From positions 48,614,401-48,678,400 of the forward strand of contig CM120641.1 of NCBI GenBank assembly GCA_051362555.1: a DNA stretch of 64,000 nt, in the 5' to 3' direction. This DNA is from Lingula anatina. Lineage: Eukaryota > Animalia > Brachiopoda. Shown one piece after another: positions 1 through 64,000 of this stretch (within the stretch, counting starts at the first letter, position 1; the number at the start of each line of letters is the position of its first letter). The translations under genes and the position numbers were made by a program. The notes under the pieces were generated by a model that saw nothing but the letters and a program-made list of their open reading frames with translations, did no database searches and was not told where the DNA came from.

Positions 1-764
1 ATGATTCCTGACAGTGTGACTGCTGCTTATCAACATATGTACATACAGGGCTAGATGTTGTGACCAAACGGAACCAGATCCCCAGTTAACCAGGTATAGT
101 GTTAATGACATCCTGAAGTTTGAATTTGTTTAGATTTGACACCTGTTATGAAACATGGTGATAACATATTTAACACTGTGTCAAGTTGATTGGACTAACA
201 GCATGATAATAAGGAAGGCATTTAATTTGTTTTGATGTATTTAGGAACTGCTTAAAACTATATTTTTGAAATGGAAAAAAAATCTTGGGTCCCTGACTTC
301 AAGCTAGGGCTTATTGATAATCACAGCATCAAAACCAAATTAAGAATTAAAGTTATATTTATAATGTTGAAAAACTTATATTTTCTAGATTTTAGAACAA
401 TTTTGATTGATTTTTTTTTTACGTTTCTAACTTTAACTGATTTTAAATAATGTCCATGCACATGTTTGGTGTGTACTGCAGTACGAGCTGACAAATGTTA
501 AACTAAACTTGAATTGGAATGCAGTACTAATTTAGTTTGCAACATGTCACATCTGCTTTGATATGTTATAATAGAAAACAGGAGAGGAGTTTTGAAAATG
601 CCGAAATTTCAACACAGCTATCACTAAACATTTTAAAGTTGACAAAATAATGTAACAAAGTGCAATTTGTCACTTTTTCCGGTCTGATATATCAACTGTA
701 AATCTGTACTTGCCTGTGAGTTTCTAGGATTTCCCTATGAGTGAATTAATTTTTTTGGTTTCAG

Positions 765-953
765 GAAAAAGAAAAGCAGAATCTATTAGATCACAAACTT
801 ATAGTTCACAAGTCAGCTTCGCATGCACATCGCCCTCCTCAACCAACGTCTTATGAAAGGGAACTTCTTGCCGAGAAAAAGAGGCGGCGAAGACCGAGAT
901 CACTCTCAAGCGTGGGGCCGCCAGAGACTGAGTTTTATTTCAAATATGAATAG
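765..953 (+). CDS. Possible terminal coding exon of an unidentified plus-strand gene converging on cadherin gene 1
   Basis: Strong acceptor (ttttttggtttcag|G at 764/765); phase-0 frame open for 62 codons (EKEKQNLLDHKL...KKRRRRPRSLSSVGPPETEFYFKYE*), GC-richer than flanks, followed by UTR-like AT-rich DNA. Frame and identity uncertain. Confidence 0.35.
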   Translation, partial: EKEKQNLLDHKLIVHKSASHAHRPPQPTSYERELLAEKKRRRRPRSLSSVGPPETEFYFKYE

Positions 954-3900
954 TGAACTCTTAATTCGGTAGACATAGTCTACTCACAATGGGAAAACCA
1001 ACCAAGACTTCACAGCCCTTTACTTATGAATTTTTTACTATCAGGACAAGGAAATCTCAGACCCTGAGCTGTATGGCGATGAAGTACATGTATCTTATTT
1101 CTCAAAGAAGACTGTCTGTAATATTCTGAAGTGCCAATTATGTTTCCCTGTGTACACATAGCTGTCAAGAATTGTTTCAGTCAAGTTCAGTGAAGGATGC
1201 TGATACATATGTGCTCAACTGAATCTTATTGAACATGCAATGAAAACATCAATACCTTGAACAGTCTGTGACACAATATTTTGGGGATATACTTTGTTTA
1301 TAAGAAGAATCATCATGTGAAATTTTAATCTGAAATTGCTCAATAATATTGTATTTATCATATCATTTATTGCTATTTTGAAAAGATCATCATGTTTGGA
1401 AATTTCTTTTGTTTACTTTTGTTTTAGCACATCAGCCCCTCCCCCCTCCTCCCCTATTTTAGACATTAAAACAGGGTTTTATAAAGTTGGTCACAACAAA
1501 TTAACCTAAATAGGATCTGATCAGATATAGGTTTTATGCAGTGTTATGGTCAATATATTATTATCACAAAAACAAAACCCAGGAGATTTATCTCGGTAAA
1601 TTATACTCACAGTGAAAATTTAAAGTCCTCTTTTCCTCCTGTTATTAGCCAAAAAATAAAAAGAATTTAGTTTTCCTCAGCTGCAGCAGACCATCTTGAT
1701 GTATTCACACACAAAACAAACAAACAAACAAAAAACTTATCAAAGGAAGAATCTTTTGCATAACTGTCATATTTTTCCCCTCTAACAGCCAGTAAACATG
1801 ATTCCTAGAATGATTTGAAGCATTCAAAAACAAAAAGTGAAACAATAATCAAGTTGTAAGTAAATAATTTATTGAAAATATCAATAAATTTGTTTAGCAA
1901 CCAAGGACCAGCCAATTGTGCACACTTCATTTTCAAATGATTTGACATGAAAAATGTTACTTGGTCCCCCTCAGATTGAAAATTAATAAATAAAAACAAT
2001 GTTTTATCTCCTATGAAAATTAATTCTCTTCAAATGAACTTTCTTGTGACATAAATTATGATTTATTCATATTCACTTGGCTTGCTGTCTAACTTTCTAT
2101 GTCTGAGCACCATTAACTGCCAACATTAGACCAGTTTAAATTATCAACTATAGACTAAATATATACGTATAACATACAGCAGGTAGACTGACAGCCACCT
2201 TACCTAACTAAGCATAAGGTCAGTGATACAAGCCTAACACCTAAACCTTGTTTGTGAAAGCAGAAACAACACATTGTATGCTTAAAACCATACTACAATA
2301 AATATACAGCAATTGTCTACTAGGTTACATGTTAAATGCAGTGACATGTGTACTGAATATATGAAAGGTTTATTTTCTTTTGTTGTCACTGAATAAAAAA
2401 CAATTCCTGATGATTCTTATAAAGCTGCAGCAATGACCTAATTATACATTTTCCCTAGAAAAATCTGTTGCAAATTCTGAAAATAACATCACTTTTTCAT
2501 ATGTTGGTTATGGAATGATTTGGCATACTAAAAAGAAAATTGAGAAATCAGAGATATTTTGATATGACACGGAAAGAGATAATGTTAATTAAAATCAGAG
2601 ATAATTTTATCTTTAATGAAATATGCTAATATTCTAGTACAAGTGGTCAAGCAAATGAAATGCTAATGGCATATCTGAAACAAATATGATCCATCGACAA
2701 AAATATACACAAATGTGATTCTTAAACCTGATTCAAAATACCATACTAGCAGTGAGACAGTTACTTTGGCACAATCACTGAAAGAATGAACAAAATCTAC
2801 CAACATTGTGAGCTCTCATTGTTTGCAGACTATAATAATACATTGTTGAAATTCAAATTGAACCTCTGAAAATTTTTGCCACTCCAGATATAAAACTATG
2901 TTGTCTGTCATACTCAGTTATGTGCTACTTATCGTTATTTCAAGTTCATTTTCTTCATATTTCATAGTCATTTAAATATGAATTACCCATAGACAAACTT
3001 ATTCTACAGGTAATATGGGGTAAATAGGTGAAGAGATACAAGCTATATCTACAGTATCATTTTTAAAAGCTCAAAATCTAACAGTGATCTTAAAAGTTTT
3101 CTAGTAAAAACGACCCCAAGTTCCTGGGAGTTGATGTCAAGCTATAAGTACAGCTCACATTGTTCCTAACACTTATGTTTGTACTGCTAGAAATCACCAC
3201 TGGTCCCTGGAGTAATATAATGGACGTGTCTTTATCAACAGATTCTGGTCCCAGGTTATGAACACTGAAATACTTGAAATGAACAACTACATACTGGCAT
3301 TCCAGACAAGTTTTTGGAATGGTGATTATTTTCAATCAAAATAAAATTGTACTTTAAAGATTTGGACAGAAAGCCATAGTTCAACTCAATTATCTCTTTC
3401 TCTACAAAATAAACTGGTACACTTAAAAGTCCAATAAAGCCTCTGCAGGCTTACAACTAGCTATCTATGTTGACATGGTAGGATATTTAATTGACAGGCA
3501 CTAACGAGAACAAATGAATTGACATTACTACAAAAGCATTAATCTTAGAAAAAATTAAATAATAATGATAATAATTATGATAAATAAATTTGAAAAAAAT
3601 AAATAATGAAAATAAATAATGATAAAAATAATAACTTATAACAGTTGCTAAATATCATTTTTTAACTTAAAAATAAAAAACACACATCAGAATTACAGTA
3701 CAGCAAAGAATAAGAATACACTTTGATCATACACATAAATCATATAAAAATATTTGCATTTAATAGGCCTGATTCTCTGTCAGAGCCAAATGATAAACAA
3801 GGAGAAGCAGATGCAGAGAACCAAGCTCTGCCAGAATCACCATGCTGCATAGCCATGACTAGAATCCTCAAATCTTTGCATATTCACCCTCTTTGTAGGG

Positions 3901-4323
3901 TCATAACATAATCAACAAACAACACACAAGTGCCTACTGTTTATGGAACAATACTGGTTCCTCCTACTGCAGCTAATATAATTCACTTTTTTTGCAGCTC
4001 TACAAAATAATTATGACAATTCATTCCTGACAAAAAGCAACTCTTGTTCTCCATCCATTATTATGAAAAAGAAAAACAATTGTCATGATTCGAACAATTT
4101 GCAGGGCATCCATTATTACACTGGTATGCATGGACATTTACTTGCATATCTGGAAAATTGTCAGAACAACTGACCTGGTACTTGTAAACTATCTCCATCT
4201 TCGTATTCCTGCAATCTGGGTCCTGCAAAGACGCTATCTACGCAGACGATGGTTTGATTATCCGTGTTTACTTAATCATTTGAGCACCATAATGGAATAA
4301 GAAAGAAGCAAGTTGCGGCAAGT

Positions 4324-4645
4324 TTAGATATCAGTGGTCTGCATCCCATTAATGACCACAGTTCCAGCCTTGGGGTCAAACTTCATCTGACCCTCCTGGT
4401 ACGGCGTCTGTCCACTGGTGTGATTGAGGTCATTTTTGTCCATCTTTGTGGCATCGTGCTCGTTTAGAGCCGCTTGGAGGAACATGTCACTCTTGGCTAC
4501 TTGAGCTGGGGAAATGTTGGTGTCAAAGTCATCATATAAGTCTATTGTCAATGCTTTGTTGTCATATCCATTGATTTCCTTGGCTTCTATCACATTGTCA
4601 TCCAGTGAATTTGTGTCGCTCTCTGATCCCGTGCTTTCACTGTGG
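4324..4645 (-). CDS. Cad87A: Gene 1 last exon (SLDDNVIE...GMQTTDI*)
   Basis: ORF 4324..4593; acceptor tctctgttccag, phase 2; stop TAA. Confidence 0.9.
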
Positions 4646-7600
4646 CTGGAACAGAGAAACAGTCAAAATTCAGAAACATGAAAAATGTACATGGGACAAT
4701 ATCAAAATCTTGGCTATACCTCATAATTTGGACTGAAGATGCCACTCTAAAATGAAAGTAAGAGCAAAGACAAAGTTCACCCCAGCACCGCAGGGAAGCA
4801 AATCAATGAATCAGCCAAATGACTGCTCCCAAACCTAAAGTAATGCAGACATACACACAGATTGAAATAAACAACCAAATGTCCTTAAAATGCATGCAGT
4901 TGGCAGATCTAGTTGACCAACCAATCAAATTGCTTACCTTCAGACAACACTGCCAAAATATTGGCTGCATAAAAATAATCAAGAAAATCATCAACTTTCT
5001 TAATCTCAGATTTGTGCATTCTTCATTTACAGGATAAAAATAGCAAATAATAATCAAAGAAAAGGAATGCTTAGTAAATAATAAGAGATGAGGATATCAT
5101 TAAAATATGTTTTTTTTTATATAGTTCACTTTTTTGTCAAAAATGTCCAATTTTTCTTTCAAATAACCCCCACAAGTCTCATCTGTACATTGTATGTTAT
5201 ATACTTTCCAAGTTAATAAAATAACTAATACTGCTTAAAATAGTGTTTTACAAAGTGAAAAATCAGCAAATATATAGGCAAGAAACTGTTGAAGATGCTG
5301 ATTTCTTCAAACCCAAAAACCCACAAAGGGTATTCTGATTTCCATCAGTTTCTTATTACAGATCAATCATTGTGAATGCTGTGAGAACAGGTGATCATTT
5401 AGATGTTTTATGTACAAAAACAAATTTGATGAGTCAAATATTCAGGCAAATGTAGAAAAAAATCACATATTCATAAAATGATGTGATTGATGCTCGGTGC
5501 TGTCATGTATAGAAACAGTTATCTTCATTATGAAGTCATTGAGTGTCCAGAAGAAGTTGACTAAGTGTTAAAGTCAATCTCTCAGGACTGACTAAACCAG
5601 AAGTGTCCAGTGTTACTGCTGTATGTCTGCAGACATATACTACACACTGCACTGCACTTTTATCCATCTCTCAAACTTCAGCATCTAAGCAAAAATAGCT
5701 TCTTCTAAAAACCAAAAAAACAGAGTATTCCAAATATAGGCATCACAAGTGATAACAGAGATAACACTGGCAATGCAGAAGTAGCAGAGACATCTGGTGT
5801 CCATCAAGCTGCATGCGGCATGCACTGAGACGGAGCTCCCACTCACCTCCATTAAAGCTCAGTACTAATATTAAATGGCCGGAACCGCCGCATTCGTCTA
5901 AGCAGCAGCAGCAGCAGGACGGGACAGAAATACATGTTAAAAGGCTACCTATGCCCAACATGCACATACACATATAATGCAGCTATTTAAATCACTAATC
6001 ACGTCAGTATCACACTGACAGGCATTGTTTAAGAAAGGCAATCAACAAATAAACCATGGCAAATTTTGGTCATCTTTCTGTTCAGATAACCCCATCAGCC
6101 ATTGCTGACATCTTCTACTAACAGACCCAGTATTAACTGAATGCCATGAATATACACCTTTCATCCAATCAAGGTAGCCAGCTAGAGCACCTGTACAGAC
6201 AGAAATACACAGGACTGCATCTTTTCCAGCTGACAATCTTCCAGCAATAAATACAAACATGCCCAAGCAAAAGATTCATAAGAATAATGACACTTTCAAA
6301 GCATGCAAGCATGCAACCCTGGCAATTTTCAAGGATTAAAATTTTGACTCCATGCCATTTTTAACAGAGCTGCTGGTCATAAGCATTACTTTCTTGAACA
6401 AAGAGAATAATTTTAACAGAATACATCTAATTTCATATAATCAAGATATGCTGGTAATTGAGTACACACCTGTTTGTAACTAATTCTGAACATATACAGG
6501 TCTTAAATGTATTCCACTTATCTGATGCTAGTAACTTTTACCTCATTAACATTAATTCACTGCAAAATTCTAATTAGTGTCTGTACATAAAAAGACCTAC
6601 CTGTCTGCATCTGCTTCTTCGCCGTCTGGCCAAGCATTCTCCATCTGCTGACCAAACAACGGGTTAGTCCTGCAGGGAGAAAACAACATAAACATCATTT
6701 ATCATTTGTCCATCATAGCACCTAATACTATACGTGATCATCATCCATATCATATCTCACACTGAAGCATGAAATATCACATCAATTAAGCATGCCAATG
6801 TTAGAGATCATCAGTCACAAAGTAACAGAGCCCAGAATTCTCTGTGCAAAATCATACAAAATGCAATGACATTTTGTGTTTAAGGACAATAAAATGAATT
6901 TGAAGCCATTGTTAATTTACATTTAAACAAGGATCAGTGAAACAATAACTATGAACTGAAAGAAATGTTGTATGTATATAACCATTGTGCTTTTAAAAAA
7001 GTGAAGATATTGTTTAAAATATGTTAGTTCTAAATAGCTACGTATCTACTTTCAACATGCACACACCATTTACCCACAAGACTAGTATTTGATGTATTTG
7101 TCCTTTTGACTCTGGTCATATAGACAATATAGCCTAGTCTACGAGTAAAGAAACAGTCGGGAAAAATTGAGAGATTGACAAAAATGTATAAGAGACTGTG
7201 CTTCAGACATGACAGTGTGTGCAGAATCATAACTCAGGTAAAGATTGTAAAGAACAGGATTCAGTGTTAGTAATAAGTACATCTACATCTAATGAACTCC
7301 ATACATAATTTATACTTTCTTGTTATTACAGTAATGTACAGTGTAGCTTAAGCTCAGTATATACACTGAGGGAAATGTTCTTATATATGTATATACAATA
7401 AGAGGGCAAAATATTGATGCACATAAAAAAAACATTTGTTAAAATATACTCTTTTCTTCAACCAAACTTGGTTACATTTAGAAACGATGGTAAATTTCCC
7501 AGATCATTAGGTGGATAAAAATATTGATTATTTATTAAATCCTTCATGAACAACATCTGCTAAGTCAAAAATAAGAAACAACATTTTTTAATGAAAAAAG

Positions 7601-10600
7601 GTTTCTGATAACTGCTTAAGATGTGGACTTTTTATAAATACTTAAAAACCAAGATTTTTATGGTCAAAAGATAGGAGGCAGTAGTATTATTGATAATAAT
7701 CCATGCAAAAGCTACAGTTTCTTCATGCAGAATGAAATTCAAGCTATAACCACAGCATTCTGTCGCTGCGTCATCCTAGCCATATCACATCAGAGAGTGC
7801 GTGTTGGGATGACTCACATGCAACATACAAAATATAACAGAGAACTTAATTATAAATAGCATAACAAGGCAAATAATCCTACTCATAATAAATGCTCAGA
7901 GACAAACACAGATGCGGGGAGAAGAACATAAACATAATTGTAGTCTAAAGAGAATTCACTTGCTTTACCCTAAAACCTGGTTTGTCCCTCATTTTTAAGA
8001 GGGTTGACGTAGGCATATTCATTTTGTCCATACCAGTCATCTGTAGCTTCCATACTGTGTGGAAATAAAACAGCGGAAAATGCTAATGATGCAATTAAAA
8101 TCACACCAGGTGCTCTGCATAGAAACATGTGCTATTTTTGACCCAAATAAGTGATCACTGTATGTGCTATACACAAAAGCTGGGCATACCATGTAAGAAG
8201 TAAATCCTGCAGATTTGAGACAATATTCAAATTTCATATTTAAATTTACTTTTAATTCAATCATAATTTGTATGCCCAAAAAAGCCAAATATTTATTCTT
8301 AGCTTAAGAATATCATTTCAGCTTTTGCAAAGCAATAATCAAATGCACTTAATAAGCAGAAAATCAATATAAAAAAATAACTATAAGAAAAACAGACTTT
8401 AGGGTGATATGGAGGAAATATTATTGTAGTTTTAATTTTCATAATCATTTTGTCATTTTGTGAGTACCCATCATTCCACATTGTAAATTTGTGGAATGTA
8501 ATGCATAGAACTTCAGCCAAGTATAATAAAAGACAAGTATCTTTCTTAAAAATGAAGTGTAAGTCTGGAAACAAAATAGAAGATTAAAAAGAAATCTATG
8601 TTTTTGTTTTTTCCACCATAAAGATTTTGCATCAAGGGGTCATCTTTCAGGTCAGTGACAAAAACAGCTGGTATACCAATCATGAGTCTCAAAATATTGA
8701 TCTAACATCACAACAAGCCTCAGTAATGATTTTCTTCTCATATTGGGCTGGAAAGTCAGATCATTCTACTTCTTGACAGCTGAATACCACTGGTCTGTGT
8801 TATGCTGAGATTAAATGGACTATAATCAAGTGGTATTCGCTCAGCATGTAATCCACAAGCACAGGCTCTTATACTTAATTAAGTGTCTACAGTAAAACTA
8901 CACCTAGACGACAGAGACAAGTTGAGGAGGGATTTTTATAAATGTCTCTAGAACTATATCAACTGGTGTCAAAACAAATCAAGAACACTGTTATTATATC
9001 TAATGCTAAACCAATGATGTTAGTTGCTTTTCAAAGAATTATGACATGTACTACTAATGAAAATGAAGAACTAAAAGCAATAAATGAAATTTCTATTGAT
9101 TTTCTGATCAGTAATGGTTTGGGATCAGAATATGTTGGGTTTTTTTTGCCTAATAAGTCATTGATTTTATGTGAACTTTTAGCTCTGTGAACATAAGTCG
9201 TAAACACGCAAAGCCCAATTAATAAAACCCATTGTTCAATATTACAAAAAACAAAGAATGATTCCTGTCATAATTTGTAACAAGAACAGCAAAAAATAGC
9301 TCTATCAAAATTACAAATTCAGAAAACTGACAGACAGGCCATGGGGTAATACAGGCAGCAGATATGCAGAGCAGAAATGCAAACAGAAAAATTGCCATAA
9401 ATATATGTATAATGCACTCATAATCCTTAGTCTTGTGTTATAACCACTAATACTGGATTACTCATGATGAAGGCAGTAGGGTGCTCTAGAACTAGATTAC
9501 TCATCACCAGATGATAGAACTTGTGAAGGTAACATGGTATACGTTATAGCATTCACTTTAAATGAAATTCACTGAAATAGCTGTGGTCAAATGAGAGATG
9601 ATATTGCAAGCATCCATAATGGAATAAAGATGAAAAATTTTGTTCGACAAAATTAAATGCTGTGAAACAATTAATAAAAACCAACATTCCCATTCATCAA
9701 TAATTCAAAGGCTACAAACACTTAAAGATGCAAATCATAAATGAAGTGTAGATAATTCAATAGTCAGAACTGATTTAGACAAACACCAAATGCTAAACAA
9801 TCAAGATCACCTTGTAGACCCTGCAAAGAAAAAGTAAGTGAAAAAATCTATTGTAGAAATATAAGCTAAAAACTTACCCTTCAAATGTGTGTAAATTGGT
9901 CCCAGGTACAAGATCCACATGGTTTAAACCATTGTCATTTGTATCTGAAGAGAAGTGACAGTTTATTATATTAGTGTGATTGCTATGTAGAGACTTATTA
10001 TTGTTGTGAAATGCTTATAATATAGAAATATAGTAATTTGTAATATGTAAAAGACACTTCAGCTTTGTGCATTTTCTTTTGCTTTTTTGTATTTCCTTTT
10101 TTCAGGAGGAAATGAAACTGAACTTACTGTAAGCATATGCTGTGGCAGCTTTGAGCTTCCTCTTGTATCTGTAAAAAAAGCAGAAAAATTTCAAAGTAAA
10201 GATGAAAAGCATATCATTATCAAACAGAACTGTTCATCTGTGACCACACAGTAGACATTTCAGTCCAGCTAAGGTCACCTTTGTTTCCATGGGCAAATAA
10301 AAAAAAAACAGTCTTACTACATGCAGTCCTACTACTACTATTATCCAAAGCTTATAAAAAACATTTCTGTACATGAGCACATTTGCAAACATTTCATCGA
10401 CAGATCACATGAATTTTCGTTTTTATATATCTGTTACTTACTTCCTCCTGGCAGTGAAGAACATTCCTATCAAGATAAGCAGCAGCAGCAGCAGTACCAG
10501 TGCTGTGATCAGGAGAGCCATCCTCAGCGGCTCAGCCAGACCCTCCACAGGTGGTTCCTCAGGGGTGATTTTCTGGATCAAAGATATATTATATTGGTGA

Positions 10601-13600
10601 ATATTTGTTGGTTTAGACTGGGATACTATCATTTATAAGACATGTATTCAAGTTTTCAAGCTCTAATATAACTGTCCTAGGTATGGTCTATCAAAACAAT
10701 ATATTTAATCCTCACAGCTACTGAAGAAATAGTTCCATGTAAAAGCATGAGCCTCCCAGCACTCACTGGGTGATACATCAAATTGATTTGAATTGAGGTA
10801 ATTTTATTTAAACAAAAGGGACTAACTGGCCTAAGGGACCATACCCAGACCCTAAATTAACTGTGGATCGCTCTATCTCCGAGACGATCCTCGCTAAATT
10901 GCAATTAACTTAAGCAGCTAAGATGTCTGTCACACCTACTGAAGCTGCTAGGAGCAATTATGGTTTAGCAGTTTCAGAAGGCATGCCAGCCATCAAAGCC
11001 ACTAAAGCCGAAAGCAATTTAGTAAAAAAACTCTTAGAGCAGGATCGATCCTGTTAGATCGATCTAAGTATGAGTCTAAGGGATATTAATTAGCTAGGAT
11101 TTTTTAATTATTATCTCCAAAAACAGCAAGAATTAGGCTTTGGGTTGAGTCATTGGCATGAACAACTATTTGAAAAGATGATTTGGTCACATTTAAGCTA
11201 CTTTTCATTGTGCAATTCCAATCTCACATGATTCATGCATTTTAAAACACTGCATCTTAAGGTATTTGCTGAGAATCTATTGCAATATGGACAAGAACTA
11301 ACAAAATTCCACACCATCTTTCTCTGTGACATGCAGTCCTGCATGAATCTCTAGTCTAATGTATGTTTTAATACAAATGATGGAGTTGAATTCTTTTTAG
11401 TATGGCACATCTGTATCAAATTATGCTGTTCAATCATAAAACCCACTAAAATTGGTTATTATGTAAATGTTTCTTTAAGAAATTGGTTTTAAATTTGTGA
11501 AGATGCACTTACAGTGACTTCATGAACGCCAAATCTTTTATAAAATGCAGTCAACTGGTCCAAATTTGCTTCTAGTACACTGAAAAACAAACAAAACAAT
11601 ATAAGTTTACTGAGAGATAAATACAGGATCAATTAAATCTACAGCCTCTTTATTATAACAAAAATGTCTTAACATTAATATTTCCCCATGTATATTTATA
11701 ATAATAATATCATTATATGGCAATTGATATGAAGGGCCATTATAAAAGATATACGTAGACACGTTTTTATATCATTCAAATCAACATAACAAGGCAGCAA
11801 AGCTGTCAAATGTACAGACAAAAAACAGAAAATAAAGATGCAAAAAAGGTCATTTTGTCAATTTTGATGCAATAATAAATAATGCTTATAATAGCACTGT
11901 CAGTCAACACTGAATTTTAATCTTGCACAACAGGTAACATGGTCAATAACAGGAGCGGACCCAGAGATATTTTCTGACAGTATTACAAAGTATCTATGTT
12001 GATCCATCCTCCATTTTGATGGTCTTCCAACAGAAAAAAATAGATACCAGTCAATATAAACTTAATAACCTGACTGTCTTCAGGAAGACCCAGAAGATGG
12101 TCCACCCCTTCAATAAAACTACAGTTTCAGGACCATGAGAGTTCAAATTCACATTATGAAACTCTCAATATTTGAAAAATGATGACAGTGCATAAAATAA
12201 TATTACATAATGTTTAAAGACATAAAAAACAATACAACTGCTTTTGTAGAAATACAGAAAATATGCAGAGCCCCAGGCAGATGAGAGTTAAAAGTCACAA
12301 ATGCAAGTGTTTGAGAAAAAATTATAAAGGAAAACATAACAAAGCTAGAAAAGCACTTTGAGAGTGCAGACCTCTGCCAAGGCAGCAATTGTTGATTATT
12401 ATTGATAATTGATTGATTATTGTTCCAGACCACCACCAAAAATTAATCATTGTCCTCTTTGGCCCACTTCCGACAGTTCCTGAAAATTTCTGCAAAATCA
12501 GTCCATAACTTTTTGTGTTATGTGGATGACAGACAAACGGGGGTGAAAATATGACCTCCTTGGCAGAGCTTGAGGTAAATATAATTCCAATGAAGATGCT
12601 ATTCAAACTTTTAATCTTCCAGTTTGATATATATATATATATATATATATTATTTAAAACTTATTTGCAATATTAAACAAAATTTACCTGCATAATCACT
12701 GCTTCCTTATTATTAATCTAGCAGAGAGCTTAACCTTTGGGAGTTTACAGGGAAATATCAACAAGTGTGCTTTATGTAATCTCATTTAATGGCCTATTAA
12801 GGCAAATGACTTTATAACTCTGAAATTAATCTAGTGATACCCAAGGGTAATTTACAGACTGACCCACTCAAAGGTCTTTAGGCCCATAAGTCACACTTTA
12901 AGAAAAGCACAAAACCATAATGCCCAAAATAGGAGACTACCAATCCTGATGCAATAATACATTATGTTTAACTGCACAGTCAACATCAACTTATGCACAA
13001 CAGGTAACACAGACGAAATTAAAAGCATAAGGCTTCAGGCCCATCGGGGTTCAAGTTTATACTTAGAAAGTGCCAGAATGAGAAAAATGAAAATTTCACA
13101 AAAAATGCATAAATTCAATAAAAATGATAATCCAATAGAGCTGGTTTTCTCATATGAGCTGAAGGCCAATCCTAAAAATCGTACTTGTAAGTTAAAAATG
13201 ATAATAAGTAGCACAGTTTTCTTTTCATAATGTTTGCAGTAGCAGTGCAAAAAGATTGTTGTCAATTTTGATGTAACATTACATAATAAATTAGAGAATA
13301 ATTATCACCAATTTTTGTTTATTGACTATAAATAGGATGGACATGTAGAAAATATGATTACCATTCGGCTTCATGTTCATGGGAGCTCTGAGTCCCACAA
13401 TGAATATGCCAAAAAGATAATGAATATTACACTAAAATGTATAGCTTCCAGAAAAAGAAGCCAATTAGACTGCTTTTCCAACTCAGGCTGCATTTTAGTC
13501 CTGTGTTTCTTTTTTGAAAGTTTGACAGTCATAAGTAACACAGTTTTCCCATAATGGTCATCAAGGCAGCAGCACCCAAAATTGTGTTTTCTTCTATTTT

Positions 13601-15760
13601 GATGCAACATTACATAATGCTTAACGGCATAATGACCATCGATTTTTAATAATAAAATATAAGTGTCATGAATTTTCAGAAAATGTGACTAGCATGGGTC
13701 TTCAAGCCCGTGGTGGTTCTAAGTCACACCTTGGAAATGCCAATATGTGAAAAATTACATTTTCACAAAAAACTGTTTAATTGCCAGAAAAATTTACCAA
13801 ACAGACTGCATTGCCTACTGAAGCTGTATTTTAGACCCATGTTTCTTTCCTGTAAGTTTGAGAACAGTAATTGACACGATTTTCCTTAAATGGTCATCAT
13901 GGGAGCAGTGCCCAAAACAGGGGTTTCTTCAAATTTTGATGCAACATTACATAATGTTTAACAGCATAATGACCATCAATTTTTAATTATAAAATATTAG
14001 TATAACGCATATGCAGAAAATGTGACAAGCAAAGGTCTTCAGGATCATGGAACTTCAAAGTCATACATTGAAAATGCCAATATGTGAAAAATTAAATTTT
14101 CACAAAAAAACTGCTTAACTACCAGAAAAATTTACCAAACAGACTGCATTGCCTACTGAAGCTGTATTTTAGTCCCATGTTTCTTTCCTGTAAGTTTGAG
14201 AACAGTAAGTGACATGACTTTCCTTAAATGGTCATCATGGGAGCAGTGCCCAAAATAGGGATTTCTTCAAATTTTGATGCAATATTACATAATGTTTTAC
14301 AGCATAATGACCATCAATTTTTAATCATAAAATATTAGTATCATGGATATTCAGAAAATGTGACTAGCAATGATCTGCAGGCTCATGGAACTTCAAAGTC
14401 ACATCTTAAAAATGCCAAACTGTAAAAAAGACAGCACTGTTCTGAAATGGGTTTATTTCCATTTTAACACTTTTTAAACAAAACAAAATAAACAGTATAC
14501 TTCCATTTTTATATGACCAACTAAGAAAATTGATGAGATGGGAAAAATATCAATAGAACAGTGTTAAATGTCCAATTTCCTCCATTCTGAGATTCTGAAC
14601 ATAGTTGATGATTGAATCTAACAAACTGCAATATGATATGATATGAGTTTATTTCCATTTTTGACACTTTATTACACAATACACGATATCAAGTTTACCA
14701 TCATTTTTACATAATCAACTAACAATGTTGTAAAGATGCAGGAAATATCAAACAAACACTTTTACGTATCTTATTAGTTAAATAATGAGACTGTTAACAT
14801 GCTTAAGAATTGAATCTGAGGAAATGTGAAAAAACAGCATAACTTCTAAAATAATAACCAGATTATGCTGATTTTCCAACTCAACCTGCATTTTAGTAAG
14901 ATTGACCACTCCTGTAAGTATAATGACAATTGGACTATCTGTTTTTCTTATATAGTGTTATCAGTGTTGCATATATGTTGAAAAAAGTGAAAAAATAGCA
15001 TAACTCCCCTAAAAATGGCTTGATCATGCTGATTTTCGAACTTGATCTGCGGATTATGAATCTTCATCAGTTTTGTAAGTTTGAATCCAAAAAGTAAAGT
15101 GGTTTTCCACTTATCGTGTTATCGGTGCTGCATATATGCTGAAAAAAGTTTAAAAAAACAGCATTACTTCCCTACAAGTCCCCCGATCATGCTGATTTTC
15201 GAACTTGACCTGCGTATTATAAATATTTATCAGTTCTGTAAGTTTCAAGCCAAAAGCCAAAACGGTTTTCCAGTTATCGTGTTATCGGTGCTGTATATAT
15301 GCTGAAAAAAGAGAAAAAATAGCCTAAATTCACTAAAAAATGACCCAATCATGCCGATTTTCGAACTTGACCTGCGTATTATGAATATTCATCAGTTCTT
15401 TAAGTTTCAAGCCAAAAAGTAAAATGGTTTTCCAGTTATCATGTTATCGGTGCTGCATTTATGCTGAAAAAAGAATAAAATTAGCCTAAATTCATTAAAA
15501 ATGACCCAATCACGCTGATTTTGGAACTTGACCTACGTATTATGAATATTCATCAGTTCTGTAAGTTTCAAGCCAAAAAGTAAAACAGTTTTCCATTTAT
15601 CGTGTTATCGGTGCTTCATTTATGCTGAAAAAAGTGAAATAACATGGACATTCAGAAAATGTGACAAGCAAAAGTCTTCAAGATCATGGAACTTTAAAGT
15701 CACACCTTGAAAATGCCAATATGTGAAAAATTAAATTTTCACAAAAAACTGTTTAACTGC

Positions 15761-15807
<47 letters not shown>

Positions 15808-18800
15808 AAACAGACTGCATTGCCTACTGAAGCTGTATTTTAGTCCCATGTTTCTATCCTGTAAGTTTGAGAACAGTAAGTGACATGATTTTCCTTAAAT
15901 GGTCATCATGGAAGCAGTGCCCAAAATGGGGGTTTCTTCAAATTTTGATGCAATATTACATAATGTTTAACAGCTTAATGACCATCAATTTTTAATTATA
16001 AAATATTTGTATCACAGATATTCAGAAAATGTGACTAGTAAAGGTCTTCAGGCCCATGGAACTTCAAAGTCACGCCTTGATAATGCCAAAATGTAAACAA
16101 GACAGCACTGTTCTGAAATGGGTTTATTTCCATTTTTAACACTTTTTTTTAACATAAAACAAAATAAACATTTTACTGCCATTTTTATATGTCCAACTAA
16201 GAAAATTGATGAGATGGGAAAAGTATCAATAGAACAGTGTTAAATGTCCAATTTCCTCCATTCTGAGATTCTGAACATAGTGGATGATTGAATCTGACAA
16301 ACTGCAATGATATGAGTTTATTTCCATTTTTGACACTTTATTACACAATACATGATAACAAGTTTACCATGTTTTTTACATAATCAACTAACAATGTTGT
16401 AAAGATGCAGGAAATATCAAACAAACACTTTTAGGCATCTTATTAGTTAAATAATGAGACTGTTAACATGCCTAATAATTGAATCTGAGGAAATGTGAAA
16501 AAACAGTATAACTTCTTAAGTAATGGCCCGATTATGCTTATTTTCGAACTCAACCTGCGTTTTAGTAAGATTGACCACTCCTGTGAGTATAATTACAATT
16601 GGCCAATCCGTTTTTCTTATATTGTGTTATCAGTGTTGCATTTATATTGAAAATAGTGAAAAAACAGCATAAATTAACCCAATCATGCTGATTTTCGAAC
16701 TTGACCTGCGTATTATGAATATTCATCAGTTCTGTAAGTATCAAGTCAAAAGGTAAAATGGTTTTCCAGTTATCGTGTTATCGGTGCTGCATACATGCTG
16801 AAAAAAGTGAAAAAACAGCATAAATTCCCTAAAATTGACCCGATCATGCTGATTTTCGAACTTGACCTGCGTATTATGAATATTCATCAGTTCTGTAAGT
16901 TTCAAGTCAAATGGTAAAATGGTTTTCCACTTATCGTGTTATCGGTGCTGCATGTATGCTGAAAAAAGTGAAAAAACAGCATAAATTCCCTAAAAGTGAC
17001 CCGATCATGCTGATTTTCGAACTTGACCTGCGTATTAGGAATATTCATCGGTTCTGCAAGTTTCAAATCAAAAGGTAAAATGGTTTTCCACTTATCGTGT
17101 TATCGGTAAAAGTGCACGGCGACGGCGGCGACGACGGCGACGGCGACGACAGACGCAGATGATGGCTATATGTACAGACACATCTGTGTCTGTACATAAA
17201 AAGCACTATATAATTAAAGGGATAATAACTCTTCGTATGAGATCTATTTTTCATAATAAAAACATTGTGAATAACTCATAGAAATATAATATATTCTGTT
17301 TTACCACAAAAACGGCAGTTATAGCTATTTTTTCTGATATCTGAGCTTGTCTTCAGATCATGTGACCTCCATTGATGGCTATACTCTGTTAAAATCTCTT
17401 AAGAGATTTTAACAAAAAACCAAACTTTTTAGAAAAAAAACCCGGGAATAACTTTGAATATAAAAATGGATTCATTAACCATTGGTAAGTTTGGGAAAAT
17501 TGTTGTTTACTCCAGGAAAATTCATTTTTTGGCCGAAACGAAGAGTTATTATCCCTTTAACAGTACCAGTCCAACCATTCAAACATTTTTTCATTTACTA
17601 TTTTTAAGTCAATGTAATAGCAGTAACTTACCCCACCAAAGCATCAGATGATAGGACTTGTTTTGTTTCTCTTTGTATAGCATGGACATAAACATCAGTT
17701 CTACAAAGAAAAGGTTTCATGACAAATAATTTGTATTGTGTGTAAATATGTGATAATTCCTGTATTTGTGACAGTAGTTATTAGCAGTGTTTATTAGCTA
17801 TGTGTATTATTTATGTGATATACTGTACTTCTATCTCTACTTTAGAATATTTCCTTATATTATAAATGTGCTCTACTTAAATTCATTTTATGGCAAAAAA
17901 ATCAAAGATTTTTATGGTGATAGGGATTATAATTAAAATATCAGATGCAGCAGACTGCAGGTGATAATCTACATGTATATATCAATGTCCAAAACACTAG
18001 TCCAATCTTCATGAACACATACCAGGGAAAAACAATAACTCAAAATTCTAGAATACTTTATTTCTTAAATGAACTTAACATTTAAATAAGAAAGTGGATG
18101 TAATTAAAAACCCAAGTTCTTACCTATCTATTTTGAGGTTACTACTACTACTACTCCCTGTAGGGTCATGTTCTACAAACTTGTCCACATTAATGATAGC
18201 TCCAGTGATGTTGGAGAGATATCTGGAAACATAGGGCCATGAAAAACATTCCAATCAAAGCATGCTATTCAATACTGTATCAAGAAGACAATGACAAAGT
18301 GATTTCATTATTATCATAGTATAGTATGGACTATCAGTAATTAATTAAAGTAAGTGAAATTAAATCACATACTGAATGGCAACGTACAGGTGGTATAGGC
18401 TATGCTGTTTTGTGCATCTCCCAGGGTCAGGGTCAACTGTCACTGCTGTCATTTGACAGAAGTCACCTGTAGGTCAGTCTCCAGTACGTGATTTAATCTT
18501 TCTTTTACACAATTGTTAAAAACTGTCATTTTTCCAATCTTTGCTTACTCTTCAAGTTCTCTCTTCTTCAGTCTGACCTCATCTGGAGTACCAGGTAAAA
18601 CAATCTTGATCTGCTGATTGGAACCTATCAAATAAATCTGAAAAATAAACAGCATACTGTTTACACATACATACTTCAAACTCACAATATTACTGATGTC
18701 CAGAAGTACAGAAAATAATCATCATCTATTCTATAAGTTACATAGCAAGAATCTGGCAGTCATTAAATTAAACTGTCATGCATGATAACATCCCCTTAAC

Positions 18801-21800
18801 ATAAGTCTTGGAACAAACAAACAAGTGAATAAATAAGTAAATAAACGATTAAAACAAAGTGAATAAATAAGTAAATAAGCGAATAAACAAATGGAGCATA
18901 TATTCCTTCAACAGTACCATAACAATGAATATAATGAATTATTATAACTGTGAAGAGCTGAGAATTAATTGAAGCATGTTACATTCATAATACCAATGAC
19001 TGTTTCATACCGATACTTTGGCCTTGTCATTGTACCCTCCAGAATCATTGACATATACAAAGAAGTCGACATAGCCGAACATGTCACTCTCAAAGTACAT
19101 GTCAGACTTGACATTGCCACTGAGGTCCACCAGGAAAGGGTTTTTGCTGCCTATCTTCTGTTTCAGATCACTACTGATGTTCATACTGCCAGGCACCATG
19201 TAAAACTGGACACGGCTGTTGTTGCCTATGTCACGGTCCACCACTTCATTCTGGGAAATGAGGAGAGAACATTACTACTGATGAAGTATTAAATGACCCT
19301 GATATACAGGGGTAGTAATATAGATATAGGTGTAGGACCCCCCTCCCCCAGCCAGTTATGTTGCCCTCTGACACTTTTTTTTACACAAGCACATGCATAC
19401 ATACATGCACATACCCACCCACAATTCTATGCAAAAGAGATAAGGGTGAAATACATATATACTCATCTGCTCATTGAATGTACAGAGGTTCTCAGCATTG
19501 CTTCAATCTTGGTATCAATAACCAAAAGAAACAATACATACCTTCAGCTCTAATATTGTAGCAGGGGGCTCCACTTCTTTAGTGATGCCGGCAGTGAAGA
19601 GGTGCTTATTAAACGTGGGTGGGTTGTCATTGACATCTTGAACCTGGACCTCAATAACAACCTGAGCATCTTTGTTCTTAGTGGTTGGTTCATTAGCGCA
19701 GTCGTTACTGGCTTCCACAACCAGTGTGTACCTTGCTGTCTTTTCACGGTCAAGGGACATATTTGTCTTTAAGCTTATGTTGGCCTTGGAATCGGTATAA
19801 TTTACCTCGAAAAGTGTCTTGTTTCCCTCTAAAAATATAATTTGCAATTTTGCTAAAAAATTGAACTGAAAAAGGAGATAGTTTGAGACAGAATTTTGGG
19901 AGACACAAATCAAAATTCAAGATGCTCCTGGGCAGCTTTAAGGGCCAATTCTAAAGTGACCATTGAGCATAAAACATCAACATCATCATCTCATCAGCAC
20001 ATGATGTCAGGGCTAGGTTTTAACAGGCAACAAATGCTTCATCTTACTCATTATGTTTCTTACATATTTCTTCTACATTTTTAGGCCAGTATTTCTCAGC
20101 AGTGCGCCAACTGATGTTCATCTTTATATAAGAAACCATGCCTAGGTTAAATTTGCTGGTTATGACTCTGTATGCAAACATATTTAGCAAATGCCATGCA
20201 TTATTAATATCCCTTGGCAAATTTTAAAGTTTGCAGCATATTTAGAACAAACTAAACAGTTTGCAGAATTACAGTTTGCAAGAAAGTTTGCAAGCAAGTC
20301 TCCAGGCCTCATTTGTATGCTAATATTCCTTCCTGCAAATTTGCAGAAAATGTGCTGCAAATTTAAGTGTGCTAACAGATATCACTATAAAACAATTCTC
20401 ACCCCTTTTCCAGGAGTGATCTACTTACCTACAATCCAATAACAGATTACTGCAGCTACATCTTCATCGTCTGCCTTAAGATTACTGAAAACCCTGGCAC
20501 CCTTTTTATTTTCTTCCACATATTTAGTAATGGAAGGCATGGGATACTTTTCACGGTCAAAGGTAGGCTCATGATCATTAATGTCAAGGATGAGTATAAT
20601 TACATCCACCTGAGAGGACAATGCCTTCCCTAATGGAGCATGATCATATGCCTCTACTCGGACCTAAAAGTTATTTAAAATATAGTAAAACATTTATACC
20701 ACTATTCTAACAGGATTCTACATCATTTCATATCATGGCATGACATTTATCAAGGAAACAAAAAAGGTGATTGTAATTCAATGATGAAATGCACATTTTT
20801 AGAACAAGTATGTAAAAAATAACTGTACACGAAACAGAGGCTCCGCTTCTGACATGTATATCATCTCAAATATCAATTCTTATCCATTTCAAATATCCAC
20901 ACAGTACCACATCCTTTAAAATATTCCTCAAAGGGTTATTCTGCCTCAAGACATTGCTTTAAGGACTTTTAACAATAAGTGTTCTACCTTAATAATACAG
21001 ATTTCAATATGGAGTTATACACTAGAGGGAAATTTACTGCTTTTCACAAGTTTTTAAAGTTTGCTTCCCCCTGCTTGGGCATTAGTTACTAACTTTTCGT
21101 GTTTGACTCTCTTTGATACAGCTGTATTACTAAGAAATAAAACTGGATGTAAATAGGTCTTTAAACTACTAGATCGTTCATGATGTGAGGACACATAAGT
21201 TGTACTTACAAACCAATAATACCATGGATACTCACTGTATACTGATTCACTGTCTCTCTGTCCAGCTCCTTTTTTGTTCGTAATACCCCACTTTCTGGGT
21301 CAATTTTAAAGGTTTCATAGCTTTCCTGATAGACTACAGAGTTATTAAGCAGACGGTAGCTGACACGGCCATTTTCTCCAAGGTCAAGGTCAGTAGCTTT
21401 AACTGTGGTGATATTTCCATTGACAGGGAAACTCTAGAATAATAATCATCATATGATACATTCTGATATCATCCAGAAGTGCTGAAAAACTCCTAGGATA
21501 AAAAATTTAACAAATTTAACAGGCAAGCATATTTGTTTTCAGTTTTATAACAGTAAGGTTTGTTTAAAAGTTGCCTTGAAATTTGCAATTCTAGTTTAAA
21601 CATAATACAAAAAATCTTTGCTGTCATGCTTATTATAATAAAAGTGACTACTGTTTACTCTAGAATTAAAAATTCAGTTCTTTTTTAGTAATACTTTGAT
21701 AAAAAAAAAACATTGCAAGGTTAGATAATGCCTAGAAGGTATCAAATGTTTACACACAATCTAGTTACCTCATTAACACTGATGGTTATGGATTTCCATG

Positions 21801-24800
21801 GAAATTTTGGTTCATGGTCATTGACATCAATAACTTGTATCTTCACCTCAGTGCTGCCATTCAGAGGTATAGAGCCATGGTCTGTGGCCTGAATTGTCAT
21901 ATAGAAGGAGCCTTGTTTACCTTTCAGAGATGCATTAGGTTGGACAGCACCAGTTGTGAGATTGATGGCAAACAGTTCAGTTCCGTTGCCAGAGTCTGGG
22001 ACAACAGTATAGGTCAATCTGGAATTGTCTGTCCCAGCCTGATCCCTGTCATTGGCTGTGACGGTTGCTATGACATGGCTCATATCTTCGTCCTCTTCTA
22101 CTTTGAAAAAATATGATTCTTCACTGAATTTTGGGCTCTCATCATTGATGTCTGTTATGTGCACTGTAATCTGGTTTTGAATTTTTCTGCTTGGTGGCTG
22201 ATCCAGATTGTCCCTGGCTTCAATATTGAGCAAGTATGTGCTCTTGTTTTCTCTGTCCAGCTGGCCTGCTACTGTTATAACACCCTAGATAAAATAGGAC
22301 AACAGTGTCAGCAACAGTAAGGTACATCTAACAACAGACTACTTTTATTAAAATTTATTATATTCTACTCATTAAATTACTCAAATTCAATAAACAACAG
22401 AACAGTAAATTTTTTATAATTTTTAGTAAACATTAAAAAAAATAAAAACACCAACAATTTACATCAATACTCACAGTGTTAGGATCAATCCTAAACTTGC
22501 CATTATCGCCACTCTTTATGATATAAGTGACTTTCCCATAGTCACCGTCATCACGATCAGTGGCATTGACAGTCAGCACTGGGGTGTTAACAGGGGCATT
22601 CTCTGGGACACTGGCAGATGTTGGCATATTGTCAACCCATACAGGGTCATTGTCATTAGTATCCATAACAATAACAACCACAGTAGCAGTGCTGGTCAGA
22701 GAGGGTCCTGTGTTACTTGACGGGATATCAACAGCAATGGCTTGAAATTGTTCCTCTGGATGTTGCTCTCTGTCCAGTGGTATTTTCAGAGTAACATCAC
22801 CTAAAATAACCAAATTGTTTTTGGTTGATGCATTTACACAGGAAGATGAAGAAGGCAAAAAAAAAAAAAAAAGAAATCCCCGACTGTTTAAATTTGATGT
22901 AGTTGCTTTTTATCAATGTTCTCAGAATAACTGTATAATTCAAATAATCTTAACCTTGTCTTTTATGAAAGTTAACATATCTAGCATTTTTATATGTACC
23001 AGTACAGCTTCAGTGCACACACTCTACATAAATTATGACACAATATAAACTATAACACAATATATACCATAACCCAATATATACTGAAACCAAATTATCA
23101 CTGATTTTTTATTGCAAATTTTCCTTATAAGAAAAAATTCATTTACAAAAGCTTTCAGACCTTGAACACAAACTAATTTTTTTTTGAAAATTAGACATAA
23201 CTTATCAATTATACCTGTCCAGACAGTTATCTTCAATACACTGTTAACCAGATAAAAAATAAAATAATAATAATAAAAATAAAAAAAAATTAAAAAGGCT
23301 GTATCCAAACAATTACCAGTAAGTGGATTGACTTCAAACTTGGATGTGTTGCTGACTATGCTGAAGTTAACTCGCTGTCCTTGATCTGCGTCCTTGGCCT
23401 TTAGAGTTACAACCCTGCTCCCTTGTTGCCCTGTGGTGGCGCTCTCGTTGACCTGGACAGTGTACATATACTGCACTGTCATATTCTGAGTCATATTCTT
23501 GGTAAAGTTTGCTGGGGGGGACTCAATAAACTCTGGAGGATTGTCGTTATAGTCCAAAAGAGTTATCACTAAAGTGGCTGAAATTATAAAATGTACATCA
23601 AAATAAGTGAAAGGTTCTTGTAACCAGTTATTTTAAAAAGTATTTTCAGTAATTGACCGTTAAAGCTACTCACCAAAAATGTTTTTTTTTTTTTACTTTT
23701 ATAGTTTTGACCTGGACTCAGATTGTTTTCACTTCACCAAGGCTAGATCAGGATAATAAACACAACCAACACAGTTTCAATATATTTAAAAAGGATCAAA
23801 ATAAAATGGCCCTGGTGAAATGTAAAGTAATCCAGCCAATATCAGAACTACACTGAATCCTGATCTGACCTGTGAGGCATTTGCATGGATGGATGGATGT
23901 GCTAGTACAAACCATTCTGGAGAATTAATTAATTAATTATATAATTTCTGCAAATTGTTAATATGAATTACAGGAAAAGTTGTAAATATTTAAGAGACAT
24001 TTATCATTAAAAGATATCATAAATGTTTTAACTGTCATGGTCTACTTCTACAGTATGTCTAGGACCCCATTTCCAGAGATCAGATCGATCTACTATAGAT
24101 TGACCTAACTCTGTGGGGGTTCACGCTAAATAACTGTCAGCCGGGTGGACACGAAAGTTATATACCCCCTTATAGCTTGTAGTAGGCGGGACGGACATTT
24201 AAGCCGGATTATCTGACAGTAATCTAGTGAGACTCCCCGCGGGGATAGATCGATCTAAAAGCTCTGGGAATACAGCCTAGGTCTAAGTCTGAGGGAACAT
24301 TCAGAATAGATGATCCCAGTATTTACTGATCCTCCGACTAAATATGGCCAAGCCCAGTTCAAAAGCAATGCCACTAATTGCATGATGGTCTCCCTGCCTC
24401 CACACTCTCCATCACTGCAGGGGCCTAGCAATTAAACCTCGGCACTAAGATTTAATCCATTAAATGGCGCATGTAGAGGTAAGGAGACCCTCGGGAAGCA
24501 GCAGCATTGCTTTTGAAATGTGGTCAGCCATATTTAGTCAGCTTATCAGTTAGTACTGGGGTCATTTATTCTGAATGGCCCCTGAGTAACCCTAGGGTCC
24601 ATCAGTTTACTAACCTGTGGCTGTCTGAGGTCTGGGGTGAAATGCATTCTGGTCCTCTACTCTGACAGTCAGGGAGACATCGCTCTGATTTTCCCGGTTT
24701 AGTGTGTTCTTCACATACACAGAGCCATTGGTGCTGTGGATGCCAAACCAGCTCTGATAGTTCTGATAAAATTAGAATATTGAAAACAAAATTGTCACAC

Positions 24801-26611
24801 AATAGTTTCAGCATTTGTGGCATCTGCAGTAGAATGGTATCACACAAAGACAACATGAAACAAGGCAGCAAAGCTGTCAAATGTACAGACAAAGAACAGA
24901 AAATAAAGATGCAAATAAGTGAAAAATTAAATTTTCACAAAAAACTATTAAATTGCCAGAAAAATTTACCAAACAGACTGCGTTGCCTATTGAAGTTGTA
25001 TGTTAGACCCATGTTTCTTTCCTGTAAGTTTGAGAACAGTAAGTGACATGATTTCCCTTAAATGGTCATCATAGGAGCAGTGCCCAAAATAGGGGTTTCT
25101 TCAAATTTTGATGCAACATTACATAATATTTAACAGCATAATGACAATCAAATGTTATTAATAAAATATTAGTAACATGGACATTCAGAAAATGTGACAA
25201 GCAAAAGTCTTCAAGATCATGGAACTTTAAAGTCACACCTTGAAAATGCCAATATGTGAAAAATTAAATTTTCACAAAAAACTGTTTAACTGAAAAAAAA
25301 AAAAAAAAAAAACAAAAAAAAAAAAAAAAAAAAAAAACAGACTGCATTGCCTACTGAAGCTGTATTTTAGTCCCATGTTTCTTTCCTGTAAGTTTGAGAA
25401 CAGTAAGTGACATGATTTTCCTTAAATGGTCATCATGGAAGCAGTGCCCAAAATAGGAGTTTCTTCAAATTTTGATGCAATATTACATATGTTTAACAGC
25501 TTAATGACCATCAATTTTTAATTATAAAATATTTGTATCACAGATATTCAGAAAATGTGACTAGCAAAGGTCTTCAGGCCCATGGAACTTCAAAGTCACG
25601 CCTTGAAAATGCCAAAATGTAAACAAGACAGCACTGTTCTGAAATGGGTTTATTTCCATTTTTAACACTTTTTTAACATAAAACAAAATAAACATTTTAC
25701 TGCCATTTTTATATGACCAACTAAGAAAATTGATGAGATGGGAAAAGTATCAATAGAACAGTGTTAAATGTCCAATTTCCTCCATTCTGAGATTCTGAAC
25801 ATAGTGGATGATTGAATCTGACAAACTGCAATGATATGAGTTTATTTCCATTTTTGACACTTTATTACACAATACATGATAACAAGTTTACCATGTTTTT
25901 TACATAATCAACTAACAATGTTGTAAAGATGCAGGAAATATCAAACAAACACTTTTATGCATCTTATTAGTTAAATAATGATCGAGACTGTTAACATGCC
26001 TAATAATTGAATCTGAGGAAATGTGAAAAAAACAGTATAACTTTTAAAATAATGGCCCGATTATGCTGATTTTCGAACTCAACCTGCGTTTTAGTAAGAT
26101 TGACCACTCCTGTGAGTATAATTACAATTGGCCAATCCATTTTTCTTATATTGTGTTATCAGTGTTGCATTTATATTGAAAATAGTGAAAAAACAGCATA
26201 AATTCCCTCAAAATGGCCCAATCATGCTGATTTTCGAACTTGACCTGCGTATTATGAATATTCATCAGTTCTGTAAGTTTCAAGTCAAAAGGTAAAATGG
26301 TTTTCCACTTATCGTGTTATCGGTAAAAGTGCATGGCGACGGCGACGACGGCGACGACAGACGCAGATGATGGCTATATGTACAGACACATCTGTGTCTG
26401 TACATAAAAACAGATACTGTAGGTTAGAATATATATATTAACCTCTAAGATATAAATTCAACACGTTTAACAAAGAACACTTGATACATCCCATAATACT
26501 CAAGTCCTATGAAACCTGACCTATCACATGACAAACAGTGGGACAATTTATATGTGACAATATGGATAGTATATCCAACTTGTACTCGATGATTAATTGG
26601 AATATTTACAG

Positions 26612-26643
<32 letters not shown>

Positions 26644-29600
26644 TACACTCTACTTGAACCAGTAATGTATTGTATGTTCTTGTGATCTATTTTTTTTATT
26701 ATAATCTACTGTACATGTAAAATAAGTACAGGATTTCTGAAATGCATGGATGAAACTATTTTTAAAAAATTTTGGCCCAAGAAGTTTTCTCGTTCTCCCA
26801 CCCCTACCCCCCAACAATAAATCCTGTTTTGCTGTACTTACAGATGATTCCAGTAAAGAATATCTTAAAAAGGAATTCTGGTCTGGGTCTGATGCATTGC
26901 ATGTGTACACAATATGTCCAATGGATGCATTTTCTGAAACTTCCGCCCGGGCTTCTGGCACAGGGAAAGATGGCTTTTCATCATTGACATCTAGTATGTG
27001 AACTATTGCACTGCAGGACGCACTTCGCTGCGGGGTTCCCCTATCCAGTGCAAGGACTGTGAGGTTGTAGACATCCAGAGTCTCCCGGTCAAACCTGGCC
27101 CCTTTCTCCACTTTGATTTTCCCAGAGTTGGGCTCTATCCTAAACTTGTCCATCCCCCCACTCTCTATACGGTAGATGATGATACTGTTAGGATCACCAG
27201 GTTTATCAAGATCTGTTGCATTGACTTGTAATACAGTGTCACCTGGAAATAAACCAAAAAACTAGCTTTACATATGATATGAGCTGAAGGAAAGCTGTAC
27301 ATTCAACAGATTTGTTATCACATCAAGCTAATTCTAATATTATATACAAAAATACATAAATCAAATTCATTCACAAAAACTATTTTTGAAAATCAGAGGA
27401 AAAACAAGGCAGCAAAGCTGTCAAATGTACAGACAAAGAACAGAAAATAAAGATGCAAATAAGTGAAAAAATAAAATTTTCACAAAAAACTGTTAAATTG
27501 CCAGAAAAATTTACCAAACAGACTGCGTTGCCTATTGAAGCTGTATGTTAGACCCATGTTTCTTTCCTGTAAGTTTGAGAACAGTAAGTGACATGATTTC
27601 CCTTAAATGGTCATCATAGGAGCAGTGCCCAAAATAGGGGTTTCTTCAAATTTTGATGCAACATTACATAATGTTTAACAGCATAATGACAATCAAATGT
27701 TATTAATAAAATATTAGTAACATGGACATTCAGAAAATGTGACAAGCAAAAGTCTTCAAGATCATGGAACTTTAAAGTCACACCTTGAAAATGCCAATAT
27801 GTGAAAAATTAAATTTTCACAAAAAACTGTTTAACTGCCAAAATAAATAAATAAATAAATAAAAATACCAAACAGACTGCATTGCCTACTGAAGCTGTAT
27901 TTTAGTCCCATGTTTCTTTCCTGTACGTTTGAGAACAGTAACTGCAATGATATGAGTTTATTTCCATTTTTGACACTTTATTACACAATACATGATAACA
28001 AGTTTACCATGTTTTTTACATAATCAACTAACAATGTTGTAAAGATGCAGGAAATATCAAACAAACACTTTTAGGCATCTTATTAGTTAAATAATGAGAC
28101 TGTTAACATGCCTAATAATTGAATCTGAGGAAATGTGAAAAACAGTATAACTTCTAAAATAATGGCCTGATTATGCTGATTTTCGAACTCAACCTGCGTT
28201 TTAGTAAGATTGACCACTCCTGTGAGTATGATTACAATTGGCCAATCCGTTTTTCTTATATTGTGTTATCAGTGTTGTATTTATATTGAAAATAGTGAAA
28301 AAACAGCATAAATTCCCTAAAAATGGCCCAATCATGCTGATTTTCGAACTTGACCTGCGTATTATGAATATTCATCAGTTCTGTAAGTTTCAAGTCAAAA
28401 GGTAAAATGGTTTTCCACTTATCGTGTTATCGGTGCTGCATATATGCTGAAAAAAGTGAAAAAACAGCATAAATTCCTTAAAAGTGACCCGATCATGCTG
28501 ATTTTCGAACGTGACCTGCGTATTATGAATATTCATCAGTTCTGTAAGTTTCAAGTCAAAAGGTAAAATGGTTTTCCACTTATCGTGTTATCGGTGCTGC
28601 ATATATGCTGACAAAAGTGAAAAAACAGCATAAATTCCCTAAAAGTGACCCGATCATGCTGATTTTCGAACTTGACCTGCGTATTATGAATATTCATCAG
28701 TTCTGCAAGTTTCAAGTCAAAAGGTAAAATGGTTTTCCACTTATCGTGTTATCGGTAAAAGTGCACGGCGACGACGGCGACGACGGCGACGACAGACGCA
28801 GATGATGGCTATATGTACAGACACATCTGTGTCTGTACATAATAAACATCATAGTGGTTCAGTTATTAAGATTCAGTTTTAGTATTGTATCATGTAACTT
28901 TATATTTCCCATCACCATGACATCACGATGACATAACAATGACATTACAATGACATCACAATGACATTACAAAATTTAAATTAATGTGGGCAAACTGACA
29001 GTTATCCTGTATATGACATTCATTAGAATGAATTTTTACCATGATAAATAAAGAAAATAAGCCTAAATAAGATAATCCCCAATTTTTCAAGATGATGCAC
29101 ATCATCTAACCAAATGATATTAAAGGGCAGCACAAACCTGTTGTTGCATTCTCATATATTTCAGCTGTGTAACTCTTATTCACAAACACTGGGTCGTTAT
29201 CATTTTCATCCTAAAATGAGCAAATATTTACTTTTAATTTTGTTTACTTTTGATATAAAAGTATATGAGGAAATTGAGATATAGCAAATAAAAGTACATG
29301 AGGAAATTGAGATATTAGCAAATTTTAAATCCCTTGAGCTTTTTAAATACAACTAAAACAGAAGATTCTCTGGACAAGTAATAGATGGAGAAAATGGAAG
29401 GGTGGATAGATGGATGTGTGGATGGATGGTAAGAAGAAAGGATGAATGAAAGGACAAACAGAACAACTTACCACCACTTCTATGTCCACCTGTACCATAG
29501 CACTGAGAGGTGGGGAGCCCCAGTCAGTGGCCGTCACATTTAAATGGAACAAGCCGTCAGAGTTCCTGGGCATAGCCTCGTAGTTCAGGGGGCTGGCCAG

Positions 29601-30045
29601 GCTGATGCTCCCCGTGGTCGTGTCAATGGTAAAGTTCCTCAGGGGGTCTCCACCTGTGATGTTGTAGTACACTTTCCCATTCAGTCCAGAATCTTCATCT
29701 GTGGCCTGGGAAATAGAAACAAAACTTTAACCAACACTGTTCACATACACTTGTATAGATGTACGGATATACATACACATACAGTACACACAAAAATTCA
29801 TGCATGCCAACATAGGCAAACACAAATACATACACACACACAAGCACACTTCTATATACTTAGTAAAACGATTCTACAATCATGTGATGACATTAGAAGT
29901 ACAGGATTAAGAGAGGAATGGATTCCCTGCATCACACTAAAACTCTTGGTTAAAAAATTCCATATTTCAGCATTTCTGGAAAAGGATGGATTCAGAATTC
30001 CCTTGAATTTTCTCTGTAGGTGACCAGTACTTAGCAAATAAAACA

Positions 30046-30115
<70 letters not shown>

Positions 30116-33100
30116 AAAAATTTCCATAAAATAAATACAATTTAAAGAGTTCCAATCCTACCATACATACCTGGACTTGAATCTCCCTTTCAAAAGTTGT
30201 TGAGTTTTCTTTGACCACACCAGAGTATTTCTTCTGAGTAAAGCTGGGCGTGTTATCATTGGTGTCGTTCAGGACAACTTCGAGCTGTGTTGTACCTTTA
30301 AGTCCGCGGCCATCAGTGGCCTCAACGGTCATATAATATATGCTGGTCTTCTCAAAGTCAAGTTGGTTTTGACACTCTTCTGGAGACCCACAAGACACAT
30401 AGACCATGCCAGAGGTGGAGTTGATTGCAAAACTAAATATAGTAAAAAAAAAACCTTATTCAGCCAGGAAAAAATATCAAGTTTCCCATTTCAAAATTTC
30501 GTCTTTTTCAATGTCAAAAAAAAAAAAAAAAGAATTTATTGATTTAGAAATTGAGCAAATAAAAAAACTTTGATAAATTACAGGGCCCAGTTTTATAAAG
30601 GATGTTTAGCACTAACCAATAAATTCTCCTAAACCCTGTTAACTAAACGAGCGATGAAATTGTTTTATAAAGTGTTTAAACAGTCTGTTAGTTAATTAAA
30701 TAATTATTTTATCCAGTTAAACACTGGCCAGTTAACTAATTGGCTGTTTGAACACTGTTTATGAAAAACAATTTAACCATCTTTTAGTTAATGGGTGTTA
30801 GGAGAATTTATCCACTAGTTATGCTTATCCACTGGTTAATGCTAAACGTTCTTTATTAAAATGGGCCCAGGTCTTTTAATTCAATACTTACATACAATTA
30901 ACTTTCATAAGCAGAAAATATTCCCCATTCCTTAAACTCATTTTGCATTTTGTTCTTAAAGTCAAACAATATTAAGATTGAAACCACACACACTGCTTGT
31001 CATAAAATACACATTTTGGATAAAAAATCATCTTTACCATACTGCGCTCTATAGCAGAACTGTTGTTTATTACCTGTTGCTTCCACCCTGTAAACTATAA
31101 GTGATGTCCGAAAAATTACTGGCGGTGTCTTCATCAGTGGCCTGGAATGAAGAGGAAAAGGTGATCTTAAATCAAAATGTTTTGAGACAAAAATATAGTT
31201 TTATCCAAATACGTGGATCATGTATGCCAAAAACTTTCTTACTTTATTTTAGAGAATTTTTGGCAATGAAAATATGAGGCAGTAGCCAAATTCTCCCATA
31301 TATTTCATTTGAACAAGTTCAGAGAGAAGGTGTCACCATATTTAGTCCAAATGCAATTTAAATTTATATCCTATGAACTCATCTATATCTTTTTACCCAA
31401 GCCTCCATATGCCTACTCACAGTAATTGTTATCACATGGGTGCCATTTGGAGAATTCTCCAGGATAAATGCTATGTGCTCAGGGTTGGCAAACACTGGGG
31501 CGTTGTCATTTCTATCCAACACTGTTAACTCTATGGTGGCATTACTCGTCCTACGTTCAGCTGTTTGAGTTTCCTTGGCAACAATCTAAAATTACAAATA
31601 AAATCTCACTGTTTAACTCTTAGATTAGATTTATATCTTTATTTTAACATATTGCACCTCAAATGAACTGTTTATAATGTTAAGTGATGTATTTTTTATT
31701 ACAATTAATAATTAGAACTAATTCATAATACTATGCCACCACCGTAACTTGACTTAGTAATTTTCTAGGGAGCAAATTTCCAGTTTTTTACACTACACTG
31801 TACCTGGAATGTCACGCTCCTCGTCTTCTCAAAGTCCACGGCCGTTGCATTCTCCACTCGCACAATGACAATGGCTTCATTCACTGAGCGGCGCGGGGTG
31901 ACGGAGAAAGCAGAGTAATTCTGTCCATTTTTGGTGACATAAAGTTCAAAGGTACCATTGTCTCCCTAAAACATTCAATATTTCTTAACTTTACAATTTT
32001 ACTAGGGGCATACTCAGTGGATAATCCTCTACAAAACCTTTTCACAAAACAGAATACAAGTACTGTGTTTTTTATAAATGGCAGAATATATAACATAATA
32101 AAGTAATTAACTTCATTTATCTGTAACACGTAAGGGCAATCAAACACGTGACAAAACACAGGAATGATCATATAGGTATAAAATACAAGGAAATTCTTAC
32201 CAAATCCAGGTCTGTCACTCTGATATCAGAGTTATTTAATGTTATCGGGATCCCCTTCAACTGTTCCTCTACGGTAGCATAGTAAACACTTTGTCCAAAT
32301 GTTGGGGTCTCGTCATTGACATCTTGTACTGTGATGTAAACGGTTGCCTCGGTGCCATCTATAGTACTATTGATGCTGCTGCAATCATTGTTTGGATCAT
32401 ATTCTTGAGCCTACAATGGACAGATTTTGTGCAGCAGACAATTCATTATTAAAGGAAAACCAATATCCCCAGGCCCGTAGCCAGCAAAGTCAAAAGGGGG
32501 GTTCTTTTTCTGAAAAAGTGGACCTTTTATAATGAAACCTTTGTGTACCTAGATCAAATTGTACCCAGAATGGACCTTTTTCTGACAAAAAGTACAGTTC
32601 TTTCTAACCCCCCCTGGCTACGAGCCTGATCCCAAAGGATAACCAATACCAAAGGTATATATACAAGTGTAAATATAATAATATAAAAGTAAAACCTGCT
32701 GCATACTATCTCTGTCAATTTGAACTGATAGTGCCAGCACATCTTTAAGGAATGTATATGATGTGAACAAGACCTGAACAACTTGTTTATAAGCTATTAC
32801 GAATATTTATATCTGTTACAATTTAAACTTTTATCACACACAAGAAAGACACTGTTTCTACCTTCACTGTGAGCTGAAACACTCCACCCTTCTGAATAAC
32901 ATCTGGCTTGTCCCTGTCTAACTTTCTGCGTATTAGTATACTGCCATTGCTCCTCCCTATCCTGAAGTCTTCATAAGATGAAGTCAGGGCTCTCCCTACA
33001 ATGAGGAAACAAAAATAACATTTTCTTATAGAAATACATATAACTAACATTCTTAAAGACCTTGGTTGAATTATCTGTGGTTATAAAATGGCAAGGGTAT

Positions 33101-36100
33101 GGCAAATGATTGTGCTAGAGGAACTGAATTAAAACCGTTTTACTCTCTCTTTACTTGCTACATACCATTCACAAAACTGTAGCATATCTTATTTTTGATG
33201 ACCAAGCCTCGGTCTCCATCCTGCGCAAATACTCTCAAAACTTCTGCGCCCTAAAACAACATAAAAAAAAAACTTCTGTGTTACAAAAAATGTACAAACT
33301 TTACTAAATAGTGTAGGTATTTGACTCACTGGACCTTACTAAAAGACACCATTTCATTAACTCTGCGATCTTCCTTTTATGCTGTATGTTATACTACCTT
33401 CATTGTGCTGTATGTTATACTACCTTCATTGTGCTGTATGTTATATTACCTTCATTGTGCTATGTTATACTACCTTCATTGTGCTATGTTATACTACCTT
33501 CATTGTGCTGTATGTTATATTACCTTCATTGTGCTGTATGTTATACTACCTTCATTGTGCTGTATGTTATGTTACCTTCATTGTGCTGTATGTTGTGTTA
33601 CCTTCATTGTGCTGTATGTTACACTACCTTCATTGTGCTGTATGTTATATTACCTTCATTGTGCTGTATGTTATATTACCTTCATTGTGCTGTATGTAAT
33701 AAATAACATAATATTCTTATCTCAAATTGCTCTGCTATGATATGTACTCACCACTGGGGTGTCTTCAGGGATTGTAGCAGCATATGTAGGCTTCTCAAAA
33801 ACAGGCGGTTGGTCACCAGTGTCCTCTACATTTAGCACAATGGTACTGGTTGAGTTCCAGCCATACTGGTCCTATAAACAATAACAACATTTAGCACAAA
33901 TGCAAAAACAAATCTTGTTTATTAAGGATATCTTCATTATTTTACATTATTTTTCAGAAAAAATGCCTACAATAAGGGATTTCCCAGATATGACCTACCC
34001 TTGCCATTACTTTCAGCTGATATGTGGGTTTTTCTTCATAATCTAGGCTTTCAATCAGAGTAACTTCACCTGTTGTTTGATCTATTCTAAATTTGGACAT
34101 ATTCTGGCTGATGGAATCTGTGCTTTTCTGAAAAGTCAAATGAACACTGAGACATATTTCATCCAAGTAATTAACTCTTCAACCTGCATATTCTAATGCT
34201 CTCAAGACTGCAACATTTTTATATCAAAATTAAACTTGCTGTAAAATAATAATTCAATGTTAAATGAAATATTGATAACAACTGCTTCTTTTTAGTAAAT
34301 CACATAACATCTTATTTTAAACAAGTTTTCCATGATAACTGACCATCAAGTAAACCTGAGGACATTTTCTATACAAACATTTAAAACTGATAATTTAAAG
34401 AGGAAAGTCTGTACTTACGTCATAAAAATAATAGGTAGGAGGCCCATAGTCAAGATCAGTGGCATTTACATATAATATCGAAGAATTAATAGGAGTATCC
34501 TGAAGGGAGAGAATAACAGTGATACATAATAAGACAAAGTGATTCAAAATAAGATGTCATTTTTATCACTTTTAGCAGTTTCATTCATCATAACATATAA
34601 CAATAATAATAATAATAATAAAAATAATAATAAAAAATAATAATTGTTACCTCTGGTATGTCCCGTGTGTAGAGTGCTGTACTAAATAAAGGGGCATTGT
34701 CATTGACATTGACAACATAAACTGTCACTGTCCTGGTGAGCTATAAAGAAAAACATAGGAAATATTGCCACAGGTGACGCCTGACAGACACCTGACAGAC
34801 ACTTGACAAACATTTGACAGACACCTGACAAACATCTGACAGACATCTGATAGTCATCTGACAGACACCTGGCAAACATCTGACAGACACCTGGCAAACA
34901 TCTGACAAACATCTGACAGACATCTGACAGACACCTGGCAAACATCTGACAGACACCTGACAAACATCTGACAGACACCTGGCAAACATCTGACAGACAC
35001 CTGGCAAACATCTGACAGACATCTGACAGACATGCCTAGTTTGACAGAAAACGATGATCTCAACAAATATAAATTTGTTTTCTACATTTTCAAATGAAAA
35101 AGGAAGCATTAAGCCATATATTATGATTAAGTATCAATTGTTCAGAGTCAAATATTCAAAAGAACTGAAATCAATAAATAAATAATTTATCCCTTTTCAT
35201 ATACATTCCATATACATGTATCTGTCTTAAGCCCACCCTGATTATTATAAAAGCCATACATTTGTTACCTATATGCACTTACGTTGTTAATAGAAGCAAG
35301 CCCTGTTACTTACTGTATTGACTCCATCAGAAACTGTGAATCCCACATCAAACTGAGAACTTGTCTGTAAATATAAGCAAAACTGTCTTCATTTACTGTC
35401 ATCACCAATAAGAAAAGGGATATACTTCTAAATAAACTAAACAAACATTGCAATTATATAAATATAAATACTGAGAACCATACTGTATCAATCTCTAAAA
35501 CTTCTACCAATTCCACAAAGCAATGAGAGTACTAAAGTTCATACAATGCTTCAAAATGAAAATACATCACCTTATAATATACTTATATAATGTCAGCTAA
35601 AGGAAGAAACCATTTTAGTATTAGCAAGAACTAGAACTTCTGGAAAGAACTTTTAAAGGTAATTAATTTCTTACCTCATAATTAAGTTGACTTTTTAATG
35701 TAATATTTGACACAGCATTTCCAGGTGTTCTTGAAACCTGGACAAGTTTAAAATCAGACCCACTTGCACTGACAGAGAAGGTCAGTCTATCACCATCAGA
35801 GTCAGTGGCTCTTAATGTTCCCACTACAAATCCTGTAGAAATCAACAAATTAAAACTTGATTTCAGTGAAAAGGGATTATGATAGGTAGTTGTGGTCTAT
35901 GTGATCTCTATAAACTTGAACAATATTTTTTAGGAAAGAAACATATTTTTATGGACCCTTGCTAGATGTCACTGTGACTGTGCATGTGTGTGTGTGTGTG
36001 TGCAGGTATGTGTGCACATACGTACTCAGTACATGTGTTTGTCTGCAAGCATACAGGTATATGCATTCATGCACAAATGTACACCATACATATACCAATT

Positions 36101-39100
36101 CATAACTAAGCAACAAAAGCTATTATAAATATACAGGAATGACAAATAAATAAATCTTCTGGAATATATTTTAAATAATGACCAACAAAACAGAATTAGC
36201 TTTCCTAATACCCTATTCCATCTTCCGAGTGTTAAAAAAATTTAAAAAAAGAGTATATATCATCACCTACCTACAGGCCTGTCTTCCTTGATGACCAGTA
36301 TCGAGGGAGCAGTGAACTGAGGGGGGCTGTTTGTCTCCACTGGAATACATAGATACCACATATAATAAACAACAGTTCTATATAAAACAAAAATAACATG
36401 AAAGATAATTAATATTGCACTCTTGGTGGAATAATCATCTTATGAATTTTAATTTATAAATTAACCAATTATCAGGTGCTTTACAAGAAATACTTATTTA
36501 ATGGACCAGGTGTTGTCCAAACTTGATTTGTCTACCTTAAACTTGTTTGAAAATGTCTAATAATAAATCATGTAAAAGACAGGGGTCCCACTCTACTACA
36601 TATTGTATAAATTATTTTTCATGCTTATTTTCTTATACATCATATCACATTGGAACATCTCAAGGAAGGTAAAAAATTTAAAAGGATAAAATTTAAAAAA
36701 AAAATCATTTAAAATTATCAACAGCTATCTTTTGTCATGTACATGTAGTTGTCAACCAACTTTGATCAATCTTTATGCAGGTTCTAGTTGATGGCAAGGT
36801 ATTTTTGGTAGAAAGCAATTTTGTCACTGCTACACATCTACAGGGTGCAGAGACATTGGTTATACACCAATATACATATATGATTTAAGCTTCTACAGCA
36901 AGAGAAAATCTCAAGCTCACAACAAAGTGAGTAAAATAAACAAAGGCAGGATATATATTTTATTTCTTTGTTTAAAGGACAACTCTGAAAATTAAACGTT
37001 ATAATACTGTAGTAATACTTGAAGTGCATGAAGCTAGTATCAACAAGTAAGGCTGTGCTTTGTACTGTAGTAGACAGAAACCTGCATCAAACATGGTCAA
37101 TAGTATTTTAAGAATTTTAACAATTATAGTCTTCACACAAGTAAATAGAAATAGAAGCTAGAATATCTCACAATGAAAATAAGAAGAACTTGGAAGTTTT
37201 AAAACAGATTCAGAGCAGACCCAGAGCCATTGTTAGTTGTGATGAAACTTCAGGCACCACGTAATAATACTCTAGTATCAGAATATCTAAGTCCCTGAGT
37301 ATGAGAGAGTATTACCAGTAATATAGAACAAGACACAGTAATGTAAGAAATACAGAGTATTCAACCATTTTATATGTTATCCAGTGCTCTAGAAATTATA
37401 TAAATATTGGTATTTTATTAAATTATCACTGACACAAATACTACTATTTCTATAACAGATTGGTTAAGTTTTAGTTCATGCTGTTTTCAGTGGTTTTCCT
37501 TGTACAAATGTGTCCAGAACATCTGACAAACATACACAGGCTAATTTATAGGACAAAACATTTTGTAATTTTTTATCTAATCCTAAAATATTCTACAAGT
37601 AACCTCTTAATATCATCTTTCTACAAGTAACCCATTCATAATCTATGTTCTACCATTATAAATTTTATGACAAGACACCGTTCTGTTTTACCAAAACTTT
37701 CTCTAAGTAATTAAATAACTTGTCTTGATAATTCACCCATATCAAAATTTTCACGACGGTTTATTCTATTACCAGTAGTTTAAAATACACCACAGAAAAT
37801 ATTACAGTGATAATGTAGAGATAAAGTGTGGAAGAATGCACAAACTGTGAGTTGTTAATAGAATTGGGGGGTTAGTTGGACTACGGCACATTCTGCCACG
37901 CTGGTACCTACCTCCAAACTGACCACACACTAGATTGGGAAGGAAAGGAAATAATAAGAACTAAACCAAAAAATAAAAGACCAAGTAACTCAATCATATC
38001 AGTTAAGCCAACTCATTGGTTTTCAATTATAATTATTGCCAATATAATGAAAAAAATGTAAAAAAAAAAAAAAGATTCTGGTACTGTCATAATTTGTGAG
38101 AAAATTAAAGATTAAGTTGAGGGTTTTTTTTTAAATTGATATTCAAATATTTCTAGCCAATGAGCTGACCTGAAACAACATGTATAAGAGGATATTCTCA
38201 GAGACTGTGGAAACACAATATGCTTCATATGTATCTAGATCTATTTTCTGTACTGGAATCACATTTAATTTCTCTTTTTGATTTATTAACTGTAAAATGA
38301 AAATGTTAACATTCTGTGTAATTTCTTTGATAATAAAATCACTCTTCACTGAAATCGGTCAATGTTGGTATTTTCCAAATGTTGCTTTTTGATGAATTCC
38401 GAGTATAAAAGCCACAAAGTGATATCTGCTGACAATATCCTATGTAAAAGCTATGGAGAGCAAACAAGTATGGCTTCCTACATCTGTAGGAAAACACTCT
38501 GGTTTATTCACTCTTACTGAGAAAAATTGAAAGAATACAAATAAACAGCTTTAAAATACCAACAGTGAAATCAAAACATTCCTTAAAATCTTGCTAATGA
38601 AATAATTTTGTTAAATGAACAAAAATGTTCATTACTGGTAGCTTGGTAGTTGGATCATATACTAGTATGATTATTATAAAACAAGCCAAAATGTTTGTTT
38701 GGAACGTCCATGTTGGGCATAAGCTAATGGTATGAAAATATTCCTGTTTGTGTTTTATAATTATCACATAAATAATGCCCTGCTGACAAAAAAAAAAAAA
38801 AAAAAAAAAAAATTTTTAATAAAAAAATAAATAAAAATTCATACATTAAATAGGTTTTTTATTGTCTCTAATGAAAATTTAGCCAATAAAATAAGTTTGT
38901 TTCTAGAGAAAATAAGTTTGATTGGAAAAAGCTTGATCCATTAGAAATAATTTGCCTCATTTACCAAAAACTATGCTTCTCTATTCAATATTAGGTGATC
39001 AGTCAATATTTGTAAATGAGAGTATAACGATGCAGCTATACATATTGACATGTAGGTATATTTAGTATATGGGTACATCTATACAATTATATAGATATGT

Positions 39101-39862
39101 GGGTTTGGGCAAGCTGGCACTGATCAGTATTGCCCTCATTACTTCACCATAGCATTTTAATGTCATGGTTGTAACAATTAAAGCACTCCTACAGAACCAG
39201 GCTAAAGCAGTTCATAGGAAAAAGAAAATTTTCAAAACCATAGCATCATATTAAGCATCTGTTGAATGGCGTTTGGTGAATTATTCAGCTAGCATTTTAT
39301 TGTCTTTCAATTGTTTTTGTACCTGCAAAAACATAGATATTGTGCTTATCATACAAAGAAAAACAATCAGAATTTCCCCTTTAATGCAGTATTTTATCAG
39401 GCACCTGATTAGCAAAAGGTCAGAACTTGTGTGAATCTGGTACAAAGTATTGTGTTTCTTGTTCAACCATGTATCATATCAGACAAAACTGACAAAAACT
39501 GACCCTGTGCTGATGTTTTCATGGACTGGAACTGATCACACTAAACCAATGCCTCCGATTGTTCCTATTACCCATTCAACCTAAATACCCTTTGCAAAAT
39601 AAAACTTCCATAAAATAACAGGCGGGATATTTGATTTTATTTAGAAAGTCAAACAAACAGAGAGGGTTCTTTTATGCCAGTGGCCCAGGAGTAAGAGCAA
39701 ACATGACACTTGAACCTCTTTTTACCTCAGTCAACATGGTCGATGCAGTTGAAGGGAAACTCAAACACAAAATGTCAGCCTCACGCTGTATTGAGCAAGC
39801 TACTTACCTGCCACTAAGGCTGACGCCAAAATAAATGCGAAAATGTGAATTCTGGTTTCCAT
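4324..39862 (-). CDS. Cad87A: Cadherin gene 1: Cad87A-like non-classical cadherin, 35 coding exons, ~1903 aa (signal peptide, 14 EC repeats, membrane-adjacent domain, TM, cytoplasmic tail with C-terminal class I PDZ motif TTDI)
   Basis: Hand-spliced exons, all GT-AG and phase-consistent, sum 5712 nt: 39808-39862, 36271-36339, 35675-35832, 35314-35364, 34651-34740, 34419-34499, 33999-34127, 33752-33871, 33166-33250, 32862-32995, 32201-32410, 31804-31965, 31421-31585, 31074-31141, 30171-30432, 29472-29705, 29138-29210, 26842-27242, 24615-24762, 23317-23577, 22475-22800, 21769-22284, 21236-21433, 20429-20663, 19542-19828, 19011-19250, 18549-18637, 18124-18222, 17632-17700, 11513-11579, 10442-10572, 10128-10168, 9878-9944, 6601-6669, 4324-4645. 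13 DxNDxxP-type linkers = 14 EC repeats; tail motifs YKRKLKAATA, PGTNLHTFEGTNP, SLDDN and TTDI resemble Cad87A-family tails. Orthology is by recognition, not by search. Confidence 0.88.
5852..5897 (-). CDS. Cad87A: Gene 1 putative alternative tail exon (exon 5847-5897): R-RMRRFRPFNISTEL*
   Basis: (ctg)n-cttag acceptor, perfect donor GAG|gtgagt, phase 2 matches 6601 donor, ends in S-T-E-L class I PDZ motif. Confidence 0.68.
6601..6669 (-). CDS. Cad87A: Gene 1 exon, tail (TNPLFGQQMENAW...DAD)
   Basis: 69 nt, phase 2-2. Confidence 0.88.
7970..8054 (-). CDS. Cad87A: Gene 1 putative alternative tail exon: G-MEATDDWYGQNEYAYVNPLKNEGQTRF*
   Basis: Acceptor ttttatttccacacag at 8055, phase 2 matches 9878 donor, 27 open codons then TAG, donor G|gtaaag 1 nt after the stop; ends in class I PDZ-type T-R-F. 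Confidence 0.62.
9878..9944 (-). CDS. Cad87A: Gene 1 exon, tail (VPGTNLHTFEG)
   Basis: 67 nt, phase 1-2. Confidence 0.88.
10128..10168 (-). CDS. Cad87A: Gene 1 exon, juxtamembrane tail (YKRKLKAATAYAY)
   Basis: 41 nt, phase 2-1. Confidence 0.88.
10442..10572 (-). CDS. Cad87A: Gene 1 exon, transmembrane helix (MALLITALVLLLLLLILIGMFF)
   Basis: ORF 10438..10632; 131 nt, phase 0-2. Confidence 0.92.
10835..11076. mobile_element. Degenerate PIF/Harbinger-like MITE
   Basis: TAA flanks, imperfect TIRs, internal inverted ctaaattgc/gcaatttag, shares agatcgatcta motif with 24062 element. Confidence 0.4.
11513..11579 (-). CDS. Cad87A: Gene 1 exon, membrane-adjacent domain end (VLEANLDQLTAFYKRFGVHEVT)
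   Basis: 67 nt, phase 2-0, tttttcag|...|gtaagt. Confidence 0.85.
11789..17198 (-). mobile_element. HINE/DINE-1-like non-autonomous Helentron, copy A (5.4 kb, with internal higher-order duplication)
   Basis: Right end 13-bp-stem hairpin TATGTACAGACAC-atct-GTGTCTGTACATA next to (GACGGC)n microsatellite; left end subterminal ATGTACAGACA plus small hairpin GGCAGC-aaa-GCTGTC; internal 161-bp and ~338-bp tandem arrays; A-run flanks, no TSD. Confidence 0.8.
12345..12580 (-). mobile_element. Short second-family HINE-like element nested in copy A
   Basis: Subterminal inverted repeat CTCTGCCAAGG / CCTTGGCAGAG, terminal hairpin GCACT-ttgag-AGTGC, gacagacaaac microsatellite remnant. Confidence 0.6.
17218..17556. 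mobile_element. Kolobok-like non-autonomous DNA transposon (339 bp)
   Basis: Perfect TIR AGGGATAATAACTCTTCGT / ACGAAGAGTTATTATCCCT, TTAA on both sides, purine (AG) termini. Confidence 0.8.
17632..17700 (-). CDS. Cad87A: Gene 1 exon, membrane-adjacent domain (TDVYVHAI)
   Basis: 69 nt, phase 2-2. Confidence 0.86.
18124..18222 (-). CDS. Cad87A: Gene 1 exon, membrane-adjacent domain (LSNITGAIINVD)
   Basis: 99 nt, phase 2-2. Confidence 0.88.
18549..18637 (-). CDS. Cad87A: Gene 1 exon, membrane-adjacent domain (IYLIGSNQQIKIVL)
   Basis: 89 nt, phase 0-2. Confidence 0.88.
19011..19250 (-). CDS. Cad87A: Gene 1 exon, EC14 (VDRDIGNNS...DKAKVS)
   Basis: ORF 19005..19244; 240 nt. Confidence 0.9.
19542..19828 (-). 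CDS. Cad87A: Gene 1 exon, EC13-14 (LDRE...DVNDNPPTF)
   Basis: ORF 19515..19913; 287 nt, phase 1-0. Confidence 0.92.
20429..20663 (-). CDS. Cad87A: Gene 1 exon, EC12-13 (LDINDHEPTF...ADDED)
   Basis: ORF 20421..20621; 235 nt, phase 0-1. Confidence 0.9.
21236..21433 (-). CDS. Cad87A: Gene 1 exon, EC12 (ATDLDLGENG...LDRE)
   Basis: 198 nt, phase 0-0. Confidence 0.9.
21769..22284 (-). CDS. Cad87A: Gene 1 exon, EC10-12 (DINDESP...DVNDHEP)
   Basis: ORF 21742..22233; 516 nt. Confidence 0.93.
22475..22800 (-). CDS. Cad87A: Gene 1 exon, EC9-10 (LDRE...DTNDNDP...ATDRDDG)
   Basis: ORF 22433..22858; 326 nt, phase 1-0. Confidence 0.92.
23317..23577 (-). CDS. Cad87A: Gene 1 exon, EC8-9 (LLDYNDNPPEF...AKDADQG)
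   Basis: ORF 23033..23569; 261 nt, phase 1-1. Confidence 0.92.
24062..24277. mobile_element. PIF/Harbinger-like MITE
   Basis: Imperfect TIRs (ccagag..agatcgatcta / tagatcgatct..ctctgg), ctag at both flanks. Confidence 0.55.
24293..24582. mobile_element. PIF/Harbinger (Tourist-like) MITE
   Basis: ~80-bp imperfect TIRs (cattcagaata..cccagta..gactaaatatggc..ttcaaaagcaatgc), GGG...CCC termini, 3-bp TSD TGA. Confidence 0.8.
24615..24762 (-). CDS. Cad87A: Gene 1 exon, EC8 (NYQSWFGIHSTNG...LNRE...PQTAT)
   Basis: 148 nt, phase 0-1; second in-frame acceptor 9 nt inside (24753). Confidence 0.85.
24860..26406 (-). mobile_element. HINE/DINE-1-like element, copy B (1.55 kb)
   Basis: Same termini and internal repeat units as copy A. 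Confidence 0.85.
26842..27242 (-). CDS. Cad87A: Gene 1 exon, EC7-8 (FDRET...DVNDEKP...ASDPD)
   Basis: ORF 26650..27153; 401 nt, phase 1-0. Confidence 0.92.
27404..28841 (-). mobile_element. HINE/DINE-1-like element, copy C (1.44 kb)
   Basis: Same termini as A and B; ~420-bp internal deletion relative to B at ~27941; three 161-bp units. Confidence 0.85.
29138..29210 (-). CDS. Cad87A: Gene 1 exon, EC6-7 linker (DENDNDPVF)
   Basis: 73 nt, phase 0-1. Confidence 0.88.
29472..29705 (-). CDS. Cad87A: Gene 1 exon, EC6 (ATDEDSGLNG...ATDWGSPPLS)
   Basis: ORF 29343..29672; 234 nt. Confidence 0.92.
30049..30112. repeat. (TC)n microsatellite
   Basis: Pure dinucleotide run. Confidence 0.95.
30171..30432 (-). 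CDS. Cad87A: Gene 1 exon, EC5-6 (LDFEK...DTNDNTPSF)
   Basis: ORF 30111..30407; 262 nt, phase 2-0. Confidence 0.92.
30584..30867. mobile_element. PIF/Harbinger-like palindromic MITE
   Basis: TIR ggcccagttttataaaggatgtttagcactaacca vs reverse complement ggcccattttaataaagaacgtttagcattaacca; near fully palindromic; 3-bp TSD CAG. Confidence 0.82.
31074..31141 (-). CDS. Cad87A: Gene 1 exon, EC5 (ATDEDTAS)
   Basis: 68 nt, phase 0-2. Confidence 0.88.
31421..31585 (-). CDS. Cad87A: Gene 1 exon, EC4-5 (VLDRNDNAPVF...LENSPNGT)
   Basis: 165 nt, phase 0-0. Confidence 0.9.
31804..31965 (-). CDS. Cad87A: Gene 1 exon, EC4 (GDNGTFELY...VDFEK)
   Basis: 162 nt, phase 0-0. Confidence 0.9.
32201..32410 (-). 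CDS. Cad87A: Gene 1 exon, EC3-4 (VQDVNDETPTF...VTDLDL)
   Basis: 210 nt, phase 0-0. Confidence 0.9.
32470..32628. mobile_element. hAT-like MITE with 5-bp TSD
   Basis: TIR CAGGCCCGTAGCCAG / CTGGCTACGAGCCTG; ATCCC on both sides. Confidence 0.7.
32862..32995 (-). CDS. Cad87A: Gene 1 exon, EC3 (LDRDKPDVIQKGGVFQLTVK)
   Basis: 134 nt, phase 1-0. Confidence 0.9.
33166..33250 (-). CDS. Cad87A: Gene 1 exon, EC3 (AQDGDRG)
   Basis: 85 nt, phase 0-1. Confidence 0.88.
33380..33697. repeat. 26-bp minisatellite, ~12 copies
   Basis: tatgttatactaccttcattgtgctg units. Confidence 0.95.
33752..33871 (-). CDS. Cad87A: Gene 1 exon, EC2-3 linker (VEDTGDQPPVF...IPEDTPV)
   Basis: AG/GT ends, 120 nt. Confidence 0.9.
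33999..34127 (-). CDS. Cad87A: Gene 1 exon, EC2 (FRIDQTTGEV...LDYE)
   Basis: ORF 33954..34166; 129 nt, phase 0-0. Confidence 0.9.
34419..34499 (-). CDS. Cad87A: Gene 1 exon, EC2 (DTPINSS...NATDLDYG)
   Basis: cccttcag|...|gtaagt, 81 nt. Confidence 0.88.
34651..34740 (-). CDS. Cad87A: Gene 1 exon, EC1-2 linker (VNVNDNAPLF...DIPE)
   Basis: AG/GT ends, 90 nt, calcium-binding linker motif. Confidence 0.9.
34781..35033. repeat. 11-bp minisatellite, ~23 copies
   Basis: ctg(a/g)ca(g/a)aca(c/t) units. Confidence 0.92.
35314..35364 (-). CDS. Cad87A: Gene 1 exon, EC1 (TSSQFDVGFTVSDGVNT)
   Basis: tttacag|...|gtaagt, 51 nt, phase 0-0. Confidence 0.85.
35675..35832 (-). CDS. Cad87A: Gene 1 exon, EC1 (ATDSDGD...LNYE)
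   Basis: ORF track 35663..35848; AG/GT ends, phase 1-0. Confidence 0.9.
36271..36339 (-). CDS. Cad87A: Gene 1 exon, start of EC1 (VETNSPPQF...IKEDRPVG)
   Basis: ttccag|...|gtaggt, phase 1-1. Confidence 0.85.
   Translation of the reverse strand, partial: WRQTAPLSSLLPRYWSSRKTGL
39808..39862 (-). CDS. Cad87A: Gene 1 first coding exon (signal peptide METRIHIFAFILASALVA); exon extends as 5'UTR to 39930
   Basis: ATG in gatacc-ATG-G context, hydrophobic core, donor G|gtaagt, phase 1 matches next exon; acceptor tttatttcag at 39931. Confidence 0.8.
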
Positions 39863-40177
39863 GGTATCCAGAAACGATCGCTGCTAATCTACATTACAAC
39901 AGGAAGTTAAAGCTGCTATTACTGCACCATCTGAAATAAATAAAAGATTCTCAGAACATATTCAATGGCATATGTTACACATAAAACATGATAATTTTTA
40001 AGTTTCCATTATTGATTAGTTTCTGCAGGTGAGAAATTAGCAGCTATTGATTACTTCCACTTTTCAACACAGGTGTGTGACTTGATTAATTTTCTTTGTG
40101 CTTTCTTCGAGAGGTCAGGTCAATAGAAAAAAGTCAAGTGGCAGCCAGGAATCAGGCTCTCAAAGGCACATTATGAC

Positions 40178-40355
40178 CTCTCTCTCTCTCTCCATTTCCT
40201 TTCTCTCTCTCTCTCTCCCTCTCTCTCTCAATCTCTATCTCCATTTTTTTCTCTCTCTCTCTCCCTCCCTCTCTCTCTCTCTCCATTTCCTTTCTCTCTC
40301 TCTTTCCATTTCCTTTCTCTCTCTCTCACCATTTCCTCTCTCTCTCTCTCTTACC

Positions 40356-40397
<42 letters not shown>

Positions 40398-40450
40398 CAT
40401 TTCCTCTCTCTCTCTCTTACCATTTCCTCTCTCTCTCTCTCTCTCTCACC

Positions 40451-40491
<41 letters not shown>

Positions 40492-40555
40492 TTCCTCTCT
40501 CTCTCTCTCTCTTACCATTTCCTCTCTCTCTCTCTCTCTCCCTCTCTCTCTCACC

Positions 40556-40595
<40 letters not shown>

Positions 40596-40697
40596 CATTT
40601 CCTCTCTCTCTCTCTCCCTCTCTCTCTCACCATTTCCTCTCTCTCTCTCTCTCTCTCACACCATTTCCTCTCTCTCTCTCTCCCTCTCTCTCTCACC

Positions 40698-40790
<93 letters not shown>

Positions 40791-40803
40791 TCTCTCTCAC
40801 ACC

Positions 40804-40845
<42 letters not shown>

Positions 40846-40881
40846 CATTTCCTCTCTCTCTCTCTCCCTCTCTCTCTCACC

Positions 40882-40980
<99 letters not shown>

Positions 40981-41011
40981 CATTTCCTCTCTCTCTCTCT
41001 CTCTCTCTCTC
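40178..41011. repeat. Compound (CT)n satellite punctuated by accatttc
   Basis: ~830 bp of CT runs of variable length separated by (ac)accatttc. Confidence 0.95.
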
Positions 41012-44000
41012 AAGAAAAAAGTCAGATGGCATAACCGGAACACAATGCATCCCATTAAGAATGGACAGTCTTTATTCTCTTAAACTTAAATAAAATATAA
41101 TTTATAAATGCATTTAAATTTTGTTAAAATATAATTGGGTTTGACAGCTAGAAGAAAAAGATAATTCAATTTAAATCATCAGAACTAATCGTACCAGCTA
41201 GTGTAGCTTTGTACCTTATCTTTGAAGGGTACTGAAGATTTATATATTTTTTGTGTGCAACTTAACAAAAAAAATGCACTGCATCAGAGCCACTTATCTG
41301 TCTTAGTATGCCAAAGATATTAACATGAACTTTTTATTGGTCCCACCTTGACCATAAAATGCTTATCTTTTAATGCACACCTGCATGTTGCAGACGACAC
41401 ATATCAAATTTAATTTCTGCCTTTCAACCACCTCTAAATAACCAAATGTACCTGGCTTTTTTTTCCTTTGAACTTCTTTCACAGAACTAGCCTCAATACC
41501 AGGGTCACTAGCAGAGCCTTAGACCTGGAAAATACAAGATGAAAAACAAACAATTTAATGTCATGTGATACAGCAACAAGTTTGTATGGCAAACATGGCT
41601 GATAAGGCAAGTTTATTAAGCATATAATTTAATATGAAAAGATGTAAATATGTTCAGGTGACTTGTTGTTGATTTACCACCTTTTAAAAAGCGATATAAA
41701 AGTATTAAGTGCCTGTAATTTTTTTCTTCACAAGCATATTATACTATACTATCATTGGTTTGGTATATATTCTTTTCTTAATGCATTAAGCCAATTAGCT
41801 ATTCATTCACTAATTCATCCACCAATTGTAAAATAATAATAATAATAAATGCTTTTCGTTTCTTTAGCCAATGCAAATTATAATAAATATGGTGAAATTT
41901 CTACATGCTAGTGTGAGGCTTGCCATAGAAACCTATCCATAGATTCTGTCTGTCTTTTCAGCTCATCCAACCACATGTAATTTACATATCCTGAGTAATG
42001 CATTCTGCCTTTCACATTAGAATACACGCCATCATAAATAATCAAATGAACTGTCTATATACTCCTTCACCTGACCTGATATCATCAAGTTTTGTTCTGA
42101 TGTCTGAGTTGATCATCAAGGGATATATAATATACATGTAACATATCTGCAGTACAGGTTAATCAGCCTTGCCACATGTCCTCCAGGATTGGTGGCCCAT
42201 CTAACAGAAAAACACCCATTCAGAAAGTAATTTCCTAGATGAACTTCTTGTAACTATCAACATTAGCTGTAAAAACTGTCTAAATCTTTGAAAACAGCAG
42301 CAATTCTCCTCTGTAGGTATGACAAACAAGATACATTATCTATTTCATATTCTCCTCATGTCTCTGCATTACTGCCATAAACCCTGGCATTATCTGATAA
42401 TGTGGCCTATGTCTTTGCTGCTGCTGCTGCCTTCACCACGGTCCAACGCTATTGATGCACTCTACCTGTATCTGGGTGGATATCTTCCATTACCCACTCC
42501 TATCTCATCATCCATGTTGCTTCAGTAAATAACAAGAGGAGGCGTTGACACTGATGTATGACATCAACTGGAAACCACACAACAATGTCACACTCACGGC
42601 TGATGATGATATTAACACGTGCTTTCTGGACCCAATTAATCAAAATTTGATATGCAAACTATAAAATTAGAAAAGTGTCATCGCATTCCAGGACAATACA
42701 CATACTAGTAATGAGAAGTGTCCATTTCTGTGCCGTTTTTTTCTTCTTATGTTTCTGAGATGTATGTTTCAACAGCAGAAATATTTAATACATAAGAGCA
42801 AAAGTGTGCCCTACGTGAGGCTGTCTAGAGGAGATTTTTTAAGCAGTCCCCTTACACCATTTAGAAGAACATTTGACAAAAGTCATCAAATTCTTTCACC
42901 ATTTATTTCTGCGTAGGTCAAAAGTCAGACAAAGAGACCATCAATTCACATGGCACTGCACAACAATGTAAATACACTCTAATAGAACTTATATCAACTG
43001 TAATAATCTCGATTTCAATTTTCTCAAAGCACAAATTAATCACACAACAATTCCCTGGAAATCACCATGTCCCAAAAGAATCATTAACGTTGTATTACCC
43101 AGTAAAAGTAGAAGCCATCAGAATCGACCTGGCCATAAACAATGACATTTGAACTCAGAAGTGAGACAATGGAACTAAAACCATACATCAACTTTAAATA
43201 CCCCTCTATTAAAGGTGTTGATATGGACTGGCAGACATCACTAAGTGAATCTTAACACTCCAGTTTTGTCAGGTAACATAAATATCATCACTTAAAAGTG
43301 TCAGGATAATCACTAGGTTGTTATCTCTGATCAGATGGATACAGTGGGACCATCACAAACCGTGACGCTGTCTTCATAAAGTCTCTGGCCCGGTTAAGTA
43401 CTGGGTCAGTGGAAATATGGTTCATATTCATGTGACAACTATAACACTGCATCCATACAATGAAACACAATTCAATGCAATAGCTTTCTACTAGGAGTAA
43501 CAGATGCTCGTATCAGGCATCTTATCTCCTGTTTGTAAGTCTTTTTTCCATTCCCCACCTTAAATAATTTATCTCCTACTCTGCCGTCCTCAGTGAAACC
43601 AGCTGTCAAAAACTGACACACCAGAGCACTTAGCGCTGACATGATCCCTGATTTTCTATCACTTTGACATATGTATACAATATAATAAACACATTTTAGA
43701 AAGGAAATCAATAATAAATTTCTCTCAAACCTACATGTGCATAAAAAATCTGTCTTCAATCACTTTACATTAGGAGTCTATTCTATATCAAAACTCACCT
43801 TAAACAATAATATGTATATATGTATCACTGCTCTCTTGAAGCACTTTGAAGACAATATCGCCTGATTAAATCACATAATACAATTCACTTTTAACATCCA
43901 CGATAACAAACCATATGTATGTATTATAAAAGGAAATCTATTGACCCCAGCAATGTTCCCACAATCCTGATCCTAGCAGTGCCTTGTCATTATTCAAACT

Positions 44001-47000
44001 TCCAAGCACATGCAATACTAACACATGATCTCCTGTGTAAATGCTGATGAAAGAAAATCAACGCCAAAGGTTTGCTATATCTACATTTGTTGTGTGCCAT
44101 TGCTGATGATTTAAAAGGGTGTAAACTCACAAGGACCTGTTGAGTTTGAATTCCCAAATATATGGGAAGAGGAAAATAAATAAGAAAAGTGTTTTTTTTT
44201 TCAAAAATATTTTCACTTCAGCATCTTATCTAAAAACTTTCTTCCAATTTGTACAATGTTTTATACAATATTCGAACCACTTTCCAAGATAATTTGTTCA
44301 GATTTTTCTGCTTGTTCACAAAAAATTGACTTTAGATTTGATGGCAAAGGAAGCATTTTCCCAGTCAAAATGAGTTAATTTTTATGTTGCCTATATGCAT
44401 TTTATGACTTCCTAATGCCAAATTTTTATATACATGTATAGAGTTGCACTGGTAAAAAAAATAAAACATCAAATTTGAGGTCATGCATGCCAAATGAAAA
44501 TGGTCGGATACAACAATGAAGTTTCATTCAGGAAAACAATCTAGAAGAAATAATTCTTTTGATGCTGTGTTTTGAATGAATGAGAAGGGTGACTAACACC
44601 AGAGGTAGAGAGACATTTGGAAACTTCAGTGAAGTATTCTGTACCAGTAAGTTGTTGCCTTAATTACGTGACTTTTATTTTATTTATATGAACTTCCCGT
44701 TGTAAGAAACAAAAAAAAAATCATTCTATTTGATGTATTGCAGAGTACTAGTAGATACCTGTACCAGAAATTCATACCAAATACAAATCCCACACAGCAT
44801 TATAAAATATAATAATACAAAAATATATATTCATATAAATGTGTACCAAAACTGCATTTAAACAGACTAACTGGTGCAATATGTCCTAAAATATAAAGAT
44901 ATATGGGTGTCTTCATGCTACTTTTATATATTATGGGTAGTTTTCTAACCATAAAAGGTCCAATGTGTACATATCATTCCTATCACAGATCCATTAGAAC
45001 TTGACAAAAAGATGATTCATCAAATATCTGATTGTGTATGAGAATATATGCTAATGTGAATTATGCTGTATAAATCCATTTCACCAGGATATCCATATAA
45101 TTACACAGAGAGATGTGTAAAAATCAGATTATATACATGTGTCAGCCATTCAATTCTCCTTGCACTTAATCAGGACACAATATAGGCATCAGTTTTAAAT
45201 GAGAGTTAGAGACCCTACCCCCTCTTTCTCCCCCACCCCCCAAAGCCATTTTTATCATGTGGCAGACCTCCCAATGAAGTACCAATTAAAAATGATCATC
45301 ACCACTCCATTGCCATCTTTAGTAACTACTATTACACACAAGTGACTACATACCTTTTTCATACCAAACTTTTCACAGAGAGAGAGCACCTGTATGTCTT
45401 TTATGGAGACACTATGCAACAGGTGCCCCTCCCTTTTTTCATCAAAACAAAATTAAGATCACAACAAATAATCTGACATTGAAGCAAAAAAAAAAAAAAA
45501 AAAACCAACTTCCAATTTGAAATCATCCACCCAATTCACTTCTAGTATTACAACAGGATCAAATCTCCATATAATTCACTGATAACATTATAACACATTA
45601 TAAATTATTTAAATAAGCAAACCACTTACAGACAAATGTACACTGAGGACCCTAAATAAATCATTGTAATTTCACTGATTTATTTAACTGCCATACTAGC
45701 TACTTTATATTTAATGCAAGTAGACACCACTCATAATTTATTATTGTTAGAAGCCAGACTGCTGTTTACTTGGGAGATTTGTATTTGTGATTTGCTCAAA
45801 TACTGCATGAAAGACAACCCACATATTTACAAATAAAACCTCAGTTAAATTAACTTTACAAGGCTTTCATTGCAGCACATCTTACTTTCTGATTAACTCC
45901 ACAACACAACAGGTAATTCTTGCACAAAGCTCTCCTCTCTGAGGTAGAAAGACCTTCCTTGCACAGACTGCTCCCCAGGTATTACCCAACTGTACTGTAC
46001 CTCCCAATGAAAGGTACGGCTTCAGTACTCCCTCTGGCTTGCTAGGGGCAGCTATTGATCACCTGTAGTAATCTCCACTACTATATATCTTACATGTATA
46101 TACTGCTGAACAAGTCAGACCAGCCTCATCTCTCTACCCAGTCCAATCAATACTATAGCCAGTAGTTGTAATTGTTTCTGAGCAGCAAGACTTCTCCTGC
46201 TCTCTTGGGTACCGGAATTGAACTTTCTGAAGATCCTGTCCATTAAAAAAGACCTTACTTAGAGTTTTTTCACCTTTTCCTGACAAGCCTCAATATCTCT
46301 TCTTAAGATTTCATTACTCTTCCAAGACTAAAATCAGTCTAAAGGCAGAGTGTTTTCAGTTCATTTACAGAAACAAAAGACTCATACATATATATATATA
46401 ATATATAGCATATGATCAGAACACCAATGGCTTACAGTCTATTAGGCCCCAGTTAAACAAAGATCTTCATACAGTGCTTTTACGACCACAGCCTGCAGCA
46501 AGTTTTTAAAACTGTATTTGTCAAGGCTACGCCATGTGTACCGTTATTTCCCTTGCTACTCAGAGCTGACGCAGGTGCAAAGCACTCTAAAGATTGCTAA
46601 CCACATAAAACTCCACCCCCTGGCATTATATGATAATTATCAAAGGTGAGTAAATGTCACTTAAAATAATGGAAATATGCCATGGTTGCAACTCTATAAA
46701 TCAAATTTATAAGTAAATCAAAGTCAGTTGTTAAGTGAATAATTTTGTTTCATTTAGAACAGAACGTGGTTAAATCTAGTTTTAAGTGGCTGAGTTTGTA
46801 TATCATGCTTTTGTTAAGACCTTTATCACCTTGATTACTTCCTTTCTAAATAAAAAGAAGGTCATGATGTGACTCATTTTATCTAATGGAAAATAAAAAG
46901 ATGAGAACAATCACCAGTGGAGACAGTTTTAAAATTTGAAGATAATAAAAAAGATATTACTTACAAAAACCAAGGATGAAAAGGCAGTTCTTGTTTACAT

Positions 47001-49524
47001 CTCATGTTCTTTTGTTATATTGATAGATAGATTTATTTCCATAATACACAAAATATGCATAAAAATATATGGACAAAACAGAAGGAATGTATATGGACTT
47101 AACCAGAAAAACAAACATCTATTATGCAGCCTTTTTTTAATTCTGCTTCTTCACAAACCTTTTGTATACACTTCCAGATGTCTTGCAGGTAAGGACTAAT
47201 AAAAAAATTTACAAGGTTTCTAAAGTCTACTTGTGGAAATTGGTTTCTATTTGCAGCTGTTTTTGTGCAGAAACAAACTTATTACTAAGTTAGTTGGTTT
47301 CATTTTGCAATCGTGATAGCCAGAAAAACATGCTTATCAATTTTGAAGAATTTTATCATTCTAGTAATAAAATAGGTGGTACTTACAGTTTGCTATATGC
47401 CCCAGAGTTTCTGTCATGCAGATATATAAAACAACCAAGTCATTAACGTTAACAGATCAAAAAATTATACTCCCATAACGTGCTACAGCGCATGCAATAA
47501 TCACATGACAACATGCACTGCTGTGTTAACTTTGCTTTTCGTTCATCTTCCTTGTACTAGTGGGGCTGTCACTTACGTCAGATTAGATGTAATAAACGAA
47601 GCATACCCAAGCAACTAAGGCAGATAAGAAGCCTTCTTGAAAGTCTTATCAAAAGTTTTGCCCTGATTACACTGAAGTTGCAAACAAGGCTGCATGTCTA
47701 TCCTAGGTGGAGGAAATAACAGATAAGCTACGCAAACAATTTTTTTCTTGCGAAAGACACTCTGGTGGAGAAATACCTGACGACAGTACAAGACTGATCC
47801 CTGTATTGTATCTATTATTTACCTGGCTAATTACAAGCACCCTCTAAACTAAGAACTAAGGCAACTTCACAGCTTAGCCAGGTAATTAAGTGTTCCACTA
47901 GAACATTTCCCTGTGGGCCCTTATTGAACATGCCCCTGGTATTGATTGATTTGTTGACTATGTTTATCTACTGATTAAATAAAACCTGCCGCCTATTTAC
48001 TTAGCCATTATTTGGATAGCCTCAATGTTTCCTTGTTCTTTCAAATATTTGGGACAGACTAAGTATACAAAGCTTGGACAATGAGAAGTTTGAGAATGTC
48101 GCCACTCACAAAGAGGGCTAACTCTACTTTCCTATTGTTCATGTGTTATTAAATCTCCATGTATGTATACACATATACAAACTATAAAGATCTTACCAGA
48201 ACAGTGCTTACAACTGGTCAGCCTTGGGACTGCCCATTTTTCCTTTCACTGTTGATTGATCCAAGCTTCATGTGAAAGTGACCGGCCTTGTCCAGACTGT
48301 TATTCCAAACTTCAGAGCCAGTGAAACCCCTCCGGTCTCTTACACAATTACCTCTTTCTAAATTAGATTCATGTGTGTAACTCAATCTTGGATCTCATTT
48401 CTCCATCATTACTTATGTAAATTAATTTAGTGACACCTCCCTAAACAACAGGTGCTATGTGTGGGAGAGATTAACTTCAATCTAACAACTTCCACAGAGC
48501 CCCACTGGGTGGTGAACACACTGGGATACATTGCCACTTACTGTCCATTGTTGGACAACAGTTATAACTCTCCCTACAGGGTATCTCCATTAAGTTTTAT
48601 CCAAGACATGTGCCTATCACATTTACCTGCCTCTTCATATATAAGATTATTGGACCAAGCAGAGAGAACAGGGTGATAGAAGACAGACAGCAGTTTCTCA
48701 GTGATAAATCAATCTTGGAACCAATTAGTACAAATAATTCATGGGATTGATCTTATATTAAGCTGCGCCCATCTGTCACTGGTCACCACTGTGACAGGCA
48801 GAACTGTATACACACTGTACATGTACATATACTGTTCTACTTGGAAGTCCTTCCACTACTAAAGCATACACACCAAGACTTTGTAGTACAACTTACTGAC
48901 ATAATGAGTATTACGTCACTGGTGTAGTCAATATGCTGCAGATATTGAATCCAAAAGACTGTAATTAATTAAGAGGAGTCATATTGCTGGTTATTTGGGG
49001 AAATTACGTGTACAAAACAATTAATGACGGCTGCTTGTTGAACTATAAAATAGGACAAAAGAAGAGTTGACATTCAATTAACAATTGACAGGTAACCAGG
49101 CCTTTCAGCTGCCCATACAAACTTAAAACAAAAATTACTCCCATTTTATGCTGGGGTTTCTATTTTATACATGTACTGTATATATACAGTAATGCTATAG
49201 AAAGGCTTAAAAGATCTCATGTTAAATACACTGTCATTATAAATTTATGCATTCAACTTGATGCTGCATGTGAACTTTAAATATCTGTGTTAACTGTGCT
49301 AAAGTGAACCAAACTATGACTAATTGAAAAATCTGCATGCTACAATACACCTGAAGTCAACAAATTTGTTTAAAATGAAAATGTAATAAATGCTTGCAAA
49401 TCATACCTATGAGAACATATCTACATTATAACAACTGGTTACTTGGGCTAAAAAGGAAAGCTGTTTTTTTCTTTAAAATAAATATGTAATTTTAGCTCTG
49501 AGTCAGTTTCATTTATCTTACAAA

Positions 49525-49978
49525 TGTAACAGACCGATAGCTCGGGTTGATGTTTCTTTATTGTTATTGTACAAATATCTGCAAATATCTCCAAATATCT
49601 CCAAATATCTGCAAGAGCAATATAAACAAATTAATTTTAAACAATTACATATACAAAATTTACACTGACGAAAGACAAAACAAAGAAATAAAAATATAAC
49701 AATGCCAAAAACACCATAAAAAATAAATATATCAATTTAGAAATGTATGAATTTAAACTATGGATTGGTCCTTTATTAAATATAGTTAAACTTACCTGCA
49801 AGCTCACTGGAATACCTATTTCAGTTATTCAACCTGCATCTCCGTCCGACTCTCAGGTGGAAATCAAATTTTATGGGGCGCGGTCTTTCAACCCTTGACC
49901 TCCACGTACACATACGAACATACACGATACACACCGAACACAATCATAGCTAACACAACAAACACAGCAAACCTTACA
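49525..49978 (-). repeat. 3' LTR (454 bp)
   Basis: Direct repeat of 51910-52363; preceded by polypurine tract. Confidence 0.95.
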
Positions 49979-49993
49979 TTCTCCCCTCCCCCC
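49979..49993 (-). promoter_or_regulatory. Polypurine tract
   Basis: Minus strand GGGGGGAGGGGAGAA directly before 3' LTR. Confidence 0.9.
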
Positions 49994-50072
49994 GAAATGG
50001 GTTCCACACCATTAAAAACAACAACAACAACATCAATCTTTGATTTATATTTATTATGCCATATATTTTTAT

Positions 50073-50594
50073 TTACAATATCCAATCTTTGTTAGTCGTC
50101 CATTCCGGCCTGTTCCTACTTCTTGTGGGTCGTACTTCTGAAAGTTCTTCATTCTGTTTTTCTTCATATTCCTGTTTCATTTCATAGATAGGAAGTAACA
50201 TGTTTCGATGTAGTGTCTTTGATTTTCCTGCACCATCTTCTCTTTTCACTACTTACACTGGAATACCATCATTCGGCTGATCTACCATCACAAACACTTC
50301 ACTCTGCCATCTATCAGCAATCTTGTGTTTAGCATCGAATGCGACATTCCGAACCAAACCAAGGTGATATAAAACATCAGACGCAGGACCTTTGAGTGAC
50401 CTTCTGATCGCATGTAATAAAACGGCATCGGAATAAATACCGCCACATCGAAGAGCTTTGACTTCAAACAACCACTGCTTAAATGGAATACCAGATGGAA
50501 TTTTAAAGTCTTTCAATTCAGAGTCTGTAATTTGTTCAGGCAGTCCAGTAATGACAATGCTTCTTGACCTTAATAAAGACGATGGGTAGGCCAT
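50073..50594 (-). pseudogene. Fused gag (PNMA-like capsid) and integrase C-terminal remnant of the LTR element
   Basis: ORF 50253..50600: FKQWLFEV...AIRRSLKGPASDVLYHLG (gag) joined in frame to LVRNVAFDAKHKIADRW...GIPV* then VVKREDGAGKSKTLHRNMLLP (integrase C-terminal GPY/F-type region); one internal TAA. Confidence 0.82.
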
Positions 50595-50731
50595 TCTCAA
50601 AAACGTTTATGCCTGATGCTAGCTAATATATATACATCACATTCATTCATGAATAATAACAACACAATAGTAAAAAATGTTTATTTATTCATTGTCAAGT
50701 ACATATCAATAACATCAATTCACAGTCATGA

Positions 50732-50849
50732 TTTCACACCATCATATCAATATCAACACAACATATTCATAATCAGTTGAAAACACATTCTTTCACACCA
50801 TCATATCAATATCAACACAACATATTCATAATCAGTTGAAAACACATTC
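50732..50849. repeat. 59-bp perfect tandem duplication inside LTR element
   Basis: tttcacaccatcatatcaatatcaacacaacatattcataatcagttgaaaacacattc x2. Confidence 0.85.
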
Positions 50850-51662
50850 AAAACTCACACATCGGGAGAAATGTAGGCCCCCTTTCCCCCAGGCAAGAAA
50901 AAAATCCCTAAATAAATATCACTTACCTGAGAGAAACTGCTGGATATATAGGACCATAAGACTCTGTGTTTTATATAGACCTAGTTCACTAATTAGGACC
51001 AATCCACTAGTCTGAGATATCGCCAACTATGATCTAAAATTGGTGTTTTTAGAACTGTCTGCAAAAAAAATAAGAAAATTAGTCGAACTACTGTAAAGAA
51101 TCAAATTGATAAGAAAAAATAAATAAATTATTTGGTATTCATTACTTTAAAGAACTCCTACTAAGCCTGGTAATCAACAAACCAACGTGTTAGATGAAAA
51201 TAAAAATTCTACCAACGTTCTGTTTGTATTATACCTAGCCTCAAATATACAAATTACTGATGAAAAAAATATGTACAGGTATTAAATTAGTTAATCAAAA
51301 GTCTTTATATGAACAAATCCAATAGTCAATGTGAATAGTAGTCCAATTTTATGCAACAGTGCAATCAGAAAAGTTCAATATCAATGTCTGAATATCGGCA
51401 AAAAAAAATATTAAAGTCCACAGTCAAATGAAATATATACAGCCTAGGCAAAATATGTACACTGCAGTCAATGTAAAGTTCGACAATTACGCCAAACCAA
51501 GCAACCAAATCCTCGACTGTCAACTCGTAGCTGTCCACGTAGACCTATGCAAATCGGGCACAGTCACAAACGCACAGCATTAGATCGACGACAACTCGTC
51601 CATGGCCATCACCACATCATCTGAATATACTGATCGGTGTTTTACCGGACAGCAAGAAAAAC

Positions 51663-51840
51663 AATCCCTCTTCACTGGACCGTGTTCTACGGGGCAGCGG
51701 GCATCCTTGGCGGAGAGAAAGAAAGTATCCCTCTTCTCTGGACCGTGTTATACGGGGCAGCGGGGATCCTTGGCGGAGATAAAGACAGTATCCCTCTTCT
51801 CTGGACCGTATTATACGGGGCAGTGGGGACCCTTGGAGGA
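51663..51840. repeat. ~63-bp tandem repeat x3 in LTR element leader
   Basis: atccctcttc(a/t)ctggaccgt..tacggggcag(c/t)ggg..ccttgg(c/a)gga repeated three times. Confidence 0.85.
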
Positions 51841-51885
51841 AATCTCTCTTAACAGGCCGTGACTCTTGCAGATATCGATTTGTAC

Positions 51886-51907
51886 TCAAGTCCCTGTTCG
51901 GGCGCCA
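51886..51907 (-). promoter_or_regulatory. Primer-binding site complementary to tRNA-Lys(UUU) 3' end
   Basis: Minus strand TGGCGCCCGAACAGGGACTTGA, 2 nt after the 5' LTR; plus strand reads TCAAGTCCCTGTTCGGGCGCCA = 3' end of tRNA-Lys3 including CCA. Confidence 0.92.
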
Positions 51908-51909
51908 AA

Positions 51910-52363
51910 TGTAACAGACCGATAGCTCGGGTTGATGTTTCTTTATTGTTATTGTACAAATATCTGCAAATATCTCCAAATATCTCCAAATATCTGCAAG
52001 AGCAATATAAACAAATTAATTTTAAACAATTACATATACAAAATTTACACTGACGAAAGACAAAACAAAGAAATAAAAATATAACAATGCCAAAAACACC
52101 ATAAAAAATAAATATATCAATTTAGAAATGTATGAATTTAAACTATGGATTGGTCCTTTATTAAATATAGTTAAACTTACCTGCAAGCTCACTGGAATAC
52201 CTATTTCAGTTATTCAACCTGCATCTCCGTCCGACTCTCAGGTGGAAATCAAATTTTATGGGGCGCGGTCTTTCAACCCTTGACCTCCACGTACACATAC
52301 GAACATACACGATACACACCGAACACAATCATAGCTAACACAACAAACACAGCAAACCTTACA
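51910..52363 (-). repeat. 5' LTR (454 bp)
   Basis: Direct repeat of 49525-49978; TGTAAG...GTTACA on minus strand; abuts PBS. Confidence 0.95.
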
Positions 52364-54266
52364 CAAAGATAAGGTTTCTGGCTTACATAAAATCTATTTT
52401 AATAATAATAGAGTTAAAAATGACATACTGGTAAATGGTTAATATAAGCAGAAATGACAACCAAGAGAGATGCCCACCCTTTCTTTTACCACAAAATGTA
52501 CATTTCCCACATCAGTGTGGTTTCCATACAGATCCATAGCATAAATTACCTAATATGTTATTCATTTTTATACATACTTTGTCTTCTTCAAATGCTTTAT
52601 TTGGTAAGGCACATGTAAAAGGTCAGTGAGAGGTTGGAATGTGATCTGTCCCCTAACCTAATACCCAGCCCCCCACACCCTAGGGCAACCACACGGATGA
52701 CCAAAAATCCTTGACAGAAGAGATAACACCTGGTACAGGCTATTTTTGGGTCCTTCCTTTTAAATTGTTTATATATATGTACAAGCTATAAGTTATAATA
52801 ACTGAATTGATCTGTCTTGTCACAGGTAGAGATCAGTAAAATGCTGTCATGTATTGTCATATAACAGTCTAGATCATGCTATCATGCTAATCTACATATG
52901 ATACACTCATGGATGTAACAGTGAATGCACAGCTGCCTGCTAGATGACTAAGATTTATATGCTTACCAGTAAATTAATATAAATATAGGTATATAGATGA
53001 ATGGTAAGGGGAGACTGTTATTTCCAAGTAAAACAGCTTATTTTAACAGTAAGCTATATTTCAATAACATAAAAAACAAATATAATATGACACCGTATGG
53101 ATCTCTAACCCTTATACATTTTTATTGTGTGAACTTTGAGAAGAGGTTCATATATATGTACATGTATTTGTATGTACTAGTATGTGGACTACCCAAGGCA
53201 AAACAGATACATTTTCTAACTGCAGTATCCTTAAACAATTTCTAAAACTTTGTGTCTTGTTCATTTATACCCCTGGGCTAGCAAAATTAAGCAAGTTAAG
53301 AAGATTAACTGCTCTCTATTCCCTAAACTCTTTTCTGCCACAACCCTCATAATTTCTTTTATGTAATCCCCCCACCCCAATACTGTCAATGGCATCAACA
53401 ACACCCTAGGGTTTCTACAGGTTGTTGACAGTGTCACCAACCCTCCAGTCGAAAAGAAAAAGAAAAAATAATTTTTATGCAGCACCTCAAAACTTTACAA
53501 TGAAAAATTTACATGTCCAACATTAAGACAGCTTTAATTTTGTTTTAACTACATCATGGTTTTTAATAAAACACAGAAAGCACTTGGTGAGCTATTTTCT
53601 GTTTCCTGGTTTAATATTAATGAAGAACTCAATCCTAAAATCAATAAATGAGATGGAAATAGAGGATCTAGCTATATGGATTATGTATAACTGACATCAG
53701 ATGCAGGTAGAGTATTGTCATATTAACCTGTCTCTTGTAGAAGCAGGTACTTTGATAAAACTACAATCTTTATGATCATGTTGACTGCCACTGAGTTTTT
53801 CGTGGAAGCGGGATCACTGATCACACCCATCTTGTTAATAAGTGACTACTATAGATGACAGATCAATATGTTATTGACTGGATATGGGCAGGTCACATTC
53901 CACCCTGGTTTTATCTCATGTCATGTGTCTCCAGCTACACGTTACCTTTGCCTTACATGAGCGCAGGCATCATGTCATATGCAGCCCAGCTTGACAAGTT
54001 CATAACCAAAGTCCTGTCGCGGCAGATGTAGCCAGACTTGACTATAAATGCATGTGCTCATGCAGCAACAATAGGACTGAGACACCTGCTTTGTCTTTCA
54101 AATCCCATCTGTCACATTAACTGGTTTACCTGAGTACGTAGCTGCCACTATACTGTTAGCAGGAACTTGATTTAACTAAGGTTTCTTCAGTCGTTAACCC
54201 TACGGATAAACTTGACTATTTAATTCACGTTTTAATTCAACGTAAACTTTACAGTGGGTATCTTAC

Positions 54267-54400
54267 CTGTTGATAATTCTAAGTATGTATCCAGCTACTG
54301 TATTTCACTGTTTTTGGTGGTGAAAACTGCGTGTGACATGAAGGCAATGACGAGCTCAGCTGCTGGCCGCCTTTCGTTTATCGATTATTGTTGACATATG
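54267..54400 (-). promoter_or_regulatory. Candidate promoter and non-coding first exon of gene 1
   Basis: Locally CpG-enriched stretch, DRE-like tatcgat at ~54379, followed on the minus strand by a strong donor CAG|gtaaga at 54266; gene 1 ATG exon has an acceptor so an upstream exon is required. TSS not determinable. Confidence 0.35.
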
Positions 54401-54843
54401 ATTCAACCGATACAGGTGCTCCAAGACAAGCCGATCGAGTTTTATGTAAATAATATAATTGCATTTATGAATTGATTTAGTTATTTATTTTATAATGAAA
54501 TGAATTGTACAAAATTTGATGTTTTTGTTTGGTGCTTTGGTCAAATCGTACAAGAGTAAAGCAGAATTTTCATTTTCTGGTGAAAAGAGTAAAAACTGGC
54601 ATCGGTATTTTGATCCAGCCGTCGCCTACGTGTGTGCGGTCAAGCTTTGCAAATCTCTGGCGCCCTTTTTTTCTAACAGGAGAAATTTAATATTAAAATA
54701 CAATTATATCCATTATATGAACAAAGCGTCTTTAGTAATATAGACAAATTGTCATTTATATTACAAGTAAATGAGATATTTTATCATAAATGTACAATAA
54801 ACTGACATCACGCCTTCTTTAAATAATCCTGGATCCGTCCCTG

Positions 54844-54888
<45 letters not shown>
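54844..54888. repeat. (ATT)n microsatellite
   Basis: Trinucleotide run. Confidence 0.9.
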
Positions 54889-55403
54889 GTAGTTGTTGTA
54901 ATATGCTGGGCCTATTCTGTTAAACAAATGCATAGGCCCTATATTTCGCATTTTGACTGATAAAAATCAAAATTAAGTCAGCTTTTCAGGAAAATTTCCT
55001 GACACCAGGTTAGGGCCTACAGAAATAATTATGATAAAAAAATAGGCCTACTATGAAACGGCATTGAAAGATCTCCAGGTGAGGGAGCTCTGATCTGTTG
55101 AAATGTATAACCTAAAGAGAGTTTTCACCCCAAAATTGCTGCTGTAACGCCATCAGCTCGAGTAAATGTGTTCCCCTGATCAAGGAGTATAACAGTCTGT
55201 TATAACTCCTTGCCCTGATGTACTTTTGATGTGAGAGCATTACCTCATAACATGATGTGTTAATTCCGCAATTATCTAAGCAGATAAGGGAAAATCTTAA
55301 TGATCCCCTTTTATAGCAGCCTAAGAAATGAGTGGTTATTACCATGTGTAAAATTCTGACAACTGGATATTATAACCCCGAATATAAGATTGGGTTATTA
55401 AAA

Positions 55404-55657
55404 TAGGGGCGAATCCAGGATGATGTGATGGGGGGAAGGGGGGTCCGCGGATGCGAAGCCGACCCCCCCCCCCCCCTCTCCGCTGCCCCCGCTGAAAGGC
55501 CCCAAAAATTGGTATTTTAGAGGACAAACGGTGCCATTTGGTAAGTTTTAAAACTATGATTCAGCTAGTCAAAATTTTAATTTCAAGAGGGGACCAGAAA
55601 TCGAAGGGGGGGGGGGGGCAGGACCCCCTGACCCCCTTCCCTCTAAATCCGCCTCTG
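55404..55657. mobile_element. hAT-like GC-rich MITE with 5-bp TSD
   Basis: TIR TAGGGGCGAATCCAG / CTAAATCCGCCTCTG; TAAAA on both sides; internal G and C runs. Confidence 0.68.
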
Positions 55658-56612
55658 TAAAACAACGGATTAGCATCCATAAATATCAGAATCAGAAGTT
55701 TATTGACAATCGCCCTACATCCGGGCATGATCAAATACAAATACAAGAAGTAATCCGCATAGTGATTACCATATACAGTTTGATATACATTATATAATGT
55801 CTAGACTAAAGCAGGGAAAGTACATGTACTACTCAATAAAGATCAATATAGGGATAATAAAGATCAATATAGGGATAATTAAAAAAAAAAAAAAAAAAAA
55901 AAAAAAGAAAAAAGAAACTGATTCAACTAGAATAGGCTACACTAAACCTTATATTAAACTAACTATTATTTAGGGGGATATGAAAACTGCATCGTCAGTT
56001 AATCTAGGTTTTATTCAGCATGGATGCAATTTTCATATCCCTAGCTTTAAAACAATCATAAAGAAAATTAGTTGTGCTAATAATAAATTAACACAACGGT
56101 AGAAACGAAGCGACTCCAAAGCCAAAAGAAAGTAACCTGTTATAAAACAGCAAAAATCCCAATGCATTTTTTAAATTAATTTTTTAATTAATTTCTTGAA
56201 AATCTGTGACCGATATAAACGCCCTTTGCCGTTTCGATGTCTTATCAACCGATCACAAAAATAACGTAAGAATACTTGGTTGGTTTTTGATATCTTCTCT
56301 ATCAAAAAAGTGTTGGAAGTTAAAATGCTTACACTTGATTTTTATGCTGCTCACTCACGAACATACTTGTGTCCTTATCAACAGGGTGGCATACTCTGAA
56401 CATCTGAAAGAGTGGTTTTGAGTGGTTTACAAATGTTTATCTGTTGATGATAACATGCTGATCAACTACTCTTTTTTCAAGCATTTTACTTCCTTTCTGT
56501 TGGTAACCTACTGCATGTGAAGAAATAAGTTTATAAAAATAAATTGCAAAAAGGCATCTATAAGGTTTTGAGAAAATATTGAAATATATTATAGCTTGTT
56601 TCCATTGAACAG

Positions 56613-56647
<35 letters not shown>

Positions 56648-58194
56648 AAAAAACAATTTTGCTTGTTTGCAACATGGTTTATTTTAAAGCTTTTACACAT
56701 TTTAAAGACATAAAATACAAAAGCATACAAAATGTTATAAATTATGCTAAGTAGCCTAAAATATTACATTAAGCACAATTATAAGTAATACTTGAAAAAA
56801 TTGTCTCTTTCCTCAATAATAAACAAAACAAAAAATTATGCCAAGATGTATATAAAAAGAAAGACATGTAAAGAAGTCCAGATCTTAAAAAATGGGGCTT
56901 ACCCTGGCATGGGCAGGGAGGGGCATGGACACAGGTTTTTTTACCCAGTGCAATAGGTACCACACCATAATCCTTAGGTCTCCATTTCTTTTGTTCCACT
57001 TTCATACATTTTTATAACTAATGCAATTCAAATACCTTAAGGACATTAAGTAACAGCAATGAATCATAAAACTGACTTAATTTTGATAAAAAACACAGAT
57101 ATCTACTATGAGTATGCAACACTGCAACACCAACTTTTGTATTAATATATATATAATAGAGTAAATTAAAAAACTTCACCTTTTTCATCACAAATTTTGG
57201 AATGGTTAAAATAAGAGATACTTTTAATTTCCTTCTTTAATTAGTACTACAAGTATATATACGTATTGTGCTCTGATTAAATATTAGATATGTTAATTCA
57301 AATGTGGATAATTGCAAAAGTTGTCAAAGTCTGTCCTCCCTCCAGTTTCATCATGATAAGTACACTAACGATCCGATTTCAAATGTAAATAAATACATGA
57401 ATATACAAATAAATAAATTACTGACAATCCAAACCATATTTATAACATGCAACATTCATGTGCTAGCATACTTGTCAGCACTTATACATCATATGATCTC
57501 TTGAGGTGTTATAAATGAGCAACGATTACACATTGTTTTAACAATAAATTATAATAAGTTTTACATTGTTCTATTGTCATTTTTTGCCTACAATTAAGGG
57601 ATATCTGAAAATTAAGAGTGTTTTTCAACACTTCAAAATTACAAAAACAATGGGAATTGTACTGTTGTCACATATCCAATAGAGATTAACAGACAACTGA
57701 TAAGATGACGAGGTACTAATATTATTATCAGTGATCACAAAGAAAGTGAGATATGAAAAATAATTAATAAGATAACATATGGCACATAATTGTTCTTTAA
57801 ATGACACTTCTGTCAAATAAATTCAGTTGTTTAACTAAGAGCAGCTTTTGATAAAGAATTTATACAGCATATGTAGGAGCTGAAAATTTATGAATAATCT
57901 AGAAGTTGAAAAATATATATTTGATTTCACTAGTGGTGGAAAAGTGCACTATCAACAAGTGTAATATATACAATTGCCTATTTTATCGTGAAATCTTTAT
58001 GTCAAAACCTGCAACAGTCATGAGTAAAACAAAAATAAATCTCATATGTGGTCTATCACTCCCAAAGTATTCACAACTCCACTGTACCTCATTCACTTGT
58101 CACATTGCACTGCAGGAAGACTGTGTCTCTTCTGTTCATAGCACCAATTAGTGAGTTTAAAGTTAAAGAAAGGTATTATGGAGATGTCCGTGTC

Positions 58195-58285
58195 CTAGAA
58201 CTGGACTTGGTAGGTGTAGTTGCCGTACCCCCCGGGGCCAGGGTCAGTATAGCTCATAGTACCTTCCTGCCATTCCATCTCTCGG
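58195..58285 (-). CDS. Gene 2 last exon (REMEWQEGTMSYTDPGPGGYGNYTYQVQF*)
   Basis: T-run acceptor tttttctag, phase 2, GC-rich 30 codons ending TAG. Confidence 0.72.
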
Positions 58286-61200
58286 CTAGAAAAAAAAAAA
58301 AAATTATTATTAATTACAAAAGTTGCACATCTTTTAAATTTATATTGACTTCATTTTTTGTGACTTCTAACATTCTTTCATCAATTTTTGGAATAAATGT
58401 TCCAATTTTCATGCCTGCATAATCCAACACAATATACCTTTCAAATCTAAAAAAATTACAAAGATATTAATTAATATGAAGGAATTAATATTAACTGATA
58501 TGTCAATGAATGCATCGATCAATATATCAGTTGAACATGTTATTCTAATTTAAGGGCAGTGATTTGCAAAGAGTTTCCTTCCAGTGTTACTACAGAGACT
58601 TAAGGGTATTTGGCTGTGGTTTAACAGCCTTGCTGCAGAGCTGTCATTTGGGTCTCTTTACAAGTGCTATATGATTCAGCACGGTGACAAATATTCTAAA
58701 TTAAACACTGTCATTTATCTTCATTACACATACATGATTTGCATATAAAAACAAGTCACTTTATGAAGCTTTGGCAAGGCTTAGGAATAACATAGCTCAG
58801 ATGGACTTATTGAACAAATAGGTAGAAGAACATCAAAAGCAATCAAAACTAAAATGTGCTCATGAAATATGTTAGTATCCATCAAACAGTGTCACAGTGC
58901 ATGTCTCTAAAGTATTCTACATATACATGCAAAGTAAACAAAATAACAGGACATAAATCTAAAGGTGTGCATCCATCTAGGTTATACTTGAATACACACA
59001 GTGGGTAGTGTGGGGACACAGGACCTGTTCACTATGAATTTATTAACCTAGCTACTCCGCACTAACTCCATGGGGACTCTTGCTGAATGCAATCAGATTA
59101 ACAGATTAAAACACCTCCTGACATTGGATAGAGTACAGAGAAAATTGGTCATTTTACTGGTACAAGTCACTGAAAACAGTAGGTGTGCCAGTCTGTTAAT
59201 CTGACTGCATTCAGCGAGAGTTCCCGTGGAGTAAGTGCACAGTACTGCTCAGTAGCTAGGTAAATAAATTTATTGTGAACAAACCTAAACACAACACAAT
59301 CAAAGCTGTGCTTGCAATCACTGATGCAATAAAAATAACAGATAAAACACAAAAGTGGCACACATATCACTAATGCAATAAAAAATAACAGATAAAACAC
59401 AAAAGTGGCACACATATCACTAATGCAATAAAAAATAACAGATAAAACACAAAAGTGGCACGCATATCACTAATGCAATAAAAAATAACAGATAAAACAC
59501 AAAAGTGGCACACATGGGATACTTGCCTGTAAAGAACAGGATTTCTGGAAAAGCATAGACAAGCATATGTTTAACTCTCAGGATAAGCAGGAAATTAAAT
59601 AAATAAATCTGAATATGTATTGTTGAGACAAGGTTGAGTAGTTTGAAGGGGAGTTTTGGGGCAAGGGGGGAGGAGGGTAGTGACAGGTATAGGGTGGTAC
59701 AGTTTGGGTTAACAAGGGGTGTAGAATGGCTGTGGGTGTAAGGTGGTAGGGGTCTGGGGGTGATGGGGGTGCAAGTTGTCAATGGGGGGGTTTAAGATAC
59801 AAGAAATAGTGCCAATTACAAATATCAATGAAAGTAAAAAGTAATGCACAGTAATTTGCCTGGGAAATGCCTCCATCTGAGCCTATATAACGAAGTGAGC
59901 TTATATAGCAGTAACATATGTCCCTTCTTCCACAGCTTTGTTTTATAACTATCTGTAATTTTCACTGGCAGTATAGACATCCGAGTCTGTGTATTGGTAG
60001 AGTACATTTTTAAGCTTCATGTTATATTTGGTTGTGGAATTCATTGCCATCAACAGATTAACCAAACACTGGATTATAATTTACCATGTGAACTTAATGA
60101 TGAAAAAAAAAATATGTACTACTTACGTGGCCTCTGGAATGTCTGAAATATGAGGAAAGGCAATTAAAATATTTGAAGCACAGCACAATATTTCATTTCA
60201 AACACAAAATAAAATTAGTTCTGCTACTTTCATTTAAATAAAAAGTTTTTAAAGCAACAATCACAACATTGTTTTATCTAAAAACTAATTATCTTTAGGT
60301 TACATCAACTGGTTTTATTACTTACATGGAGCACCTGCAGCTTTCTGATAGCTGAAAGAGGAAAGATTTGATGTTTAGTTTTATGACATTTTAGTGCTTA
60401 TATTAAAAAATATAACACCCTCTAGTCAAAGAAAAAAATGGCTACATTTAGGCATTAGTTCTGAAAGCACAGTTTAACATTACACTGTGCATGTAAAGAG
60501 GAGATGTCCTTTTAATTTTTATCACAGAAGACAGGGTACTTCCAATGCAGCTAATGATGACCAGGCATAATTCCAGTAAACAAAAACAATGCAGAATACA
60601 CACACTTTGACTGGAGATACCTTCACTAACTCTCAACACCTGTACCTTAGCTAGGAGCATACAGAATGAGTTATATCAACCTATGCTAATGTGCACTAAC
60701 TGCACTGGGACTCTTTCATGCAGAATATTGGGCTCAAATAGTGCATCAGGCTCAGTAAGTGAGGCCAATCACAACAAACGCAAAAGGTATACCACATTAG
60801 CTACATGTAGATGAACATGACTCATTCTGAATGTTCCCAGCTGACAATAAAGAAAACATCTCACCTGTTCCAACAGCAGCAGAGAAGGATGATACCTATG
60901 ATGGCCAGTAGTATTAGGAGGGCAGCCAGGGCCACTAGCAGCCACCAGAGCCAGCTGTAACCCCCAAAATTTGTGGTCTGGGCTAGGGCCGTGGGGTTGA
61001 CACAGTTCTGGAATTGAAAAACACAAAAGTGGCAATGAAATCTCTGTTCTGAAGAAATACATGGTCTCATATTTTTTGTAATCAGCTTGAAATTATAAGA
61101 ATCCATTAATACCTTTATAAAAATAGTCATTATGATATCTTGTGTTGTTTATTTTCCTCACTTACTGATGGAGCATCAAACTCCATGACTGAATAAATAA

Positions 61201-63845
61201 CATATATTGTGCAGTTTAAAAAGCATTCCTATTCTGGAACAGTTATCAGAGTAAACTTCTAATATAATTGATGTACTTGTGTTATCTAAAACATCAATAA
61301 TAATTAAAGTGACTGTGATTTTCTGGATAAGCAGTCTGAAACCTCCCCCTCCCCCTTCCCCTTCCCCCCCTTACCTCAACCCCCGAGACCCCATTCAGGG
61401 CATATAACCTCTGCAGCTCGTAGTTTTGACTATTTTGTAGTTCCTTTCTGGTCTGATGTTTAGGTTTGACCTCAGACCCTTTCACGGCATGAAAACATAC
61501 ATCAGTTCTGGAAAAGAAAAATATCAGTCGACATTAACTTTTTCATGTTGCTGTTATAGCTATTATATACTGTAGTTCATAAAATTGACTTAATTTTGAT
61601 AAAAAAACATATCTACTATGAGTAGTTCATGCTGCTAATGCTATTAAAGGTCATATACAATTCAGAATGTTTTTATCATTCAATGAAAATAATTTAATTT
61701 GTTTGTTTAATAAGAGCTTGGTATATTTCCACACTGTATGTCACTGTCTGTTCTTCTGAAGCTATTTGTCTATGTTAATCATTAGATATGGACTCATATC
61801 ATGTGTTTGCCTCATTTTGCCACTTACACAATGACAAAATTACAGCTGTTGGATGTCAAAATCGAGGCTGACTTATGGATGGGAGCGGCTCACTGCAGGT
61901 CAATAAAGACCCATAACACATGATCAAACAAGTAGTATTTTTAAGTTATATGTACTTGTATACATCCCTACATCTTCATTACAACAGGTGGCAGCACTTA
62001 CTTGTTGGCATTAATGTTGCCATTTTCATCAACATGGTGGGAAATGTCATCTGGTTTCACCTCAAACCCAACGATTGGGACAAGTTCTCTGGAAAAAACT
62101 TTGCTTCATTATCAAACTATCAATGTTGTGAATTTCACATACATACAGTCATGGCTGCTATTATGTTAAAAATTATATGTCAAAAGTTCCTGCTTGCATA
62201 ACTACGTCATTCAATATAGAATGCACCGTTTTGATTGTTTTTCGAGTTTTCTGAAGAGCGCTAGTATAAATTAGTGGACATACTTGAGGAAATCATCCAG
62301 TTTGTCTTTGACTTTATTGGGATCTTCATCAAACACAAACTTCAGCTTCTCGTAGTCCTTGATAACATAAACCTGAAAACAAACAGATAACGAGTTGAAC
62401 ATTTCAGTTGATTTCAGTTGATTTCAAATGGGGCTATTGAAGGACCAAGGTAATATTGGCAATAATAATTTAATAATAGATCAATATAATATCTGTATTT
62501 GCACTGTCTCCTAATTAAAAGCCATCTATAAAACATGAAGAATAACATACCAAAACTTGGGCAGTGTCTCTCCTGTTCTTGGCGTCTCTGACCTGTACAG
62601 AAATGTTGAAGAAGCCATTGATGAAATCGGTGAACTGAGAAAAGTTAGTTCTGATCATCCCCGTGTTCTTATCAATGATGAAAGCTGATCGGACATCGCG
62701 GTTGGGTGGGTACTTGTTCCTCACATAATTAATATCTGTGATGCTGTATAGTATCTTGTCTTTACCAACTAAATCTGGGTCATGGGCATACACCTTGGTG
62801 ACCTCACTGTGGTATAGCGCAGTATCCAAGACGGCTGAAACAGAAATAGTTTTTACATTGGTAATTACTACAATAAGCACAGGCCTGATGTTCTTTATGT
62901 GTTAATTGTATGTGTTCATAATACAAATCATACATGTACATGTAATACTGTCCTGACAATGTTCTGAATTAAAAGCACATTTCATTTTTGAAGTATTATG
63001 TCTATTAAGTCAGGAGCAGTACACTTTGATAGAGATAGCTGCCGGTAGCAAAATATTCAAATGTTCACTGATACCAAGTATTAATCTAACCAGTATAGAA
63101 ATGGAGATGTTGGTTACATAACTTTTACCACTGACTGTAACTGACATTTAATAAGAAAACAATGTTTGCAGAAATACTAGTACTGGAAGTACTGGACCAA
63201 ACAGTTAGAGAATGCACAAATGATACTAAATCTTTAAAGCACCAAAAGTATCACTTACTTGTGGTGACAATCTTCCCAGTCCCTCTATCAAACCTCGGTG
63301 GCTCGTCATCCTCATCCAGAACATTAATGATGTACCGGATAACAGCAGATCCACTAGTAGCCACAGGTGTGTCTCGGGAAGGATCCAAGACTTGTATGCA
63401 CAGCTCATAGCTGGCTTGCAATTCACGATCTAAAATTCTCTTTGTTGCAAGCCTGCCAGAGTTGGGGTCCAGAGAGAAGACTTCAGAGTCCCCACCTGAA
63501 TAATAAAAATTCCTCATAATACATGTCTATATATACAGCAAAAAATATTTTACGATAGGAATATCTACACAAAAAGAGTAAAAATAACAAAAATTCATTT
63601 AAGAAAAAAAACATTGCATTTTATGGAAAACAGATCACTGATTGTAGCTTTTATCCTTAAAATCATAACCCTTTGACTAAAATATTCTGCCTCATCTCTG
63701 AAGATATAACAGAACTTCACTTACAAGTAATCCTGTATGCCATGACATTATTGGGACTGAGATCAGCATCGCAGCCTTCAACTATGGCGACCTCCGTCTC
63801 TGGAGGCTGGTTCTCCATTACGCTTACGGTGACTGGATCTCGCAG
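58195..63845 (-). CDS. Cadherin gene 2 (5'-truncated by window edge): divergent non-classical cadherin, last EC repeats + membrane-adjacent domain + TM + short tail ending QVQF
   Basis: Phase-consistent exons 63725-63845, 63259-63495, 62551-62834, 62284-62372, 62002-62088, 61375-61507, 60865-61007, 60326-60351, 60127-60142, (59527-59544), 58195-58285; motifs MENQPP, DAD, LDRE, VLDEDDEPPRF, AHDPD; TM WLWWLLVALAALLILLAIIGIILLCCCW. Confidence 0.85.
59319..59514. repeat. 50-bp tandem repeat x4
   Basis: cactaatgcaataaaaaataacagataaaacacaaaagtggcacacatat units. Confidence 0.92.
59527..59544 (-). CDS. Gene 2 putative optional micro-exon, 18 nt, GC donor (TNPVLYS)
   Basis: tgcttttccag|AAATCCTGTTCTTTACAG|gcaagt, phase 2-2, symmetric. 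Confidence 0.45.
60127..60142 (-). CDS. Gene 2 micro-exon, 16 nt (YIPEAT)
   Basis: tatttcag|ACATTCCAGAGGCCAC|gtaagt, phase 1-2, restores frame to the last exon. Confidence 0.68.
60326..60351 (-). CDS. Gene 2 micro-exon, 26 nt (YQKAAGAP)
   Basis: cctctttcag|...|gtaagt, phase 2-1. Confidence 0.7.
60865..61007 (-). CDS. Gene 2 exon, transmembrane helix plus CCC cluster
   Basis: ORF 60861..61130; 143 nt, phase 0-2. Confidence 0.9.
61375..61507 (-). CDS. Gene 2 exon, membrane-adjacent domain (TDVCFHAV...GVSGVE)
   Basis: ORF 61294..61485; 133 nt, phase 2-0. Confidence 0.85.
62002..62088 (-). CDS. Gene 2 exon, membrane-adjacent domain (DDISHHVDENG)
   Basis: 87 nt, phase 2-2. Confidence 0.85.
62284..62372 (-). 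CDS. Gene 2 exon, membrane-adjacent domain (VYVIKDYEKLKFVF)
   Basis: 89 nt, phase 0-2, same size and phase as gene 1 exon 18549-18637. Confidence 0.86.
62551..62834 (-). CDS. Gene 2 exon, last EC (AHDPD...RDTAQVL)
   Basis: ORF 62515..62880; 284 nt, phase 1-0. Confidence 0.9.
63259..63495 (-). CDS. Gene 2 exon, EC (LDRE...VLDEDDEPPRF)
   Basis: ORF 63251..63517; 237 nt, phase 1-1. Confidence 0.9.
63725..63845 (-). CDS. Gene 2 exon, EC (VSVMENQPPET...CDADLSPNN)
   Basis: 121 nt, phase 0-1, tttag|...|gtaagt. Confidence 0.85.
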
Positions 63846-64000
63846 CTAAAGATTTAAGTCAAAACAAATTTAGCTTTTACATAATTGAGAAGAAAAAACA
63901 AACTTATCATGTGACATTCAAAATGACAATGTGACTCAAATTCATTTTCGTAAAATAAATTTAGATGTCCAGAAACTTTGTCTAATCTGATATAAATGCA

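Follow-up and report, generated by a model that had tools for sequence, protein, structure and literature searches.

Structure and family assignment of the cadherin gene

The window (the whole 64,000 nt stretch of Lingula anatina DNA analysed) carries a single-pass cadherin gene on its minus strand, and its main features are listed in Table 1. The gene is 'cadherin-23'-like and belongs to the CDH23 family. The family traits found in the predicted protein are many cadherin repeats (12 passing stretches of PF00028 in Pfam), a membrane-adjacent domain (PF23206, weak at 1613–1693, with 21.6 bits against a cut-off of 27) and a single transmembrane (TM) segment. Vertebrate CDH23 has 27 repeats and a length of about 3300 residues, which the Lingula protein (1903–1908 residues) does not reach.

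Table 1. Features of the Lingula cadherin gene, with positions in the window.
Feature	Position	Strand	Evidence or remark
Cadherin gene, coding span	4324..39862	-	tblastn of P0002 and P0003 against the window; Pfam
Signal peptide exon	39862-39809	-	followed by cadherin repeats, membrane-adjacent domain, TM, tail
TM exon	10442..10572	-	joints 11513>10572 and 10442>10168 in reads; P0003 match
Constitutive juxtamembrane exon, 41 nt	10128..10168	-	joints 10442>10168 and 10128>9944
Constitutive exon, end ...PGTNLHTFE; donor is junction 1	9878..9944	-	82 reads 9878>6669 in 8/8 runs
Tail introns, with 9 TGCATG motifs (7822, 7729, 7707, 7061, 6315, 6307, 5964, 5824, 4898)	4646..9877	-	motif count
Alternative stop exon S, 86 nt, tail GMEATDDWYGQNEYAYVNPLKNEGQTRF (stop)	7969..8054	-	RefSeq isoform X3 XP_013391559.1 (P0005); mollusc QTRF endings
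Exon GTNPLF...ADAD, 69 nt; donor is junction 2	6601..6669	-	joints 9878>6669, 6601>4645 and 6601>4964
Candidate stop exon M, 51 nt, tail RRMRRFRPFNISTEL (stop)	5847..5897	-	splice signals, null test, TGCATG; unconfirmed
New alternative stop exon, 27 nt, tail SQYFGSVV (stop)	4938..4964	-	junction reads; translation
Last exon, coding part: SLDDN, FLQAALNEHD helix, ...MQTTDI (stop)	4324..4645	-	70 reads 6601>4645; 100% match to P0003; CDH23 tail alignment

A quick tree (57 rows, midpoint root, no bootstrap) places a Lingula-mollusc clade (97) as sister to the deuterostome clade containing CDH23, with a joint support of 93. Among the 120 database matches listed, every name given reads cadherin-23(-like) or hypothetical, and none is PCDH15. 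Database names and tree point to the CDH23 group. Cad87a has been scored elsewhere as only a weak CDH23 candidate, at 2/15 (PMC10898740). The initial annotation suggested a comparison with 'other molluscs/annelids', but the source animal is a brachiopod.

The default cytoplasmic tail

Splicing was read from eight of nine Lingula RNA runs (X1–X5 and X7–X9, leaving out X6), of which 6–30% each were sampled (depth 5–25), and a junction was counted when at least three reads from two starts supported it. In all eight runs the main spliced form carries the long tail ending in TTDI. An apparent joint in run X7 (9944>10133) is not splicing, as allelic differences account for it.

The long tail has a juxtamembrane motif (P-x-T-N...E-G-x-N-P), an internal helix and a class I PDZ-type end, and an HMM built from 14 invertebrate tails aligns with all three vertebrate CDH23 tails across these juxtamembrane, helix and end motifs. 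The Lingula helix aligns with the DRYLRAAIQEYD segment of CDH23, which we take to be the site for the harmonin N-domain, and it is lost from the short tails described below. Of 14 long tails from non-vertebrates, 8 match its pattern; the two arthropod tails tested do not. A PDB sequence search with the long tail returned a single unrelated repetitive match, and one with macaque CDH23 gave ectodomain entries among the best 60.

Stop exons within the tail introns

The initial annotation proposed that the two long tail introns hide phase 2 exons with an in-frame stop, giving a three-way switch of PDZ ligands. The underlying signals are present as described: minus-strand acceptors at 8054, 5897 and 4645, donors at 9878, 6601, 7969 and 5847, all of phase 2, and the three predicted peptides. 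The central idea, a CDH23-family tail switched by stop-carrying alternative exons with class I PDZ-type ends, is borne out by reads for the TTDI and GSVV forms and by RefSeq for QTRF. Alternative tails are real, but 'three-way' is an undercount, since reads show a fourth tail encoded at 4964-4938. This 27 nt exon, which the initial annotation missed, is the alternative with the best read support.

The 27 nt exon has its stop 2 nt before the donor and is joined to the last exon, which turns into 3′ UTR. Reads for 6601>4964 number 4, 7 and 5 in runs X7, X8 and X9, and those for 4938>4645 number 6, 5 and 4; runs X1–X5 have none of either. Inclusion is 26%, 40% and 21% in these three runs, all from one study, against 0 of 30 reads at donor 6601 in the other five (Fisher p 0.0008 by reads, 0.005 by distinct starts), a contrast in which population and tissue are confounded, the animals of X7–X9 differing from the window at many sites (mostly 95–99% alike). 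The exon is an unannotated, sample-specific addition to the Lingula gene model.

A strict filter (at least 12 pyrimidines in 17 nt, and a donor no more than 10 nt from the stop) was applied to the 71 acceptor-to-stop candidates of the two tail introns. Three pass (8054, 5897 and 4964), and all three end in S/T-x-hydrophobic. Among 1000 dinucleotide shuffles, one PDZ-type strict unit occurs in 33 and two or more in none, and a TEL ending in 13; in the rest of the window (52.4 kb), none of nine strict candidates ends in S/T-x-hydrophobic with either codon prefix. The filter thresholds were set after the exons had been seen. Class I PDZ ligands are defined by S/T-x-hydrophobic at the C-terminus (PMC3527443), and this pattern stands at the extreme C-terminus of all four Lingula tails, predicted or confirmed (TDI, TRF, SVV and TEL).

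The tail introns are also rich in TGCATG, with nine copies where the remainder of the window predicts 1.9 (Poisson p 1.5e-4, in a test run after the motif had been noticed); the opposite strand has two. This hexamer, an RBFOX-type motif, lies downstream of each stop exon: at +147, +240 and +262 for QTRF, +23 for STEL and +40 for the 27 nt exon.

The initial annotation expected automatic annotation to miss its hidden exons, which was wrong for the QTRF exon, already part of a RefSeq isoform (Table 1). Its stop lies 1 nt before a weak donor (GTAAAG), and RNA folding around it is unremarkable (z -1.2). Junction 9878>8054 is not listed in any of the eight runs, against 82 reads for 9878>6669, but the exon body is covered by reads in runs X8 and X9 (5 and 6 reads at position 7976, with a synonymous variant). 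Because no junction into 8054 or 5897 is listed in the eight runs, the QTRF exon is rare or absent in the RNA samples examined, as is the STEL exon.

The QTRF exon might instead serve as an alternative last exon that carries a 3′ UTR of its own and uses a poly(A) site in the downstream intron, rather than as a cassette rejoined to the common last exon. This is a credible minority reading. The weak donor fits it, as does an AATAAA at 7536; in run X9, two full-length reads within 7868-8068 must extend beyond the donor, and depth is 0 over 8069 to 9475 but 0.8–3.1 over 6863 to 7666. Depth in that run, however, is 1–3 in the next intron too, so that unspliced pre-mRNA explains the run-through equally well, and a single X8 read gives about 86 letters in the 7868-8068 bin and none in its neighbours, a figure equal to the length of the exon and consistent with splicing on either side of it.

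The STEL exon has its stop 5 nt before a GT donor of consensus type (GAG/GTGAGT), while an unusual CTG repeat forms its acceptor; use of another acceptor, at 5864, would yield STEL alone. The shuffle tests and splice signals favour this candidate. Read depth at 5858-6058 was discarded as support, since in run X8 it is accounted for by reads of the TM exon misaligned through its CTG repeat. The RNA and conservation checks lent the exon no support: junctions 6601>5897 and 5847>4645 are not listed in any of the eight runs, and no counterpart or short TEL-ending tail occurs among the cross-species proteins fetched.

It is quite possible, if on the doubtful side, that the STEL exon is a mere look-alike, spliced hardly ever or not at all, leaving a three-way switch (TTDI, GSVV and QTRF) whose membership differs from the one first proposed. 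Besides the odd acceptor and the lack of TEL-ending tails among the fetched proteins, no junction read is listed against 86 leaving donor 6601 for other acceptors, and all six Lingula database proteins lack the exon. Against a look-alike stand the consensus donor, the TGCATG 23 nt downstream, the scarcity of TEL ends in the shuffles and the fact that the other two of the three strict units proved real. Moreover, xTEL is the family's own end (ITEL or VTEL in 103 and TTEL in 8 of the 118 other matches listed), and the runs were sampled only in part and at low depth.

Conservation of the junctions in other invertebrates

A QTRF ending at the same junction is found in 7 of 32 named mollusc species, and in 6 when the count is restricted to the 16 species represented by two or more sequences. 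It directly follows PGT[NQH]..[YF]E in Potamilus, Dreissena, Patella vulgata, Biomphalaria glabrata, Physella and two Saccostrea species, and also in P0204, while the residues preceding it diverge across species. Its presence at the same junction in these molluscs means that the ending predates the brachiopod-mollusc split, and the QTRF exon, annotated and with its ending kept in molluscs, thus passes the conservation check. QTRF was unseen in the other 25 species, including five Mytilus species, Mercenaria, Argopecten and Haliotis, for which only some isoforms are visible. A short amphioxus form ending in QTRL (P0053) departs from the long form at a different place and was not counted.

At junction 2, short stop tails occur in 9 of the 32 mollusc species, ending in TATA, TTSA, TTVA, TTIA or TTAA; their sequence is unlike that of the GSVV tail and the terminal Ala is a poor class I fit. 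In the Physella isoform X8 a tail of this type directly follows junction 1, and therefore behaves as a separate exon. A planthopper tail (SFMFQSSV) resembles the GSVV tail, but is no more than a lead, its two source proteins being 96% identical. When metagenomes were scanned for orthologous introns, 14 matches yielded one locus, intronless across the TM-tail stretch read. The switch is not private to the Lingula gene: molluscs show alternative splicing at both junctions, and arthropods at the second.

That all of the alternative tails are splicing noise or annotation artefacts, as low read counts and the automatic origin of RefSeq X isoforms might suggest, is highly improbable; inclusion of 21–40% in three separate runs, the conservation of QTRF across phyla and the null tests largely refute it.

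A proposed switch of scaffold ligands

The evidence makes it probable that the two tail junctions take short stop exons to produce at least three ends (TTDI, GSVV and QTRF, and likely STEL), and that this likely swaps the scaffold docked at the tail. By default, 9878>6669 and 6601>4645 are joined to give the TTDI end; in some samples the 27 nt exon is inserted between 6601 and 4645 to give GSVV, and the QTRF form is an annotated isoform with an ending that bivalves and gastropods retain. Only the long tail appears to keep both the CDH23-like helix and a T-[DE]-[IL] end, and would therefore have two contacts with harmonin and a connection to myosin-7. The short tails lack the helix and would present a different putative PDZ ligand near the membrane. 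The T-R-F end resembles the D-T-R-L favoured by NHERF, suggesting a choice between harmonin and NHERF-type scaffolds. Inclusion may be regulated by cell type, probably by an RBFOX-type factor acting through the downstream TGCATG, and the GSVV message, whose stop almost abuts the last junction, would escape nonsense-mediated decay (NMD). Against an NHERF-type partner, QTRF has Gln at -3, not Asp or Glu, and a class I motif does not ensure NHERF binding, as C3aR shows (PMC3527443).

The stop exons might instead chiefly remove the long tail, uncoupling the protein from harmonin and myosin-7, or cut expression through NMD, with the new end residues acting only as export or stability signals. Each short form does lack the SLDDN segment and the helix, and the mollusc junction 2 tails have Ala ends. 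The usual range of NMD is set by the distance of the stop upstream of the last junction; if the 69 nt exon follows the QTRF exon, the QTRF stop would lie 70 nt before that junction, inside the range. The GSVV stop, however, is 2 nt from the last junction, and QTRF is identical in the brachiopod and seven mollusc species though the preceding residues change, which would be needless for a plain truncation or decay exon. We consider this explanation unlikely and retain the ligand switch.

A broader and more speculative extension of the ligand switch places it in the ancestor of protostomes. RBFOX would there have governed stop exons at two fixed tail junctions of a CDH23/Usher-type cadherin, whose long tail would engage the tip complex of harmonin and myosin-7 and whose QTRF tail, preserved without change from before brachiopods and molluscs diverged, would engage an apical scaffold of the NHERF-ezrin type. 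Lingula would then keep a four-way version (TTDI, QTRF, GSVV and STEL), and vertebrate CDH23 would have lost it.

Usher-type cadherins join stereocilia and microvilli via PDZ scaffolds. QTRF, conserved in two phyla, points to a conserved PDZ partner, which a short peptide could help to find in tissue of oyster, snail or limpet. Through the switch one can also ask directly how, before vertebrates, the wiring of the harmonin-based complex came to differ among sensory, neural and absorptive cells.

Comparison with known tail variants

Certain fetched proteins, presumably CDHR2, share the PGTN and SLDD motifs with the Lingula protein, but have 9 repeats and lie far from it in the tree. Through its tail, CDHR2 engages USH1C and MYO7B at the tips of microvilli (PMC6337912), and the accessible part of that paper does not mention a tail switch. 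NHERF ligands of the CFTR type (D-T-R-L) share a T-R-hydrophobic end with the QTRF tail; they belong to unrelated proteins, and the predicted Lingula end has Gln at -3 and Phe at 0. In a literature search outside subscription journals and supplements, no title listed linked the QTRF motif to cadherins or dealt with Cad87A tails, and no paper on alternative PDZ tails of invertebrate CDH23 was found.

The mollusc and arthropod 'cadherin-23-like' RefSeq isoforms, which are automatic annotations and for which the literature searches gave no described function, are alternatively spliced at the same two junctions as the Lingula gene and have QTRF in common with it in molluscs, but none has the GSVV or STEL tail. 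Vertebrate CDH23 shares the homologous juxtamembrane motif, the internal helix and a T-E/D-L/I end. It differs from the Lingula protein (about 1900 residues) in length and, in the accessible parts of the sources, in that its variable exon 68, a cassette that keeps the frame, does not alter the PDZ end (ITEL; harmonin, MAGI-1 and PIST).

The closest parallel in behaviour is PCDH15, a tip-link-type cadherin with spliced alternative cytoplasmic ends (CD1, CD2 and CD3), of which CD2 has isoform-specific roles according to the accessible parts of two papers (PMC10018040; PMC7642844). Judged by the names among the matches listed, the Lingula gene is not PCDH15 or Cad99C, which belong to another branch of the gene family, although it shares PCDH15-like switching between different C-terminal PDZ-type ends. 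PCDH15 swaps whole large cytoplasmic domains, whereas Lingula uses stop exons of 27–86 nt that shorten the tail to 8–28 new residues, at least the 27 nt one being rejoined to the shared last exon. Tail switching itself is known in Usher-type cadherins from vertebrate PCDH15, and the Lingula gene shows a separate switch on the CDH23 branch, made of very small stop exons.

Gene Structure and Predicted Tail Exons

The tail exons lie at the 3′ end of a cadherin gene on the minus strand. One of its exons, encoding 80 residues, hit two database proteins with 99–100% matches, both named cadherin-23 of the brachiopod Lingula anatina, and the two matched clusters contain six Lingula proteins. The protein has about 1900 residues, with 12 cadherin stretches above the Pfam threshold, a membrane-adjacent domain matched only weakly by Pfam, one transmembrane (TM) helix and a tail ending in TTDI. 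In a quick tree of 57 rows it groups with mollusc proteins, next to a deuterostome clade including vertebrate CDH23 (support 93, obtained without bootstrap and with the careful search unfinished).

Features of the window, with RNA support where observed
Feature	Coordinates	Strand	Reads or details
Cadherin gene, coding exons	39862–4324	minus	
Ectodomain exons	39862–19500	minus	
Default junction	9878>6669	minus	82 reads, 8/8 runs
Default junction	6601>4645	minus	70 reads, 8/8 runs
QTRF exon	8054–7969	minus	
STEL exon	5897–5847	minus	
27-nt exon	4964–4938	minus	16 reads in, 15 reads out; X7, X8, X9 only
Second cadherin gene, just upstream	63526–60861	minus	cadherin-like exons about 63500–63290 and 62900–62515; TM-like exon near 61000
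Short intronic repeat	10890–11075		inverted ends
Satellite-like blocks (161-nt and 338-nt units)	in introns, at 13467–17107, 25000–26400, 27500–28800		units common to all three

The short intronic repeat, probably a MITE-like element, captured, on both strands, many reads from other parts of the transcriptome. The Lingula versions of the ectodomain (database proteins P0002, P0003, P0004 and P0007) differ strongly in patches: P0002 and P0003 are 66–69% identical at residues 1301–1500, 82–87% at 1–300 and 100% from 1701 onward. The window ectodomain is a mosaic, nearer P0003 at the N-terminus and nearer P0002 at about 1270–1510, and has one first repeat where P0007 has two different ones in tandem. 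One possible reading of these patches is a set of hypervariable alleles shaped by diversifying selection, for recognition of pathogens or of self; another is exchange between paralogs.

The splice signals and tail peptides proposed in the initial annotation were all found in the window sequence. Every acceptor-to-stop unit in both tail introns was enumerated and compared with 1000 shuffles; 71 candidates were present, 10 with an S/T-x-hydrophobic end (3.1 in shuffles). Under strict thresholds chosen after the data were seen (pyrimidine-rich acceptor, stop and donor no more than 10 nt apart), three units remained (8054, 5897 and 4964), all with such an end. One such unit arose in 33 of 1000 shuffles and two in none, and none of the nine strict units in the remaining 52.4 kb of the window ended this way.

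Use of the Tail Exons

Eight of nine listed RNA runs (X1–X9, without X6) were aligned, 6–30% of each being read. In these runs, acceptors 8054 and 5897 had no junction that passed the cut-off for listing, three reads from two starts.

The QTRF exon had been called hidden, yet it is already in RefSeq: isoform X3 (XP_013391559.1) ends in exactly the predicted tail. At position 7976 within it, five X8 and six X9 reads all carry a synonymous variant; one X8 read gives about 86 letters there, the exon length, and two X9 reads extend beyond its donor. This indirect coverage is compatible with both a cassette and a last exon. Among 18 of the best-supported tail-exon variants (4345–4615, 6633, 6660, 7976), 13 were synonymous and five altered the protein (K>R, Q>H twice, L>M, T>S); the final four codons, TTDI, contained none.

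For the STEL exon the splice signals stood, and a short TEL-ending tail was absent from all proteins compared. X8 read depth near this exon was rejected as support, being an artefact of a CTG repeat that also occurs in the TM exon. A second AG within the STEL exon, at 5864, would give a minimal tail, DAD-STEL-stop, and has no reads.

The 27-nt exon translates in frame as SQYFGSVV-stop and is joined by reads to the last exon, placing its stop 2 nt from the final junction. Inclusion was 21–40% in X7–X9 (one study) versus 0 of 30 reads in X1–X5 (Fisher test: p 0.0008 counting reads, 0.005 counting starts). Since the X7–X9 animals diverge from the window at many sites, tissue and population are inseparable here.

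The tail introns (5.2 kb) contain nine copies of TGCATG, the RBFOX element, where its frequency in the remainder of the window predicts 1.9 (p 1.5e-4, tested post hoc once the motif was noticed); two copies lie on the opposite strand. The motif follows each of the three alternative exons, at a distance of 147–262 nt for QTRF, 23 nt for STEL and 40 nt for the 27-nt exon. Downstream RBFOX elements usually promote exon inclusion.

Conservation in Other Animals

A search of cluster representatives gave two further QTRF-ending proteins, directly after the same motif, one from the mussel Potamilus (KVYMEGEGQTRF). Conservation in molluscs was borne out: among the cluster members listed, at most 15 per cluster, QTRF isoforms occur in at least 7 of 32 named mollusc species and were not seen in the other 25 (16 of the 32 having more than one sequence). 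Tails include KVYSHVGQTRF (Dreissena), KPHLHEGQTRF (Patella vulgata), KPRLFEGQTRF (Biomphalaria and Physella) and NNAVFETQTRF (two Saccostrea species). By these endings, the QTRF sequence is kept across brachiopods and molluscs, whose split is Cambrian or older. The QTRF isoforms themselves are already in RefSeq as automatic models; new here are the conservation, the 27-nt exon and the TGCATG enrichment.

At the second junction (donor 6601 in the window), a stop tail of 5–7 residues with a T-rich-Ala end occurs in at least 9 of the 32 mollusc species among members listed; in Physella protein X8 it comes straight after the first junction (donor 9878 in the window). Among arthropods, crabs and prawns carry a cassette of 5 residues, in frame, at the second junction; also there, an isoform from a prawn terminates after RMCALRE, and the tails of two planthoppers that are close relatives finish with SFMFQSSV. 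These mollusc and arthropod variants indicate that both junctions are old alternative-splicing sites. Biomphalaria proteins X6 and X7 (P0376, P0384) carry a second stop tail, ending TLTSV, at one of the two junctions, and in-frame inserts of 12–16 residues occur there in the scallop Argopecten (P0197), the limpet Patella (P0326) and the mussel Mytilus coruscus (P0338).

Predicted Function and Comparison with Known Systems

The FLQAALNEHD stretch of the long tail aligns with DRYLRAAIQEYD in three vertebrate CDH23 tails, and its helix pattern recurs in 8 of the 14 long tails from non-vertebrates; it is presumably the CDH23-type internal harmonin-binding segment. Every short form lacks this helix, and its new class I end sits close to the membrane. 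CDH23 engages harmonin at two places, an internal segment and its C-terminal motif, and other PDZ proteins compete for the latter (PMC10018040, PMC7948954, PMC5493754). The T-R-F end is similar to D-T-R-L, which NHERFs favour (PMC3527443, PMC12510010), but QTRF carries Gln at −3, and having a class I motif is no assurance of binding.

The splice switch itself is almost certainly real, and QTRF is predicted, with good confidence, to serve as a functional docking end. Partner swapping is the likely purpose of the switch, and use of the STEL exon is slightly less likely; NHERF-type proteins are tentative candidate partners of QTRF.

No earlier account of such a switch was found in listings of the openly accessible literature. 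The Lingula gene works like PCDH15 with its CD1–CD3 tails, although in a different gene and with tiny stop exons in place of whole domains. Vertebrate CDH23 exon 68 (PMC10018040) leaves the PDZ end unchanged, unlike the Lingula tail switch.
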